Shown in pieces: positions 1 through 64,000 of a stretch of DNA of 64,000 nt. Below the pieces are notes generated by a model. The model was given only the letters and a program-made list of their open reading frames with translations, had not been told where the DNA came from and did not search any database. Both the position numbers and the translations under genes were made by a program. The stretch's first letter is position 1. Each line of letters starts with the position of its first letter. The stretch lies in the NCBI GenBank assembly GCA_016180285.1, contig JACPBO010000002.1, forward strand, positions 15,570 through 79,569. The letters run 5' to 3'. The stretch is from Candidatus Woesearchaeota archaeon (GTDB lineage: Archaea; Nanobdellota; Nanobdellia; Woesearchaeales; JACPBO01).

Positions 1-630
1 GAATCTGGCTATATGATTGCTAAAACCGCCTGCAGGCAAGACATCCTCCTGATTGCCCGTCGAATAATCTTTAATTAACGTACCTTCTAACGGGCAGCCA
101 CTAGATTTGGTTATTGCAAATATTGTTAATTTGTTTTTTTCAGCAACTTTGAAGTCTAATGTAAATAATGCGTCATTTTTTATTATCGCAGGTTCAGCTG
201 CAGCATCTTTTTCTTTAGCGCTAAATCGGCATTTGTCATTCTCATACTTCAACGTAAACTCTACAAGCGATATTTCCACATTTCCGCCATTTTCAGTCAG
301 CTCTATTGCATTTCCTGCAGGCAGCCTGTTTTCCAGAGAAGTCATCTTGCATCTGCATTCTTTAAAAGGGCTGAGCTTGCATTCCCTGTATTCTTTAACA
401 AACGTATTGTAAAAATCATAGTTTGTCAATGGCTCTATCTGCTGGTCTTGGCCCGGAATCTTAAACCCAAGGAATGCTTTGATGCCTGCAAATGCTGTGC
501 TGTTCCATAAGAAAATGACAACAATCACAACTAAAATAACGATGATTGCTCTTATAATCGGGCTGAATTGAAAATCGCCCTTTTTGTTTATCCGCCAAAT
601 ATCTTTTTTATTCCTTCCCATAGCTCCCAT
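1..630 (-). CDS. Hypothetical membrane-anchored protein (partial; C-terminus beyond window start)
   Basis: Hand translation of minus strand from ATG at 630..628 runs to position 1 without a stop (~210 aa). N-terminus MGAMGRNKKDIWRINKKGDFQFSPIIRAIIVILVVIVVIFLW: short basic segment plus TM helix, resembling the N-terminus of ORF 769..1644 (MRNKKAIGKTSDIW...). Not in ORF track as a single ORF; start uncertain (alternative Met at 621). Confidence 0.35.
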   Translation of the reverse strand, partial: MGAMGRNKKDIWRINKKGDFQFSPIIRAIIVILVVIVVIFLWNSTAFAGIKAFLGFKIPGQDQQIEPLTNYDFYNTFVKEYRECKLSPFKECRCKMTSLENRLPAGNAIELTENGGNVEISLVEFTLKYENDKCRFSAKEKDAAAEPAIIKNDALFTLDFKVAEKNKLTIFAITKSSGCPLEGTLIKDYSTGNQEDVLPAGGFSNHIARF

Positions 631-738
631 CCTTTTCCCGAAAGCAGGCTGACTATTATCAGCAATGCAAGAAGAATTGCCAACGTAATCAGCAAGCCGC
701 CAAAAGCATTCCATTCAAGCGCTTTCTTGTTTTTCATC
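588..738 (-). CDS. Small membrane protein (49 aa), pilin-like N-terminus
   Basis: Minus-strand ATG at 738..736; MKNKKALEWNAFGGLLITLAILLALLIIVSLLSGKGWELWEGIKKIFGG; basic N-terminus + hydrophobic helix; stop overlaps start of downstream ORF. Below ORF-track cutoff. Confidence 0.25.
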
Positions 739-768
739 TGAATAAGCTGAATCTTGTTTTATTTAAAC

Positions 769-1644
769 TTAACTGAAATAGCTTTCAAACGGATCAACTC
801 CTAAGTCAACACACTTTATTGATAACGGCATATAATCATAAGGAACTAGCATGACCATTGGCGTATATCCTGCCAAATGCCCTGCGGCAATTATGCCGCC
901 AATCCCTGCGCCGATGGCAGCAGAACCGCCAACAGTAATCAAAATGACATTCAAACCAGGCACAAACATCGCAAGGGTAGCCGCTGTTACCAGTCCGCCT
1001 GCTCCTGCTCCCGCGCCAACTCCTCCGCCAATTCCAAGACCTTTCCAAATCCCCTGCCAGTTAGTTTCTTTAGTGGCGTAAAGCACTGTAGCATATCTGA
1101 CTTTTGTTGAAATCTTGGTTTTATCTTCCCTGTAATACTTAATGACCTCGTCTGTTGCCGGAGCTCCATAAAAATATTCATAGTATTTTTCGTCTTTGCC
1201 AAGAACATTGTGCTCTGTAAGGTAAAGCGCAAATCCATCAATGTCCTCGGAAAACCCTTCAAACGTGTTTATTGAGCAGATAGCGCAGAACTCATATTTA
1301 TCTACAAAAGGGTTTAATGGCGGCTTTTCATTTGCTCCAAACTTGTCCCAGCATCTTTTCATTGTCTGGGCAAGCTGCTCCCTCACAGCATCTTTGTTCT
1401 TGGAGTCTTTTATTGTGATTGGAACTGCTTTGCATTCTTTTAAATCCTTTCCCATGCCTGTTTCTGCAGCGATCTTAACTGCAGTCCTGCATTTCTCGTC
1501 TTCGCCAACTCCGCGGGCGCTATTTGCCCATGCAGTAAGCCAGGGAATTCCAAAGAAAGCAAGAACAGCAATGCCAAGTATTAGGCTTACAAGCACAGCA
1601 TTCCATATATCGCTGGTTTTTCCAATCGCCTTTTTATTTCGCAT
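769..1644 (-). CDS. Membrane-anchored protein with class-III-signal-peptide-like N-terminus and glycine-rich C-terminal segment
   Basis: ORF track 291 aa; N-term MRNKKAIGKTSDIWNAVLVSLILGIAVLAFFG (basic residues then TM); C-terminal region GLGIGGGVGAGAGAGGLVTAATLAMFVPGLNVILITVGGSAAIGAGIGGIIAAG is low-complexity Gly/Ala-rich hydrophobic. Confidence 0.5.
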   Translation of the reverse strand: MRNKKAIGKTSDIWNAVLVSLILGIAVLAFFGIPWLTAWANSARGVGEDEKCRTAVKIAAETGMGKDLKECKAVPITIKDSKNKDAVREQLAQTMKRCWDKFGANEKPPLNPFVDKYEFCAICSINTFEGFSEDIDGFALYLTEHNVLGKDEKYYEYFYGAPATDEVIKYYREDKTKISTKVRYATVLYATKETNWQGIWKGLGIGGGVGAGAGAGGLVTAATLAMFVPGLNVILITVGGSAAIGAGIGGIIAAGHLAGYTPMVMLVPYDYMPLSIKCVDLGVDPFESYFS

Positions 1645-1753
1645 TAAAGACTCCTCCTAATTTCATGCCAACAATCACAAGAAGCAGTATAAAGAAAATT
1701 ACCGCAAGTATTATCACAATCAGCTCCTGAGTCATTGATTTTTTTGATTTCAT
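1634..1753 (-). CDS. Small pilin-like TM peptide (39 aa)
   Basis: Minus-strand ATG 1753..1751; MKSKKSMTQELIVIILAVIFFILLLVIVGMKLGGVFNAK; stop overlaps ATG of 769..1644 gene (A-ATG-CGA-AAT-AA). KKS-MTQE-hydrophobic pattern like other class-III-like N-termini in this window. Below ORF-track cutoff. Confidence 0.3.
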   Translation of the reverse strand: MKSKKSMTQELIVIILAVIFFILLLVIVGMKLGGVFNAK

Positions 1754-1853
1754 GCTGGTCTTTTTATTATATTGGCTTTCAAAACAAATAAATATTTAAA
1801 TCTTTGTTAAAATTTAAGTAAATAGGTTTTAAACATGCAATAGTTAAACCAAA

Positions 1854-3605
1854 ATGCTCGAAAAGCTCGTTAGTTCAAAATGGGGGAAACGATTTATTAG
1901 TCTAGCTGGCGGCTTATTCATAGGCGCTTCTATTCTATCCAGCCCAATAACTGCATCTGCTGAAGAAGCTGTATTGACAGTACTCTGCCATGGAATTAAA
2001 GGCAGCTCTGGTGATATGAATAGGATAGAAGATGTTGTCAAAGACCAATCTTATGTGCTGAATGTTGATTACCCGAGCACAGAAAAAAGAATAAAATTTT
2101 TTTCATATGACTTGGATATTGTGATAAGAGATAGGATAAAGCTGCTTGAAAATAAAAATGTCAATGTAAACCGCATTGTTTTTGTTGGCCACAGCATGGG
2201 CGGCCTTGTTGGAAGACACTATATAGAATGCGGCAATGCTAGCTTTGCGGATGTTGTTTCGAAAGTCAAGGCAATTGTCATGATTGGAACGCCAAATCAT
2301 GGGAGCCCATTAGCTGATATTGTGTGCTATCATGCTGCCTTGGCAGGAGAAAGGTATGATGCAATTCCTCCTTCAATAATCGAACAGACAAAAGGCCCGA
2401 AATCTGACCTCTTAAAGATGCCTTCATTAACAGAGCCTCTTCACGCCAAGGGCATCAAAGGTTTCTTGGATGTGCTTACAAAACCTACAACGCTAATCAA
2501 CTTCGTCGATTCTAGCTGGGGAAGAAGAGCAGTTTATGATTTAAACTCAGCTCCAGACGGCTTTATTGAAAGTGAACTGAATAAATTTGGTTTAAAGCCG
2601 GGCGTTTATTATTGCGTTGTTAGAGGAAGTGATAATAATTTTGCAACAGGCTTTTTGATTAAAGGCCCTAGTGATGGCGTTGTCCCTGCTGAAAGTGCAG
2701 ATTTGATTGATAAAGTGAGCAATAAAGAAAATTACAGATTAGAAACTGTGAATGCAAATCATTTGAATATTACTGAAAACAAGGAAGTCATAAGAGTAGT
2801 TAAAGAAATTGTTGAGAGGGGAGGATCTAAAACTATTGTACTGCCTCCTTATGCAAAAATACCCCCTATCCCCAGGGGTTGGAGTTCAGAGGCACGTAAA
2901 GTTGAAATAATCCATAGCGAAAGAAAAGAGACTATTGATTCATTTGTGCATACGCTTTATAAAAACACAGTCGGGATGGAGTTTGTCCTTATTCCACCTG
3001 GACAATTTATCATGAGCAAACTGGATAACAAAGCTGATCGGAGTAGTGTGCAAATAACAAAACCATTTTATGTCGGTAATGTGTATGTAACGAAAGGTCA
3101 ATACGATGCTGTAACGAATAACAAAAACATTATTGACATCTATGGTGAAAATCCTTTTACCGCAAGCGGACCCGTTGAAGCCACTATAGATGATGCTCTA
3201 AATTTTTGCAGCATACTCTCGAAGAAAGAAAAAATAACATATCGTTTACCAATGGAAGCAGAATGGGAATATGTATTTTTCCCAGGACCTGCTACGAAAT
3301 ACTATTTTGAAGTCAATAATAATTATTTTAAAAACAAGGTCAAGACCAGCATCATAACAACGGCTTTATTTGACGAGTCACTAGCCAAAAGGTTAGGCGT
3401 AGATATAAATTGGATAAAATCTATACCTGTAGTGGGGTGTGGTAATAATGTGCAAGAGCTATGCCAAGACTCTGCAAAAGGAGGATATGTCACACGATAT
3501 TTTATCCAGCCAAGCAATACTGACAAACAATCAACAGGGCGCAATGAAATTGATATTAAAAACGCCGCCAATATATTTTTTCGCGTGGTAGTAGAATCAA
3601 AGTAG
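1854..3605 (+). CDS. Secreted PGAP1-like alpha/beta-hydrolase (lipase-like) fused to FGE-sulfatase (SUMF1-like) domain
   Basis: Signal peptide MLEKLVSSKWGKRFISLAGGLFIGASILSSPITASAEE. N-terminal half has HG...GHSMGG...GTPNHGSP (PGAP1-like/DUF676-type nucleophile elbow GHSMGG and downstream TPNHGS motif). C-terminal half FVLIPPGQFIMS...YVGNVYVTKGQY...YRLPMEAEWEYV matches the FGE-sulfatase/DUF323 signature (RLPTEAEWEYA). Confidence 0.7.
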   Translation: MLEKLVSSKWGKRFISLAGGLFIGASILSSPITASAEEAVLTVLCHGIKGSSGDMNRIEDVVKDQSYVLNVDYPSTEKRIKFFSYDLDIVIRDRIKLLENKNVNVNRIVFVGHSMGGLVGRHYIECGNASFADVVSKVKAIVMIGTPNHGSPLADIVCYHAALAGERYDAIPPSIIEQTKGPKSDLLKMPSLTEPLHAKGIKGFLDVLTKPTTLINFVDSSWGRRAVYDLNSAPDGFIESELNKFGLKPGVYYCVVRGSDNNFATGFLIKGPSDGVVPAESADLIDKVSNKENYRLETVNANHLNITENKEVIRVVKEIVERGGSKTIVLPPYAKIPPIPRGWSSEARKVEIIHSERKETIDSFVHTLYKNTVGMEFVLIPPGQFIMSKLDNKADRSSVQITKPFYVGNVYVTKGQYDAVTNNKNIIDIYGENPFTASGPVEATIDDALNFCSILSKKEKITYRLPMEAEWEYVFFPGPATKYYFEVNNNYFKNKVKTSIITTALFDESLAKRLGVDINWIKSIPVVGCGNNVQELCQDSAKGGYVTRYFIQPSNTDKQSTGRNEIDIKNAANIFFRVVVESK

Positions 3606-3660
3606 AGTCTGTAAGATTACGCAAAGAAAGATGTCACTGGATTAAGTACAAATAAACTAG

Positions 3661-4188
3661 TCATCCCCCGCAAATATCCAATCTAAAATATAATAATCCG
3701 GATGCCGACTGCAGGGGCTGGCTTGCACTGTACCATGTTGTGCATTCGCCTTCAGTTATATTCAGCATTGTTTCTGTGCATTTTATTTCATTTGACATTC
3801 TGTTTGCTGTGCATGCTGTGAACTTAAATGCATTGCGTTTAAATGTTTGTTTTAAGGTTTCATCAAGGATGTCTGTGACAATAAAATTAACATGCTGGCA
3901 TGAATCTTCTGTTGCTGCTCCTCTCAAACAGCTTATATGCGCGCTTGATTTTGCGCAGTCTGCATAAAGCTCCCAGATCTCATAATTATTGCAGTCTGTT
4001 GTTGTTCCAAGCAATGTCGACAGCGTATTTGAAGCAAGCTCTGACTTTATGTATCTTTCCCTTGTTGTTGAAGCCGGCTTTGAAATGATATAAACCAGCG
4101 CAAAAAGCAGCACAAACGATATGAGTACAACTACAATGACCAGGCCAAGAACTTCAGTCTGTGATTTTTTATTCAGTCTGGCTGCCAT
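3661..4188 (-). CDS. Type IV pilin-like protein (class III signal peptide)
   Basis: N-term MAARLNKKSQTEVLGLVIVVVLISFVLLFALVYIISK: basic stretch, small residue, Q-x-E, then ~22 hydrophobic residues; cysteine-containing extracellular domain; last gene of a tight minus-strand array (overlaps upstream gene by 16 nt). Confidence 0.55.
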   Translation of the reverse strand: MAARLNKKSQTEVLGLVIVVVLISFVLLFALVYIISKPASTTRERYIKSELASNTLSTLLGTTTDCNNYEIWELYADCAKSSAHISCLRGAATEDSCQHVNFIVTDILDETLKQTFKRNAFKFTACTANRMSNEIKCTETMLNITEGECTTWYSASQPLQSASGLLYFRLDICGG

Positions 4189-4679
4189 GATTGTATTGTC
4201 AAGACTCCGAAATTTTTTCTGTCGTTTACAGCATCATAAATAATGATAGGGATATACGTGAGATAATATGTTGAGTAGTTGGCTGTTTTGTTGTAAAGAA
4301 CCCACTCGCCATCTGGCAGAGTAAGTGCTGGATAAATCTGGTTGATTTTTATTACGCTAAACCTGAAAAGGTCATAATAGTAGCTGTTATTCAAGTCTGG
4401 AGGATTAGGCGCTATTATTTTATTGAATGCCCCGATCTTATACAAATCAAAGCTTATGTAAGTGATATTTTTGTAAGTTTGCTGCAATTCAGGAAGGAAC
4501 TGTATCAGGTTTGCTATTTCAACTGACTGCTGCCTGAATGCCTCTTTTGTGCTTTCTTTTACTTCGCCAGTATAGAATTTCGCATAAAACACCATGCCGA
4601 TAAAGACCATTATGATAAATATGAAGATCACCATTATCGTTTCCCCCATTTTCATCAGCTGGGCTTTTGTTTTTTTCAT
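4173..4679 (-). CDS. Type IV pilin-like protein (class III signal peptide)
   Basis: N-term MKKTKAQLMKMGETIMVIFIFIIMVFIGMVFYAKF; 168 aa; abuts neighbours (4679/4681). Confidence 0.5.
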   Translation of the reverse strand: MKKTKAQLMKMGETIMVIFIFIIMVFIGMVFYAKFYTGEVKESTKEAFRQQSVEIANLIQFLPELQQTYKNITYISFDLYKIGAFNKIIAPNPPDLNNSYYYDLFRFSVIKINQIYPALTLPDGEWVLYNKTANYSTYYLTYIPIIIYDAVNDRKNFGVLTIQSWQPD

Positions 4680-4680
4680 T

Positions 4681-5757
4681 TTAGTAGATCAGAGGGCAGG
4701 AATTTGATTCTGCGTCTAAACTTTGTCGAATTAATGCAGTTGCATCGGCATTTATTGCATTCATTACACTTGTATCTGCTGAACCAAAACCGCCATCTAA
4801 TTTTGATATCATATCATCCAACGCGGTTGTTGTATAATATGAGCAATGTGTTGCATCTGCACCAATAAGCTCATTTCTGTTCTTGTACAGTTCAGCCATT
4901 ATCTTGTATTTCCTGAATGCTTTTTCCATGTTGCATTTGTAATTCTCGGCATCTTCAGCGAATACTGCTCCAATCAAAGAAGGCACTTCAAGAAAAGGAA
5001 GTGCATTACCCGGTTGTACTCGAAAATATTTTGAATTTGCATCATACTCATAAAATTTTACTTCGTCATCATTTATACTTACTGCAGTAATCTGATTTTT
5101 CATTTTATCAAAAAAAGAAGGTGCGTTTGTTATGTCGATCGTGCCTGTAGCAGCATTAAAAAATATAAATTTTATTTCATAATTATTTTTATCCTCCAGT
5201 TTATCGTCACTTTCAACTGTGAGCTTGCTGATATCAATTATCTCTTTTGATATTTTTTCAGGCAGCATATCATAAAACTCTTTTGCCTTGTCCTCTGTTG
5301 TTGCATCCTTGACTAAAATATACCTCACTTCCGGGCTCGTAATATACAGAAAATTCATAATAAAAAATGGCGATTTCCATTTCATTGTGTAAGTAACCAT
5401 CTCTCTCCCCTTTATGTAATCCGGCGAAAACAATACTGTTGTTGCCAATGACTCTGAAACTCCTGTTTTTTCTATGTTAAAAGAGGATGTTGCTTCTTCA
5501 CAGACAAAATTGATTCTTTTATTTGGGGTTCTTATCAGATTTTCCCTGCTTTCCTCTGTGCCGAGCTTTGAGTGCATTATTATTGTCCTCAAATTGTTCC
5601 TTACATCTTTCGCCAAGTTAGTTTCTGCAAGCCCTCTCTGCCAGTTGACAATTGCAATAAAGAATAGAAGTATAAGCGAGCCTGCAATTAGCACAAAGAT
5701 CCAGTTGAACTGAACCTCGATAACAGCTTTTCTGTTAAGATTCCGAGATTTCAACAT
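4681..5757 (-). CDS. Type IV pilin-like protein (class III signal peptide), 358 aa
   Basis: N-term MLKSRNLNRKAVIEVQFNWIFVLIAGSLILLFFIAIV; overlaps upstream gene by 23 nt. Confidence 0.55.
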   Translation of the reverse strand: MLKSRNLNRKAVIEVQFNWIFVLIAGSLILLFFIAIVNWQRGLAETNLAKDVRNNLRTIIMHSKLGTEESRENLIRTPNKRINFVCEEATSSFNIEKTGVSESLATTVLFSPDYIKGREMVTYTMKWKSPFFIMNFLYITSPEVRYILVKDATTEDKAKEFYDMLPEKISKEIIDISKLTVESDDKLEDKNNYEIKFIFFNAATGTIDITNAPSFFDKMKNQITAVSINDDEVKFYEYDANSKYFRVQPGNALPFLEVPSLIGAVFAEDAENYKCNMEKAFRKYKIMAELYKNRNELIGADATHCSYYTTTALDDMISKLDGGFGSADTSVMNAINADATALIRQSLDAESNSCPLIY

Positions 5758-6262
5758 AGTTGCCCCTGCCTGTTATTCTGAATGTGGCTCTGCCAGAAGA
5801 GGCATCTGCGCATAAAAACAAAGGGTTTGCAGAATCTGTAAGATCTGGGTCCGGAATATTGATTTTTCCCGCATAAAATGATTCAACTGATGCCTTGCTT
5901 TTAACCAGAAATATATTTTTCTTAACGCCTGAGCTGATGCTGTTTTTTATTATGGAGTTCAAGCTAGCAGAAGGTGATGAACTGCCTATCAGGCCATCAT
6001 CAACAAAGCATATCTGATTATAACCCGCAGGAAGCTTTAAATCCAGAAGCTCGGAACTGCCTGCCTCTGTTGTTATTGCGCTTATATCCCTCTCCAAGGA
6101 TGTCTTAAACCTTATAAAGTCCGCCTCTGTCGACTTCACCATTAAATCGCGTATCGCCTTGAATCCAAAAATCATAACTAACGCTATAACTAGCAATGCA
6201 AGTATGAAAACAAACACAAGATTTTGAACTTCTGCTTTTGCCATGTTTTTATTCCGCATCAA
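5735..6262 (-). CDS. Type IV pilin-like protein (class III signal peptide)
   Basis: N-term MMRNKNMAKAEVQNLVFVFILALLVIALVMIFGF; overlaps giant gene end (6249) by 14 nt, indicating co-transcription. Confidence 0.55.
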   Translation of the reverse strand: MMRNKNMAKAEVQNLVFVFILALLVIALVMIFGFKAIRDLMVKSTEADFIRFKTSLERDISAITTEAGSSELLDLKLPAGYNQICFVDDGLIGSSSPSASLNSIIKNSISSGVKKNIFLVKSKASVESFYAGKINIPDPDLTDSANPLFLCADASSGRATFRITGRGNYVEISES

Positions 6263-9200
6263 GATTTGACAGGATTTTCTTTGCTTGGGCTGCTGTTATT
6301 AATTTCTGGTCTGCAAGATTCAACAAAAGAGACCTTGCGTCTGATTTTGCGATTTTATCCAGCTTTATCAGCTGCGATAATATTTCTTCTGCAAGTCCTC
6401 TTGTGATTTTCTTGGTTTTAAGAAGATTGGAGAATGTTCTGCTGAGGTCTTGCTTGGCTATTTTCCTTGATTCTGCCAATGCAATCAATTTCTTTGCATA
6501 ATCCCCTTTCAAATTATTCTTTATAACCCCTTTCAATCTTTTAAATGCCTCATCCTTATCTGTTTCTTTCTTTAATGCAGCTGGTTTTTCTTTTGTTTTA
6601 ATCTCTTTTTTCGGTTTTTCAGCCAATATTCTTAATTTAGCAAAAATATCTCCCTTTACTTCAGGCTTTATTTTTGTTATTCCCGGATTTTCTTCTGCAA
6701 CGTCTATTTGTTCAACCTGCTTTTCTTCAGTTTTTGCTTCGGTTGGCTTTTCAGCTATTTTTTCAGGAGTATTTTCTTCTTCAAAGGCATTGAAAACCTT
6801 TTCCCTTTCTTTTTTCTCTGCTGCCCGCTTTATTTCCATGGATCGATGCGCAGGCCTTTGCATAAATCCCGGTTTTGCTTCCGGTCTTGACAGTGTTATT
6901 GGCTGCTGCATTCTTGGCGAATAGTGGGGCTTTTTCTTCTGCAGATAAGGCTTGTAGTAATATTCATAGAATGCATAGCCTCCTCCGCCGAGTGCTGCAA
7001 TTATCAGAACAGCCAATAATATCGGGAACCAATTGAAGCCCCCTGATTTTTCAGGATTTGGTTCAGTTGTTGAGCCGGTTGTTTTTTCAGTGCACTGGCT
7101 ATTAAGGCAGTAGTTTGTTGCGCAATCTCTTGAAATTAAGCATGTTTTTCCAACATGGCATTTGGGGCAGTTTGATCCGCCGCAGTCCTTGTCAGTTTCA
7201 TCATTGTTTTTTACATTGTCGCTGCATGTCTGGTTTATGCATTTTTTATTCGGGCTGCAATAATTTGTTTTGCAGTCACTGTTGGACAGGCAATTTTTAT
7301 CCGGGCTGCATGGGTCGCACCCTCCGCCGCAGTCTATGTCTGTTTCATCTCCGCTTAATTTAGCATCCTTACAGCTGTCGATGTTTTTTTTGCATATTCC
7401 TGACTTGCACTTTAAATTAGTTGCGCAATCGTTGTCTTGTATGCATTTCTTGCCTTCTGGGCAGTCTGAGCAGCTTCCGCCGCAGTCTATGTCTGTTTCA
7501 TCTCCATTCCTGATATCATCGTTGCATGAAGGATTGGCGCATTTCTTAGTTGAATTTGGGCAATAGCCGCTCAGGCAGTCTGAATTTATCAGGCAATTCT
7601 TGCCGCTAATGCAACCCGCGCATTGTTTGCCGCAGTCCACATCTGTTTCTGTGTCGCTTTCAAATAAAAGATCTATGCAATGGCCTGGTAGCTTTGATAT
7701 ATCGACTGTCACGCCATCGCTGGACATAACGTCGCTTGTCCAGTTCGCATAATCAACTGCCTTTACTTTAAATTTGTATGTTCTTAGGTTTGTTAAGTTC
7801 AGCTTTGTTCCATTGCTCTGCATCCAGTTTGGCTCATTGTCTTTCGTTAACCAATACCATTGGTCATCTATTGAGCTTGTTGTCCAATTCACAACCACAT
7901 TCAAATAGCTGTCTTCCAGTAAATATTGATAGTACCATATCCCCGATCCTGCATCAGTGCCGTGCCATTTTGCCTGCAGTCTGTCAGAGAAATATGAGTA
8001 TTGCGTATTATTAGCTAAATTGCTGGAATCATCAACATAGCTCATATTCGGCTTCTTTGTGTCAACTAAGAAAGTGATTGTTACTGGATCAGACCATAAT
8101 CCTGCAGCGATGCACTTCGCATAATATGTGTTTGAGCCTTCCTGCTGACCGGGGGTGTGCTTGTGGCGGTAGCCTGTTGTTTCTGAGAATAAATAGATCA
8201 TTGAAGAGCTGCTAATTCCCCAAAAACATTCTGCATTTTTATTAGTGCCTATATCTATCTTTGTTTGGTTCATATTGCTGTATGCAAGTGTATAAACTGC
8301 TATTGTGATTGGAGCGCTAAGGTTGACTGCAAAGTTTATGGCGGATGTTGCTGATGCCCAACCGGCGAGATTCTCGCATGCAACGTAATATGTATAGCTT
8401 CTCTCTTCCAGCGGAAGGTAAAATATCTGGCGGTGTATTGTATTGAATTGCTTTTGTGCATAGCTTGAGAAGTTCCCTTCCATCAGGGCATAGTTCTGTG
8501 TTGTATTGCTGTATTTGCAGAGTGTTGCCTCGTTTGTCTGAACATTCAATGTGACATTTGGAGGGAATTCCACCACGGGCGATGGGTTTGCATATGCTGT
8601 TATTATTTGCGGAGGCGATGAATCAACTCTTATGATGAAGGTCACATTCACCAGGCCTCTGATGGTATCATTGCATCTTACGTAAAAGTTATGGTTGTTT
8701 TCGTCTGCTAAGTAGATGTTGTATAATTGATGCGCTGTTGAATTTGAACTATCAAAGCCGGCCATGTTGCTGAATGACTGAACCGATATATCAAGGGTTT
8801 GCCTGCATTGCACAGCCTTGTCTGTTAGCAGCGTTATATTGAACCTTTGTGTCGATGAAACATTGTAAGGTGGCTGTATCATTGTTATCACTAATGGAAT
8901 TGCATCGATTTCGAACAAGGTGCGCGAGGATACTGTGTTGCCAGCATAATCGTGTGCTGTTATTACCAGCGTTTTACTGCCATCTAAAAATTGCTGAGAC
9001 TTTGTAAAAAGCTTGTTAGATGATGATGAAAATGTTGAAATGTTTAATGACGCCCCATTGACAGTTACGTCATCCAAGAAAACTTTTTCACTGAAGTTGA
9101 ATATTATTGCCATTGTTGCTTCTAAAGAATAATTGCCATCTTTCGGGCTCTGCAAAGTCACTGTTGGCGGAGTTGTATCAACAACAAATGCTTTTGCAAA

Positions 9201-11498
9201 TACTGTTGGCATTAAAGTTTCAAGATCATCTTTTGCCCTCACTGAAAAAGTATAGCTGCCCTGGCCTAATGCTGCCGTTGGAATAAATGTATATGTTTTA
9301 CGATCGCCTGATGAATTGGTGCTGAATGTTATGTCTGCTGTTGAGCTGTTTATCTTCGATAATATTATCGTTGCAGGCTCATCAAATATCACAGTTATTG
9401 TTGGCAAGGCATTTTTTGTGTAAATAACATCATTTACTTCGGTGCCTTCTGTTATGATTATGTTAAGTATGTGTGGCGGAGTTGGAACTGGTGTAATAAG
9501 TACGCTTTGCACGATTCCAAGATTATGGCTAGGATCTTCTGTGTAATATTTTATTATATTGTTGTCTGACGTTGCCGGGTCATTGTCGCTTGTAAGATTG
9601 AATAAAAATGTCTGGATTGCGCCATCATAGATAGAAACAGTATAATCATTTACATAAAGCTTTAATTGTGTTGTTGAATTGCTGTAAGGATGGCCTGCCG
9701 CGCCGCATTCCGCCTCTCCAGGGCCATAATGGCAAAGATATGTTCTGTAGCTGCCTGGCGCCAAAACACTCCTGCCATAGTCTGATTTGGATGTTTTATC
9801 GTAAATCTGAATGTCCAGATATTCGTATGAGTTGTCTGTTGCCTTTACCGGCACAATTGTTGTTGTTGGATTGAAGTAGTCTGCTTCACAGCTGTTGTTG
9901 CCATCTGCGCAGTCCTGCGCATTATTGTTGTCTGTGTTTTTATGGCACTTGCCATTTATATATTCGCATACCCCTATCTTGCACGAATCTGCGCCTGATG
10001 TTGTAATTCTATTATTTGAATCCAGGGTTATGTGTTGGGTTCCGCATTCTGTTTGCGTATAATTCACGCAGGTCATTGCATTGCAGCTAATAGCTGCTGT
10101 GCCATTGACATAACAGGGATAATTTGCTGTTGATAGTGCTGTAGCTTTTCCCAAAGTGCATATGTCAAATATCTCATTGTATGACTGAAGATTTGAGGCT
10201 GAGCTTGTTCCCTTAAGATTGCATAACTCGCAATTGCTTCTGTCAAGATCAGCGCATACTCCTATTCCGAGTTCTGCAATTGTCGGTATCCATTTGCAGT
10301 TTCCAACGTTGCAGTTGTTGCTGCTGCATGCTGATTCTGACCTGTAATCATAGCAGAGCATGCTTGGGCTGCACTCATAGCAATAGTTTGTAATTGAAGG
10401 CGACCTGTCATAGAAGCAGTATTTTGGAGAAACTGCCCCTTCACAAAGGCTTTTACTAAAGAAAATCCCATATGGATTTGCGCTTGCATTTGAGCATGCC
10501 CCTGCTTTAAGGCATTGCGCTGTTGCTCCTTCTGCCGCGCATATATCTGCATAAGTTGATGAACAGGATGGATCCGGGCCGACTAGCTTGTTGTTATCAT
10601 TGCAAGTATATGCTTTGTTGAAGCGGCTGCCATAACTTGTTTTTGCATTTAATAAAAAGGCATTTTCATCTGCGCTGAATCCTTTTTTATCAGTCAAATA
10701 AGTTTTAAATTCCAGATAGCTTGAATTATGAAGGCAGAATTTGTCGCTGCTAAGCTTATTCCAGCATTCTACATTGCCTGTTGTAGTGTTTAAGTAGCGC
10801 GGATCTGAAGCTCCAGATAAGGAATATTCTGCAACTATCTTGTAAGTGTAGTTTGTGTCCCATAGCACATCGCCGTCAATGTAGAAATTGTTTAGCGTTG
10901 TTGCAATCTGCGTGTATGAAGCGCAGTTGCCCGTAATGCATTTTGAAATGATGTATTGGCTGACAGTGCATGATGCGTAAAAGTTCAGCTGCACTCCAAG
11001 TTCGCCTTTGGGATATGTTGTTGTTGCATTAGGCGGCTGCTTATATGTTACATCATTGCATGCTCCTGTTGGCGGAGGCGGTGGCGGAGTAGTGGCGCAT
11101 ACATCTGTGCACGTTCTTCCGTTATAGGCTGTGAATGTTGAGGTTGATGTTGTTGGGCATTCTGATTCTATCACATAGCTTGTTCCGCCAGGGCAGCAAC
11201 ATCCCACGTTTGTGCATTTTGATATCGCAGAACAACCTTGTGTGCCGCTGTAATAATTGGCATTGCAGTTTGCATAATCTTGCGGGCCATAGCCAGTTGC
11301 AGCAGAATAATAATCAGAGTATGATGCTTCCGGTGTCGGGCAGCAGTTTGCTAATGCTGAGTCTGTGCAGATCCTTGACCCCGCATTTGGATTGTAGCAG
11401 CATTGCTGCGCCTGTGGAAATGTGAATGTAGCCAGTAATGTGATGAATGCTGCTGCGAAAATTACGAACACCGCTAGTTTTATTTTTTTATTTTTCAT
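6249..11498 (-). CDS. Giant (1749 aa) cysteine-rich, N-glycosylated surface adhesin-like protein with C-terminal TM anchor and K/E-rich cytoplasmic tail
   Basis: Signal peptide MKNKKIKLAVFVIFAAAFITLLATFTF; Cys-rich N-terminal region with poly-Pro (PPPPPPTG). Many N-x-S/T sequons; Ig/FN3-like segments (TPPTVTLQSPKDG). Four tandem ~40-aa Cys repeats (NGDETDIDCGGxCxxC...GKxC...DC...C). TM FNWFPILLAVLIIAALGGGGYAFYEYYY, then ~220-aa charged tail with repeated K-[IL]-[ST]-x-x-x-A-x-x-I-L-S-x-L motifs. Confidence 0.8.
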   Translation of the reverse strand: MKNKKIKLAVFVIFAAAFITLLATFTFPQAQQCCYNPNAGSRICTDSALANCCPTPEASYSDYYSAATGYGPQDYANCNANYYSGTQGCSAISKCTNVGCCCPGGTSYVIESECPTTSTSTFTAYNGRTCTDVCATTPPPPPPTGACNDVTYKQPPNATTTYPKGELGVQLNFYASCTVSQYIISKCITGNCASYTQIATTLNNFYIDGDVLWDTNYTYKIVAEYSLSGASDPRYLNTTTGNVECWNKLSSDKFCLHNSSYLEFKTYLTDKKGFSADENAFLLNAKTSYGSRFNKAYTCNDNNKLVGPDPSCSSTYADICAAEGATAQCLKAGACSNASANPYGIFFSKSLCEGAVSPKYCFYDRSPSITNYCYECSPSMLCYDYRSESACSSNNCNVGNCKWIPTIAELGIGVCADLDRSNCELCNLKGTSSASNLQSYNEIFDICTLGKATALSTANYPCYVNGTAAISCNAMTCVNYTQTECGTQHITLDSNNRITTSGADSCKIGVCEYINGKCHKNTDNNNAQDCADGNNSCEADYFNPTTTIVPVKATDNSYEYLDIQIYDKTSKSDYGRSVLAPGSYRTYLCHYGPGEAECGAAGHPYSNSTTQLKLYVNDYTVSIYDGAIQTFLFNLTSDNDPATSDNNIIKYYTEDPSHNLGIVQSVLITPVPTPPHILNIIITEGTEVNDVIYTKNALPTITVIFDEPATIILSKINSSTADITFSTNSSGDRKTYTFIPTAALGQGSYTFSVRAKDDLETLMPTVFAKAFVVDTTPPTVTLQSPKDGNYSLEATMAIIFNFSEKVFLDDVTVNGASLNISTFSSSSNKLFTKSQQFLDGSKTLVITAHDYAGNTVSSRTLFEIDAIPLVITMIQPPYNVSSTQRFNITLLTDKAVQCRQTLDISVQSFSNMAGFDSSNSTAHQLYNIYLADENNHNFYVRCNDTIRGLVNVTFIIRVDSSPPQIITAYANPSPVVEFPPNVTLNVQTNEATLCKYSNTTQNYALMEGNFSSYAQKQFNTIHRQIFYLPLEERSYTYYVACENLAGWASATSAINFAVNLSAPITIAVYTLAYSNMNQTKIDIGTNKNAECFWGISSSSMIYLFSETTGYRHKHTPGQQEGSNTYYAKCIAAGLWSDPVTITFLVDTKKPNMSYVDDSSNLANNTQYSYFSDRLQAKWHGTDAGSGIWYYQYLLEDSYLNVVVNWTTSSIDDQWYWLTKDNEPNWMQSNGTKLNLTNLRTYKFKVKAVDYANWTSDVMSSDGVTVDISKLPGHCIDLLFESDTETDVDCGKQCAGCISGKNCLINSDCLSGYCPNSTKKCANPSCNDDIRNGDETDIDCGGSCSDCPEGKKCIQDNDCATNLKCKSGICKKNIDSCKDAKLSGDETDIDCGGGCDPCSPDKNCLSNSDCKTNYCSPNKKCINQTCSDNVKNNDETDKDCGGSNCPKCHVGKTCLISRDCATNYCLNSQCTEKTTGSTTEPNPEKSGGFNWFPILLAVLIIAALGGGGYAFYEYYYKPYLQKKKPHYSPRMQQPITLSRPEAKPGFMQRPAHRSMEIKRAAEKKEREKVFNAFEEENTPEKIAEKPTEAKTEEKQVEQIDVAEENPGITKIKPEVKGDIFAKLRILAEKPKKEIKTKEKPAALKKETDKDEAFKRLKGVIKNNLKGDYAKKLIALAESRKIAKQDLSRTFSNLLKTKKITRGLAEEILSQLIKLDKIAKSDARSLLLNLADQKLITAAQAKKILSNLDAE
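6940..7660 (-). repeat. Tandem ~150-bp DNA repeats encoding 4 Cys-rich CGG-type modules within the giant gene
   Basis: Near-identical segments, e.g. ccgccgcagtctatgtctgtttcatctcc at ~7321 and ~7471; spurious plus-strand ORFs 7115..7566 echo the periodicity (PPQSMSVSSP twice). Confidence 0.6.
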
Positions 11499-11500
11499 TT

Positions 11501-12724
11501 TTATGATATCGGGGTCTTTACTTCTTGATAATCTGACAGTTCGCCATCTGTTGCATTAACAATTATTTTTAGGCCATTTATTTTGTCATCATTGGTTATA
11601 TTGTAAGGGAACGTCAAGGTTGCGTGTAAATTATTTTTATTATAAACAAAATCAACTGCATCTTCATCCGGGTCATCTGCAACGGGCTTAAATAACAACA
11701 CATCATTTATTTTGATTTCATTGCTTGTATTTGTGATTAAATCGCCCGCATTAAATGATCCCGCAGGATTGCTAATTTTTTGCAATGCAGGCATTCTGTT
11801 TTTCCTTGCAAACCTCATAATATAAGGCTCATTCCATATTTTTGACTGTGTATCCATGATATTTATCAGGTCATCTTTGTTGTAATACTCTGCTGTGACA
11901 ATAACCTGCATTTCGCTGCTGCTCAATGTTCTTGGGTCAAAGCCAATATCTGTCACATCCTTGTTTATTATGTTTTTAACAAAGTCATATATTGTTTTAA
12001 GCCTTACTTTCTGATTTGAATTGAATTTGCTGATCTTTACTTTCTGGCCCGCTGCTGTTTTTGTTATTTCTAATGGAAATACAAGATTAACTGAAACATC
12101 TTTTTTTCCGATAATAGTTGATGTATTCGGCGCTTCTGCAATAACGCTGAATCCCTGCGGCTGAAAAACGCTGAAATCTGTGCAGTTTCGGATATGGTCA
12201 TTCACATATGACTCAAGCTGCCTTTGCAATGAATGAGAGCCTTGGCTCTTATACAGTGGCGGGAATCTGTCTTCCCCATAAACTCTGAATAATGGCGGGT
12301 TGTTCGGGTAATCCTGCCATGGATAAGCTGGCAGCTCAGCTGATAAAGAAAGTATTGAGATGCTTAACGGCATTATTGCATAAGGCACAATATAACTGCC
12401 GTCTTTCAAATAAAATTTGCCTAATTCCGAAGCATCATATTCTTTTATTGTTCCTCCCTGTGATTTGAAAATCACGCCTCCCTGCTTTCCCAATAATTGC
12501 AAAGCATCTGCTGAGACTTTATCAAGGCAGAATGTTACATAATTCTGTATCGGCTTTATTTCCTGCAGCTGCTCTTCTGTCAATTCTGTTTCCCCTCCGG
12601 ATTCTTTTTTTGCAGCATAGCTTATAACATAAAAAACCAACCCGAAGATGATTAAGATGACTATTCCGATTATCATGAAAACCGTTATCTGCGATTTTTT
12701 GCTTTTAATGTTATTTAGTCTCAT
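11501..12724 (-). CDS. Type IV pilin-like protein (class III signal peptide), 407 aa
   Basis: N-term MRLNNIKSKKSQITVFMIIGIVILIIFGLVFYVISY (KKSQ-ITV like KKSQ-TEV of 3661..4188); 3-nt gap to giant gene downstream; overlaps upstream gene by 14 nt. Confidence 0.55.
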   Translation of the reverse strand: MRLNNIKSKKSQITVFMIIGIVILIIFGLVFYVISYAAKKESGGETELTEEQLQEIKPIQNYVTFCLDKVSADALQLLGKQGGVIFKSQGGTIKEYDASELGKFYLKDGSYIVPYAIMPLSISILSLSAELPAYPWQDYPNNPPLFRVYGEDRFPPLYKSQGSHSLQRQLESYVNDHIRNCTDFSVFQPQGFSVIAEAPNTSTIIGKKDVSVNLVFPLEITKTAAGQKVKISKFNSNQKVRLKTIYDFVKNIINKDVTDIGFDPRTLSSSEMQVIVTAEYYNKDDLINIMDTQSKIWNEPYIMRFARKNRMPALQKISNPAGSFNAGDLITNTSNEIKINDVLLFKPVADDPDEDAVDFVYNKNNLHATLTFPYNITNDDKINGLKIIVNATDGELSDYQEVKTPIS

Positions 12725-13439
12725 TTTTATTTTTTATATTTTCAATGATTTCATCAACCAAATGCTCTGGCCAGCCTAGTTTTATAAGGCCTTTTTCAAT
12801 GTGCTCTGCAGTATAGCCTTTTCTGATTGCATCTTCTATGTAATTTTTCAGCTCTTCGTTTTTACCGAGCTGCTTTTTCTCTTCCAGCTTTTTGAAAAAC
12901 TTGTTTCTCATTCTTTCAATGAAAAATATGATCAATGCTATCGCCATTATTACAGCGGCTATTATGATCGAATAAAGGCCTATTCCTGCAAATTGCTTTT
13001 CTTTTGAAGGGCAGTCTTGAGGGCATGATAATGGACTTTCATCCTGTCCGCATATGTTGTTGCCGCACTTCTTTGCATACCTGCCAACATCAATATCAAG
13101 CGCCCTTATGCCGGTTTGATCAAATATTTCAATTCTCTTTCCATTCTCAAAGTATGGTGTTCTAACAGTTGTTTTATTGCCGAACATTGAAAACTTGAAT
13201 GAATCCAGTATTTGGTTGTCAAAAGATGTTATTTCCAGCCTATAGCCATTTTCAGGCTCTACCCTTGCAGGAGCCTTGCCGCCTATTACATAGACGTGAT
13301 CCAGAACAAGCGCATTGCCTTTCAGCTCAAGCGATATTTCATAATGCTTGACTTGGCTCTGAGGCATTGCAGCTTGGACTAGGAATGTGTTTAATAGAAA
13401 AAATACAAAAACCGAGTAAAGTGTTTTATTTCTGGTCAT
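12711..13439 (-). CDS. Type I membrane protein with Cys-rich stalk (CGNNICGQDESPLSCPQDC), TM and conserved cytoplasmic tail motif
   Basis: Signal peptide MTRNKTLYSVFVFFLLNTFLVQAAMP; stalk motif immediately before TM IGLYSIIIAAVIMAIALIIFFI; tail ends NYIEDAIRKGYTAEHIEKGLIKLGWPEHLVDEIIENI, matching the motif in ORF 19719..20381 N-terminus and the 2364-aa protein C-terminus. Confidence 0.6.
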   Translation of the reverse strand: MTRNKTLYSVFVFFLLNTFLVQAAMPQSQVKHYEISLELKGNALVLDHVYVIGGKAPARVEPENGYRLEITSFDNQILDSFKFSMFGNKTTVRTPYFENGKRIEIFDQTGIRALDIDVGRYAKKCGNNICGQDESPLSCPQDCPSKEKQFAGIGLYSIIIAAVIMAIALIIFFIERMRNKFFKKLEEKKQLGKNEELKNYIEDAIRKGYTAEHIEKGLIKLGWPEHLVDEIIENIKNKNETK

Positions 13440-13487
13440 TTTTTTATTTCATGGTTTGTTTTGCAAATATTATTAATGCATGAGCAA

Positions 13488-14066
13488 TTATTTACAATAA
13501 ACAATTGCTCTTCTTTCAAAGGTCCAGCCATTAATGTCAGGACAACACCCGCAATTTCCACTATAGCGCCAAACAGTGTATAGATTAGCAGGGTCATCCT
13601 TGGCTAGCCCATCTGGGCTAGGAGAACCATAATACCACGTGTCATCATCACAAAACCTAGGTCCTACGTAATACCAGTCCTTATAAAAATACCCGCCACG
13701 GCCTCCACCTAAGTGCGTATAATGGGCTACTGCATCTACTGCGCCATCATAAGTTCTTCCAACCACGTCACATAATCTTGCATAATTGCCATTAATTATC
13801 ACATCCGCCTCCCATTCAACTGATGTTGGTAGAGTGCCTGAGAAAAAAAGCGGTATTCGGCCGCCTCCCAGCTCTTTAGCATCTATCGCCTTTTGTAATG
13901 TTTTCTGCATGCCGCTGATATTAACCATCACTTCCCCTGAGCTGTGTCCGAATGTTTCCGGTGATTCTGTATTAAACGCTATGACTAGCCCAAGGCCAAC
14001 TACAGCCAAAACAAAAGCCATTAAAATATACAAATGTTTCTTTGCTATGTTCAGTTTTATTTCCAT
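13488..14066 (-). CDS. Membrane-anchored hypothetical protein with Gly- and Cys-rich ectodomain
   Basis: N-term MEIKLNIAKKHLYILMAFVLAVVGLGLVIAF (signal anchor); C-term ...YSGNCGCCPDINGW; no recognised domain. Confidence 0.45.
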   Translation of the reverse strand: MEIKLNIAKKHLYILMAFVLAVVGLGLVIAFNTESPETFGHSSGEVMVNISGMQKTLQKAIDAKELGGGRIPLFFSGTLPTSVEWEADVIINGNYARLCDVVGRTYDGAVDAVAHYTHLGGGRGGYFYKDWYYVGPRFCDDDTWYYGSPSPDGLAKDDPANLYTVWRYSGNCGCCPDINGWTFERRAIVYCK

Positions 14067-14111
14067 TTTAGCTCACCCTTTTTAGTTTTTAGTTTATCTT
14101 ATGTTTATTCA

Positions 14112-15077
14112 TTATTTTAATTTTGATTTAATTTCTTGCTCACTTGGAAGCTTGATTTTATATTCGGCAACAAAAATTTCCTTTTTTAAACCACCCAATG
14201 CATAATGCACTGTTTCATCATCTTTAGTTTTGCAGATTATTAAGCCAATCGGCAAACGCTGGCCATTCTTCAATTTATTCTCCTTATACCAGTTAAGATA
14301 AGAGTACATCTGGCTCACATGAGAATGCTTAAACTCCTCAGTTTTTATTTCTACCAAAATATAGCACAATAATCCGGCATGGAACAACTCTAAATCAATT
14401 TTATCATAATTGCCTGCGATCAGTATTGGAACCTCTCTTCTGCCAATAAAGAAATCTGAGCCTAGTTCTTGGAGTAATTTTTCAAATTTATTCAATAGGG
14501 CATCTTTAAACTCCGTTTCTTTAGAATTTTCATCTAAGCTTAAAAAATTAAAATGATAGACCTCTTTGAAAATTTGTTCGGGTTCAATGGTTTTTAGAGG
14601 AAGCCTCTTTTTAATGGCTAATGTGCCTTTTTGGGAGGCCTTTTGGTATAGCTTCTTTTTGATTTCCTGATGAACAATTCTGACACTCCAGCCATTTTGA
14701 ATTATTTGTTGCCCATAAAAATCTCTTTCCTCTTTTTTTGCAAGCTTAATTAATTCAACAATGTGGGACCAGCTTAATTGTGCAGACACTGTCTGCACAA
14801 TTGGATATGTTCTGTAGAATTGGACTATCTCAAACATTAATCTCCTAGAAAAGCCTAAATCGTGCGCTAAGTTATCTAAGAGGTATTGCCCATAATCTGC
14901 CCTTTCTTTATGCTGCAATTCTTCCCTTACTATTCTCTCTCCTATCTGCCAGTATGTTTGCACCCTTACATTATCTACTGCCTTATAGGCCTGTGCTTTG
15001 GCCTTGTCAAGCAAAAATCGTATATCTTTAAGTACCTGATCATATTCTTCAATTTTTGATAAATCGGTTTTTTTCAT
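14112..15077 (-). CDS. DUF1016/YhcG-like PD-(D/E)xK nuclease family protein
   Basis: N-terminal ...KAKAQAYKAVDNVRVQTYWQIGERIV... matches the conserved DUF1016 N-domain (YWxIGxxI); C-terminal ...ELFHAGLLCYILVEIKTEEFKHSHVSQMYSYLNWY contains D...E-x-K nuclease-like core. Predicted cytoplasmic, embedded in the surface-protein array. Confidence 0.6.
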   Translation of the reverse strand: MKKTDLSKIEEYDQVLKDIRFLLDKAKAQAYKAVDNVRVQTYWQIGERIVREELQHKERADYGQYLLDNLAHDLGFSRRLMFEIVQFYRTYPIVQTVSAQLSWSHIVELIKLAKKEERDFYGQQIIQNGWSVRIVHQEIKKKLYQKASQKGTLAIKKRLPLKTIEPEQIFKEVYHFNFLSLDENSKETEFKDALLNKFEKLLQELGSDFFIGRREVPILIAGNYDKIDLELFHAGLLCYILVEIKTEEFKHSHVSQMYSYLNWYKENKLKNGQRLPIGLIICKTKDDETVHYALGGLKKEIFVAEYKIKLPSEQEIKSKLK

Positions 15078-15084
15078 GTTTTAT

Positions 15085-15387
15085 TTATTGCTTGGTTTCG
15101 CTTAATTGCTCATTTGTCCTTAAACAAGCTACATCTATGAAATTAAATGTCTGGTTTCCAGCAAACAAGCTTACGGGCTGGCAGTTTCTGGATTGCTGAA
15201 TTATTGAAATAATGCTGTTCTGCAACCCTATATTATAGCCGCTTTGCTGTGCAGCAAAAATCTGTCTGTTATACCACGAATTCCATAACAATCCTGCAAT
15301 TATAACTATTAAGATTGCTATAATGATGTAAAGGATTTTTGTTTTTTCCATCTTTTTCGCCCCTTTGGTTTCAATTTTGTTTTTCAT
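15085..15387 (-). CDS. Small single-TM protein (100 aa)
   Basis: MKNKIETKGAKKMEKTKILYIIIAILIVIIAGLLWNSWY; basic N-terminus plus TM. Confidence 0.4.
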   Translation of the reverse strand: MKNKIETKGAKKMEKTKILYIIIAILIVIIAGLLWNSWYNRQIFAAQQSGYNIGLQNSIISIIQQSRNCQPVSLFAGNQTFNFIDVACLRTNEQLSETKQ

Positions 15388-15388
15388 T

Positions 15389-16678
15389 TTATTTGCAGCA
15401 TATCTTCAGGCTGTAATAATCGCATTTTGCAACATGAGTGTTGTAAACAGGCGATGCTGTTGCCTGCGCTAAGGAGGCGATGCATGTCTCGTCAGCGTTG
15501 CATGCGCCGTCCCTATTCGCGCATTGTGTTGTGCTTGGCGAAACGCAGATATTTGTTGAATATCCTGCTATTGTTGTTGAAGGCTCTGCTGCATGCGCAT
15601 TTGAAGCTGCATTAAGCTTCAATATGGTTGTTCCGCAGCTGTTGCTTGTGAACTTGCTGCTTGGGCAGCAGACTTTGTATGCTGCATCGCATGACTGCGA
15701 TGCATGTGAATTAGTTTCTGCATTCATTGAAAATATGCAAGTCTGCTCTGCTGTGCATGATGCTGAAACTGCGCATTCTGCTGCACCTTCTTCTATTGAA
15801 AAGGGAGTAGATGCTGTATCTGTCAAAACAGGCGTGTTTGAAGTTGCTGTTATTTCTGCTGTATGATCGCCTGAAGGTGCATTTGCCGAATCCCACTCCG
15901 TCATATATTCGTTTCTGCCTTGGCTTGTAAGCACAAGGTCATCTGCCAATCCTGGGCTGTGTATGTCTGCAGCCACGTTCACGCCGGATTGTGTATTATC
16001 AACAACTGTTGCTGTAATTTCGAACATTGTTCCTGATGATGATGTGATTGGAGTAATGCTGATATCTGAAATTTCAAGCTGGTTATTTGAAGGAGTTATT
16101 GTGATTATAACTTTATCTGGCTGGCTGTGAAGCTCGCCATCATAGACTGTTAATTGAAACTCATAAGTTCCTTGTTGCGTTGCTGTGAATGATGGCTTTT
16201 GAGCAGTTGTTGATGATAAGGTTACAGATGTGCCTGAGATTTGCGCCCAACCATAAGTTAGTTGAGCTCCTTCTGGATCAGAACTGCCAGAGCCATCTAA
16301 TTGTGTTATTGTGCTAACAGCAGATGTTCTATCTAGCCCGGCATTTGCTATTGGAGGGGCATTTGCTGTAGAAACTACTACTGTAACAACATCTATCGCG
16401 GTTTTTCCACTACTATCAGTTATAGTCAAAACTGAGTTGTAAGTTCCTGCTGAAGCATATATGTGAGTTGGATTTTGCTCATTGCTCTTTGTTCCATCGC
16501 CAAAGTCCCAGGAATAAGAAGCCACTGGGTTCGCCGATATTGCAAATCCCTTGAAGTCAACTGTGAATGGCTCTTGTCCATTAACTGTTTTTGTCGGGAT
16601 TGTTATTTTGATTAAAAGCAGCAGCATGATTACTGCAAAAACAATTTTCAGGCTGTTTATTATCTTTTTATTTTCCAT
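15389..16678 (-). CDS. Secreted PKD-domain protein with Ig-like repeats and Cys-rich C-terminus
   Basis: N-terminal hydrophobic signal; canonical PKD signature FAISANPVASYSWDFGDGTKSNEQNPTHIYASAGTYNSVLTITDSSG; further beta-rich repeats; C-terminal Cys cluster (CAVSASCTAEQTC...KVCCPSS...KICCK). Confidence 0.8.
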   Translation of the reverse strand: MENKKIINSLKIVFAVIMLLLLIKITIPTKTVNGQEPFTVDFKGFAISANPVASYSWDFGDGTKSNEQNPTHIYASAGTYNSVLTITDSSGKTAIDVVTVVVSTANAPPIANAGLDRTSAVSTITQLDGSGSSDPEGAQLTYGWAQISGTSVTLSSTTAQKPSFTATQQGTYEFQLTVYDGELHSQPDKVIITITPSNNQLEISDISITPITSSSGTMFEITATVVDNTQSGVNVAADIHSPGLADDLVLTSQGRNEYMTEWDSANAPSGDHTAEITATSNTPVLTDTASTPFSIEEGAAECAVSASCTAEQTCIFSMNAETNSHASQSCDAAYKVCCPSSKFTSNSCGTTILKLNAASNAHAAEPSTTIAGYSTNICVSPSTTQCANRDGACNADETCIASLAQATASPVYNTHVAKCDYYSLKICCK

Positions 16679-16679
16679 T

Positions 16680-19600
16680 TCAACCAGTATCCGCTATTGC
16701 GTATAGCATGTCAATTGATCCGCCTGTTCCGGCAATCCTTAATTTTGAAGTGAAGTCCCGCCATAGGTTGAATACTGCATCAGTTACTTTGTCTGCAAAT
16801 GGCTTTGCTGCAATGTAAAATTTGTTATTATCTTTATAGCATATGTACTTATTTGTTTTGTTAACATAATCATCGCATATATTTGTGCCAAATCCGGTGT
16901 AATTTATCACAAGGTATTTTGTTGAAACTCCGGTAGCATCGAGGATGTTTTCTTCTATTAATGCGAAAATTGACTTGTCAGTTGTTTTTAGCATATACAA
17001 ATGGCTGAAATCTTTTGTTTGGTTGATAAATGAGTAGTCAAATGATACCAGATTGCCTCCAAAGTCAAATGACGGCAATATAATGCTATTAATGAGTTGA
17101 TGCAGCGCCAGTATTGGGTTTCCTAATAAGATAAGCGATAATGTTTTAAGATATGCCTGAGTAAGTGTTGTCGGCATTGAAAACGCCGCATTGCTGTAAA
17201 TTAATGTTTTTGATGCATTATTGTACCATATTTTATTGCTGGCGTCGCATGAATGGAATTGGCCGTCATTTGTGGCTGTACAGCCTGATAAACTCAGCAC
17301 ATCAAGGAATTTATAATTTGGAGCATTCAGTTCCTGATTCACTGTTAAGCCAAATAATATGTTATTGTTGTAATTCAAAATACAAACCTGATTTGCGCAT
17401 GGCTGGTTTACCTGGCTGCCAAAAGTGCATTTATTTGAAATATAATCCTGCGCATTCTTTGTTCCAGATATTATGTAATTGTAATAATTCAGGACATTTG
17501 CGTAATTATCGCAGAATAAAGCATATTCGGAGCTTCCCGCTAAATTAATCATTGTTAATGCCAGCTGCTTTGTTCTTGTTGTCCAGTTTCCATTTTCGCA
17601 GTAATGATCCAAGACATATTGTGTATTGTTTATGCACTGCGGCTGTGTGGATGTGAAATAAGCGTCTGGGTTGTTGTTGCTTGCATAACTCCCAGATGGG
17701 TTTACAAGGCATTGCTGCTTCTCGGGGCAGTATCCTGCTTCATTGTTCCATGTCTTTTTCTGATAATCATCCTTCCATTCTCCGCTTAAGCATCGTTTGT
17801 TTTCATATGCCTGAGCAAGAGGATTTCCTGCTTGGTCATCAACACATGATGTTCCGTTCCAGCACTGTGAATCCTGGCAGCAACCTGCTGAACTGTATGA
17901 TGTTGCAAGCGCGGATAGTCCTGAAGGCGATGCTGAAGTGTGATTTTTCATTTGGCCATTATTGTCCAGCCATTCGCTTGAGTAATCGCAGTAAAATCTT
18001 CCCCTGTTTGTGCAGTAACCGTCATTAATTATTAAGTTGCCGGTATGCTGCGTATCTTGCTTTGTTTGCAAACCAGCAGGAATATTGCAGCCATAGAACT
18101 GGCCGTTGAGTGTCATTATGTTCTCGCCGCCTTTTAGAGAGACATCATCAAAGTATGCTGTCTGGCCTGATGCTGCTGAAAGGAATAGCTTAATGTAATA
18201 GGTTTGTTGTGTCGGTGTATAGGTTGAATTGTACAACGCCCATCCTGTGGCTTGCGTGACAGAATTTTGCAGAGCATCGCTTACAAAATTTTTAGAGGCA
18301 TCATATTGCTTTATTTTTGCGTTTATATTGCCGCTGTAGTAATATATCGATCTATATTCCACGTCTCCACTTACAGGTATGAAGTCGCTTTCTATTGATG
18401 CCCCGCTTATTAGTTTGGCTGCTGTTGAGCGAGTTGCGCCGCCATTGAAGGCTTCGATTTCTCCTGTTCTTAACCAATATTTCAGGTTATCAGCATCTAC
18501 CCACTCTGTGAGGCCGCTGTTTTTAAACAACTCGTTTGAGGACAGAATCGTATTGTTTGTTATCTCTCTTTCATCCCAGCAATTTGTGTTCGGGTTAGGA
18601 TTCATCACATCGTTATAATCTTCATGGGGATCTTCTCCGCAGCATAAGCTTCCCGTGTAGCTGAATCCTGCTGATTCGCAGCTTCCAGAAGAGTCATCAA
18701 GATTATTTGACCATATTTTTTTATCTCCTGTATCTATGCAATAATAAGTTGTTTGATCTATCCTTACAGAATCTCCTGTTTTGTTTCTTACTCCTTCAGA
18801 AGTGCCTCTGCAGATTGGTGCTCCGGTTCCATCAGAGTATGCTTGATCATTTCCTTTGCATTCATAAATGTTATAAGCGCCAGAAGCATTGTTAGAGCAT
18901 ATAAACCCATGCGACTGTGTGGTTGTAGATGGTGTTTTGGATACATCAATGTTAGTAAACCCAGGGCAAGCTGTCCAAACTCCATCTTTTGAAACATACA
19001 TTGTATTTGAAACGTTAATAACATCGCCCCTGCAGTCATCTGCCTTGAGCCATTGCCATGTGCTGTTTGCGCATATTATGCTGTTGTCTGATGTTCTATA
19101 ACCCATATCGCCAGAATCATCGCCGCAGCATGCTGATGCTGTGCTGGACCAAGCTCTGAGTGATGGGTTAGCAGCTTCTCCGCCAATTGGACAATTTAAA
19201 CAAGAGCCTTCATTCAAATCGGGATTGTCTGTTGCATCATCGCCGCAGCATTGATTTTTTGTTGTGTCCCAATAAAAGCCCTGAGATGCGCAACTGGCTG
19301 AGCAATTACCCGCCTCTTGCGGGCATTCTGACCAATCACTCCATGTATAGTTTCCTAGGCAATTTCTAGTTTGATTCCCGCAGGAAGTTGATGGGCATGC
19401 TTTGGTATCTATTACATCTGGCGTGGTGCACCCTATATTAGCGCACGTTATTCTACATGCCTCTTCGCCATAATTTGCAGCTGGACCTTCAAAAGGATGA
19501 CAACCATTGGGGTCTATTTCATCGCAGCCATGATTTGATCCAGAACCAATATCTTCACAGGATAACCTTGTATCGTCTGCATCATTGCAAAATACATCAG

Positions 19601-19706
19601 AGCCAGAATCTATCGTGTAAGTCACGTACTCCGCAGAAACAAACTTATTAATGATTAATAAAAACATTACGATTATCACCACCCTTATTATTGTTTTATT
19701 TTTCAT
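16680..19706 (-). CDS. Large (1008 aa) cysteine-rich secreted protein
   Basis: Signal peptide MKNKTIIRVVIIVMFLLIINKFVSAEY; >60 Cys; many N-x-S/T sequons; no C-terminal TM. Confidence 0.7.
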   Translation of the reverse strand: MKNKTIIRVVIIVMFLLIINKFVSAEYVTYTIDSGSDVFCNDADDTRLSCEDIGSGSNHGCDEIDPNGCHPFEGPAANYGEEACRITCANIGCTTPDVIDTKACPSTSCGNQTRNCLGNYTWSDWSECPQEAGNCSASCASQGFYWDTTKNQCCGDDATDNPDLNEGSCLNCPIGGEAANPSLRAWSSTASACCGDDSGDMGYRTSDNSIICANSTWQWLKADDCRGDVINVSNTMYVSKDGVWTACPGFTNIDVSKTPSTTTQSHGFICSNNASGAYNIYECKGNDQAYSDGTGAPICRGTSEGVRNKTGDSVRIDQTTYYCIDTGDKKIWSNNLDDSSGSCESAGFSYTGSLCCGEDPHEDYNDVMNPNPNTNCWDEREITNNTILSSNELFKNSGLTEWVDADNLKYWLRTGEIEAFNGGATRSTAAKLISGASIESDFIPVSGDVEYRSIYYYSGNINAKIKQYDASKNFVSDALQNSVTQATGWALYNSTYTPTQQTYYIKLFLSAASGQTAYFDDVSLKGGENIMTLNGQFYGCNIPAGLQTKQDTQHTGNLIINDGYCTNRGRFYCDYSSEWLDNNGQMKNHTSASPSGLSALATSYSSAGCCQDSQCWNGTSCVDDQAGNPLAQAYENKRCLSGEWKDDYQKKTWNNEAGYCPEKQQCLVNPSGSYASNNNPDAYFTSTQPQCINNTQYVLDHYCENGNWTTRTKQLALTMINLAGSSEYALFCDNYANVLNYYNYIISGTKNAQDYISNKCTFGSQVNQPCANQVCILNYNNNILFGLTVNQELNAPNYKFLDVLSLSGCTATNDGQFHSCDASNKIWYNNASKTLIYSNAAFSMPTTLTQAYLKTLSLILLGNPILALHQLINSIILPSFDFGGNLVSFDYSFINQTKDFSHLYMLKTTDKSIFALIEENILDATGVSTKYLVINYTGFGTNICDDYVNKTNKYICYKDNNKFYIAAKPFADKVTDAVFNLWRDFTSKLRIAGTGGSIDMLYAIADTG

Positions 19707-19718
19707 TTCATTGGTCCA

Positions 19719-20381
19719 CTAATAATTAAAATTTTTCAACAAACACGCGTCTCCTTTTTTAATCAAAAAAATATCAGCACGATCAATCAAGTTGTCTGGC
19801 TTTGCTTCTTTTCTGACTGCATTTTCATAATTCTTGCCTAATTTTGTAAAATCGACTGCCCCATTGCAATACATGTTGATTTTTGCATTAAATTCATCTT
19901 TGGCAATAACAGTTACATTGATTATTCTAAAACTTATGTTGCCTTCGCAAACCGTTCTTAAAATGCCGAATGCTAACTCTTTAAAATCTTTGATCTTATT
20001 AGAATCATCGGGGTTAAAATAGATCTCTCTGAAGCCATCATCGCTCCAAACATCGGCAATATTCTCCAATTTGTTTATGCAGTCTGAAAAATCCTTTTCA
20101 TCAGCCATAATTGAGCTTTCGGGTTTTTTTTGTATGTTTTGGCTGCTGATTATTAAAATAATGGCAAGCAGGATTGTTGTCACAGCAATCGCGCCTACGA
20201 AAGGGATTTTTTTAATGTTTGAAGGTCTTCCTGCTATTTTACCAGATCCTGTTTTATTTAGTGCTTCTTTAACATCTTCCATCTTGTACCCTGTTTTCAA
20301 TAAAGCAGTTTTAATTTGGTCCAAAGAGAATCCTCTGGTCAGCTGCTTTTTTATGTAATTCGCAAGTTTGTCATCAGCCAT
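19719..20381 (-). CDS. Type II membrane protein with N-terminal cytoplasmic conserved motif
   Basis: N-term ANYIKKQLTRGFSLDQIKTALLKTGYKMEDVKEAL (same ~35-aa motif as tails of 12711..13439 and 48231..55325 products), then TM IPFVGAIAVTTILLAIILIISS and ~130-aa ectodomain with Cys. Confidence 0.55.
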   Translation of the reverse strand: MADDKLANYIKKQLTRGFSLDQIKTALLKTGYKMEDVKEALNKTGSGKIAGRPSNIKKIPFVGAIAVTTILLAIILIISSQNIQKKPESSIMADEKDFSDCINKLENIADVWSDDGFREIYFNPDDSNKIKDFKELAFGILRTVCEGNISFRIINVTVIAKDEFNAKINMYCNGAVDFTKLGKNYENAVRKEAKPDNLIDRADIFLIKKGDACLLKNFNY

Positions 20382-20382
20382 T

Positions 20383-20529
20383 TTATACTTTTTTGCCCTT
20401 TTCCTCTTTCTTCAGCTTTTCTTCTATTGCTTCATGGATGAATTGGATAAGCGTCTTGTTCTGTAGAACAGAGTTTAGCTTGGCCTTTTTGTGCAGCTCG
20501 CCATCAATCTCTATATTTATCCTTGTCAT
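20383..20529 (-). CDS. Ribbon-helix-helix (CopG/Arc/MetJ-like) small DNA-binding protein, 48 aa
   Basis: Hand translation: MTRINIEIDGELHKKAKLNSVLQNKTLIQFIHEAIEEKLKKEEKGKKV; MxRINIxIDxELHxKAK is a typical RHH beta-strand/helix-A start. Stop lies 1 nt upstream of the ATG of 19719..20381. Absent from ORF track (short). Confidence 0.5.
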   Translation of the reverse strand: MTRINIEIDGELHKKAKLNSVLQNKTLIQFIHEAIEEKLKKEEKGKKV

Positions 20530-20625
20530 TTGAAATAACTTATTTAACTTAGTTTACTTATTTTAAATAATTAAGTTACTGATAAACGATAATCTGGAAG
20601 TTCTTGTATTTAAATATTGCGGAAA

Positions 20626-21186
20626 TCAACTGAGAAGTTCAAAAAAAGACTTTAAATCGTGCCATCCCCTCATCTCGTAAGGAGATGCAGCAAAAGAAGC
20701 AATCATTGTGCTGACCTTGTACTTCCTGCACAGCTCAATGTTCTGCATCATCCTTCCAATAATCTGCGCCCTAAGCATTCCTTCTGACCTGAGGATTGAA
20801 GTAAATGAAAACCCTATTGTCTTGCCTTTTTCTTTCGCTATTGCGCACAATATGTGGTTTAAGCCTGAATCCCTGTGGTGAATGAAATCCCTTCTGCCAG
20901 TCTCTTCAAATGCGAACACAATGTCTGCTTTTGTTTTTTCAAGAACATATCTGTTGTCCTCTGCTGCCTTGACTAAGATCGTTGCGCCATCTTCTTTTTT
21001 TACTCTTTTGGAATGCTGTATCAGCGCAATATTCAGCTTTATTTTTGTATTTTTCTGTAATTCTTCTAAATTAGCAGCATCTTTTTGATTTTTATAAGTA
21101 AAATACAGCTCATCATAATCCAGCTTTTCAGCTATCTCGATAAATTCTTTTTCATTGTTTGATGGAAAAACAAAATCGATTTTCAT
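20626..21186 (-). CDS. rnp3: RNase P protein component 3 (Rpp30)
   Basis: ~187 aa from MKIDFVF (internal Met of the track ORF; start 2 nt after stop of upstream gene). Motifs IVFAFEETGRRDFIHHRDSGLNHILC...GFSFTSIL...ASPYEMRGWHDL fit the archaeal Rpp30 PHP-like fold. Confidence 0.7.
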   Translation of the reverse strand: MKIDFVFPSNNEKEFIEIAEKLDYDELYFTYKNQKDAANLEELQKNTKIKLNIALIQHSKRVKKEDGATILVKAAEDNRYVLEKTKADIVFAFEETGRRDFIHHRDSGLNHILCAIAKEKGKTIGFSFTSILRSEGMLRAQIIGRMMQNIELCRKYKVSTMIASFAASPYEMRGWHDLKSFFELLS

Positions 21187-21188
21187 TT

Positions 21189-22052
21189 TTATTCCTTGAT
21201 TTTTGACAGCAAATTGCACGTCTGGCATATTGTTCCCTTAGCAGGTTCTCCGCAATTATTGCAGTAATTTATTGCTTTATTTATTTTATTGTTTTTTGTA
21301 TTTTTAATGTCTCTTAAAAAATATAAAACAATGTTTTCCTTTATTTTCGGATTTTTTTCTTCAGATTCATTCAACAAGCCCCTTATAAAATTACGATAAG
21401 CATCATGGCAGCATGGGCATTTCCCGTAATCGACATCAAAGTCCAGTATTTTTGAATATTTAACTATATCTTTTTCTGCTGTTAAGTAGAGTGGTTTAAT
21501 CCTGGGGATGAACTTTTTATCCTTAACAACGCCTGAAATCGGACCAAGCCTTGAATTTAGATCTAATCTATTCCTCAAAAAATTCATCAAGATCGCCTGG
21601 GCTTCATCATCCAGATTATGGCCTGTAACTATCTTGTCAGCTTTCAATTTTCTTGCATATTTATTGATCAGGTAGCGCCTTAGAACACCGCAGATTGTGC
21701 AAGATTTGAGATCAAGTCCTTTTGAATTTAAAACTGATCTTATGTAGCACAGAGAATAGCCGAATTTCTCCCTGAAGGATATGACATGCAGCTCGATATT
21801 TATCTTTTTGCAGAAGCCCCTTATTTTCTCCAGGTTCTGCTTCGTATATTTTCCGATCAATACATCTACGGTTATCGCTTCAACATTATAGCCCAGTTTT
21901 TTTAGCAAATAAAGGATGGCTGTTGAATCCTTGCCTCCGGATACTGCTACAAAGATCTCCTCTTTTTTATTCAGCAGATTGAATTTTTTTATTGTTTTTT
22001 TTATTTTATTCTCAAAATTTTTAATAAAGTTTTTTTCTTTATTGTTTTTCAT
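21189..22052 (-). CDS. tRNA-thiolation PP-loop ATPase (TtcA/NcsA/TtuA family) with Cys cluster / Zn-ribbon
   Basis: PP-loop VAVSGGKDS; conserved Cys (CPCCHDA; C-terminal CNNCGEPAKGTICQTC). Start assigned to internal Met MKNNKEKNF (track ORF extends upstream into AT-rich non-coding sequence). Lies next to the iscS/iscU operon. Confidence 0.8.
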   Translation of the reverse strand: MKNNKEKNFIKNFENKIKKTIKKFNLLNKKEEIFVAVSGGKDSTAILYLLKKLGYNVEAITVDVLIGKYTKQNLEKIRGFCKKINIELHVISFREKFGYSLCYIRSVLNSKGLDLKSCTICGVLRRYLINKYARKLKADKIVTGHNLDDEAQAILMNFLRNRLDLNSRLGPISGVVKDKKFIPRIKPLYLTAEKDIVKYSKILDFDVDYGKCPCCHDAYRNFIRGLLNESEEKNPKIKENIVLYFLRDIKNTKNNKINKAINYCNNCGEPAKGTICQTCNLLSKIKE

Positions 22053-22330
22053 ATTGTGAGTTAAAAATGCATTTTTCTTTATAAAAGTATTTAAAAAATG
22101 AAATATGAACTGCAAAACAATAAAACTTAAATAATAGCTCAACTTTTATCTGCTTATGGGCCATATTTTGCATATTTCGATGAGATGGGTTCTTAATAGA
22201 TGTGGCTCTTTTATGTATACAGCCACTACAACAGGTTGTTAAGAGCCCGATTAAATCCGGGTTCTTGCAGCTTTTTTTGGGCGTTAAAATTCCATTCTTT
22301 TTCTGCAAACCTGGAACAAGAGGTGAAAAT

Positions 22331-22657
22331 GTGAAACCGCAAATAAGCGAAGGTTGTATTTTATGCAGTGAGCAGATAACCCAGCCAGTTTGCTTCAATT
22401 GCCTGGCCAAGGAGATGGCATGCTGGTTAGATGAAAGAAACAAGGCATTAGTGCCATTGCTGATCAGCAGATCCAATATATTTAAAGTTTACAATCACAA
22501 AGCAGCAAGATGCATTATTTGCGGCGGAAATATGAATGTATGCGCGCATTGCTTCAGCAGGGAGATTCATGAATGGCTGAGTGAAGGCTATCCGGATATT
22601 GCTGAAGAATTCAAAGAATATTTTAATTTTGATCTGAGAAATGAATGTTGCCGCTAG
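22331..22657 (+). CDS. Small double zinc-ribbon protein
   Basis: Putative GTG start preceded by aGGTGA; CxxC...CxxC pairs (CILC...CFNC; CIIC...CAHC) plus terminal CC. Start codon uncertain. Confidence 0.4.
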   Translation: MKPQISEGCILCSEQITQPVCFNCLAKEMACWLDERNKALVPLLISRSNIFKVYNHKAARCIICGGNMNVCAHCFSREIHEWLSEGYPDIAEEFKEYFNFDLRNECCR

Positions 22658-23049
22658 CTTTTTCTTTTCCTTTTCTCATAATCCTTTATTGCATTCAAAA
22701 GAGCTTCCTCGCCAAGAAGGCTGCAGTGATATTTTATCTTAGGAAGCCCTTTCAGCGCATCTGCGATTCTTTTATTGGTGATTTTTTTGGCTTCTTCTAT
22801 TGTCTTGCCTTTTGCAAGATCGGCGAGCATATCAGAGACAGCTAGAGCTGCTGTGCAACCCAAAGTTTTGAACTTTATATCCTTAATTATTTCCTGGCCT
22901 TTTTTATTTTTTTCTACTTTGATGTAAAGCATTAGAATATCCCCGCAGGTGGGATTGCCTACTTTTCCGATTCCGTCTGCATTTTTAATTTCACCCACAT
23001 TCTTCGGATGCAGGAAATGTTTCATGACTTCCTTCGAATATTCAAACAT
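22654..23049 (-). CDS. iscU: Fe-S cluster assembly scaffold IscU/NifU-like
   Basis: HFLHPKNVGEIKNADGIGKVGNPTCGDILMLYIKV... with the three conserved Cys and LGCTAALAVS; 131 aa. Confidence 0.9.
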   Translation of the reverse strand: MFEYSKEVMKHFLHPKNVGEIKNADGIGKVGNPTCGDILMLYIKVEKNKKGQEIIKDIKFKTLGCTAALAVSDMLADLAKGKTIEEAKKITNKRIADALKGLPKIKYHCSLLGEEALLNAIKDYEKRKRKS

Positions 23050-23050
23050 C

Positions 23051-24211
23051 TTATCCTCTCCAGAAAGGGCTTGCCTTTCTTAATTCTTCAACTGCTTTTG
23101 GCAAAACTTCCAAAACATGTTCAATCTCTTTTTCTGTGTTGTCTTTTCCCAAAGTCAATCTTAATGACCCGTGGGCATCCTCTTGCCTTAAGCCAAGAGC
23201 CAGCAAAACATGGCTTGGCTTCAGCGATTTCGAAGAGCATGCGCTTCCGGTGGATGCAGCAACTCCCTTATCATCCAGTTTCATGACAATGCCCTCCCCT
23301 TCAACATATTTGAAAATAAAGTTCGCATTGTTGCTCAGCCTTTTTGCAGGATGACCATTCAGGAATGTTTCGGGGATTTTTAAAACTCCTTTGATTAGCT
23401 CATCCCTCAGCGTCCTGATTTTTTTGTTATTTTTCTCAAAATCCTTCTGCGCAATCTCAACAGCCTTTGCGAATCCAACGATGCCTGCAATGTTTTCTGT
23501 GCCGGATCTTAATCCGAACTCGTGGCCTCCGCCGTGCAGGAAAGTCCCTATTTTTTTCTTATGGTCTTTTTTAACATACAATGCCCCCACGCCTTTAGGC
23601 CCGTATATCTTATGTGCGCTCAATGACATCATATCAATATTTTGCTTTTTTACATCAATTCTTTCCTTGCAATAGCTCTGGACAGCATCCGTATGAAACA
23701 ACACATTTTTTTCTCTGCAGATTTTCCCTATTTTTCCGATGTCCTGCACTGTGCCGATTTCATTGTTCGCGTGCATTATCGTAACAAGCAAAGTTTTTTC
23801 ATTTATTGAGTCTTTTAACTGGTCAAAATTTATAAGGCCGTATTTGTCAACATCGAGGTAAGTTACTTTCGCCCCAGTTTTTTCAAGAAATTTACATGTG
23901 TTTATAACAGCATCATGCTCTATTTTGCTCGTTATTATGTGGTTTTTCTCTCTGTTAGTAAAAAACAGCTCTTTGATTGCTATGTTGTCGCTTTCTGTTC
24001 CTCCTGATGTAAAAATAATTTCTTCAGGCAGCGCATTTATTGACTTTGCTATTGTTTCCCTGCTTTTCTCCAGAGCTTGTTTCGCTTCTCTCCCGAAAGA
24101 ATGCAGTGAATTTGCATTTCCGTATTTCTCGCTAAAATACGGCAGCATGGCTGCTAAAACTTCCTTTGCTACAGGCGTTGTAGCTGCATGGTCTAAATAT
24201 GTTCTTTTCAT
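23051..24211 (-). CDS. iscS: Cysteine desulfurase (IscS/NifS, class V aminotransferase)
   Basis: YLDHAATTP...; PLP-lysine motif SLSAHKIYGPKGVGALYV; active-site GSACSS. Start taken at MKRTYLD (4-nt overlap with arsR stop). Confidence 0.9.
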   Translation of the reverse strand: MKRTYLDHAATTPVAKEVLAAMLPYFSEKYGNANSLHSFGREAKQALEKSRETIAKSINALPEEIIFTSGGTESDNIAIKELFFTNREKNHIITSKIEHDAVINTCKFLEKTGAKVTYLDVDKYGLINFDQLKDSINEKTLLVTIMHANNEIGTVQDIGKIGKICREKNVLFHTDAVQSYCKERIDVKKQNIDMMSLSAHKIYGPKGVGALYVKKDHKKKIGTFLHGGGHEFGLRSGTENIAGIVGFAKAVEIAQKDFEKNNKKIRTLRDELIKGVLKIPETFLNGHPAKRLSNNANFIFKYVEGEGIVMKLDDKGVAASTGSACSSKSLKPSHVLLALGLRQEDAHGSLRLTLGKDNTEKEIEHVLEVLPKAVEELRKASPFWRG

Positions 24212-24510
24212 TTTTTCTTTATGCAAACCTTGCCGCAATATTCGCTTGCATGCTTTTCAACTAGCTCAAGCAGCGGAAGCATTGTTTTTTTATTTAGCGA
24301 GTATATCTTGTTTTTTCCCTTTCTTACTGATTCTACAAAATGGCACTCTATTAATTTTCTTAAGTTGTGGCTTACTTTGCTTTGCTCTTCTTTTATTGCG
24401 CCGCATATCTCATTAACGCTAAGGTCCTTGATCCTCAATGCTTCAAGTATTCTCCACCTTGTTTTATTTGAGAATGCATCAAAAAACAAAGCGTATGAAC
24501 TGCATTTCAT
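24208..24510 (-). CDS. ArsR/SmtB-family HTH transcriptional regulator
   Basis: FDAFSNKTRWRILEALRIKDLSVNEICGAIKEEQSKVSHNLRKL is a typical ArsR wHTH; first gene of the arsR-iscS-iscU operon. Confidence 0.8.
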   Translation of the reverse strand: MKCSSYALFFDAFSNKTRWRILEALRIKDLSVNEICGAIKEEQSKVSHNLRKLIECHFVESVRKGKNKIYSLNKKTMLPLLELVEKHASEYCGKVCIKKK

Positions 24511-24524
24511 ATGAAATGTACATC

Positions 24525-24550
24525 ATATGTTATATATAAAGGTTGTGGAT
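24525..24550 (-). promoter_or_regulatory. TATA/BRE-like promoter of arsR-iscS-iscU operon
   Basis: Minus-strand reading cctTTATATATAacatatg ~20-30 nt upstream of the arsR ATG at 24510. Confidence 0.4.
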
Positions 24551-24641
24551 TTAAACAACCCAAGCAATAAAGAATCAGAATATTCCGGCATAGTGTGTCT
24601 TCCGCTTTTTGATTCCCTTATTTATGTAAACTAAACCTGCT

Positions 24642-25382
24642 TTATCGGATCATATCAATACTTCTAACAGCATCATCAAAAAGGATACTATCCGTCTTAA
24701 CATATAACGTTACTGGTTTGTTGCCCCTCCCTTCTCTTTTGGCAGCTAAAAAACTGATAACATTGTTTTCAAGGCTTTTATCTCTATCACATATAGGTAA
24801 AAGAGTTAAATGTGTTAATCCGGTTTCTTTTGCAACCTGCGGTATTCTAATAAACAAATTCTGAAAAATGCTAGGTTCCTTCTCTTCCCCAGCATCATAG
24901 CTATACCCTTGGCTCATCATACAATCAATTGCAGCCTCAGAAGTAAAATTATATTTCTCTTGAAGATAGTTAAAAAGATCTTCAAATTTTTGTCTATCCT
25001 TTCCTACAGCTTCCGTTCTTTTTATAATATCCTCACTCATATCACGCAACTTTTGAGCTTCTCCGTTCCTTTCTAAAATAGCTTTTAATTCACCATTAAA
25101 CCTAAGCCCGCTACCATGCAATATTCCAGCAGTTATCCCCTCTTTTGCCATTATGCTCGTTCTACTCTCTCCATAAACACTACCAGAACTATGGAAATTA
25201 TCAAAAATGTTCACAATCTCGCCCTTCATCATCCTATTAGTATAATCACCTGTCTTTCTTATTATTTCAATTAATTGATTTTTATTGCTGAATTTATTGT
25301 CATAAAAACCGAATATTATTTGATAATCATCTTTAAGGTAAGTCTCTCCATAAATTATTCCTTTCGTTATCTCGGTTTTCAT
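24642..25382 (-). CDS. Hypothetical protein (246 aa), no recognisable domain
   Basis: Long ORF with normal composition; no signal peptide or TM. Confidence 0.45.
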   Translation of the reverse strand: MKTEITKGIIYGETYLKDDYQIIFGFYDNKFSNKNQLIEIIRKTGDYTNRMMKGEIVNIFDNFHSSGSVYGESRTSIMAKEGITAGILHGSGLRFNGELKAILERNGEAQKLRDMSEDIIKRTEAVGKDRQKFEDLFNYLQEKYNFTSEAAIDCMMSQGYSYDAGEEKEPSIFQNLFIRIPQVAKETGLTHLTLLPICDRDKSLENNVISFLAAKREGRGNKPVTLYVKTDSILFDDAVRSIDMIR

Positions 25383-25569
25383 TTTTTAATCCCCCTTAAG
25401 TTCCAGACTGTCTGGAGTGGTTTATTCTAAACCAATTCCTTTTTTAAATATAATTACTCAATACTTTATAAACATTGTTGCCATATGATGTATCTATTAC
25501 ATCCTATGTTTTCCACCAGAAACCAAGGGGGTTTATGAACTGTAATATAGCCATTTAAAAACAAAAGTA

Positions 25570-25604
25570 TTTATAAACTAGTGCCATTTATAAACTTTAT
25601 AAAC
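25570..25604 (+). promoter_or_regulatory. Three direct TTTATAAAC TATA-like boxes upstream of the TBP gene
   Basis: TTTATAAAC at 25570, 25587 and 25596; the last is ~27 nt from the ATG at 25631. Confidence 0.45.
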
Positions 25605-25630
25605 AATATTAACGTAATGGGGGTGTTTTT

Positions 25631-26206
25631 ATGGCTAAAAAAGCTAAAAAGATCGAAAAAAAGGTAGAAAGAGACATAAAAGTGGTGAATATAGTGGTTT
25701 CTACATCTTTAGAGCACGATATTCCGCTTGAAAAGATGGCTGCAACACTTGCCAATACGGAATACAATCCTGAGCAGTTTCCTGGGCTTGTAATAAGGAT
25801 AAAAGACCCTAAAACCTCTGCTTTGATCTTTAGCTCTGGAAAAGTTGTTTGCACCGGCGCAAGAAGCATGGATAAGGTAGATGAAAGCATTAAAAAGATA
25901 ATAAAAAGCCTTGAAAAAATCAATATCAAGATAACAATCCAGCCAAAAGTGAATATACAAAACATTGTTGCTTCCGGCAGCGTTGGTATGGATCTTAACT
26001 TAAATGTGCTTGCAATGAAGCTGGACAACACTGAGTATGAGCCAGAGCAATTTCCAGGATTGGTTTACAAGCTGGCTGCTGCAAAGGCAACATTTTTGCT
26101 TTTCAGCAATGGAAAGGTTGTTTGCACAGGAACCAAAAGCGAGGAAGAAGTTCACAACGCTCTTGACAAATTAATAGCAACGCTAAAGAAAGTCATGAAA
26201 AAATAA
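25631..26206 (+). CDS. tbp: TATA-box binding protein
   Basis: Two TBP direct repeats (NIVVSTSLEHDIPLEKMA...FPGLVIRIKDPKTSALIFSSGKVVCTGA and NIVASGSVGMDLNLNVLAM...FPGLVYKLAAAKATFLLFSNGKVVCTGT). Confidence 0.95.
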   Translation: MAKKAKKIEKKVERDIKVVNIVVSTSLEHDIPLEKMAATLANTEYNPEQFPGLVIRIKDPKTSALIFSSGKVVCTGARSMDKVDESIKKIIKSLEKINIKITIQPKVNIQNIVASGSVGMDLNLNVLAMKLDNTEYEPEQFPGLVYKLAAAKATFLLFSNGKVVCTGTKSEEEVHNALDKLIATLKKVMKK

Positions 26207-26212
26207 TTTGAA

Positions 26213-29200
26213 ATGGAAGCAAGCGAACAGATAAGAAGATTTGGTGAATTTTTTGATTTGATTTATGGGGCGGCAATAGTTGAAAACCTAAGAAAAGGCA
26301 ATAAATTCTTGATTGTTGACTTTGCAGAGCTGATAAAATTTGATCCAGAGCTTGCAGAGCAGCTTTTGGAAGAGCCCGATGAAGTGGTAAGGGCTGCTGA
26401 GCTTGCTATTGAAGAGTCGGGTCGTGAAGGTGATCTGAAAAAATTCAAGGTGCGTTTCAGAAATCTGCCTAAAACCCAGCAGATCATGATCAGAAACATA
26501 AGAAGCAACCACATAGGAAAACTGTTTTGGACAGAGGGCATTGTGAGGCAGAAATCTGATGTAAGGCCCCAGGCAGTTGTTGCGAAATTTGAATGCCCCG
26601 CTTGCGGAAATACTATTTCGGTTCCACAGCTCGATAAAAAATTTCGCGAGCCAAGCAGGTGCGGCTGCGGAAAAAAAGGAAGATTTAAGCTGTTAAGCAA
26701 GGAGCTTGTTGATGTGCAGGGTATTGTTTTGGAAGAAGCACCGGAAGATTTGGAAGGTGGGGACCAGCCAAAAAGGATGCAGATTTTTCTGCAGTGTGAT
26801 TTGGTCAGCCCTTTAAGCGAGAAGAGAACAAGCCCCGGAAGCAAAATACGCATTGGCGGCATTATAAAAGAAGTGCCCATAACATTGCAGACAGGCGGCC
26901 AATCCACAAGGTTTGATTTGCTGATTGAAGCCAATTGCATTGAAGGTGTAGAAGAGAATTTCTCCGACATCACAATAAGCCATGAAGAATTAAAGGCAAT
27001 CAAAGAACTTGCAGAAGACCCAAAAATCTATGCAAGGCTTATAAACTCGATTGCGCCAAGCATATATGGTCATGATAGAATAAAAGAGGCCCTTATTCTG
27101 CAGTTAATGGGAGGATTAAAGAAGGAAAGAAAAGACGGCGTATCAATAAGAGGCGATATCCACATTTTACTTATTGGAGATCCTGGGAGCGGAAAAAGCC
27201 AATTGCTCAAGAGGGTTTCAAAAATCTCTCCTAAAGGAAGGTATGTCAGCGGCAAGGGAGTCAGCGGAGCCGGTTTGACCGCAACTGTTGTGAAAGACGA
27301 ATTCCTGCGCGGCTGGAGCCTTGAAGCTGGCGCGCTTGTTTTGGCAAATAAGGGATTGTGTGTTACTGGCGATACAGCTATTCTACTCGCCAACGGAAGT
27401 GTTATTCCGATGAAACAAGTTTATGAAGAGCACCTTAAAGGAAAAGAGGTCTGTGTTCAATCCTTGGATGCAAAAACATTCAAAATATGCGAACAAAAAG
27501 TTTTAGGTGTTTCGCGCAGAATTGCAGAGAAACTTTTTGAAATTAAGTTTGACACTGGAGATAAACTGCATATAACGCCAGAGCACCCTCTTCCTGTTTG
27601 GGACAACGGCCTTCGTTGGGTGCCTTGCGGAAGATTAAAATCCGGTGCTTCAGTGGTTTTGCCTACGGAATTTATTTCAAAAAAAGATGTTAAAAATATC
27701 CTTCTTCTTGAACTTTGCGGCATGATTGCAACAGATGGGCATTTAACAAAGAAAAAATATGGCATAAGCTTTTATTCAACTAAAGAGTGGATGATTGAAA
27801 GAATAAAATATCTTGTTAACGCCTGTTTTGGAAAAGAGATGCATGTTCATAAAAATAACCGCGGGTCTCTGCATGCGCATATAGGTTCTAAAGAGATTCA
27901 TGAGAAAATAAAAAATTTTGGGATACCTGTTGGCAAGAAAAATGGTTTGACAGATAATGTTCTGTTAAATCTTTCACATGATGACATCAAGGCATTCATT
28001 ATCGGTGCGGTAAATGGAGATGGATCAATTTCAAATAGAAAAGGCGGCGGAATCGTTTCTCTAATAACGCAGAATTTCCAAACCGCTGAAACTTACAGAA
28101 AACTATTGCGCAAGATTGGCCTGATTGGCAGAATAAGAAAAATAAATTCAAGGGGCGGTGGAATAGTAAAAGAAGGCACATACACCATATTCCATGTTTG
28201 CATTACCGGCAGAGAAAATATTGCGAGGTTATGGGACTCGCGCCTTGAGCCAGCAAAACTTGCTGCGCTGAATAAGATTCTTAAACGCAGATCCATGGAC
28301 GGAAGAATTCCTCATGTTAATGATCTGATTGAGAGTGTAAGAGTTGAACTAAAACACGGTCAAAAACAAGCATTGTATATGAACAGCATAAAACAAAGTC
28401 AGCTTGATGGCGGATATGGTGTTAGAAGAGGAACTTTGCAAAGAGCATTGGGGGCATTGGCTGCTTTGCTGATATTGCCTGCAAATTCTTTGCAAACGTT
28501 GAAAAATGTGGCGCAGGATAGCGTACACATAGGCAAAATAACAGGCATAAGTGATATTCCTCCTGCAGAAGTATTTAACCTGCAAACCGATGCAAAAGAA
28601 GGCCCCAATTATATTGCAAATTTTATACCTGTTCATAACTGTATGATCGACGAGCTCGACAAGATGTCTACGGAAGACAGAAGCGCGATGCACGAGGCAT
28701 TGGAGCAGCAATCAGTGAGCATCTCAAAAGCAAATATACAGGCAACATTAAGGGCTGAAACAACTGTTTTGGCTGCTGCTAATCCTAAATTCGGAAGGTT
28801 TGACCCTTATGGCGAGCCTATTTCCAAACAAATCAATTTGCCCACTACATTGATCAACAGGTTTGATTTGATTTTTGCAATAAAGGATCTTCCGCATCCT
28901 GACAGAGATGAAAAAATGGCGAAGTTCATTCTAGGGATGCATCAAAATCCTGATGTTGAGAATGTTGAATTGGATACAAAACTTTTGAGAAAATATATTG
29001 CTTATGCTAGGCAGAATGTGCATCCTAAGCTTTCTGATGGCGCAAGCGATGAAATACAAAGCTACTATCTCAAGATGAGGGCTTCCGGCACTGTTGAAGG
29101 TGAGATGAAATCAATACCGATATCCGCAAGGCAGCTGGAAGCGTTAGTCAGGCTATCTGAAGCTTCAGCAAAAGTAAGGCTGAGCGATGCAGTAACAAAA

Positions 29201-29512
29201 AAGGATGCGAAAAGGGCGATTGACATACTGCATTATTGCCTGAGCGAGATTGCGCTTGATAAAGAAACCGGCCAGATCGACATCGATAGAATCTCCACAG
29301 GCATTCCAAGTTCAGAGAGAAGCAAAATAACAATAATAAAAGAACTAATAGACAGGTTAAGTGAAAGGTCAAAGCAGATTGCTGTTCAGGATTTGGTTGA
29401 CATGGCTAAAGAGAAGAATATTGATGAAAGTGATGTGGATGAAGTCATTGAAAGGCTGAAACGTTCTGGCGACATCTTCGAACCTAAGCCTAGTTTAATC
29501 CAAAAGATTTAG
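26213..29512 (+). CDS. mcm: MCM replicative helicase (intein-containing precursor, 1099 aa)
   Basis: N-terminal Zn finger CPACGN...CGCG; Walker A LLIGDPGSGKSQLLK; Walker B region interrupted (ALVLANKGL | intein | CMIDELDKM); arginine-finger/sensor region downstream; exteins ~672 aa. Confidence 0.95.
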   Translation: MEASEQIRRFGEFFDLIYGAAIVENLRKGNKFLIVDFAELIKFDPELAEQLLEEPDEVVRAAELAIEESGREGDLKKFKVRFRNLPKTQQIMIRNIRSNHIGKLFWTEGIVRQKSDVRPQAVVAKFECPACGNTISVPQLDKKFREPSRCGCGKKGRFKLLSKELVDVQGIVLEEAPEDLEGGDQPKRMQIFLQCDLVSPLSEKRTSPGSKIRIGGIIKEVPITLQTGGQSTRFDLLIEANCIEGVEENFSDITISHEELKAIKELAEDPKIYARLINSIAPSIYGHDRIKEALILQLMGGLKKERKDGVSIRGDIHILLIGDPGSGKSQLLKRVSKISPKGRYVSGKGVSGAGLTATVVKDEFLRGWSLEAGALVLANKGLCVTGDTAILLANGSVIPMKQVYEEHLKGKEVCVQSLDAKTFKICEQKVLGVSRRIAEKLFEIKFDTGDKLHITPEHPLPVWDNGLRWVPCGRLKSGASVVLPTEFISKKDVKNILLLELCGMIATDGHLTKKKYGISFYSTKEWMIERIKYLVNACFGKEMHVHKNNRGSLHAHIGSKEIHEKIKNFGIPVGKKNGLTDNVLLNLSHDDIKAFIIGAVNGDGSISNRKGGGIVSLITQNFQTAETYRKLLRKIGLIGRIRKINSRGGGIVKEGTYTIFHVCITGRENIARLWDSRLEPAKLAALNKILKRRSMDGRIPHVNDLIESVRVELKHGQKQALYMNSIKQSQLDGGYGVRRGTLQRALGALAALLILPANSLQTLKNVAQDSVHIGKITGISDIPPAEVFNLQTDAKEGPNYIANFIPVHNCMIDELDKMSTEDRSAMHEALEQQSVSISKANIQATLRAETTVLAAANPKFGRFDPYGEPISKQINLPTTLINRFDLIFAIKDLPHPDRDEKMAKFILGMHQNPDVENVELDTKLLRKYIAYARQNVHPKLSDGASDEIQSYYLKMRASGTVEGEMKSIPISARQLEALVRLSEASAKVRLSDAVTKKDAKRAIDILHYCLSEIALDKETGQIDIDRISTGIPSSERSKITIIKELIDRLSERSKQIAVQDLVDMAKEKNIDESDVDEVIERLKRSGDIFEPKPSLIQKI
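27359..28639 (+). mobile_element. Intein (427 aa) with LAGLIDADG homing-endonuclease domain inside mcm
   Basis: Begins CVTGDTAILLANG (Cys1, block A) and ends ...FIPVHN followed by extein Cys (CMIDELDKM); two LAGLIDADG-like blocks LLELCGMIATDGHL and FIIGAVNGDGSIS. Coordinates derived by frame counting from 26213. Confidence 0.85.
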
Positions 29513-29513
29513 C

Positions 29514-30161
29514 ATGGCAAATGAAATAAAAAGGTTGGTGGCATACAAGGCAAAAATTTCTAGTTTGATCAATGGAAAATACTTCAAGGAAGAGGGCTGG
29601 GCATCTAATTATGTCCTTGCAGAAGATGGCAGGAAACTATCAAGAGTTAATATCATAGGGATTGTTGTTGCAAAAAATCTTGACCAGAATGCAAATCAAG
29701 GTGAAATCTTGGTTGATGATGGCTCTGCAAAGATCGGCCTGAGAAGTTTTGAAAAGAGCGAAGCTTTGGAAAATGCAAAGATTGGCGATATTATATTGGT
29801 TATTGGGCGGCCAAGGGAGTTTGGAAATGAAAAATACATCCTTGCTGAAATATTGAAAACATTGAATAACAAGGATTGGCTGGAATTAAGAAGGTTAGAA
29901 TTGGGCATCGAAGAAAAATCAAAAGAAATTTCAGATGATGATGTTGAGGAGATTATCGCGGATGTTATTGAAAACGTGCCTGGCGATTCTCAAACACAGG
30001 TGATCAGCATTATAAAGAAGCTTGACAAAGGCAATGGAGCAGACTATGATGAAGTTGTTCTTAATTCAAAAAACAGCTCTTGTGAGGAGATCATAACTCG
30101 CCTCTTGAAGCAAGGCGACATCTTTGAAATAAGAGCCGGCAAGCTGAAAGTTCTAGAATAG
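29514..30161 (+). CDS. RPA32-like OB-fold protein with C-terminal winged-helix-like region
   Basis: RVNIIGIVVAKNLDQNANQGEILVDDGSAKIGLRSFEK...IGDIILVIGRPREF resembles an RPA/SSB-type OB-fold; acidic C-terminal helical region; immediately downstream of mcm. Assignment tentative (a GINS-type subunit not excluded). Confidence 0.4.
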   Translation: MANEIKRLVAYKAKISSLINGKYFKEEGWASNYVLAEDGRKLSRVNIIGIVVAKNLDQNANQGEILVDDGSAKIGLRSFEKSEALENAKIGDIILVIGRPREFGNEKYILAEILKTLNNKDWLELRRLELGIEEKSKEISDDDVEEIIADVIENVPGDSQTQVISIIKKLDKGNGADYDEVVLNSKNSSCEEIITRLLKQGDIFEIRAGKLKVLE

Positions 30162-31004
30162 TTTTGGCGTCAGATAAATCTCAATGAAGGCTGCTAGAAT
30201 TAGAAATCCTACTGCAAGCAGCAGCAGGTCTGACACATCCATAAGTATGCTGAAAAACTTCTTTGTCTGAAAATGGCGCCTTATGACTGCTACAGATATT
30301 ATCCCGCCAGCCAGAGCGCCGTATATGTATGCTATTATTTCAGGCAGTCCATGTATAAAATACCGAAGCAAGCCCAAGGAAATTATTTGAAAATATGCGA
30401 ATGCATTTGCAGATCCTAATGTTAATGCATAATGCGCAACATTCGTTCTTATGAAATTTCCTATTGCAGTTGCTATTACTGAAGCATTCCATGTTAAGAT
30501 GAATATTGCCCCGGAGCCATAAATAAACGAGAATAATATGCAAAAAGCCAGCACTTTCAGGTTATTCATAAGTATTTTTGAGAATAAAGTAATTTGTGCA
30601 ACAGCATTTCCTGCTATCTGGTTATTGACGCTGGTTATTGTCTGCGCTTGTTTTTGAAATAAGAACGCCACTGTAGAAGATGGCAGGACAGTATACCAAA
30701 AAACGAATGCAACAGTCATTCCTAAAAAAAGAAACAAAAAAATCAATATTGCCTTTGAATGCTGCTTTAGGCGCTGTTTTTCATTCGCCAAATCAATATC
30801 TTTGAATTCCTCCAGTTTCAGAGTATTGTAAATTATCGGCAATGCTGCCATCACCGCAAAAAATACCATGACCATGCTTGCTTCTTTTTCAAAAATCCAC
30901 AATGAAAGAAATATTGCCGCAGATGTATAAACTAAGCCAACAAAAAACATCTCCCAGGGCTGCTTTTCTGCCTTCATTGGGAATATTATTGATTCCAGTA
31001 CCAT
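30153..31004 (-). CDS. Polytopic membrane protein, SpoIIM/DUF95-like
   Basis: Six or more predicted TM helices; NNLKVLAFCILFSFIYGSGAIFILTWNASVI and FIHGLPEIIAYIYGALAGGIIS are reminiscent of the DUF95 family. Confidence 0.4.
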   Translation of the reverse strand: MVLESIIFPMKAEKQPWEMFFVGLVYTSAAIFLSLWIFEKEASMVMVFFAVMAALPIIYNTLKLEEFKDIDLANEKQRLKQHSKAILIFLFLFLGMTVAFVFWYTVLPSSTVAFLFQKQAQTITSVNNQIAGNAVAQITLFSKILMNNLKVLAFCILFSFIYGSGAIFILTWNASVIATAIGNFIRTNVAHYALTLGSANAFAYFQIISLGLLRYFIHGLPEIIAYIYGALAGGIISVAVIRRHFQTKKFFSILMDVSDLLLLAVGFLILAAFIEIYLTPKLF

Positions 31005-31101
31005 GAACTGTTTAACTAATCGGAATTATTTAAATATCTTTTGATTGAAAAAGGGCAAATAAACATTACATTTAAAAAAAGGACTAGATTTCTCTTGTTT
31101 C

Positions 31102-31509
31102 ATGGACTATGAAGAACTGCTTGACAAGGCCAGGAAAGAAATGCCTAGCGCTGTATTCGAGAAGGAACGATTTGAACTGCCCAAGGTTGTCGGCCATATA
31201 CAGGGCAATAGGACTGTAATCGGCAATTTTTATCAGATTGCAGACATATTGAGAAGGGATGCTGCGCATCTGGTAAAATACATTCTGAAAGAGCTGGCTA
31301 CTCCCGGTGAACTGACTAAAACAGCTTTGATAATAGGCACAAAGATCAGTGCTTCTAGGATCAATGAAAAAATCAGGCAGTATGCTTACGAGTATGTCTT
31401 GTGCGGTGAATGCGGAAAACCAGACACGCAGATCATCAAAGAAGGCAATGTTCCGTTCCTGAAATGCACTGCCTGCGGCGCAAAGCACGCTTTAAAAGGA
31501 AGAGTATGA
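31102..31509 (+). CDS. eif2b: Translation initiation factor 2 subunit beta (aIF2-beta)
   Basis: Core domain plus C-terminal C4 zinc ribbon VLCGECGKPDTQIIKEGNVPFLKCTACGA; 135 aa. Confidence 0.9.
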   Translation: MDYEELLDKARKEMPSAVFEKERFELPKVVGHIQGNRTVIGNFYQIADILRRDAAHLVKYILKELATPGELTKTALIIGTKISASRINEKIRQYAYEYVLCGECGKPDTQIIKEGNVPFLKCTACGAKHALKGRV

Positions 31510-31510
31510 T

Positions 31511-31804
31511 ATGATAACAAAGCAGCATAAGGCCAAAGACGGCAGATTAATCTTAAGTTTGTGCGATTCTGGTCTTATCGGACATGTATTCGAAGAAGGG
31601 GATCTGCAGCTCGATCTTGCATCTGATTTTTACAAAGGTGAAGAGCTTGACGAAAGTAAAATTTGCATCTTGATTAGAAAAGCCAACACACTCATCTTTA
31701 TTGGTAATGATGCTGTCAAGTTCGGATTGGATCATAACTTGGTCCTTGAAAAAAACGTTAGGCGCATATGCAATGTGCCTTATGCAGAAACGATAATAGC
31801 GTGA
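31511..31804 (+). CDS. Small conserved hypothetical protein (97 aa) co-transcribed with aIF2-beta
   Basis: Starts 2 nt after the eif2b stop; possibly DUF424-like (not verified). Confidence 0.35.
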   Translation: MITKQHKAKDGRLILSLCDSGLIGHVFEEGDLQLDLASDFYKGEELDESKICILIRKANTLIFIGNDAVKFGLDHNLVLEKNVRRICNVPYAETIIA

Positions 31805-34800
31805 TCAGCCAAACCATTTTCCTAATCCTGTTTGCTTGTCTTTCTGCTTTCCAAACACGCCCTCTATCATCCTTTTTGTAAGCTCCAATGTTTGTTTTAG
31901 ATATGGAGGGAGGTTGTATTTTTCAGCTAATGAAAGTGTTGGCTCCAGATACTTTACAACGCTCCCTTCAGATACCGTGAATATTATTTTACCGCCGCAT
32001 TTTGTGCACTTGCCTATTAATGGCGGCCTTCTGAATTTTTCATTGCACTTTACACACCTAAATTGCTGTGTTGAAAATTTTCTAAGGTTGCCCCTTATGT
32101 CCCTTAGCAAATGCTTTTCTATAACAAGACGTGCAACGTCTACAGCATTAACTGCCCTTATCCTTTCAGCCAGGTCCATTTGGCCCTTAAGCTTTTCCTC
32201 CATTGAAGGGAGTGTTTTATATGCGGAGCACATCACTCCCGAATTTATGCTCGAAACATCATGCGTAAAGCCTAAGCCTTCGTACTGCGCTGCTGTTCCA
32301 AGCCGCTTGCCTAATTTCTCTATTTCCACTTCCCAGGGATATTTGTATTTTGATGCTGCATCATAAAGCTCTAAAGGATATTTCCGGGCAACATCCATTC
32401 CATGCACCATGTCATCAACTTCGCCAGGTATAAGCTTGGTTGTCAAAACAAGCGGGCTGTCCATCGTCCTGCCGCCGCGCTTATCTGGCAAAAACTGTCT
32501 TGAGAAATTAAGCAAAGCATCCATCAGCAGCATTATGCAGCATTCATCGCCATCGCAGTCGCGGCGCAAAGCTGCATGCCAAAGCGGATGCGCATAGCAT
32601 CCCTGGGTTTCTGAGAATCCTATTACGCGGCCAATCATCCCTGCCGAAATATGCGGCGCGAGCCCGATAACAATGCTGCCGATCAAATCTTCCTTGTTTT
32701 TAAAATTATAAAAAGGCTGCTGGCCATACATTACAGCTAAAAGCTCATCAACAAAATTTGCCATTCTCATCAAAACAATGTCTGCGGTTTCATCAAGCGC
32801 TTCCTGCCCCGAAGGAAGGATAATGTCCTGAGGCCTGAGCTCAATTATCTGGTTTCCTGATTCCAATTCTTTTCCAAAAATATCTTTTTCATACCCAAGC
32901 TCTTTCAGCTTCTTCAGCGATGTTTTGATCTCTCTCTGCTTAAAATGAGTTATTGGCAATTCAGTCATGTCATACCTTATCGTGCCGTCCTTGTTTACAT
33001 AAACATCGTGCTTTGCCCTGATGATTCCTTTCAGTATGTTCTCAGGAATATGATCTTTATTTGACGTTCCTCTGACGCCTTTGATGAGATCAGGCGTGGT
33101 CTTTGTTTTCAGCTTGTTGTTCAAAACAGCATCAAAAAGCTCGTTTATGTTTACATCCTGTGTTTTGAATGTTGATGCGGGGCCGTGTTTCTTGCATACT
33201 TGCTCTTCTATGTTTCCGCATATTCTGCAGAAAAATTTTTTCTTCGTTTTTTTGTCGCACGTCTCGCAGACCGACAGAACTGTCTCTTTGTTGCAATGGC
33301 CGCAATAATAGATTGGAAGATCCGCCCTTACCTTTCCGATTTCTGACGCTGACTGGAACGACCGCAATCTCCCGCCTTCTTCCCCGACGGGAAATAACAC
33401 CTGCGGGCTGCCAGTGAGCTTCCTCATTTTTGATTTTTCAGGCCTGCCCATTCTTGCGCCAATGAATGTTCCTGCCTTATCCCTCAGATTTATACTGGAT
33501 ATTGAGTTTATTATCTCTAAAGGGTTTTTTTCTTTATTTTTTTTTGTGAATTCCTCTAATTCTGAAATTTTATCATTTGAAGTTATGTTTAAGCTGGCTA
33601 AGATGGATTCTGCTTCTTCTTTTTCAATAACAACAAATTCTTCATTAACTGATAGGTGTGGCGCGCCAACCAGCTCGAGTATCCTTTTCGCATCTTCCTT
33701 GAAAGGCAGAACTATCTTTATTATTTTTTCTTCCTTAATAATGCTGGCTTTCTTGAACCATTCTAAAAATAGAAGAAATTGGTCTGTTGATATCGCAGTC
33801 CAATAATAACTGAAGCTGGGGTGAAGGGGGATGTTTAATTTTCTTGATATGTTTATCGCATCTGATGCTGAAATTTTTTCCGAAGGGTTTTTTAATATCT
33901 TGGCCAATATTGCTGATGGCACTTCTGCAAGATCGGATAGTTTTTCAACATCCAGCGAGCCGAATAAATCTACAGTTGCTTTTTCAAGCTCTTGCGCATA
34001 CCATTCCTCGCAATATCCTGCAGGAACAAGTGCATGCCCATTCTCAGAAAAATCTCCATAATTTATCAATATATCACCTAAAAAAAGTATCTCTCCTATG
34101 TTTCCTAAATTGTCTTTTGCTTCCTCTTCAGTATTTATTTTTATAACGTTGCCGTTGGTTAATTTCACTATCGGCCCGTCTATTGCATCGCAGCTGGTTA
34201 CTGCAGTTGCTTTTCCTGGCCGCTCTATTTTCAGTTGCGTGCCTACGGCCACATATTTGTTCAGAATGCGCATCGTTGCAGGATGAATTGCCGCTGCGCT
34301 GAACCCGGATGTTCTTGATCGCCCATAACGCAGACGAAATCCTCCTGCTGCTGAAGGGTGGGACAGCACAGGCCTGCCGGCAACTAAATCCGCGATATAT
34401 GTGTAATTCGGAGTGACTTTTAATGTCTTTTCCTTCTCCTCTGTTCCTGCTTTCTTCTTCTTTTGCAGCTCCAAAAATTTTTCTAGGAATGACCAGTCTA
34501 TGCCGAACTCTTTTTGGAATTTTTGCAGTTTCTTCCATAATTTTGGGGCTTTTAACGTCAGCATAGACACAACAAGGCAGACGCCGCTGCGAATTTTGTT
34601 TGTCGAGATTCTGTCCAGGTCTTTATAATTGCTGACTTCGATTTTTTCTGTGGGGTCGCCATCAACTTCGACTGTAAGATTTTTCACCAAAAGGGCAATT
34701 TCCTCTTTGCTCGGCTTATATTGGAGGTTTGTTACAAATTCGTGATAGTCGTAGAGCTCAGTTATTGTCCTGTTTATTTCTTTTTCATCCGGGTCATACA

Positions 34801-35356
34801 CATCATAACCCATTTTTTTTCTTACATAATCTGCTATCACAACGGAAACTGATGCTCCTGTTCCCCCTGCCCCTCTTACTGGCCCAGCGTAACTAACCGC
34901 AAGATAATCCTTGCCATCTCTTCTCTTTTTTATTTTTAATTCCACAAAACCCTCTAAAGGAGCGGAAACTATGCCGAGGGTGTGGTATGCGAACCCCACT
35001 CTTATCCCGGTCTCCATTGCCTCTTTCCTATCGCCGAATTTACAGAATTTTTCCTGCGCAACTTCTTCTGCTATTTTTAATGCAACCTCCCATGCAAGAG
35101 CGCCATGCTCTCTTTCCAGCTCCCGTATCCGTTTTATCATTCCGGAACCCAGAAGCTTTGGAGTAACTGCGGATATGAGGCCTTCTACACGCTCAGCCAT
35201 ATCATGAGCCAAGGGAATGTCTACTTTTTCTTCAGGGTCATATCCTTTTTTCCTCGCTTCATTGGCCACCTTATAGGCTGCGCTTAATTGATTCTCTATT
35301 GCCTCAAAGTATTCCTGCATTTCTTTGCTTTCTGATTCCTTAGTCATCTTAACCAA
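31805..35356 (-). CDS. polC: DNA polymerase II (PolD) large subunit DP2
   Basis: 1183 aa; N-terminal MVKMTKESESKEMQEYFEAIENQLSAAYKVANEARKKGYDPEEKVDIPLAHDMAERVEGL...; Zn-finger cluster CGHCNKETVLSVCETCDKKTKKKFFCRICG; C-terminal Cys module CVKCNEKFRRPPLIGKCTKCGGK; no intein (length typical). Confidence 0.95.
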   Translation of the reverse strand: MVKMTKESESKEMQEYFEAIENQLSAAYKVANEARKKGYDPEEKVDIPLAHDMAERVEGLISAVTPKLLGSGMIKRIRELEREHGALAWEVALKIAEEVAQEKFCKFGDRKEAMETGIRVGFAYHTLGIVSAPLEGFVELKIKKRRDGKDYLAVSYAGPVRGAGGTGASVSVVIADYVRKKMGYDVYDPDEKEINRTITELYDYHEFVTNLQYKPSKEEIALLVKNLTVEVDGDPTEKIEVSNYKDLDRISTNKIRSGVCLVVSMLTLKAPKLWKKLQKFQKEFGIDWSFLEKFLELQKKKKAGTEEKEKTLKVTPNYTYIADLVAGRPVLSHPSAAGGFRLRYGRSRTSGFSAAAIHPATMRILNKYVAVGTQLKIERPGKATAVTSCDAIDGPIVKLTNGNVIKINTEEEAKDNLGNIGEILFLGDILINYGDFSENGHALVPAGYCEEWYAQELEKATVDLFGSLDVEKLSDLAEVPSAILAKILKNPSEKISASDAINISRKLNIPLHPSFSYYWTAISTDQFLLFLEWFKKASIIKEEKIIKIVLPFKEDAKRILELVGAPHLSVNEEFVVIEKEEAESILASLNITSNDKISELEEFTKKNKEKNPLEIINSISSINLRDKAGTFIGARMGRPEKSKMRKLTGSPQVLFPVGEEGGRLRSFQSASEIGKVRADLPIYYCGHCNKETVLSVCETCDKKTKKKFFCRICGNIEEQVCKKHGPASTFKTQDVNINELFDAVLNNKLKTKTTPDLIKGVRGTSNKDHIPENILKGIIRAKHDVYVNKDGTIRYDMTELPITHFKQREIKTSLKKLKELGYEKDIFGKELESGNQIIELRPQDIILPSGQEALDETADIVLMRMANFVDELLAVMYGQQPFYNFKNKEDLIGSIVIGLAPHISAGMIGRVIGFSETQGCYAHPLWHAALRRDCDGDECCIMLLMDALLNFSRQFLPDKRGGRTMDSPLVLTTKLIPGEVDDMVHGMDVARKYPLELYDAASKYKYPWEVEIEKLGKRLGTAAQYEGLGFTHDVSSINSGVMCSAYKTLPSMEEKLKGQMDLAERIRAVNAVDVARLVIEKHLLRDIRGNLRKFSTQQFRCVKCNEKFRRPPLIGKCTKCGGKIIFTVSEGSVVKYLEPTLSLAEKYNLPPYLKQTLELTKRMIEGVFGKQKDKQTGLGKWFG

Positions 35357-36947
35357 ATCTCAATATCTTGATTTTTCTTGTTTGCAAATTTACTATAGGA
35401 ACCCTTGCCGGCTCCGGGTGGTGCCCCACCTTTTCCTGAAATGATGTTTTTGACTGCCAGCAAGAGCCGCAGATCATAGTTATATTTTTGTAAGCTGCCA
35501 CGCAGGTTTTATGAATATGGCCTGTGGCGAAAAAATCAGGTATCATCTCAATCACAAGGGAATCTTTATTTGCATCGGGCATGTAGAGTGTTGACGTGTG
35601 CGTTGGCGCAAGATGCCTTCTTCTTAATAGGAAGGACATTATAAGGTCTGCCCTGTCATAGCCTCCGTTTCTCCTTATTGAATCAACATGGGCAACATAA
35701 TAATCGAAAGAATAACCATGATAAAGCAGCACATCAAATCCTGAAAAGTCTTTTGTCTCGTGTATCCTTACAACAGAGGGGTTTGATACCATAGTTACAT
35801 TTGGCAATTGCCAAATTGCTCCTGCGAAATCCTTGTAAAGCTGCGGCTGCGGTTCAGCAATGCGCATTGCATCATGATTCCCCGGGCAAATAATAATTTG
35901 GATGTTTTTGGGGATTTGCTGAAGCAATTCTGCGCATTTATTGTACTGAGCATAAATGTCCTTGATTTCAAGTTCAGAATCTTGCTCCGGATAAACGCCT
36001 ACGCCATCAACAAGATCGCCGATAATGAAGAGATATTTTATTTTTCTGGCTATCTCTTGCTGCGCTTCGTCGCCAAGGCCTCCATTGATCCAGTTTAGGA
36101 ACTTGTTGAATTCTTCAGGAAGAAACTGTTTTGAGCCAACATGCAGATCTGATAAAAAGATGGCATATGCCTCATCTGGAGATTTTTTAAGTTCTCTTGT
36201 GAGGGGCACCTCCGGCCAAATGATATCGTCTGCAAACACTATTCTGTTGCCATTGACGCCAACTATGCCAATAATCTCATCCAGAACAATATTTAGCGCT
36301 TCAGCATATAATTCTGGCTTGTTTTTATTCACAAGCACTTTTATTTCACCTGTCGGGTCTTCAACAGCAAGCACGAGGTTTTTGTTTTTTGTCTGCGCTA
36401 TTTCTTTAACTATGCCTATCAATGATATCTCGCTTCTGTCTTTTTTTGACACTATCTTGCTAATAGAAGTGAGGTTTTTGATCTCTTGTCTGTTTCGAAG
36501 TATTTTTTCAAGCGCTTTGTGCCTCGCATTAAAAAATGATGCAAAATCCTGTGCTTCTCTTTGTTTTAGGTCATCAACATACGAAAAGAGCACCTTAACG
36601 CCGTTGTTTGGGGGTGCGATTTCTTCCTCTCTTTTTTCTTTTGACAAAAACTCCAGGAATTGCCCGTATATTTTTGCATTTTCGTTTTTTTCAAATTTAG
36701 TTGCTGCTTTTTCGAATTCCTTCCAGTTGAGCTCTATGCCTTTGTTTTCATCCAGTATTTTGGTTATGTCTCTGTTCAGAATAAGAATTTCTTCAAAAAA
36801 TTCTTTATTTTTTAGGTTTTCATGGAACTTGTTCAGGTCTATGTCCTTTATCGCCCCGAATATATCTGGGTTTAACAGAATGCCTTTATCGTAAAAAAAT
36901 CTGACAATTCTCTTTTTATTTTCCAGTTCGTTATCCATTTTAGGCAA
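35349..36947 (-). CDS. polB: DNA polymerase II (PolD) small subunit DP1 (calcineurin-like phosphoesterase)
   Basis: Metallophosphatase motifs DLHVGS, GDLVDG, GNHD, GH; N-terminal DP1 domain; overlaps DP2 start by 8 nt. Confidence 0.9.
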   Translation of the reverse strand: MPKMDNELENKKRIVRFFYDKGILLNPDIFGAIKDIDLNKFHENLKNKEFFEEILILNRDITKILDENKGIELNWKEFEKAATKFEKNENAKIYGQFLEFLSKEKREEEIAPPNNGVKVLFSYVDDLKQREAQDFASFFNARHKALEKILRNRQEIKNLTSISKIVSKKDRSEISLIGIVKEIAQTKNKNLVLAVEDPTGEIKVLVNKNKPELYAEALNIVLDEIIGIVGVNGNRIVFADDIIWPEVPLTRELKKSPDEAYAIFLSDLHVGSKQFLPEEFNKFLNWINGGLGDEAQQEIARKIKYLFIIGDLVDGVGVYPEQDSELEIKDIYAQYNKCAELLQQIPKNIQIIICPGNHDAMRIAEPQPQLYKDFAGAIWQLPNVTMVSNPSVVRIHETKDFSGFDVLLYHGYSFDYYVAHVDSIRRNGGYDRADLIMSFLLRRRHLAPTHTSTLYMPDANKDSLVIEMIPDFFATGHIHKTCVAAYKNITMICGSCWQSKTSFQEKVGHHPEPARVPIVNLQTRKIKILRFG

Positions 36948-36966
36948 GAAGAGCTATTCTTGGGTA

Positions 36967-38190
36967 TCAAGATAAGTCTAACTCTTCCTCTAATATCTTT
37001 CTTATTTTTGGCTGTGTTGTTGGGGGTATTGAGAGGGATATTTCTCTTGTCCTCCCATAACGGCCCTTTGATATTATCTTTGTACTTATAACGCCAAGCA
37101 TATCCAATTCAGCTATAATATCTGACATCCTTCTTTGCGTTAATGGCCTCAACCCAATCTTTGAGCACATTTTTTTATAAAGGTCATAAACTTCTCCTGT
37201 AAAAACAAGCTCCTTCCTATTTGAGCAGACAGCAACTATTGAATAAAGCGAGAGTTGGAATTGCTTGGGCTGTGTTTTCACGATATCAATTACCCTGTCA
37301 TGGTCTATCTTGTCTTGCGCTTCATCAATGTGCTCGATTTTTAATATTGTTTCGTCTTTTCTCTCAGCTATTTCGCCAGCCACCCTCAGCAACTCAACTG
37401 CCCTTCTTGCATCTCCGTGCTCTCCTGCAGCGTATGCAGCGCATTTTTCAATTACTCCTATCCCTATTGCTCCCTGCCTGAATGCCTTTTTTGCCCTCTC
37501 TCTCAATATATCCTGCAGCTGCAGCGCATTATATGATGGGAAAAATATTTCCTCCTCGCTTAAAGAGCTTTTGATCCTGGGGTCAAGGTTGTCTGTAAAA
37601 AGCAGGTCATTGGATATGCCGATAAGTGAAATCTGGGATTTTTTAAGCTCTGTGTTTATTCTGGTTAGATTATACAGGATTTCGTCCCCTGCTTTTTTAA
37701 CTAACTGGTCTATTTCATCCAAAACAAGCAGCAGCATCTGATCTTTTTGTTCCATTATGTTAAAAAATATTTTATAAATTTCATCTGTCGGCAATCCCGT
37801 AGATGGCACTTCTTTGCCTAAAGCTCTGATCAGCTGGGCAACAAGTCTGTATTCTGTATCGGCCACTTTTTTCAGCTTGCAGTTGATGAAAACGGGGGTT
37901 ATTGGTATTTTTTCCCGGTTAGCTATGCTTGATAAGTGGTTGATTATATTTATTGTTGAAAGTGTTTTTCCGCTTCCGGTTTTTCCATACAAAAAAAGAT
38001 TTGATGGTTTTTCTAATTTAAGCGCCGGAGCAAGGATTTCTGCCATCTGGCTTATCTGTTCTTCTCTGTGCTGTACTGTGTCTGGCGCATATGTCGGCTG
38101 CAAAAAACTTTTTTGAGAAAAAATTTTAGATTCTTTTTTCAAAAATCTTTCAAAAAAAATATTTATGTTGTTGTTGCTCTTTTTTGCCAT
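36967..38190 (-). CDS. cdc6: Orc1/Cdc6 replication initiator (AAA+ plus winged helix)
   Basis: Walker A LFLYGKTGSGKTLS; Walker B LLVLDEIDQL; sensor/wH C-terminus. Start placed at MAKKSNNN (internal Met of track ORF) with TATA-like box ~30 nt upstream. Confidence 0.9.
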   Translation of the reverse strand: MAKKSNNNINIFFERFLKKESKIFSQKSFLQPTYAPDTVQHREEQISQMAEILAPALKLEKPSNLFLYGKTGSGKTLSTINIINHLSSIANREKIPITPVFINCKLKKVADTEYRLVAQLIRALGKEVPSTGLPTDEIYKIFFNIMEQKDQMLLLVLDEIDQLVKKAGDEILYNLTRINTELKKSQISLIGISNDLLFTDNLDPRIKSSLSEEEIFFPSYNALQLQDILRERAKKAFRQGAIGIGVIEKCAAYAAGEHGDARRAVELLRVAGEIAERKDETILKIEHIDEAQDKIDHDRVIDIVKTQPKQFQLSLYSIVAVCSNRKELVFTGEVYDLYKKMCSKIGLRPLTQRRMSDIIAELDMLGVISTKIISKGRYGRTREISLSIPPTTQPKIRKILEEELDLS

Positions 38191-38244
38191 TTTACGTATT
38201 TCCAAAAGAAGTGTAGCTTTAAATATTTTTTCATAATTAAAAAT

Positions 38245-38392
38245 ACACACCCCCTTATTTCTATTGGAAACTATAGTTTTATTTTTTAGTTTTTTATTGT
38301 TATTTTATTATTTACTATATTGAAAATAAATATAAATATAATATAAAAACAAAAAAACATAAAAACAAACTCCATAAGAAATAAAGGGGTCC
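38245..38392. promoter_or_regulatory. Predicted replication origin (oriC): two inverted ORB-like elements flanking an AT-only DUE
   Basis: ORB-like 1 (bottom strand) at ~38247..38271: GTTTCCAATAGAAATAAGGGGGTGTG. ORB-like 2 (top strand) at ~38370..38391: CTCCATAAGAAATAAAGGGGT. Both fit the archaeal ORB pattern TCCA-N-GAAA-N-GGGG(T) and are in inverted orientation around a ~90-bp 100% A/T segment (38281..38369). Confidence 0.55.
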
Positions 38393-38488
38393 CACCAAAC
38401 ATTTCATTACTATATGATAGTCAAAAATAGAAACATTTAAATATATGTGTTGCTTTCTAAAGGAAATAAGGTGATGGGGAGTTGAAAA

Positions 38489-39307
38489 ATGATAGTTCAA
38501 AAAAGTTTTTTGAATAAGTTGAAGGATTTTGGTTTGAATAGTTATGAAGCTAAGTTATGGACGGCGTTGCTTTCTCGCGGCGTTTCTACTGCTGGCGAGT
38601 TAAGCGATATTGCCGGCGTTCCAAGAAGCAGAAGCTACGATGTTCTTGAAAGTTTAGAGAAAAAAGGATTTATAATTATGAAGGTGGGGAAACCAATCAA
38701 ATACCTCGCTGTAAAGCCGGAAGAAGTCGTTGATCGCGTTAAAAAAAGAATAAGGGAAGATGCAGTTAAGGAAGAGGAAATTCTCGAGGAGATCAAAAAA
38801 ACAAACACACTTAGTGAATTGAATCTATTGCACAAGCAGGGCATTGAGCTTGTCGATCCGACTGATTTAAGCGGCAGTATAAGAGGCAGAGACAATATCT
38901 ACAACCACCTCGATTTTATGATAAAGGGCGCTGAAAAATCCGTTGTTTTGGTGACAAGTGCAGATGGCCTTGTTAGAAAATCAAAAGAGCTGAGAAAAAC
39001 ACTGGAAAAAGCAAAAGAAAGGGGAGTTAAGATAAAGATAGCTGCGCCTTTGGGCAAAGAAGCGCAGGAAGCTTATAAAAATTTAAAAGGAATCGCAGAG
39101 CTTAAGCACATAAACGATCCGCAGGCAAGATTTGCTATTGTCGACGGCAAGAGCCTTTTGTTTATGTTGATGGATGACAAAAATGTCCACCCAAGCTACG
39201 ATGTTGCTGTTTGGGTTGCAACACCTTATTTTGCATCTGCATTTGAAAGCTTCTTCAACAATAGCTGGCAGAAACTGGATGCGGCTGAAAAGGCGCTTAA
39301 CAAATAA
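38489..39307 (+). CDS. TrmB-family transcriptional regulator
   Basis: N-terminal FGLNSYEAKLWTALLSRGVSTAGELSDIAGVPRSRSYDVLESLEKKGFI matches the TrmB HTH domain; SD aaGGTGAtgg upstream. Confidence 0.85.
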   Translation: MIVQKSFLNKLKDFGLNSYEAKLWTALLSRGVSTAGELSDIAGVPRSRSYDVLESLEKKGFIIMKVGKPIKYLAVKPEEVVDRVKKRIREDAVKEEEILEEIKKTNTLSELNLLHKQGIELVDPTDLSGSIRGRDNIYNHLDFMIKGAEKSVVLVTSADGLVRKSKELRKTLEKAKERGVKIKIAAPLGKEAQEAYKNLKGIAELKHINDPQARFAIVDGKSLLFMLMDDKNVHPSYDVAVWVATPYFASAFESFFNNSWQKLDAAEKALNK

Positions 39308-39368
39308 TTTTAGAGATAAATATGCGCGCCTTCACAGGCAGATATTGCTTATTTGCTTAAGAGGACTG

Positions 39369-40157
39369 ATGAGCATAACACAAACAGCATTTGATCTGAC
39401 AAATTATCTGGCAGGAAAGAATCCTAAAAATCTAAGCAGTGAAGACATCAGTGGGCTGCGAATTCAATTAAGTCAGTTAGAAGAAACATGCATTGGATCT
39501 GACAAACCACTCAGAGAAAATTTAAAAGGACAAATAGTTCTGGTGGATTACCCGCAATTAAACCTTAGCTTTTTAGAAATGTCGCAAGAAACAGAATTTG
39601 ATGGAAAAAAAGCACGCATACCGAAATTCGGAGTTTACGAGATTGACGTTTCAACTATGCAAGTATATGATGCACAACTATATATCGGTCGCAATCATCT
39701 TCCCAAATGTTTTGGTGGCGGGTGGGAATGCAGTTTAAACGACACAAATGAAATACCCGGTTCTTTTTTCGTGTATATTATAAGAAGCATTTTTGGCCCT
39801 TTTGATGAAGCAAGACTGGGCATCGAATCATCAGGAGAATATTGGTGGGTGGGAGGGATAGTTCCTGAAAAAGAATTTAAAACAAAATATGGCAAGGGGC
39901 TGCGCGGCAAAACAATAAAGAGCGGATTTTATGGAAGCATTCCAACAGAAACGCAAGAAAAGATAAGCGAAGCTGAGAAAACCAACTATTTTGACGGGTT
40001 TTTTATTATTGCAGAAACAAGCCCAGAAGATTGGACCGATGAGCCCGCATCAGAAAACAAAAACACAGCCGCATCTAAGAACGCAATAGCTGTTGGAACT
40101 CAGGGTGAAAATGCATTTTATTTAGATAAGTTTAACCCGGATCTTAAAACATCATAG
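39369..40157 (+). CDS. Hypothetical protein
   Basis: Start set at MSITQTAFDL (first Met after the trmB stop; track ORF begins inside trmB in another frame); no recognised motif. Confidence 0.4.
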   Translation: MSITQTAFDLTNYLAGKNPKNLSSEDISGLRIQLSQLEETCIGSDKPLRENLKGQIVLVDYPQLNLSFLEMSQETEFDGKKARIPKFGVYEIDVSTMQVYDAQLYIGRNHLPKCFGGGWECSLNDTNEIPGSFFVYIIRSIFGPFDEARLGIESSGEYWWVGGIVPEKEFKTKYGKGLRGKTIKSGFYGSIPTETQEKISEAEKTNYFDGFFIIAETSPEDWTDEPASENKNTAASKNAIAVGTQGENAFYLDKFNPDLKTS

Positions 40158-40287
40158 GATTTCTCAGCATTACCTGATGCAACGAAACTTAGCTAATACA
40201 TGCCCTCCATGGTTGAAGGGATTCGGCGCTTTCAAACGCCGCGCATAAACCACAATCTTTTTATATTTACTTCTGTTTCTCCAATAA

Positions 40288-41445
40288 ATGGAAGATCAAA
40301 AAACCAACGGCGAAGTCAAAAAGATAGATTCTATCATATATGGATATACAACCAACACAAATGCGCTTGAGGATGAAAATAAATTATTGAAAGAAACAGT
40401 TTCAAAGTTTAAGGAAGAGCTGGAAACATTCAAGAAAATTCCTTTTTTGGTTGCTGAAGTAAAGGATATGGTAGAGAAGAATGCTATAATAAGGCTGCAG
40501 AACGGCAACGAGTTCTTTGTCAACATTTCAAGAGAATGCGGTGAAATTTTTCCTGGCGATTCTGTTCTTATGGAGCAGAAGAATCTCACAATATTGAAGA
40601 AAGTTCCGGTTTCAAAGGTTTTTAATGTTGAAAAATTTGTCATAATTGAGAAGCCCACCATCACATGGAAAGATGTTGGCGGCTTAGAAGCTCAGGCAAG
40701 AGAGATACAGGAAGTGATTGAATTGCCTCTTAAAAATCCTGAACTGTTCAAGAAAGTAGGGATACAGCCGCCCAAAGGGATGTTGTTTTACGGACCGCCT
40801 GGAACAGGCAAGACATTATTGGCGAAGGCAGTTGCATCTTCAACAAATTCAACTTTTATAGAAGTTGTCGGGTCTGAGTTAGTCCAGAAATTCATCGGAG
40901 AAGGAGCAAAGCTGGTTAAGGAGATTTTTCAGTTAGCCCGGGAAAAAGCGCCATCTGTGATTTTTATAGATGAGCTTGATGCGCTGGCTGCAACAAGGAT
41001 CGATATCGGAACATCCGGCGAGAGAGAAGTGCAAAGAACATTTATGCAGCTTCTTTCCGAAATAGATGGCTTTAAGCCTCTGGGCAATGTTAAAGTTATA
41101 GGGTGCACAAACAGGAAAGATATTTTAGACCCTGCGATTACAAGGCCCGGAAGGCTTGACAGATTGATCAAAATCCCGATTCCAAATAAAGAAGCAAGGA
41201 CTGAGATCTTTAAAATACATACGAGAGAAATGACACTTGACAAAGGAATAGATGTCGGCTTGATTGTTAAAGGCATGGATGGATTTTCAGGGGCAGAAAT
41301 AAAGGCATCCTGCACAGAAGCAGGGTATTTTGCAATAAGGGACAAAAGAACAAAGGTTGTTAAAGAAGATTTTGCAAAGGCGGTCGCAAAAGTGAAGGCA
41401 GAAGAGAAGCTCGAAGGCGAAGATTATATGAAGATGTTCGGGTAG
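40288..41445 (+). CDS. pan: Proteasome-activating nucleotidase PAN (AAA+ ATPase)
   Basis: N-terminal coiled coil, OB segment, Walker A GPPGTGKTLLAKAVA, Walker B VIFIDELDA, second region of homology; C-terminal ...MKMFG. Confidence 0.9.
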   Translation: MEDQKTNGEVKKIDSIIYGYTTNTNALEDENKLLKETVSKFKEELETFKKIPFLVAEVKDMVEKNAIIRLQNGNEFFVNISRECGEIFPGDSVLMEQKNLTILKKVPVSKVFNVEKFVIIEKPTITWKDVGGLEAQAREIQEVIELPLKNPELFKKVGIQPPKGMLFYGPPGTGKTLLAKAVASSTNSTFIEVVGSELVQKFIGEGAKLVKEIFQLAREKAPSVIFIDELDALAATRIDIGTSGEREVQRTFMQLLSEIDGFKPLGNVKVIGCTNRKDILDPAITRPGRLDRLIKIPIPNKEARTEIFKIHTREMTLDKGIDVGLIVKGMDGFSGAEIKASCTEAGYFAIRDKRTKVVKEDFAKAVAKVKAEEKLEGEDYMKMFG

Positions 41446-41601
41446 AAAATTTGTAAAATGTTGGAATTTTCCATCCAGTCTGTGACTGGTGGCGCATTTC
41501 GTGTACTTGCATCAGGAAAATTCCGAGCATGCTCAAAAACCACCCGATGCGACATATTACGGTCACATTCCACCGATCTTTGATTGGTGGTTTTTGAAAT
41601 T

Positions 41602-42033
41602 TTATTTTTGTTTTTTTATGATTTCTTGTAAAGTGTGACTGGCTTCTGAAATAATCCTTGGCTCCTCCATCTTATTTGGGAGTTTGACTATTATGCAATC
41701 AGGTAGTTTGCCTTTTAAAATGAAAATAATACTTCTATTAGAACCCATAAATAAAATATGTTTTTTTCTAAATTCTAAAACCGTGATGGGTGCTGGAAAA
41801 AGATTCTGATATTTTTGTTTCATTGCCATTTTTGCATCTTCCACATTGCATTCTTCAATAGCGGCGACATAGATTTCTGATGGATGAAGTTCTTCTCTGA
41901 TTATAAAAACATCACTTGGTTTAAGACCATACATCTTAAGAACAGTATAAACTGATTTTTTAACCCTTTCTTTGTCAATTTTTACATCTTTCAATAAATC
42001 ATCCAGTTGTTCTTCATTCATACATCTCACCAA
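41602..42033 (-). CDS. Hypothetical protein (143 aa)
   Basis: Clean ORF; no recognisable motif. Confidence 0.4.
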   Translation of the reverse strand: MVRCMNEEQLDDLLKDVKIDKERVKKSVYTVLKMYGLKPSDVFIIREELHPSEIYVAAIEECNVEDAKMAMKQKYQNLFPAPITVLEFRKKHILFMGSNRSIIFILKGKLPDCIIVKLPNKMEEPRIISEASHTLQEIIKKQK

Positions 42034-42144
42034 ATTAATGATTAATTGGCGCGTACTCTCAAGTTACATCCGTCAGCCATCTCCTTTCGGTAAGCTTGGG
42101 TGTTCACACGGTCATCATACACGCCAAAGACAACAGAATATGGT

Positions 42145-43242
42145 TCAATTTATAAGTTTACCCCTCTTCAAAAGTGCCTCTAACACTTCCTGCTTTTCTG
42201 AAGCATATGCAAACCCTATTTTATTATAGAATTTTAAGAGGTTTTCTTTTCCTTTGATATAAAATCTTCCACAAAATTCTCTGCCTTTCTGTTTGCGTAA
42301 TTGGATATGTGAAGTTGCAATGCCAAAATGAGCCAACATAGCTCTTATTTGATTTAGAAACTCAAGCAAGTTGGTCACATGGTTTTTGTTTTTGGATAAT
42401 ACAAACTGGATTCTCCATACGTTGTTTTGCGGTTTTGAACCTTCATTTCCATAAATTATCGACAAGAATGTTTTCTTAATTTTATCAGGGCCATTATAAA
42501 TCCAGTCCGGAATTAAAAATGGAGTGAATACCTTATTGCCGCATGGCACACCCAAATAAATAAGCAATTCAGCAAAACCTTTGCTGCAAAAAACAATTCT
42601 AAAGCAAAATTGGTTGTATTTTAGAGATAGATATTCTCCTTTAAAAATAGAATTGAAATACAATCTAAATTCAACAGCATCTTTATTTTGATTAAAATCA
42701 TACTCTGCTTGCTGTAAGTTTTTTCTTACATGGCCATCACCCATTAAGAAACCAATGTTGGTAACTAAAAAATTTAGAACATGTTCATCATAGAACAGAG
42801 TTAAACCATATTTCTTAACAAAACCAAACTCCCCTATTTCATCAAAATTTAGCTTATGGTTTATTTCTAGATTCTCAAATGTATCCTCAAGTATTAACTC
42901 TTTAATATTCTCTTTATGCTCTAGGTCTGAAGGGACCAAGTAATCATCGTATATTCTTCTCAGTTTTACTCTATTAGAGACGCTGTAAAAATATCCAGAC
43001 TTTAGTTGTGTTGGTGTTCTTATTATTTTATTTTTTGCGTAAAGCCTCGTCATTATTGTAGAAATTGCACTATTGCAAGTGTTGTCTTTATAAATTTCGT
43101 TATAGATATTAGCCATACTCTTAATACCAAAAACCATATCAGGATGTAGCATTAAAATATCATAAACTCTTTTGGATTTTGAACCAATTAACTCTAAATT
43201 CTTAATCTGCATTTTCTGATTGTTGGAGTTCATCTTACGCAC
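42145..43242 (-). CDS. HTH-containing protein with LAGLIDADG-like motifs (possible free-standing homing-endonuclease-like/DNA-binding protein)
   Basis: N-terminal wHTH-like KRVYDILMLHPDMVFGIKSMANIYNEI; central NIGFLMGDGHV and LSIIYGNEGSK resemble LAGLIDADG blocks; divergent from the palindrome-bearing intergenic region. Confidence 0.35.
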   Translation of the reverse strand: MRKMNSNNQKMQIKNLELIGSKSKRVYDILMLHPDMVFGIKSMANIYNEIYKDNTCNSAISTIMTRLYAKNKIIRTPTQLKSGYFYSVSNRVKLRRIYDDYLVPSDLEHKENIKELILEDTFENLEINHKLNFDEIGEFGFVKKYGLTLFYDEHVLNFLVTNIGFLMGDGHVRKNLQQAEYDFNQNKDAVEFRLYFNSIFKGEYLSLKYNQFCFRIVFCSKGFAELLIYLGVPCGNKVFTPFLIPDWIYNGPDKIKKTFLSIIYGNEGSKPQNNVWRIQFVLSKNKNHVTNLLEFLNQIRAMLAHFGIATSHIQLRKQKGREFCGRFYIKGKENLLKFYNKIGFAYASEKQEVLEALLKRGKLIN

Positions 43243-43342
43243 ACTCTTTTCTCCTTTTCATAGCAATTTCTCATTTAAATACCCTCTGTGCGCGCCTGTC
43301 CAGTGGGTTTGCCACCAATAAACCGATATATTTAAATCTTTA

Positions 43343-43440
43343 TACTTACAATGTAAGTAAAACTTAGAAAGATTATTAAACTATACTCACAATGTAAGTA
43401 AAAAACAGCAACATTTTTAATGAAATACTTACATTGACAG
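43343..43440. repeat. Three spaced copies of a 17-bp palindrome TACTTACA-A-TGTAAGTA (putative operator array)
   Basis: Perfect palindrome at 43343..43359; one-mismatch copy TACTCACA-A-TGTAAGTA at 43384..43400; half-site copy TACTTACA-T-TGACAG at 43426..43440. Centres ~41-42 bp apart; TATATATA box follows at 43441..43448, ~50 nt before the ATG at 43498. Confidence 0.6.
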
Positions 43441-43497
43441 TATATATAGGGAAAAATCAAGATTTTTAGTTAATAAAAGTATAGAAACTAAGGCATT

Positions 43498-43782
43498 ATG
43501 CCTTCAAAAAAAGAGAAAGGCCTTATTGAACGAAAAAAAGTCCATTTAAAGCCTAAAGAGTTGAAAGATAGACCTATTTCTTTTAGTCCATACTCTGAAT
43601 TGAAGATTCCTTCAACAATATTTCTTGACCGCGACGTAAGCATTCTTGAAGCGGTTGTTGAATATTTGAAAGATAAAGTCGGCATGACATATCACGAGAT
43701 TGCAGTTCTTCTTGAGCGGGATGATCGCACAATCTGGACCTCCTATAGCCGCGTAAAGAAAAAAAGAGTGAAGAATGTTTGA
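43498..43782 (+). CDS. Small sigma-70 region-4-like/LuxR-like HTH protein (94 aa)
   Basis: C-terminal MTYHEIAVLLERDDRTIWTSYSRVKKKR resembles the sigma-70 r4 HTH (xxEIAxxLgxsxxTVxxxxxRAxKK); paralog at 55315..55548; overlaps giant gene start by 8 nt. Confidence 0.55.
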   Translation: MPSKKEKGLIERKKVHLKPKELKDRPISFSPYSELKIPSTIFLDRDVSILEAVVEYLKDKVGMTYHEIAVLLERDDRTIWTSYSRVKKKRVKNV

Positions 43783-46700
43783 TCTGAAGAGAAAAAAAGA
43801 GGAGCAGAATGAGCTTGAAGATCTTGTTAGCAAGGACTATCATAGAATTGAAGAAGATAAAGTTAAAGAAAAAGCAATAAAGAAATACAAGCCTGAATTT
43901 GTGGTTGCTCTTTTATTGATTGTAGCATCAATGCTTATTTTCAGGGCCGCTTACACTGGCTTGTTTATTTATGGCGAGGCAGGTTATTCTAAAGAGCTTA
44001 ATTTGACATTTAATGAAACAGCAACTTACAATCTATTTTTAAACGCAAGCCCGCTTTCTTTAAAGCTTTCTGGCTCCGTAGTCGGGAATGGTTATGCTAA
44101 GGTTTATTTGTTGGATAATGGAATCAGAAAATTGATTGTTGATAGCTCTCAATTGCAAACTTCTTATGATTTAATAACTGCTTATGCTATTGCTGAAGAA
44201 TTTTTGAACGAAACAAATATTCCGGAGAATATTACAAACACAACTGAAGCAATAAACCAAACAACAAATGCGGCAGAGAACATTGCGGAAATTGCAAATC
44301 AAACAAATTTAACCGAAACAAGCCCGACTTTGCCTGAAAACATAACAGAACCCGCCAATCAAACAGAAAACATCGCAATAAATCGTGCTCCCGTATGGAT
44401 TTTTGATGCCGATTCATTTATTGTGGCTGGAAATTTAACAATAAACCTTTCGCAGTATTTTATTGATCTTGACAATGATTCTATTTCTTACATTGTTTCA
44501 GAGCCTGAAAACGTGCTTATTTTAAAAGAATTTGAAATGATAACCTTGGCGCCAGATGCAAATATCGTCGGGAATAGAACAATTAAGATATTTGCTTCTG
44601 ATCTAAAAAACACAACTGAAAAAGAAGTTACACTGGTTATTAACACAACAAAAGAGGCTGCTGAAACTGCTCCTGAAAACATAACAATTCCCGTAAAAGT
44701 GTTTGACAGCATTTGTGTTGATACGTGTTTCTTAACAGGCGTTGGCAGAAATATAACTTTATTGATCGAAATAGAGAATGCAACACTGAACTTAACAAAA
44801 TTAGAATATGATGCAAAACCTGAAAATATAACTGCCAATAACCCGCCGCAATGCAGCCTGATCCCAAATGTCAATATTTCTAAAAATGAGCTTTCTACAA
44901 TATGGCTGGATAAATACTGCTCAGATGCCAATGATGATACTTTGAGTTATGATGTTTCTCTTAGTTCAAAAGAAGTTGATACAATGATCACAAAAGATAT
45001 GGTTACGTTTATTCCGAGAAAGAATTTTGTCGGAACAACATTCATGTCCTTCGTAGTGAATGATTCTAAGAACATAACTTTCACAAATATAATTGTCATT
45101 AATGTAACAGGCAACATAACTGAGAAAAAAAGAAATGCAACGATTAATCTAAAAAACAATAAAAAAGAAAAAACAGGCAGTTATAGCTTAACAAACAACA
45201 GCGACGAAACATTTGATTTGGAGCTCAGCAATCTGCCTGGCTTTGGAGTTTTAGAGAAGAAAAAGGAATCCAGAATAAATATTAAAAAAATAAAAGAACT
45301 GAAAGACGCCGATGTTTTAATTGATGCAATAGAAGACAACAGAATAGGAACAGATGTATTTGCAATAAATGAAACCCTTGATTTTGAAAGCGCAGCAATA
45401 ACTTTAGCTAAGAATTCTGATGTGAATTCAGTGTTTTACTGCTCTGATTTTGATTTTGAAACCTTGTCTTGCTCAAATTGGCAGAAAACAGACATTCCAT
45501 TTACAGATAATGGAAATACAATAACATTCAATGTAACTCATTTCTCGGCTTATGCTGGCGGTTTGACAATAATAAATGTATACAGCCATCCTTCTTTATA
45601 TGGAAACTGGATAGTTGGCTTTAATACTACAGGAGCCGCTAATTTGACAATAACAGCTACAAGAGAGAGCAATTACACCAACATCTACACGAGATGGAGC
45701 AATGAAAGCGAAGATTCTGGATTGTACGATTTAAGATTTCTCGAAGTAAAGTGCGGCAATCAGACTATGAATTACGAATGGCAAGGAACAAACTGCTTTG
45801 AGCAGGAGTGCAGCGTATTTATTGCCAACTATTCATGTAATGAAACTGCGCAAGAGATAAGCAAAGTTTTGACGGCAAAAAGGCACGTCTTGAAGTTTGA
45901 GTTTGGCGGGCAGATTGCATATGCTTACAATGCCGTTGGAAACGAAAGCTCAGATTCAGGAACAGACGAGTGGAGGATGTTTGGCAGATACCTTAATCAG
46001 ACGCGTTATACAAACTCAGCAGCTCCTACAAATCTGGCTAATGCAAAGATTATAACATTTTCAAGTACAAGTACTATTCAGTCTTCTCCTGCTGTTGCCA
46101 ACGGCTATGTGTATGTTGGCAGTGATGATGCCAAGCTATACCAGCTTAATGCTTCTAATATCAGCCAGCAAGTAGCGAGTTTTTCAGCAGCCGGCGCTAT
46201 TTATTCCTCGCCTGCTGTTGCTGATGGCTATGTTTATATTCTGAATTACAATACAACAATATACCAACTCAATGCCTCAAATGTCAGCCAGAAGATAGCA
46301 AGCTTTTCAACTGGCGGAGGCTTTTATAATACACAATCTTCTCCTGTTGTTTCCAATGGCTTTGTCTATGTTGGAAGCTCGCTAGGAGTGTTATATCAGC
46401 TTAATGCATCCAATGTCAGCCAAAAAATAGCAAATTTCACAGCCGGCGATGGCATGTATACTGTGCCTGCTGTTGCCAATGGCTTCGTGTATGCAGGAAG
46501 CAATGATGCTAAATTATACCAGCTTAATGCATCCAATGTCAGCCAGCAGATAGCAAATTTCTCAGCCGGAGTCTTTTATTCTTCTGCTGCAGTTGCCAAT
46601 GGATTTGTATATGTGGGAAACGATGATGGTAATCTATACCAGCTTAACGCATCAAATGTCAGCCAAAAAATAGCAAATTATTCAACTGGCGGGGCCATTA

Positions 46701-48193
46701 GATCTTCACCTGCAGTTGCTAACGGCTATGTGTATGTTGGAAGCAACGATAACAGAACATATCAGCTTAATGCAACCAATGTTAGTTTGTTAATCGCAAG
46801 CTATACAGCAAATAATAACATCCAATCTTCTCCTGCTGTTACTGACAGTTATGTATTCATTGGCAGCTACGATGATAAGCTATACCAGCTTAATGCAACC
46901 AATATTAGCATATTGGTGTCAAGCTATACAACTAGCGGCGATGTTATCTCTTCTCCTGCAGTTGCTAATGGCTCTGTTTATGTTGGAAGTCTTGATTGGA
47001 AACTATACCAGTTTATATTGGATGTAACTTACCCATCCATCAACTTCACACAGCCGCCAACACCTCCTAATGGCACAACAACAAAAAACACCTCTGTCCA
47101 GATAAACATAAGCATTACAAATGCCTCTGATTTGGCAGAGTTCAAATGGAACTGGAACGGAACAAATTACACTTTCTACAACGCTTCTTTAGTATTGATG
47201 ATGAACTTCGACAATGTTTCTTCAATTGGAGAGAGTGCGACAAATGCCGTTGATGTCAGCAAATACGGAAATAATGGGACTCTTACAAATGGAGCTGTTT
47301 GGAATTGCAGTAGCGGAAAATATGGATGTGCCTTGCAATTCGATGGTATTAATGATTTAGTCAGTATTCCTGACAGCTCTAGTTGGGACTTTGGTAATCG
47401 TGATTTCACAGTGAATCTTTGGGTGAATTTCAAAAATCTTAGTTATGCCTCATTTATTGACCAATTTTGGTCTGTAAGAGCATGGGTTATCGGATATAAT
47501 GCAACTGCGTTATATTTCCGTTATAGTACAGACGGGACTACTGTTAACGGAGATCATACTGTTCCATGGTCCGCAAATAATAATACTTGGTACTACATTA
47601 CTGCTCTCCGCTCTGGATCAAATATTCGGCTTTATGTTGATGGCTCGCAAATTGGTTCTGACTTTAATGCAGGAACTGATGTAATTTATAATTCAAATAA
47701 GGCGCTTTGGGTAGGTTGCGCCCATACAGGGGGCGGTGGCGATACCCCGGGTTTTTGTCTCAACGGTTCAATCGACGAAATCCGCATCTGGAACAGAAGC
47801 CTAAGTGCAGCAGAAATTAACCAATCATACATGTCAAATCTGTACAAATACGACACAGACAAATGGGCGTTCTATACAAATCAGACTAATTTGACAAATG
47901 GAAGTTACACATATTTTGGTTATGTAAAAGATATAACTGGGAATTCAAACCAGACCGAAGTCAGAACATTGACAATAGGAAACACAGCGCCTACAGCTAC
48001 AAACATAATTCTAAATTCAACAGATTCGCTGAACAGGACAAATGGGACTTTACAAGGATTCTGGACTTTTTCAGATGCTGATGGCGACACGCAACAGAAT
48101 AATGAAACAATGTGGTACAACAACAGCGTAGAAATCGTAAGTTTGAGAAATAACAAAGAACGAAAACTGGACTTTCTCTGTAAGGGTCTATGA
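43775..48193 (+). CDS. Giant surface protein, N-terminal segment (1472 aa): signal-anchor, ~12 PQQ-like beta-propeller repeats, LamG/ConA-like lectin domain; likely 5' part of a frameshifted ~3850-aa gene
   Basis: N-terminal TM FVVALLLIVASMLIFRAAYTGLFIYG. Repeated SSPAVANG[YF]VYVGSxDxKLYQLNASNVSQ units (PQQ-like). LamG-like signature ...LYVDGSQIGS...IDEIRIWNRSLSAAEINQSY. Extremely rich in N-x-S/T sequons. Ends abruptly inside an FN3/Ig-like repeat also present in the downstream ORF. Confidence 0.8.
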   Translation: MFDLKRKKEEQNELEDLVSKDYHRIEEDKVKEKAIKKYKPEFVVALLLIVASMLIFRAAYTGLFIYGEAGYSKELNLTFNETATYNLFLNASPLSLKLSGSVVGNGYAKVYLLDNGIRKLIVDSSQLQTSYDLITAYAIAEEFLNETNIPENITNTTEAINQTTNAAENIAEIANQTNLTETSPTLPENITEPANQTENIAINRAPVWIFDADSFIVAGNLTINLSQYFIDLDNDSISYIVSEPENVLILKEFEMITLAPDANIVGNRTIKIFASDLKNTTEKEVTLVINTTKEAAETAPENITIPVKVFDSICVDTCFLTGVGRNITLLIEIENATLNLTKLEYDAKPENITANNPPQCSLIPNVNISKNELSTIWLDKYCSDANDDTLSYDVSLSSKEVDTMITKDMVTFIPRKNFVGTTFMSFVVNDSKNITFTNIIVINVTGNITEKKRNATINLKNNKKEKTGSYSLTNNSDETFDLELSNLPGFGVLEKKKESRINIKKIKELKDADVLIDAIEDNRIGTDVFAINETLDFESAAITLAKNSDVNSVFYCSDFDFETLSCSNWQKTDIPFTDNGNTITFNVTHFSAYAGGLTIINVYSHPSLYGNWIVGFNTTGAANLTITATRESNYTNIYTRWSNESEDSGLYDLRFLEVKCGNQTMNYEWQGTNCFEQECSVFIANYSCNETAQEISKVLTAKRHVLKFEFGGQIAYAYNAVGNESSDSGTDEWRMFGRYLNQTRYTNSAAPTNLANAKIITFSSTSTIQSSPAVANGYVYVGSDDAKLYQLNASNISQQVASFSAAGAIYSSPAVADGYVYILNYNTTIYQLNASNVSQKIASFSTGGGFYNTQSSPVVSNGFVYVGSSLGVLYQLNASNVSQKIANFTAGDGMYTVPAVANGFVYAGSNDAKLYQLNASNVSQQIANFSAGVFYSSAAVANGFVYVGNDDGNLYQLNASNVSQKIANYSTGGAIRSSPAVANGYVYVGSNDNRTYQLNATNVSLLIASYTANNNIQSSPAVTDSYVFIGSYDDKLYQLNATNISILVSSYTTSGDVISSPAVANGSVYVGSLDWKLYQFILDVTYPSINFTQPPTPPNGTTTKNTSVQINISITNASDLAEFKWNWNGTNYTFYNASLVLMMNFDNVSSIGESATNAVDVSKYGNNGTLTNGAVWNCSSGKYGCALQFDGINDLVSIPDSSSWDFGNRDFTVNLWVNFKNLSYASFIDQFWSVRAWVIGYNATALYFRYSTDGTTVNGDHTVPWSANNNTWYYITALRSGSNIRLYVDGSQIGSDFNAGTDVIYNSNKALWVGCAHTGGGGDTPGFCLNGSIDEIRIWNRSLSAAEINQSYMSNLYKYDTDKWAFYTNQTNLTNGSYTYFGYVKDITGNSNQTEVRTLTIGNTAPTATNIILNSTDSLNRTNGTLQGFWTFSDADGDTQQNNETMWYNNSVEIVSLRNNKERKLDFLCKGL
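46060..47000 (+). repeat. Tandem ~120-bp near-identical DNA repeats encoding PQQ-like blades
   Basis: Recurrent strings such as taccagcttaatgcatccaatgtcagcca at ~46390, 46510, 46630. Confidence 0.6.
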
Positions 48194-48230
48194 TGGAACA
48201 GACTGGAGCAGCTGGGTTAATTCCAGCGTT

Positions 48231-51200
48231 TTGGCAATTGCAAACACAATGCCTGTTGCATCAAACATTCAAACAAACAATACCTTGCCAATTACAAATG
48301 AATTTGTTGCATTTAATGCAACATGGACAGATGCCGATCTGAATGATTTAAAGGGCTATATTTTTTCATCCAACTTCAATGGAACTTGGGCGAATGAAAC
48401 ACCAATCTCTTTTGGCGGGACAACGAATTACAGCAATTATTCAAAGCAAGTTCCGTCAACTTATGGAGAATATCAATGGAGGATTTATGCTAATGATTCT
48501 GACGGGGCATGGAATGATACGGAGATACAATACATAACAATTATTTCAAATTCAAGCGAATGGCCAATGTTCCATCACAACATAGTGCATACAGGCCATA
48601 CTTCTTCAGCAAGTCCAACAATAAACAACACAAGATGGATTTTTATAACGCAGGGTTCAGCACAATCGTCGCCAGCTATTGTAAACGGGGTTGTTTACAT
48701 TGGATCTAACGACAACAGAACCTACGCATTAAATGCTTCAACAGGAGCCCATATCTGGAATTTCTCAACAAAAAATAGCGTAATATCTTCTCCTGCTGTT
48801 GCAAACAATATTGTTTATGTTGGATCGTATGATAACAACACTTATGCATTGAACGCTTCTACTGGGGCCCATATCTGGAATTTCTCAACCAATGGCAGCA
48901 TAGACTCTTCTCCAGCAGTTGTTAATGCCATAATGTATGTTGGCTCAAGGGATAAAAAGATTTATGCACTGAATGCGTCTACTGGAGCACATATTTGGAA
49001 CTTTACAACCGGCAATAGCATAATCTATTCTTCGCCAACAATTGCCAAAGGGATTTCATACATTGGCTCAAATGATGGCAAAACTTACGCATTAAATGCT
49101 TCAACAGGCGCTCACATCTGGAACTTTTCACCTTCCAGTACAGGCGTGGTTCCGACAACAATAGTCTTTAATGATGTTGCTTATACTGCAAGCAATAACT
49201 TATATGCATTGAACGCTTCCACTGGAGCGCATATTTGGAATTACTCGGCTGCCAGCGGATCAATTGAATCATCTCCGGCAATTGACAATGGCGTTGTGTA
49301 CCTTGGCGATTTATCTAATATGCTCAACATGGTTAATGCAACCAGCGGTGCATCTATAAGAAATGTAACAGTAGCTGATATGATAGATTTTTCTTCTCCA
49401 GCAATAGCAAATAGCATCATTTATTTCGGGGATATCTCTGGCAAGTTTTACGCAATAAATGCATCCAATGGGGTTAATGTTTGGAACTACACCAGCGGCA
49501 ACCAGCAAATAATATCCTCGCCCGCAATAGCAGATGGTGTTGTTTATGTTGGCGCCGATAACGGGATAATATATGCTTTCGGTTCAAACAGAGCGCCAAC
49601 AGCAACGAACATAATTTTGAATTCAACAGATCCCCAGAACAGGACAAACGGCACTTTAAGCGGCTTCTGGACGTTTTCCGAACAGGATTACAACGATACG
49701 CAGCAATTAAATGAAACAACATGGTATAACAACAGCGTAGAAGTTACGCAATTTAGAAACATAACATCCATAGGCAGAAATGCAACTAAAAATCAGAACT
49801 GGACTTTTTCAGTTAGAGTCTATGACGGAGAAGACTGGAGTAATTGGAGTAACTCTTCAACTATCACAATACAAAATACTGCTCCAACACAATCCACTCC
49901 AATCATAAACTCTTCAATGGGCTTGAATAAGACAAACGAAACATTATACTGCTTCAATCAGTCAACAGCCGACATAGATGGCGATGCAATATCAAACAAG
50001 ATAAGGTGGCTCAATAATTCCGCTGCAATCATCGCATTGGAAAATTTAACATCAATAAGCCATGGCAACACAACAAAGAACGAAAACTGGACTTGTGAAA
50101 TAACGCCTTTTGACGGAACTGCATACGGAACGGCATTAAACTCTTCAATTTTGACAATAGCAAATTTGGCCCCAACAGCAACAAACATAATTTTGAACTC
50201 ATCTATGAAGTTGAATAAGACAAATGAAACGCTTCAAGGATTCTGGACTTTTTCAGATGCTGATGGCGACACGCAACAGAATAATGAAACAATGTGGTAC
50301 AACAACAGCGTAGAAATCGTAAGTTTGAGAAATGACATAGATGGCGATACGATAACAAACAGAATAAGATGGCTCAATAATTCAATCGCTGTTGCATCGC
50401 TGGAAAACCAAACTTCAATTGGTCATGGCAACACAACAAAACTGCAGAACTGGACTTGCGAAGTAACACCTTATGATGGAACTGATCATGGAACAGCATT
50501 GAATTCTTCAATATTAACAATAGCAAACTCAATTTCGGCTACAAGCAATGTTACAACCTACCCAACACTCGCTTACAAAAACAACACTTTGAACTGCTCT
50601 GCTGTTTATAATGATGCAGACAATGATATCGGAACAGTTTATTTCAGCTGGTATAAAAATAATGCAAGGCAAAATAGTTATACAACTTCGCTTGTAGCAG
50701 GCAATGGGGCTGGAGGGTATGCTGAAGGCAATGTTACTAGTGCAATGTTTAATTATCCCGGTCACCTTGCTGTTGACTCAGCAGGAAACACACTTTATCT
50801 GACAGATTACTTCAATGCCAAAGTTAGAAAAGTAAATTTAACAACAAATACAACCTCGCTTATTTCAGGCGGTTTTGTTGGTTCTTGGGGCATTGTTTTG
50901 TTCAATGATACGACACTTTATGTCAGCGACTGGGATAATTGCACAATACAAAAAATAAATTTAGCAATGAATGCGACTTCTACTGTAGCAGGAAATGGCA
51001 CTTGCGGATATGCAGAAGGAACAGGAAGCAGCGCAATGTTTAACAACCCAAGTGGCCTTGCTGTAAATTCAAACGGCACTTTCTTGTATGTTGCAGATTA
51101 CAGCAATAACAGAATAAGAAGAATTGATTTAACCACAAACACAACATCTCTGATCGCAGGCAATGGAACAGCAGGATACACAGAAGGTGTGGGAAATCAA

Positions 51201-54200
51201 ACAAAGTTTAACAATCCTTACGCAGCCACAATTAGTCCGGACAATCATTACTTGTACATCTCAGACTCAGGGAGTCATAGGATCAGACGCATTGATTTAA
51301 CCACAAACACAACATCTCTGATCGCAGGCAATGGAACAAGAGGATATCTGGAAGGAACAGGAATTAATGCAATGCTTAATGGCCCTGATCAAACATCGAT
51401 GAATTCAGAAGGAACAATGCTTTATTTCATTGAACCATCGGGCAATAGAGTCAGGGCAATCAATTTAACCACAAACACAACCTTGCTTGTTGCAGGCAAT
51501 GGAACTCCCGACTATTTGGAAGGCAGTTTTATCAATGTAATGGTTTCTGGGGAGGGTCTTGTTTCAAACCCAAGCGGAACGAAACTTTACATATCTGATA
51601 GCAATAACAACAGAATTCGCGTCATCAATCTAAATAACTCATACGACGCTACAGTTGCCAATGTTACAAGCGGAACATTAGCATGGACAAACATTTTTGT
51701 GCCCTCATCTGCATTAACCAAGAATGACAACTGGACTTGCAGCGCAATAGCATATGATGGAACCATATTTAGCAATTGGGTAAATTCCAGCAGCGTAATG
51801 ATCAACAACTCAGCACCAATCCTGAACTCTTCAATCTCAGCTCAAAACTGGAGTGAAGGCGGATCAGCAACAATCAATCTTTCGCTTTATTTCACAGACA
51901 TAGATAATGACAATCTGATTTATAATTCAACAATGCCGTCCGACATCACAATATCTATAAACCAGACATCAAAGATTGCAGCATTAACAGCAGTCGGCTC
52001 GTGGTATGGTGAAAATTTCATAACATTCAATGCAACAGACGGCTCTTTAAATGCAACAAGCAACAACATAACATTGACCCTCTCAAATATAATAAGATGC
52101 GGTGATGGAATAAAAGAAGGCTCTGAAGAATGCGATGACGGCAATACAGTAAGCGGCGATGGGTGTTCTGCATCATGCGCAATAGAAGGTAGCGGCGGTG
52201 GAGGGTCGGGAGGAGGCGGCGGAGGAGTAACCCCGCCAGCGCAGCCTACTCAGCCGCCGCCTGAACAGCCGCCTCAGCCAACTCCTGAAGAGCAGCCGCC
52301 AGAACTTCCTCCAGAACAGCCGCCGCAAGTGGAATTTCCGGAAACCATAACTCAGCCGCAGACAATAATAATAGCAGGAGCTACATCAACCATCAACACA
52401 GTACCGTGCTTCAACTACACAGAAAACAAAACACTTGCATTAAAGCAAAGCAATATAACTAAAGCGATGAATATCCCAAAAGGCTACTCTGTTTTAATCA
52501 ATCCCTTCAGCCCGGACTGCGCAAAAGGATCTTTAACTTTAACATTCAACATTCCAAATAACTATGTTGATGTAAACGCATTAAAATGCAAAGGCGATGA
52601 ATGCTCCCCGGCAATAATAGAGGAAACAACAAAGCTGAAATGCGGCGGGAAAATAGTGAAGGAATTCAGGCGAAACACATCATACCTGGAGCCAATATTA
52701 ATGCCTATCAACATTACAAAAACTGACATGATTATAAAATATGAAAAAGATACTATTGAAAGCGGAAAATACAAAATAAAATTCTTGAATGAAATCAACC
52801 AGAAAGTCAGCATTTCAATGCCTTCTGAAGCAGTAAGAGAGCCAGAAAACACAAACTTGAAGATTATAGCAACTCCTTTGATTGTAACATTCGAAAACAG
52901 AACAGCAATCAATGCAGTTATCTCGTTGCCTTACATCTTGGGCAAAAACATTGAAAATGACAGCATTGCAATATACATTAAAATAAATGAAACATGGAAC
53001 CATATAGGCGGCGACATAAATTATGAAGAAAACAAAATAACAGCAACAATGAATAATTTGGAAGAATTCTTGGACGAAAACAACCAGGCAACAATAGCCG
53101 TAATGGGGATTATCTGCTTATACTGCGAAAAATCTGAATTAAATAAGGTTTATGATCCTAAAACAAGCAGGGAAGCAGTAATTCTGGTTCATGGCTTTGA
53201 AAGAAGCCCGGAAAGATTCAATGACATAATAAATGACATCAAATTAACAAGGCAGCCATGGCAGACATGGACATTCGCATACCCTTCTTCAAAAACAATA
53301 GAGGAAAATGGAAAGCAATTTGCAGAGCTGCTCGAGCTTAACATCAACGAATATGATAACCTCTACTTTGTTGCGCATTCATTAGGCGGGCTAATAACGC
53401 AGCAGGCGCTTTATTACGGCTATGAGCATAATTACAGCTTTGTAAATAAGGCAAGAAAGGCAGTTTTAATAGCATCGCCGAACAAAGGATCTATCTCAGA
53501 AGGAGTTTACAGAAATTTATATAATTTCCTTATGAACAGCAAGACAGCGGAATTGTTCAACATAAAGGGGGCCGTGGTCAAAGAATTAGTCTACGGCAAA
53601 GCAATCCCAGAAGTTCCGGGTATGGAATACAAGGTAATAGCCGGAACAAAAAGCTACGGCTTTGTAAAAATAACAAAAAGCAATGATGGCTTAGTAACAG
53701 TTGAAAGCGCGCAGACAGTTGGTGGAAAGATAATAAATAACAGCTGCGAGAATTACTGGGCCATCAATGTAACGCATACAGATATTCTGGATAATATTGA
53801 ATCAAAGCAGATCATAGAAAGGATAATCGCAGAGGAAGTTGCCAAAGTTGTCGGAAGCGGAAAATCCCTTTTAGGCAGCAATCAATATATAGAATTGAAT
53901 ATCCCGGAATGCAGTTATGAAGACACATATGTTATTGTCGGCAAAGAAATAAAGGAAGAAAAATTGCCGGACATAACAGGATGCAGCTGCGGAAATGGCT
54001 ATTGCGGCCTGGATGAAACAGCAGCAAGCTGTCCGCAAGACTGCGCAAGAATAATTTCCAAGGAAAACATTGAGCTTATAGCGTTGCTGGCATTGGCTGT
54101 TGTGTTGTTGATGTCTTTAATGGCGGCATTAACAGCGCTTTACAAGAAGATAAGAAGGCACAAGATAGGAAGGCCATTGAGATACACATTACTTACTTTA

Positions 54201-55325
54201 ATAACTGCAGGCGCAGCAATATACCTTGCAAAGAGCTATTTTGTTGACGACAAATATCAGTTTTTAGGCAATGCAGTTGCAATGATTTTGGCTTTGGCTG
54301 TTTTCTTCATTCTGTTCTTCTTCTCATCAAAGTTGCTTAACTTGATTTTAAAGCACACAAGGATAAAGCAGGCTAAAATCCCAATCAAAGCTAAACCGAA
54401 ATTGCAGCATAAACTATTGCCTGATTTCAAAAATCTCATCAAAGTCCTGCACGAAAATCTGGCAATCCGGCTGCGAAACTATGAAAATAAAAGAAAATTA
54501 TTGAAGTCATTAAAAGAAAAGAAGCTTCAGGAATTAAGAGCCAAAAAAGAATTAGAGAGAAAAAGAAGAGCAGCAGAGCAGGAGAAGGTAAGGCTCTTAA
54601 AAGAGCAGGAAAGAATAAGAAAACTGGAAGAGCAGGAAAGACTTAAGAAATTAGAAGAAGAAAGAAAGAAAAGAGAGCTTGAAGAAAAAGAAAGATTAAA
54701 AACATTTAAAGAAATAGAAAAACAAAGAATTCTGGAAGACATAAGAAAATTAAAAGCAATAAAAACCAAGGTTTCTGATGCGGCTATTCTGCTCAAAGAG
54801 AATGTCAATAAGGCAAAACAGCTCTATCTTGAGATTCTTGAGAATTACAAAAAGCTTGCTGCAGGCAAGAGAAAAGATGTTTACAATGAAGTAATCGGCT
54901 TGTATGATAAACTCAAAGAAGCAGCAAGGCTTGAAAAATACATTAAAAATACATTAAACGCAGTTATTGATAAGAAACTTACAATTGATCAGTTAAAATC
55001 TGCATTGAGGCAGAAAGGATGGAATAAAGACGCCATAGAAGCGGCATTGGCAGCAGCAAAGCAGGAATTCTACAGAGAGAGAATAAAAGAAGTAACAGAC
55101 AAGATTGAGGCTGCAAAGAAAGAATACTGCAAGCCAATCTACAACAACATCATAGATGTATATGCATATCTTGGCCTAGATGATCTATTTGAGGCAAAGA
55201 GGCTGTATCTGAGAACTCTAGAACTCTATGCCAGATCGCCGTCTTATGTTCAAGCTGAAGTTTACAATGACTTGCAGAAGCTCTATCGCCTGCTGTTCAA
55301 GAGAGGAATGGGGAATGCCAAATAA
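48231..55325 (+). CDS. Giant surface protein, C-terminal segment (2364 aa): PQQ and NHL beta-propellers, Ig/FN3-like repeats, Cys-rich module, Pro-rich linker, PGAP1-like alpha/beta-hydrolase domain, CGNGYCG stalk, TM, coiled-coil K/E-rich cytoplasmic tail
   Basis: No N-terminal signal peptide (starts at a TTG inside a repeat). PQQ-like SSPAIVNGVVYIGSNDNRTYALNASTGAHIWNF x~8. NHL-like GNGTxGYxEG...FNNPxGLAV...YVADxxNNRIRRIDLTTNTTSLIAGNGT x~5. CGDGIKEGSEECDDGNTVSGDGCSASC. PPAQPTQPPPEQPPQPTPEEQPPELPPEQPP. Lipase-like VILVHGF...FVAHSLGG...IASPNKGS. CSCGNGYCGLDETAASCPQDC then TM IALLALAVVLLMSLMAALTALY. Coiled coil KKLQELRAKKELERKRRAAEQEK... Tail motif LTIDQLKSALRQKGWNKDAIEAAL. Confidence 0.8.
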   Translation: MAIANTMPVASNIQTNNTLPITNEFVAFNATWTDADLNDLKGYIFSSNFNGTWANETPISFGGTTNYSNYSKQVPSTYGEYQWRIYANDSDGAWNDTEIQYITIISNSSEWPMFHHNIVHTGHTSSASPTINNTRWIFITQGSAQSSPAIVNGVVYIGSNDNRTYALNASTGAHIWNFSTKNSVISSPAVANNIVYVGSYDNNTYALNASTGAHIWNFSTNGSIDSSPAVVNAIMYVGSRDKKIYALNASTGAHIWNFTTGNSIIYSSPTIAKGISYIGSNDGKTYALNASTGAHIWNFSPSSTGVVPTTIVFNDVAYTASNNLYALNASTGAHIWNYSAASGSIESSPAIDNGVVYLGDLSNMLNMVNATSGASIRNVTVADMIDFSSPAIANSIIYFGDISGKFYAINASNGVNVWNYTSGNQQIISSPAIADGVVYVGADNGIIYAFGSNRAPTATNIILNSTDPQNRTNGTLSGFWTFSEQDYNDTQQLNETTWYNNSVEVTQFRNITSIGRNATKNQNWTFSVRVYDGEDWSNWSNSSTITIQNTAPTQSTPIINSSMGLNKTNETLYCFNQSTADIDGDAISNKIRWLNNSAAIIALENLTSISHGNTTKNENWTCEITPFDGTAYGTALNSSILTIANLAPTATNIILNSSMKLNKTNETLQGFWTFSDADGDTQQNNETMWYNNSVEIVSLRNDIDGDTITNRIRWLNNSIAVASLENQTSIGHGNTTKLQNWTCEVTPYDGTDHGTALNSSILTIANSISATSNVTTYPTLAYKNNTLNCSAVYNDADNDIGTVYFSWYKNNARQNSYTTSLVAGNGAGGYAEGNVTSAMFNYPGHLAVDSAGNTLYLTDYFNAKVRKVNLTTNTTSLISGGFVGSWGIVLFNDTTLYVSDWDNCTIQKINLAMNATSTVAGNGTCGYAEGTGSSAMFNNPSGLAVNSNGTFLYVADYSNNRIRRIDLTTNTTSLIAGNGTAGYTEGVGNQTKFNNPYAATISPDNHYLYISDSGSHRIRRIDLTTNTTSLIAGNGTRGYLEGTGINAMLNGPDQTSMNSEGTMLYFIEPSGNRVRAINLTTNTTLLVAGNGTPDYLEGSFINVMVSGEGLVSNPSGTKLYISDSNNNRIRVINLNNSYDATVANVTSGTLAWTNIFVPSSALTKNDNWTCSAIAYDGTIFSNWVNSSSVMINNSAPILNSSISAQNWSEGGSATINLSLYFTDIDNDNLIYNSTMPSDITISINQTSKIAALTAVGSWYGENFITFNATDGSLNATSNNITLTLSNIIRCGDGIKEGSEECDDGNTVSGDGCSASCAIEGSGGGGSGGGGGGVTPPAQPTQPPPEQPPQPTPEEQPPELPPEQPPQVEFPETITQPQTIIIAGATSTINTVPCFNYTENKTLALKQSNITKAMNIPKGYSVLINPFSPDCAKGSLTLTFNIPNNYVDVNALKCKGDECSPAIIEETTKLKCGGKIVKEFRRNTSYLEPILMPINITKTDMIIKYEKDTIESGKYKIKFLNEINQKVSISMPSEAVREPENTNLKIIATPLIVTFENRTAINAVISLPYILGKNIENDSIAIYIKINETWNHIGGDINYEENKITATMNNLEEFLDENNQATIAVMGIICLYCEKSELNKVYDPKTSREAVILVHGFERSPERFNDIINDIKLTRQPWQTWTFAYPSSKTIEENGKQFAELLELNINEYDNLYFVAHSLGGLITQQALYYGYEHNYSFVNKARKAVLIASPNKGSISEGVYRNLYNFLMNSKTAELFNIKGAVVKELVYGKAIPEVPGMEYKVIAGTKSYGFVKITKSNDGLVTVESAQTVGGKIINNSCENYWAINVTHTDILDNIESKQIIERIIAEEVAKVVGSGKSLLGSNQYIELNIPECSYEDTYVIVGKEIKEEKLPDITGCSCGNGYCGLDETAASCPQDCARIISKENIELIALLALAVVLLMSLMAALTALYKKIRRHKIGRPLRYTLLTLITAGAAIYLAKSYFVDDKYQFLGNAVAMILALAVFFILFFFSSKLLNLILKHTRIKQAKIPIKAKPKLQHKLLPDFKNLIKVLHENLAIRLRNYENKRKLLKSLKEKKLQELRAKKELERKRRAAEQEKVRLLKEQERIRKLEEQERLKKLEEERKKRELEEKERLKTFKEIEKQRILEDIRKLKAIKTKVSDAAILLKENVNKAKQLYLEILENYKKLAAGKRKDVYNEVIGLYDKLKEAARLEKYIKNTLNAVIDKKLTIDQLKSALRQKGWNKDAIEAALAAAKQEFYRERIKEVTDKIEAAKKEYCKPIYNNIIDVYAYLGLDDLFEAKRLYLRTLELYARSPSYVQAEVYNDLQKLYRLLFKRGMGNAK

Positions 55326-55548
55326 AACAATAAAAACAGAGGAAAGAATGTCCAAAGTAGGCATACCAGTCTCCATATTAAAGGACAGAAAATTAAGCGC
55401 ATTAGAAGCGATAAGCGAATATCTTAAAGAAACCCTTAATATGAACTATCATGAAATTGCTGTTTTGATGAACAGAGATGATAGAACCATCTGGACTGTT
55501 TATAGCAGGGCAAAGAAAAAAAGAAATACAGCATTAGCCAATAATTGA
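55315..55548 (+). CDS. Small sigma-70 region-4-like HTH protein, paralog of 43498..43782
   Basis: MPNKTIKTEERMSKVGIPVSILKDRKLSALEAISEYLKETLNMNYHEIAVLMNRDDRTIWTVYSRAKKKR; ~60% identical to the upstream paralog over the C-terminal 45 aa; ATG 11 nt before the giant-gene stop. Confidence 0.55.
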   Translation: MPNKTIKTEERMSKVGIPVSILKDRKLSALEAISEYLKETLNMNYHEIAVLMNRDDRTIWTVYSRAKKKRNTALANN

Positions 55549-55791
55549 TTTCTCGCGCGAGATATAATCTGATCTTGATATCTTGTTGTTGATGTATTGT
55601 ATCTGTAGGTCTTTTAAGGAATCTCCTGTAGCAGCAGTTTTGCAGATTTCAGCAGCTTGCGTTGGCTGCAGATCTGTTGATATACTTTGTATATAATTCT
55701 TGCCAAGGCTCATAACTATTGCTCCAAGCGCTATTGCAAAAGCTATCAGTAAAACAGTTGCTATCAACGGTGATAATGCCCTCTTGTTCAT
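55534..55791 (-). CDS. Archaeal type IV pilin (DUF361-type class III signal peptide), 85 aa
   Basis: MNKRALSPLIATVLLIAFAIALGAIVM: canonical archaeal prepilin N-terminus (KRA-LSPLIATVLLIA) recognised by PibD/EppA-type peptidases; 3' end overlaps the convergent HTH gene by 15 nt. Confidence 0.75.
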   Translation of the reverse strand: MNKRALSPLIATVLLIAFAIALGAIVMSLGKNYIQSISTDLQPTQAAEICKTAATGDSLKDLQIQYINNKISRSDYISREKSIIG

Positions 55792-56093
55792 TTTTTAAGA
55801 CCTTTTACGTATTCTTTCTGCAAAAGAACCATATAAATAAAAAGAGCGATCATCACCATCTCAAAAATCGGAAAGATAAAAGATGGAAAAGAAAACACAC
55901 CCAAAGATCTTAAAACAGTCATGATCTCTTCCACAACAAATATGAGCACAACTATGAACAGCAATTGCCAGGGCTTTTGAAAAATAAGCTTATTTGGTAT
56001 TCTGAATAAATTATAAAACAAGACAAGCAATATCGTGACAAATGCCAGATTATAAAGCGGCGCCACCAATGCAATCGATTCATATATTCCCAT
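55788..56093 (-). CDS. Small polytopic membrane protein, paralog B
   Basis: 101 aa, 3 predicted TM helices; shares ...LxxxWxxLxxVLIFxVEEIxxxLRSxGxxSxP... with 56095..56394; 4-nt overlap with the pilin gene. Confidence 0.5.
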   Translation of the reverse strand: MGIYESIALVAPLYNLAFVTILLVLFYNLFRIPNKLIFQKPWQLLFIVVLIFVVEEIMTVLRSLGVFSFPSFIFPIFEMVMIALFIYMVLLQKEYVKGLKK

Positions 56094-56094
56094 T

Positions 56095-56394
56095 TTAGAC
56101 CTTTGTTGTGTATTTGCTTACAATTATCTGCTGCGTTAAAGCATAAATCAAAAACCCGAGCATTAGTGACGGAACAACATGAGTTAAGTGCGGAGTTGAG
56201 TAAATGCCGAAAGATCTTAATGCCCCTAAAATCTCTTCAACTGCGAACAAGATCAAAACCATTATCAAAGGACGCCATGCCCTTAAATGTTTCTTGGCCC
56301 CGGATATCTTAAAAAGAGTGCTTGCTGCAATGCCAGCAACAATTATCAAAAAGACATTTGCGATCTGCAGTACGCCTTCAGCATATCCTATCAT
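56095..56394 (-). CDS. Small polytopic membrane protein, paralog A
   Basis: 99 aa; HLRAWRPLIMVLILFAVEEILGALRSFGIYSTP aligns with QKPWQLLFIVVLIFVVEEIMTVLRSLGVFSFP of the downstream paralog. Confidence 0.5.
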   Translation of the reverse strand: MIGYAEGVLQIANVFLIIVAGIAASTLFKISGAKKHLRAWRPLIMVLILFAVEEILGALRSFGIYSTPHLTHVVPSLMLGFLIYALTQQIIVSKYTTKV

Positions 56395-56442
56395 CTATTC
56401 ACCTCTTTTTAATATTGCCTCACCATATATATTTAAATATTG

Positions 56443-57270
56443 CTATTTTGCCTCGAAATCTATGCAAACCCTGAATTCCCTCGGCTTGTACTGCCCGCAT
56501 TTGACGATGTTCATTATTTCATAAGGCCTTTTTAGTTTTTTACAAACCTTATCGATCTTTCCAATGCCTTTCTCAAATTCGCCTTCTTTCAAAAAATCAT
56601 AGAAATGGATTATTGCCCTTTTTTTTGCTGCGGATAATGCAAGATCCAGAAAATTCTCAGCCCCCTTCGGCAATGGCATTAAAATTCTGTCAAATTTTTT
56701 ATTTAGTTCTGGAACAACCTTTTTAGCATCGCCTTTAAAAAGCCTTATGTTTTTTGTCTTGTTCAATAAAATATTTTCCTGCTGGTATTCGCAGGCAATC
56801 GGGTTTATTTCTATCGAGTAAATCTCTTTTGGCTTTGAGTTTTTGGATATAACAACCGGATATGGCCCAACACCCGAGAACATTGCCAGAATCGTCTCGT
56901 TTTCCCTGACTTGCTTGGATATTCTCAGCCTTTCATTGCTTAATCTTGGCGAGAAATAGCATTTTTCAGCATCAAGCCTTAACATGCAGCTGCTTTCCAT
57001 ATGTTCTGTTGTTTTTCTTTTTTCTCCTGCCATGATCTTTAAAGTTGGCGTCCTGTATATTCCGGAGTATTTCTTTGTTTTCTTGCATATGACTTTTATG
57101 TTTTTAAACAAATTCAATAAAGTTTCCCCTATTAGCCTTTCTTTTTTATTCAATTCAATAGGAAAGTCAGCAAATATCAAGATGTCGCCGACTATGTCGA
57201 ATGAGGACGGCAACAAGCCTAGTTGTTTTTTAGTCAGCTTGTTTTTTAACGAGTCTTTCAAGATAGGCAT
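56443..57270 (-). CDS. trm5: tRNA (guanine37-N1)-methyltransferase Trm5/TYW2-family class I SAM methyltransferase
   Basis: N-terminal FDIVGDILIF; SAM-binding AMFSGVGPYPVVIS; C-terminal RVCIDF. Confidence 0.75.
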   Translation of the reverse strand: MPILKDSLKNKLTKKQLGLLPSSFDIVGDILIFADFPIELNKKERLIGETLLNLFKNIKVICKKTKKYSGIYRTPTLKIMAGEKRKTTEHMESSCMLRLDAEKCYFSPRLSNERLRISKQVRENETILAMFSGVGPYPVVISKNSKPKEIYSIEINPIACEYQQENILLNKTKNIRLFKGDAKKVVPELNKKFDRILMPLPKGAENFLDLALSAAKKRAIIHFYDFLKEGEFEKGIGKIDKVCKKLKRPYEIMNIVKCGQYKPREFRVCIDFEAK

Positions 57271-57345
57271 TTCTGTATAGAAAAAACAAAGATTTATATA
57301 TATTATGTATCTCGGAATAAAAATAAGATAAACTGAGGTGAAATA

Positions 57346-58152
57346 ATGAAAAAAAGTCTTGTTTTTGGAATTTTAGCTTTATTGGTCATGATGGTTGTTT
57401 TTGCGGGATGTTCAAAAAAAACAGGAGGAGCATATACATTCGCCAATGGGTATTTAAGAGTCGATAGCACCGCTCCAGTTGCAGGCGATTTTGTAACGAG
57501 CAGCGGAAAAAACATCATAATAGGTGATTACGGAACCGGAGCAGGAATTAATTTTAACAACATAGCACCTGGGCAACAATTTGTATTTGCAACAGCAGGT
57601 GTCCCTAGACTAAACGTAGATAGTAATGGCAATGTTGGAATTGGGACTGCGCCGACAGGAGGAAGACTCGAGATAACCAGCGGCGGCAACCCCTCTCCTA
57701 ACATCCAGATTAACAGCGCTGAGGGCAGAGGCATAAAAATAGACAAGACAGGCGGAGGGGAGACACTTCTTTATCTTACACAGAATGATGTTTATAACAA
57801 TCAGTTTCTTGAAGCATATGGTGGCGGAGAAACTCCATTATTAGCAAGAATTGATGGTAAAGGAGGGGCTTATTTTGCAGGCAATGTCGGCATCGGTACA
57901 ACAGCACCTAATTCTAAGTTAGAAGTTAAAGGTGATAGTAGTGGCAACCATATTTTTAGTGCCGTAACTAATAGCGGGTCTAGTGGGCTTACAGTCTACT
58001 CAAATGGCAACCTATACACAGGTGCAAAGGAGATGCAGTTTGGTGCATATGGGGCTAGATTAAGAATGTATAGCAGCAATAAGACAGAGTGGTGCTGTGG
58101 ACCAAGTAATACTGGAGCATGGACTTGCAGCAAGAGTGAAGGGGAATGTTAA
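57346..58152 (+). CDS. Glycine-rich secreted/lipoprotein-like protein with GNVGIGTxAP repeats
   Basis: Signal peptide with lipobox-like LLVMMVVFAGCSKK; repeats NGNVGIGTAPTGGRLEI / GNVGIGTTAPNSKLEV reminiscent of tail-fibre/collagen-like Gly-rich repeats; C-terminal CCGPS...C. SD GAGGTGA before ATG. Confidence 0.5.
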   Translation: MKKSLVFGILALLVMMVVFAGCSKKTGGAYTFANGYLRVDSTAPVAGDFVTSSGKNIIIGDYGTGAGINFNNIAPGQQFVFATAGVPRLNVDSNGNVGIGTAPTGGRLEITSGGNPSPNIQINSAEGRGIKIDKTGGGETLLYLTQNDVYNNQFLEAYGGGETPLLARIDGKGGAYFAGNVGIGTTAPNSKLEVKGDSSGNHIFSAVTNSGSSGLTVYSNGNLYTGAKEMQFGAYGARLRMYSSNKTEWCCGPSNTGAWTCSKSEGEC

Positions 58153-58158
58153 ATCTTT

Positions 58159-59193
58159 TTAGAGAAACTCACCCAACCCCTTTTGCTTTTTTTCTTCTTT
58201 CTTCTTGATCAAGCTTTTCAAAGAGCTTTCAACCCTCTCTTTAGAGAAATTGTGCTTTTCAGCCAAAATCTCTTTTATCTTTTCTTCATCAACAGCATTC
58301 CATTTCAGCTTATAGTCATCTGTTACAGGCATGTTTTTGAACAAATCGAATATGACTCTCCATTCAACATTGAAGAAATCAGCCCATTTTGAATCTTTGA
58401 ACATCTTGTCAAAATCCTTGCCATATTCTTTTACAAGCTTTAATGCGTTTTTCGGCCCGATTCCCTTGATTCCGCCATTGTTGTAATCAGTTCCGATAAG
58501 CATAGCTAAAGCAATTAACTGCTCCCTATCAATGCCCAATTCATTCAATGTTTCAGCAAGCGTTATCAGCTCAGGCTGTATCGTCACATAACCGAGCTTG
58601 TTCGTTTTCTTCCTTTTCCCGGCAACGCTTAAGCTCCTCACGAGCCTTGTTGCTCCGAACAATAAGCTGTCTGCATCCTGCGATGCCGAGCAGTAAGCAT
58701 TCCCTTTTGCAGCAATGTGCGCTGCCTGGGCTTCTCCTTCTGAAGGCGCATCAACAACAGGCAATCCAAGCGCAGTGATCAGCTCTTTCGCTTCACTGAT
58801 CATCTCGCCTGTCAATCTTGATGTTCTGGAAGCATATTTCTTCATCTCTTCAATATCTTCCTTTTCAACTGCAATATTGTATTTTTTTTCAGCCTCAATT
58901 TTTGCCTGCTTTCTTTTTTCTCTTTCTTCTTCTTTCAGTGCAGGAGCTTTCCCGTCAAAAACATAAACAAGCTTTAGCCCCTCATCCATTAGGTTAGCTG
59001 TTCTTGAGAATAACCCGACAAGATGCGAGGTTATATTGCCGGAAGAATCCATTAAAGGCGTTCCATCTCTTTGCCTTATTGTTGTCAAAAACTGGTAAAG
59101 CCAGTTAGGCGCATCAACTGCAATAATTCTGTTTTTCAGATCTCCTATTTTTATCTCTTTTTTAACCAACAGCTCAGTTATTGCAACGCCCAT
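58159..59193 (-). CDS. fen: Flap endonuclease 1 (FEN-1)
   Basis: N-domain MGVAITELL...IAVDAPNWLYQFLTTIRQRDGTPLMDSSGNITSHL...YVFDGKAPALK; I-domain; H3TH LIGTDYN; C-terminal PIP-like QKGLGEFL. Confidence 0.9.
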   Translation of the reverse strand: MGVAITELLVKKEIKIGDLKNRIIAVDAPNWLYQFLTTIRQRDGTPLMDSSGNITSHLVGLFSRTANLMDEGLKLVYVFDGKAPALKEEEREKRKQAKIEAEKKYNIAVEKEDIEEMKKYASRTSRLTGEMISEAKELITALGLPVVDAPSEGEAQAAHIAAKGNAYCSASQDADSLLFGATRLVRSLSVAGKRKKTNKLGYVTIQPELITLAETLNELGIDREQLIALAMLIGTDYNNGGIKGIGPKNALKLVKEYGKDFDKMFKDSKWADFFNVEWRVIFDLFKNMPVTDDYKLKWNAVDEEKIKEILAEKHNFSKERVESSLKSLIKKKEEKKQKGLGEFL

Positions 59194-59198
59194 TTTAA

Positions 59199-60158
59199 TT
59201 ATAGCTTCTTGACATTCATTCCTTTAAACTCATTCTGCAGCATTAAAGATGCCTTTTTATTCAGGTCGCCGGTTGCCAATATCAAAACAGGCAGTTTTTT
59301 TACTTGGCCCTGAATAAATGCTGTGCTTAAATCAGCCTCGCTAATATTCTTCTTATCTCTTGCCTTGCAGTAGTATTCTAAAGTTCCAACAGCAGATGGA
59401 ACTCTTATAACAAGATCCAGCTCTAATTTTTTCTTTATGATTTTGTATTCAAGAATTTCAATCTTCTTTTCAGCGCAGTATTTTTTGATTTTTTCAAAAA
59501 ATTCGTCCTTTGTTTCTTTTTCAGGCTCTTTCAGCTTCTCAGCTTCCAATTTTCTCTGGATCACATCCTTCCTTTTCATCTCCTCTAATTTTTTCATCTC
59601 AAGATCAATCTTCCTCGCTTTTTCTTCTACAGCTCCTCTTTTTTGCTCAAGATCATGTTCTTCAGCAGATTTTTCTTCTTTGACAATTTTTATTTCTGGC
59701 TTTTCTCTGGCAGGATTTAGAATATTTTTTATTAATTCATCAGCCTCATTCTGCGGGGTTAAATACCATTTCCAGAACACTTTTTGCGCTTCTCCTTCAT
59801 TGACAGCCACGGGAACAGCAAAATCCTTCATCAGCTTTAATGACACCCTTATAACGGGCTCTAAGATTGCTTCATCAAGCACTTTTTTATCCTTGAGCAT
59901 GTCATAGGCAATTTTTTCCTTATCATTAAGCTGGTTATAGTAATTCTGCAATTTGTATTCCTGCCCCGGAGCATAATAAAGCGGCGAGCCTCCGACTTTA
60001 ATGCTAGAGATCTTGATGAGCTTTCTTCCAGCCAAGTCAGACAGTATTGCGGCAGCAAACAGCGTGTTAGAATTGATCTCCTTGGAAATAACAATCGGCA
60101 GCAAAGGGCCTCTCATTCTTACGATCTGCAGCACTTTATCCGGAGTATCTGATGGCAT
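59199..60158 (-). CDS. Winged-helix / coiled-coil protein with PD-(D/E)xK-like C-terminal region (hypothetical)
   Basis: N-terminal wH-like DKVLQIVRMRGPLLPIVISKEI; central K/E coiled coil; C-terminal LDLVIRVPSAVGTLEYYCKARDKK (D...E-x-K). Function unknown. Confidence 0.4.
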   Translation of the reverse strand: MPSDTPDKVLQIVRMRGPLLPIVISKEINSNTLFAAAILSDLAGRKLIKISSIKVGGSPLYYAPGQEYKLQNYYNQLNDKEKIAYDMLKDKKVLDEAILEPVIRVSLKLMKDFAVPVAVNEGEAQKVFWKWYLTPQNEADELIKNILNPAREKPEIKIVKEEKSAEEHDLEQKRGAVEEKARKIDLEMKKLEEMKRKDVIQRKLEAEKLKEPEKETKDEFFEKIKKYCAEKKIEILEYKIIKKKLELDLVIRVPSAVGTLEYYCKARDKKNISEADLSTAFIQGQVKKLPVLILATGDLNKKASLMLQNEFKGMNVKKL

Positions 60159-60193
60159 GAATATAGAAAGTTGTTACGAGTTTATATACTTTT

Positions 60194-60778
60194 TTATGGC
60201 CTTACCCATCTAATCTCCCAATAGCTCACATCTGCCTCGTCATCCACAACTCCGATAAGAAGCCTTTTCTTTGTGGAATGCGCAACCCTGTTCTTGGCGG
60301 CAAACTCATACCATGTCAGGCTTTCGCCTTCATGCACGGGATAAACAATCCATTTTGCATGATCCTCTCCTGGCTTTACACCGCGGTCATAAATGCGGAA
60401 ATCTGCGCCGAACTTTAATGCTGTCTTTATTATGTAGCCTCTGTCCCTTATATCCTTGAAAACGCAGTATCTTATCCAGAAATTAGGCTCTACTTTTTTT
60501 GCTTTTTTAAGAAAGTTATCGAAACTAACTTCTTTGTTCCGGTCATCAGTAACCTTCAACCTTCCTTTCTCCATTAAATAAAGCCCTTCAAGAAGGGAGA
60601 GCTGAACTTTATTGTTTGCGAGAACAACGCCATATCTGCTCTGGTTGTAAAGTTCGCGGCTAGCATCGCTGTCTTCTGTGATGATCCTCTCTCTTGAAAA
60701 AATAGCTGTGACTGCTTCTCTTGGCTTTTTCTCAATTTGCCGTTCCTTGTTCTGATCTTCTTTGCTTTCCTCAGCCAT
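60194..60778 (-). CDS. endA: tRNA-splicing endonuclease EndA
   Basis: Catalytic C-domain DIRDRGYIIKTALKFGADFRIYDRGVKPGEDHAKWIVYPV matches the EndA signature (RGYxVKxGxKFGxDFxVY...H). Confidence 0.85.
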   Translation of the reverse strand: MAEESKEDQNKERQIEKKPREAVTAIFSRERIITEDSDASRELYNQSRYGVVLANNKVQLSLLEGLYLMEKGRLKVTDDRNKEVSFDNFLKKAKKVEPNFWIRYCVFKDIRDRGYIIKTALKFGADFRIYDRGVKPGEDHAKWIVYPVHEGESLTWYEFAAKNRVAHSTKKRLLIGVVDDEADVSYWEIRWVRP

Positions 60779-60888
60779 ATGTTTGTTTATTGTCAGTTCC
60801 TTTAAAAAGATTTCTTTTTTTGTTCAACATTTCCAATAACACACTTTCAGAAAACATAGTTGCCTAATAGAAACGATTTGAAAAAGAG

Positions 60889-62223
60889 TTATCGCTTCAC
60901 AAGGAAACTGCCTTTATGATTTACAGGCAGCGCTATTGGCCCTTCTCCCTCTTCATAGACATAGTCTGAGGCTCCCACAATTGCCACTGGCCTGATTGCA
61001 TTGCCGTTCTTATCGAACTCGTAGGCGATTTTAGAATCTTGCAGAAAAAGGCTCCCGGTTGTTTCATCTCCGTACGCGTTAATATACACTGAAAAAGTAT
61101 CGGTGCAGTCGAATGAGCAAGTGAACTGATTAATGCCGACTCCGAGTTCCTGGAGTTTCTTGCCGCCGATAGACGCGTCGACTGTTGTCACAGGAATATT
61201 GCCACAGGCTGAAGAGGGCTGCCCGAGCTTGAAAGACACAGTACCGCTGCGGCCATCCTTCAGATCAAAGAATCCTTTCCATTCGCTATTCCAGTAAGCG
61301 CTGCAGGGAAGCGGATTCAGGGGTTGTTTTGGCTGCTTGTCATCTTCCTCGCAGAAAACAACTAAATCGTAGCCTCCTTCTTCAAATTCAGGGTGCTTAA
61401 TGCTGATGTTAATTGGGGCATAATACCCGCCAAGCCGTTCCAGCCACTCTGTGTCGCCAGGAAACGAAAGGCCGGAAAGCCAGGCTTCTGGACGGGCAAG
61501 ATCGCTGCTGCTGTAGTAATAAGTGAAAACAACTTTTGTCTTGAAAGGCTGGCCTTCTTCGCGATAGCAGGAAGACAATCTGTAAGTGAGATCTGTCTTG
61601 GACCAAGAGTCGCATGCAAGGCTGCTTTGGAGGAGATCACCGGCTGAGACAGATGTTGATATCATTTCCAAATATGTGCCCACAGGCCCCCACGCCTCGC
61701 CAGTTACTGTAACTTCATACTGCCAATTCGTCCAGTCATCCCCGCCTATTTTCTTGCAAGCTTTAGTTTCTTTGTCCACTTTGATGTCGAGCTCCTCATT
61801 TTCACCGCCACCTTCACCAGCTTCAACGCTCTTGCCAAACAGCTGCCCGCATATGCTAGCATGACTTTCAACATTTTTAAGGGAATCTTCAGCTTGCATA
61901 AGGCGTTTTTTATCATCTTCTATATCAATGCCCGCCTGCATCAGCATGGCTTGTTTATTCTCAATGTAATTCTTTAACTTCAGGATTTCTTCCTTGAGCT
62001 TGTCGCTTAGCAGCTGCCTGTCTTCGCATTCCTTGCGCAGCACAGCCATCTCACTAGAGTCGATGTTATTGTCTTTGATGGCTTCAAGATAGTCATTGCT
62101 GAGCTTGATGGCAGTTTCGTTGGCATTGTCGCTGGCAGTTGCGACAGCATTGATAGTCTCACCATGTTCCTTCAGAAGCTTTTCACCTTGCGCTTTCTGA
62201 TCTGAGCATCCTGCTATAAGCAA
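60889..62223 (-). CDS. Secreted lipoprotein-like hypothetical protein (444 aa from TTG)
   Basis: Track start is TTG (MLIAGCSDQ) sitting on a lipobox; upstream in-frame sequence encodes a full lipoprotein signal peptide (see findings); N-terminal coiled coil, Cys-containing C-terminal domain. Confidence 0.5.
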   Translation of the reverse strand: MLIAGCSDQKAQGEKLLKEHGETINAVATASDNANETAIKLSNDYLEAIKDNNIDSSEMAVLRKECEDRQLLSDKLKEEILKLKNYIENKQAMLMQAGIDIEDDKKRLMQAEDSLKNVESHASICGQLFGKSVEAGEGGGENEELDIKVDKETKACKKIGGDDWTNWQYEVTVTGEAWGPVGTYLEMISTSVSAGDLLQSSLACDSWSKTDLTYRLSSCYREEGQPFKTKVVFTYYYSSSDLARPEAWLSGLSFPGDTEWLERLGGYYAPINISIKHPEFEEGGYDLVVFCEEDDKQPKQPLNPLPCSAYWNSEWKGFFDLKDGRSGTVSFKLGQPSSACGNIPVTTVDASIGGKKLQELGVGINQFTCSFDCTDTFSVYINAYGDETTGSLFLQDSKIAYEFDKNGNAIRPVAIVGASDYVYEEGEGPIALPVNHKGSFLVKR

Positions 62224-62327
62224 AGCTAAGAATAAACAGAAGATTATTATTTTTGCGTTTGCTTTTGGTATTATGTGCTTGATTACGATTTTAATACTTA
62301 TGATTTAAGTCTTTAAAAAGATTTCTT

Positions 62328-63218
62328 ATGGAAATCGTATTTTTAGGGACATCCTGCATGGTGCCGACCAAGGAAAGGAATCACAGCGCGCTTCTGCTTA
62401 CTTACAAGAACGAAGGCATTTTAGTTGACTGCGGAGAGGGAACGCAAAGGCAGCTGAGAATAGCAGACATCAGGCCCACAAGAATTACGAAGATACTGAT
62501 AAGCCACTGGCACGGAGATCATGTTCTTGGTCTTCCGGGCTTACTGCAGACATTGAGCGCAAGCGGGTATCCTGGAACACTGGAGATTTACGGGCCAGCA
62601 GGAACAAAAAAACGATTTAAGGCAATGTTTCAGGCTTTTGTCTTTGACTGCAACATAGACTTAAAAATAAGCGAGATAAAGAAAAGAAAATTCTTTGAAA
62701 ATGAGGACTTTTATCTGGAAGCCCTGGAGTTAGAGCACAAAATCAAATCATTCGGCTTTAATTTCATTGAAAAAGACAGGAGAAAAGTTGACATTGCCGC
62801 AGTAAAGAAGCTTGGCATTCCGCAGGGCCCATTAGTTGGAAAGCTGCAGCAGGGAGAGAATATAATCTTCAAAAACAAAAAAATAACTCCAAAAGAAGCA
62901 ACATTCATTGAAAAGGGAAAGAAGATAACAATAATAAATGACACTGTTCTGTGCAAATCCTGCTATGATCTGGCAAAAGACGCTGATTTGCTGATCTGCG
63001 AAGCTGCTTACACTTCAAAACTTGAAGAAAAAGCTCAGGAATACAAGCACCTTACAGCAAAGCAGGCAGCATTATTGGCGGGCAAGTCAAACGTCAAAAA
63101 ACTGATAATAACGCATTTCAGCCAGAGATACAAAACAACAGAAGAGCTGTTTGAAGATGCGAAAGAAGCTTTTGACAATGTTTTGTGCGCGTATGATTTT
63201 ATGAAAGTAGAGATTTAA
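62328..63218 (+). CDS. rnz: Ribonuclease Z (tRNA 3' processing, metallo-beta-lactamase fold)
   Basis: MEIVFLGTSCMVP...ALLL...ILVDCGEGTQRQL...ILISHWHGDHVLGLPGLL (HxHxDH motif); 296 aa. Confidence 0.9.
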   Translation: MEIVFLGTSCMVPTKERNHSALLLTYKNEGILVDCGEGTQRQLRIADIRPTRITKILISHWHGDHVLGLPGLLQTLSASGYPGTLEIYGPAGTKKRFKAMFQAFVFDCNIDLKISEIKKRKFFENEDFYLEALELEHKIKSFGFNFIEKDRRKVDIAAVKKLGIPQGPLVGKLQQGENIIFKNKKITPKEATFIEKGKKITIINDTVLCKSCYDLAKDADLLICEAAYTSKLEEKAQEYKHLTAKQAALLAGKSNVKKLIITHFSQRYKTTEELFEDAKEAFDNVLCAYDFMKVEI

Positions 63219-63237
63219 TATAAGGCGAAAAAATAAT

Positions 63238-63807
63238 ATGGGTATTACAAAAGAACAAACTGGACAAATAGCGCAATTCTGTTTGGATTTGTATAAGAAA
63301 CTAGACTTTGCCCACAATATCGAACATATGGATAGAACTGTTAAAATCGCAGAATTTATTGCCAAAACAGAAAAAGCAGATCTAGAAATAGTCAGACTAG
63401 GGTCGATGGTGCACCAATTTCATGACAATATAGATGAATTAAAAATTTTTTTAAATAAAATAAATCTAAAGCCGGACATGATAAAAAAATTAGTTGAATG
63501 TGCTGAATTTAGGCCATTTAAAGACACATCAAAGAAACAAGCTTCAATAGAAGCCAAAATCGTATTTGACGCTGACGCACTTCAAGCATTAGGCCCCGAA
63601 GGAATCATCAGGGAAATAACTTGCAATATCAAAACAAAAAACAAACCGCTAAATAAAAGCATCCAAGATGCCAGATACATTGAAAATTTGTTCTATAATG
63701 CCTTGCAAACAAAAACAGCAAAGAAAATGATTAAAGAACCTCATGAATTGATGAAAAAATTCTGGTCGGTTTATGATACCTGGGAAGAAATGTTTGCTCA
63801 AAACTAA
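63238..63807 (+). CDS. HD-domain phosphohydrolase
   Basis: FAHNIEHMDRTVKIAEFIA...GSMVHQFHD (H...H...HD metal-binding pattern); 189 aa. Confidence 0.7.
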   Translation: MGITKEQTGQIAQFCLDLYKKLDFAHNIEHMDRTVKIAEFIAKTEKADLEIVRLGSMVHQFHDNIDELKIFLNKINLKPDMIKKLVECAEFRPFKDTSKKQASIEAKIVFDADALQALGPEGIIREITCNIKTKNKPLNKSIQDARYIENLFYNALQTKTAKKMIKEPHELMKKFWSVYDTWEEMFAQN

Positions 63808-63817
63808 GTTCCCTCAA

Positions 63818-64000
63818 CTAAGATTTTGCAGCCAGCTTTATATCGTCTGCCTTTACTGTCCTTCTTCCTGCATGCATTGAAAACTTGATCGCCTGCTGCG
63901 CAATGTCATCAGCGATCTCTTCCAGAACAGCCTTCATTGCAGCCTTCGCCTTGTCAGAAACTCTTTCTGCGCCTGCATTTTTCAGGATCTTCTCCATTGC
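63818..64000 (-). CDS. Archaeal histone (HMf-like), partial (N-terminus beyond window end)
   Basis: Hand translation of minus strand: ...MEKILKNAGAERVSDKAKAAMKAVLEEIADDIAQQAIKFSMHAGRRTVKADDIKLAAKS*; aligns with HMfB IGRIIKDAGAERVSDDA...KLARHAGRKTIKAEDIELA. Confidence 0.8.
   Translation of the reverse strand, partial: AMEKILKNAGAERVSDKAKAAMKAVLEEIADDIAQQAIKFSMHAGRRTVKADDIKLAAKS

What the first reader, a model, noticed from the sequence alone, without database searches (positions are those of the whole stretch)
48100..48240. The two giant ORFs (43775..48193 and 48231..55325) are probably one ~3850-aa gene interrupted by a frameshift at a recombined repeat junction
ORF 43775..48193 ends abruptly (…SLRNNKERKLDFLCKGL*) inside a repeat. 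That repeat elsewhere reads …RN.TSIGxNxTKNENWTFSVRVYDGxDWSxWxNSS. The alternate frame across 48150..48230 encodes exactly …TKNENWTFSVRVYDGTDWSSWVNSS and continues into the downstream ORF. The downstream ORF starts at a TTG and has no signal peptide despite extracellular-type domains and a C-terminal TM. Segment 48040..48150 is an exact ~105-bp duplicate of 50231..50335, and the sequence after the junction matches another unit at ~50078. This points to a repeat-mediated recombination or deletion, or an assembly collapse, or a slippage-prone site.
Basis: seen in the sequence. Interest (0 to 1): 0.62.

Follow-up and report, generated by a model that had tools for sequence, protein, structure and literature searches.

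The report
Giant archaeal surface-protein gene split by frameshift
The two huge neighbouring reading frames are the two halves of one roughly 3,850-residue cell-surface protein gene of a tiny DPANN (Woesearchaeota) archaeon, broken by a small out-of-frame gap where repeated gene segments recombined; this is an ordinary kind of gene break, and here it is well documented.

Summary
ORF1 (43775..48193) stops inside a repeat unit. The +1 frame is open from 48147 and encodes the rest of that unit, before any possible start codon of ORF2 (48231..55325).

- **Exact duplicate:** it is 99 bp, 48053-48151 = 50235-50333.
- **Junction:** right after it (48151|48152) unit A lacks 23-26 nt. Unit A is 262 nt where its paralogues are 288. 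The next 23 nt are identical to unit C.
- **Source:** a Candidatus Woesearchaeota MAG. NCBI annotates the two halves as separate proteins, MBI2128670.1 and MBI2128671.1.
- **Ortholog:** the syntenic locus in GCA_030651135.1 has one uninterrupted 5,150-aa ORF. It is collinear with ORF1's N-terminus and ORF2's C-terminus.
- **Selection:** ORF2 shows the same purifying selection as ORF1 (dN/dS 0.08-0.22), so the break is recent.
- **Export:** ORF2 has 100 N-glycosylation sequons but no signal peptide, promoter-like motif or Shine-Dalgarno motif.
- **Recoding:** no slippery run or significant RNA structure supports it.

Still untested is whether reads support the junction itself. An independent k=31 assembly confirms only that the 99-bp block has two left-hand contexts. 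Interest is low: a frameshifted giant adhesin-like gene that should be re-annotated.

The parts
43498..43782 (+). Small conserved upstream ORF (94 aa). Its stop overlaps the ATG of the giant gene (ATGTTTGA). It has a weak helix-turn-helix-like signal.
   Evidence: It is conserved at 90% identity or more and sits in the same position in relatives L015, L016 and L019. Pfam gives only sub-threshold Sigma70_r4_2 / HTH_23 hits.
43775..48193 (+). ORF1, the N-terminal 1,459 residues of the giant protein plus a 13-residue out-of-frame tail (MBI2128670.1). It holds the N-terminal anchor, a first PQQ-like beta-propeller, a LamG domain and the start of unit A.
43886..43969 (+). The only N-terminal transmembrane or signal-anchor segment of the whole locus (ORF1 residues 38-65).
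   Evidence: Hydropathy scan. The same segment is present in the ortholog's N-terminus.
47981..48242 (+). Repeat unit A, 262 nt instead of 288, so not a multiple of three. It is absent at this position in the ortholog.
48053..48151 (+). 99-bp tract, copy 1, identical to 50235-50333 in unit D.
   Evidence: Logan contig L011 ends at 48082, exactly 30 nt into the tract.
48151..48152 (+). The junction (...GAGAAAT|AACAAAG...). Here 23-26 nt coding ~ITSIGxNx are missing and the reading frame shifts by +1.
48152..48174 (+). 23-nt tract identical to unit C (50072-50094), immediately after the junction.
   Evidence: (family D8).
48147..48230 (+). +1-frame stretch encoding the conserved end of unit A (EITKNENWTFSVRVYDGTDWSSWVNSSV). 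It lies upstream of any possible ORF2 start codon.
48231..55325 (+). ORF2, the C-terminal 2,364 residues (MBI2128671.1). It holds a second PQQ-like propeller, units B-D, an NHL propeller, Big_9 and DUF4215 domains, an alpha/beta-hydrolase, C-terminal TM segments and a coiled-coil tail.
49586..49873 (+). Unit B, the complete 288-nt unit. It is the only unit with a positional ortholog in GCA_030651135.1.
49874..50161 (+). Unit C, a complete 288-nt unit of a second sequence type. It is absent in the ortholog.
50162..50524 (+). Unit D, a 363-nt in-frame hybrid. It has a C-type unit start, then the 99-nt A-type tract, then restarts at the DIDGD position of a C-type unit. It is absent in the ortholog.
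50235..50333 (+). 99-bp tract, copy 2. It ends exactly at unit D's internal discontinuity.
53178..53450 (+). Core of the alpha/beta-hydrolase (DUF676-type serine esterase, AHSLGG motif). This lies within the stretch of the protein that is best conserved against the ortholog (81-94% identity over fused residues 3101-3500).
54051..54353 (+). C-terminal membrane region: two strong hydrophobic segments (54051-54146 and 54255-54353) with a weaker one between them. A sequon-free K/E-rich tail follows.

Best explanation
ORF1 and ORF2 are the two halves of one giant gene for a membrane-anchored, heavily N-glycosylated surface protein (about 3,850 aa when the frame is mended) of a Candidatus Woesearchaeota (DPANN) archaeon.

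The gene carries about 288-nt repeat units that exchange sequence with each other. Unit A now reads [99 nt identical to unit D][23 nt identical to unit C], and the 23-26 nt that normally lie between these two tracts are missing. The unit is 262 nt, so everything downstream is shifted by +1.

The most economical mechanism is inferred, not shown. A break in unit A was repaired by copying from the paralogous units C and D. Unit D is itself an in-frame hybrid, and its similarity to unit A stops exactly at the end of the 99-nt tract. Homologous copying therefore could not continue past that point, and the ends were joined imprecisely.

Consequences, also inferred:
- Translation from the single promoter and N-terminal anchor ends at 48193. 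This gives a 1,472-aa anchored stump with propeller 1 and LamG.
- The downstream 2,364 codons hold propeller 2, the NHL domain, the esterase, the C-terminal membrane anchor and the cytoplasmic coiled coil. They have no start signal or export signal of their own, so they are not made or not exported.
- The break is recent. ORF2 is still fully open and shows the same purifying selection as ORF1.
For: **One gene**
- The syntenic locus in GCA_030651135.1 runs PolD DP2 - DP1 - Cdc6 - TrmB - AAA - small ORF - giant gene - the same downstream genes. It has one 5,150-aa ORF.
- Collinear matches: fused residues 1-596 with ortholog 1-567 (76%), 1501-2040 with 3012-3548 (82-89%), and 2301-3851 with 3593-5150. 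Both end in ...GNAK.
- Conserved unit residues are encoded in the +1 frame upstream of any ORF2 start codon.
- ORF2's first 1,985 residues have 100 N-x-S/T sequons (5.0 per 100 aa, against 0.2-0.8 in cytoplasmic proteins of the window). They have no hydrophobic segment before residue 1941. The only N-terminal anchor is in ORF1.
- No TATA-like or Shine-Dalgarno-like motif occurs in 47950-48260.

**Recombination junction**
- 99/99 identity to unit D and 23/23 identity to unit C flank the gap, while the unit flanks are about 65-85% identical.

**Recency**
- dN/dS is 0.08-0.22 for ORF2 segments against 0.11-0.18 for ORF1 segments, at dS 0.7-1.1.

**Partial independent support**
- Logan k=31 contigs from SRR4343430 and other runs are 100% identical to the window.
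- They stop exactly 30 nt into the 99-bp tract (L011 ends at 48082) and 30 nt into the only other exact repeat (L006 ends at 51309).
- The tract therefore has two left-hand contexts in the reads.
Against: - The junction 48151|48152 itself could not be checked against reads or an independent contig. Logan products cut by contig ends are not indexed.
- The window differs from a Logan contig of the same strain by a clean 55-nt indel at 62327. Indel-type discrepancies therefore exist for this assembly, whether from strain variation or from error.
- Only one full-length ortholog was found, and it lacks unit A altogether. The intact state of unit A is inferred from paralogues B and C, not observed.
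- The direction of sequence transfer between A, C and D is inferred.
Confidence: 0.62

Rival explanations
1. It is the same single gene, but the 23-26-nt gap is not in the organism's DNA. It is an error of the metagenomic assembly, scaffolding or polishing, made where reads from units A, C and D are ambiguous.
For: - The gap lies exactly at the end of the longest exact repeat in the window, where short-read assemblers and polishers are least reliable.
- ORF2 shows no decay at all.
- The window also lacks 55 nt that an independent Logan contig of the same strain carries at 62327.
- The junction could not be verified independently.
Against: - De Bruijn assemblers cannot create a junction whose k-mers are absent from the reads. 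The two sides of the junction share no long identical stretch that could be collapsed.
- Everything else that could be compared is 100% identical between the window and the Logan contigs over about 26 kb.
- A recent real mutation predicts an intact ORF2 equally well.
Confidence: 0.27
2. The frameshift is real and is bypassed or exploited. Either programmed +1 ribosomal frameshifting restores the full-length protein, or recombination among the units switches the gene on and off in the population, as a form of phase variation of a host-attachment protein.
For: - ORF2 is under purifying selection and fully open.
- A +1 slip on TTT-C at about 48176 is formally possible from the sequence.
- The units clearly exchange sequence.
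Against: - The ortholog has no frameshift and no unit A, so the site is not conserved.
- A slip inside the 46-nt overlap would replace the conserved TKNENWTF motif with out-of-frame residues.
- No homopolymer of 5 nt or more and no SD-like stimulator is present.
- The downstream RNA fold is not significant: z = -1.36, and 16 of 200 shuffles fold as well.
- No population data exist.
Confidence: 0.06
3. They are two independent functional genes: an anchored N-terminal protein and a separately translated downstream protein.
For: - NCBI annotates two CDS, MBI2128670.1 and MBI2128671.1.
- ORF2 is intact.
Against: - The ortholog is one ORF.
- Conserved coding sequence precedes ORF2's first possible start.
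- ORF2 has a TTG start with no SD or TATA motif.
- An ectodomain with 100 sequons has no export signal.
Confidence: 0.03

Closest known systems
Giant membrane-anchored extracellular proteins of DPANN archaea, for example the LamG-rich surface proteins and the 8,880-9,409-aa proteins of cultivated nanohaloarchaea (PMC10266531, which cites Hamm et al. 2019 and Castelle et al. 2015/2018)
   Same: - Very large, membrane-anchored and predicted to be extracellular.
- Contains a LamG domain. The nearest sequence relatives are LamG proteins of Woesearchaeota, Pacearchaeota, Micrarchaeota and Aenigmarchaeota.
- Differs in module content between otherwise collinear genomes (and the paper).
- Proposed role in attachment to a host.
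   Different: - The domain set here is two PQQ-like propellers, an NHL propeller, a DUF676-type esterase and a cytoplasmic coiled-coil tail.
- No VirB4/TraG-like ATPase, as described for the nanohaloarchaeal giants, was detected.
- In this genome the gene is broken.
Frameshifted (split) genes / recent pseudogenes in repeat-containing surface-protein genes
   Same: - Two adjacent same-strand ORFs that together match one orthologous ORF.
- The break lies inside a repeat.
- The downstream part has no start or export signals of its own.
   Different: - The break is not at a simple-sequence tract.
- It lies at the joint of two tracts copied from paralogous units: 99 nt identical to unit D and 23 nt identical to unit C.
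Programmed +1 ribosomal frameshifting (prfB-type, antizyme-type)
   Same: A +1 shift would be needed to join the two frames.
   Different: - No conserved shift site or stimulator.
- Not conserved in the ortholog.
- The homology break shows missing nucleotides, not a recoding site.

Membership tests
Single gene split by a frameshift (pseudogene or assembly frameshift) | Both ORFs are adjacent on the same strand and together are collinear with one uninterrupted orthologous ORF in a syntenic locus. | tested here: met
   GCA_030651135.1 has one 5,150-aa ORF in the same gene neighbourhood. Collinear matches cover both halves.
Single gene split by a frameshift (pseudogene or assembly frameshift) | Protein homology continues in another frame across the break, upstream of any start codon of the downstream ORF. 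| tested here: met
   The +1 frame at 48147-48230 encodes TKNENWTFSVRVYDGTDWSSWVNSS. The first start codon is at 48231.
Single gene split by a frameshift (pseudogene or assembly frameshift) | The frameshift is present in the organism's DNA (read support). | not testable with these tools
   Only the left boundary of the 99-bp tract is confirmed by an independent k=31 assembly. The contig holding the junction could not be retrieved.
Programmed ribosomal frameshift | The frameshift site is conserved in orthologs. | tested here: not met
   The ortholog is in one frame and lacks unit A.
Programmed ribosomal frameshift | A slippery sequence plus a stimulatory element (an SD-like motif, or a stable downstream structure). 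| tested here: not met
   No SD-like motif and no homopolymer of 5 nt or more. The fold of 48140-48290 gives z = -1.36.
Simple-sequence contingency locus (phase variation by slipped-strand mispairing) | A homopolymer or short tandem repeat tract at the frameshift site. | tested here: not met
   No run of 5 nt or more in 48100-48240. The missing piece is 23-26 nt of unique unit sequence.
Diversity-generating retroelement target (template / variable repeat pair) | The two repeat copies differ at adenine positions of the template. | tested here: not met
   The two copies are 99/99 identical. No reverse transcriptase was seen among the ORFs scanned, but that scan was not exhaustive.
DPANN giant membrane-anchored surface proteins | Several thousand residues, a membrane anchor, extracellular-type domains including LamG, and encoded in a DPANN archaeal genome. 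| tested here: met
   - About 3,850 aa when fused, with an N-terminal TM segment and LamG, propeller and Ig-like domains.
- Named Candidatus Woesearchaeota by NCBI.
- Archaeal replication genes lie in the window.
- The closest homologs are DPANN LamG proteins.
DPANN giant membrane-anchored surface proteins | Surface location and a role in host attachment. | not testable with these tools
   Inferred only from sequon density (5-6 per 100 aa) and from the literature on related organisms.

The most novel reading that the evidence does not exclude
The break is real and is one state of a reversible switch. Gene conversion among the paralogous ~288-nt units toggles the reading frame of a giant host-attachment protein. 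Cells in the population would then display either the full 3,850-aa protein (with its esterase and cytoplasmic tail) or only the 1,472-aa anchored stump. This would be repeat-recombination-driven phase variation in an episymbiotic DPANN archaeon.
Probability: 0.06. Interest if true: 0.6.

Novelty: new member of a known kind. Interest (0 to 1): 0.24.

Why it matters
**Annotation.** MBI2128670.1 and MBI2128671.1 should be treated as one frameshifted gene, not as two 'PQQ-binding-like beta-propeller repeat proteins'. Counts of 'giant proteins' in DPANN genomes miss cases like this one.

**Biology.** The locus gives a clean two-genome picture of how such surface-protein genes evolve. Whole modules differ between species:
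- The ortholog has about 1,440 extra residues with additional LamG modules.
- This genome has three extra ~96-aa units.

Short tracts are also copied between units, and one such exchange broke the frame. If the break is real, this strain lacks the distal two-thirds of its largest surface protein. That missing part includes its best-conserved stretch, which contains an extracellular esterase.

Tried and rejected
- **Exact look-ups of ORF1 and ORF2** with ATG starts in the contig index: not on record. The same was true for P0121, which is ORF2 with its TTG start read as M.
- **Retrieving the Logan contig that should span the junction.** It was predicted to cover 48122-50264 from the k=31 repeat map.
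  - Exact look-up of five predicted cut products found nothing. Two positive controls, the cut products of L006 and L011, were also absent, so cut products are simply not indexed. This route is a dead end.
- **Peptide-pattern scans** of genome contigs and metagenome contigs found only distant propeller or LamG relatives (Bathyarchaeia and others), not orthologs. Neither this MAG nor GCA_030651135.1 was found in those collections.
- **Searching for a third lineage** across the junction. Relatives L015, L018 and L019 (SRR22387954, SRR13727527) cover only the first 1,329-1,368 or the last 846 residues of the giant gene. Whether unit A was gained here or lost in the ortholog therefore stays open.
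- **Run accessions** were not found in the paper library.
- **tRNA and Rfam scans** of the window found nothing.
- **Rejected explanations:** transcriptional slippage or simple-sequence phase variation (no runs); a DGR pair (100% identity); classic repeat collapse (no shared sequence across the joint).


Full report
**1. Checking the observation**

The ORF table shows 43775..48193 (+, 1472 aa, ATG) followed by 48231..55325 (+, 2364 aa, TTG). ORF1 ends ...WYNNSVEIVSLRNNKERKLDFLCKGL*.

Read one base further on (+1), the frame has a TGA at 48144-48146. It then reads EITKNENWTFSVRVYDGTDWSSWVNSSVLAIANTMPV... straight into ORF2. This frame contains no ATG, GTG or TTG before 48231.

The exact duplicate is 99 bp: 48053-48151 = 50235-50333. 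It is one of only two exact repeats of 31 nt or more in the whole 64-kb window.

The gene holds about 96-residue (288-nt) units, which I call A to D:
- A, from 47981
- B, 49586-49873
- C, 49874-50161
- D, 50162-50524

Aligned at the DNA level, unit A lacks 23 nt relative to B and 26 nt relative to C, directly after the 99-bp tract. At the protein level it lacks the ~ITSIGxNx segment. The 23 nt that follow the gap (48152-48174) are identical to unit C at 50072-50094.

Unit D is a 363-nt in-frame hybrid. It has a C-type unit start, then the 99-nt tract, and then restarts at the DIDGD position of a C-type unit. The observation therefore holds, with slightly different coordinates for the duplicate.

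**2. What the locus is**

The window is archaeal chromosome. It carries MCM with an intein, PolD DP2 and DP1, Cdc6/Orc1, TrmB, an AAA ATPase, Hjc, a histone, tRNA-splicing endonuclease and FEN1.

An exhaustive profile search returned a protein identical to ORF2 apart from M for the TTG start. Cluster look-up identifies the proteins:
- ORF1 is MBI2128670.1.
- ORF2 is MBI2128671.1.
- Both are named 'PQQ-binding-like beta-propeller repeat protein [Candidatus Woesearchaeota archaeon]'.
- They sit on a 97,128-bp contig whose neighbouring genes carry HYU07_ locus tags.

The public annotation therefore treats them as two genes.

Pfam finds these domains:
- ORF1: a PQQ-like/ACSF4-type beta-propeller and a LamG domain.
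- ORF2: a second such propeller, NHL repeats, Big_9, DUF4215 and a DUF676-type alpha/beta-hydrolase with an AHSLGG motif.

**3. Are they one gene?**

The small ORF just upstream (43498..43782) has a stop that overlaps the ATG of ORF1. It belongs to a 90%-identity cluster with members on long contigs.

One member lies in GCA_030651135.1, contig JAUSCS010000006.1 (731,608 bp). The neighbourhood there is the same: PolD DP2, DP1, Cdc6, TrmB, AAA and the small ORF. One gene of 5,150 aa follows. Downstream come the same 76-, 85-, 101- and 99-aa genes and TYW2.

I joined the two overlapping loci, whose 3,789-nt overlap is identical. The joined gene translates without a stop. For comparison I built a 'fused' protein from ORF1 up to ...SLRN plus the +1 frame.

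| Fused window protein | Ortholog | Identity |
|---|---|---|
| 1-596 | 1-567 | 76% |
| Propeller 1 and LamG | 2012-2999 | about 54% (49-84% per 100-aa window) |
| 1501-2040 | 3012-3548 | 82-89% |
| 2301-3851 | 3593-5150 | 48-94% |

Both proteins end in ...LFKRG.GNAK. Collinearity runs across the ORF1/ORF2 boundary inside one ORF.

Internal evidence agrees:
- The only N-terminal transmembrane anchor is in ORF1, residues 38-65.
- ORF2 has no hydrophobic segment before residue 1941.
- Its first 1,985 residues carry 100 N-x-S/T sequons, or 5.0 per 100 aa. ORF1 has 5.8 per 100 aa. MCM, PolD, Cdc6, AAA and FEN1 have 0.2-0.8.
- Its K/E-rich tail has none.
- No TATA-like or Shine-Dalgarno-like motif lies in 47950-48260, although several other genes of the window show them.

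The fused protein has a coherent topology: cytoplasmic N-terminus, anchor, about 3,800-aa ectodomain, C-terminal membrane segments, cytoplasmic coiled coil. The number of C-terminal segments (two strong and one weak) is an inference.

**4. The nature of the break**

In the ortholog the LamG module is followed directly by ...ILTIANVAPTAANITTNNTLPITN.... Unit A is not there. At the DNA level the window has 262 extra nucleotides between two copies of the unit-boundary motif.

A unit HMM finds four units plus one split unit in the window. The ortholog has only unit B plus the split unit. Units A, C and D therefore differ between the two species.

Nucleotide identities:

| Comparison | Identity |
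|---|---|
| Unit A vs unit B | 77% |
| Unit A vs the ortholog's unit B | 77% |
| Unit B vs its ortholog | 82% |
| Neighbouring unique domain vs its ortholog | 81.5% |

Unit A is therefore not a fresh copy of B. With only two lineages, gain here and loss there cannot be told apart.

Within unit A, the 99-nt tract is 100% identical to D but 75-77% identical to B-type units. The following 23 nt are 100% identical to C. These are the marks of recent gene conversion between paralogous units, and the gap lies exactly between the two tracts.

My inference is that a break in unit A was repaired using units D and C as templates. D's similarity to A ends at the last base of the 99-nt tract, because D continues with GACATAGATGG..., a different part of the unit. 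Homologous copying had to stop there, and the ends were joined with a net loss of 26 nt. This explains why the end of the tract coincides with a discontinuity in both units without invoking two independent events. The opposite direction of transfer (A to D) is not excluded.

**5. How old, and is it bypassed?**

Codon-level comparison with the ortholog:

| Region | dN/dS |
|---|---|
| ORF1 N-terminus | 0.11 |
| ORF1 LamG | 0.18 |
| ORF2 segments | 0.08-0.22 |

dS is 0.7-1.1 outside the more diverged LamG segment (2.2). The stretch of ORF2 containing the esterase is 81-94% identical. ORF2 was therefore under purifying selection for essentially the whole time since the two species split. The break is very recent, not real, or compensated.

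Recoding is unlikely:
- The required shift is +1 within a 46-nt overlap.
- There is no homopolymer of 5 nt or more and no SD-like motif.
- The downstream RNA folds no better than shuffles, z = -1.36.
- Any slip there would replace the conserved TKNENWTF motif.
- The ortholog has no such site.

**6. Real mutation or assembly error?**

Logan (k=31) contigs from runs of at least two accession series (SRR43434xx and SRR121133xx-121134xx) match the window. The longer ones (L006-L013) match at 100% and L014 at 99.9%, over about 26 kb in total.

L011 (SRR4343430) ends at 48082, exactly 30 nt into the 99-bp tract. L006 ends at 51309, exactly 30 nt into the other exact repeat. This is the behaviour expected of a k=31 graph. 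It shows that the tract is entered from two different left contexts in the reads.

The contig that should carry the junction (48122-50264) could not be fetched. Its only gene has no stop codon, and cut products are not indexed.

One caution: L006 carries 55 nt at window position 62327 that the window lacks. Clean indel differences therefore exist between this assembly and another assembly of the same strain.

A de Bruijn assembler cannot invent the junction k-mers, and the two sides of the junction share no sequence to collapse on. I therefore put about 0.6 on a real mutation and about 0.27 on an assembly or polishing artefact.

**7. Comparison with what is known, and verdict**

Giant membrane-anchored, LamG-rich surface proteins are a known feature of DPANN archaea. 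They differ between otherwise collinear genomes and are proposed to mediate host attachment (PMC10266531). The nearest sequence relatives of this region are LamG proteins of Woesearchaeota, Pacearchaeota, Micrarchaeota and Aenigmarchaeota.

This gene is a member of that loose class, with its own domain set. Its split is a standard frameshift-type disruption. The result is useful for annotation and illustrates module shuffling, but it is not surprising. Interest is about 0.24.

Noticed in passing
window 43344-43358, 43385-43399, 43427-43441 (and L016 9839-9945): Three copies of a 15-nt palindromic box (ACTTACAATGTAAGT, ACTCACAATGTAAGT, ACTTACATTGACAGT) lie 41-42 nt apart. The third abuts a TATATA element about 50 nt upstream of the small ORF that precedes the giant gene. 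The search found 11 matches with up to 3 mismatches in the window against 2.4 expected. The three boxes are almost letter-for-letter conserved in the ortholog, although coding DNA is only about 80% identical. They look like operator sites controlling the operon of the small ORF and the giant gene.
   Followed up: partly
window 62327/62328 versus L006 4134-4188: A Logan contig of the same strain (SRR4343430) is otherwise 100% identical. It carries 55 extra nt directly upstream of the ATG of the metallo-beta-lactamase-fold gene 62328..63218. This is either strain-level indel variation in a promoter region or a deletion in the window's assembly.
   Followed up: partly
window ~41540-43300: Two extra minus-strand genes lie between the AAA ATPase gene and the small ORF: 41602..42033 (143 aa) and 42145..43242 (365 aa, with a LAGLIDADG_3 hit above Pfam's whole-protein cut-off, E 1.6e-05). 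They are absent from the orthologous loci L015, L016 and L019. Logan contigs of the same strain from several runs break at 41515-41544. This suggests a mobile homing-endonuclease-like insertion, or population heterogeneity at that point.
   Followed up: partly
window 26213-29512: The MCM helicase gene contains an intein (Intein_splicing plus a LAGLIDADG_3 domain, residues ~392-809). The relative GCA_030651135.1 has a 1,099-aa MCM in the same 90% cluster, annotated as 'LAGLIDADG family homing endonuclease'.
   Followed up: no
window 31805-38489: PolD large and small subunits and Cdc6/Orc1 are adjacent on the minus strand. A ~240-nt intergenic gap lies before the divergently oriented TrmB gene. 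This is a typical archaeal replication-origin neighbourhood. Origin repeats were not searched for.
   Followed up: no
ortholog gene (L016 10272 onward, joined with L017), residues 568-2011: The 5,150-aa ortholog carries about 1,440 residues, including additional LamG modules, that the window's gene lacks. It lacks units A, C and D. In both genomes one further unit appears to be split by the NHL propeller: N-terminal half at fused 2269-2300 and C-terminal half at 2612-2677.
   Followed up: partly
window 6249-11498 and 16680-19706 (minus strand): Two further large ORFs (1,749 and 1,008 aa) have N-terminal hydrophobic segments and moderate sequon density (1.8-1.9 per 100 aa). The larger has Ig-like domain hits. 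They are probably additional surface proteins.
   Followed up: no
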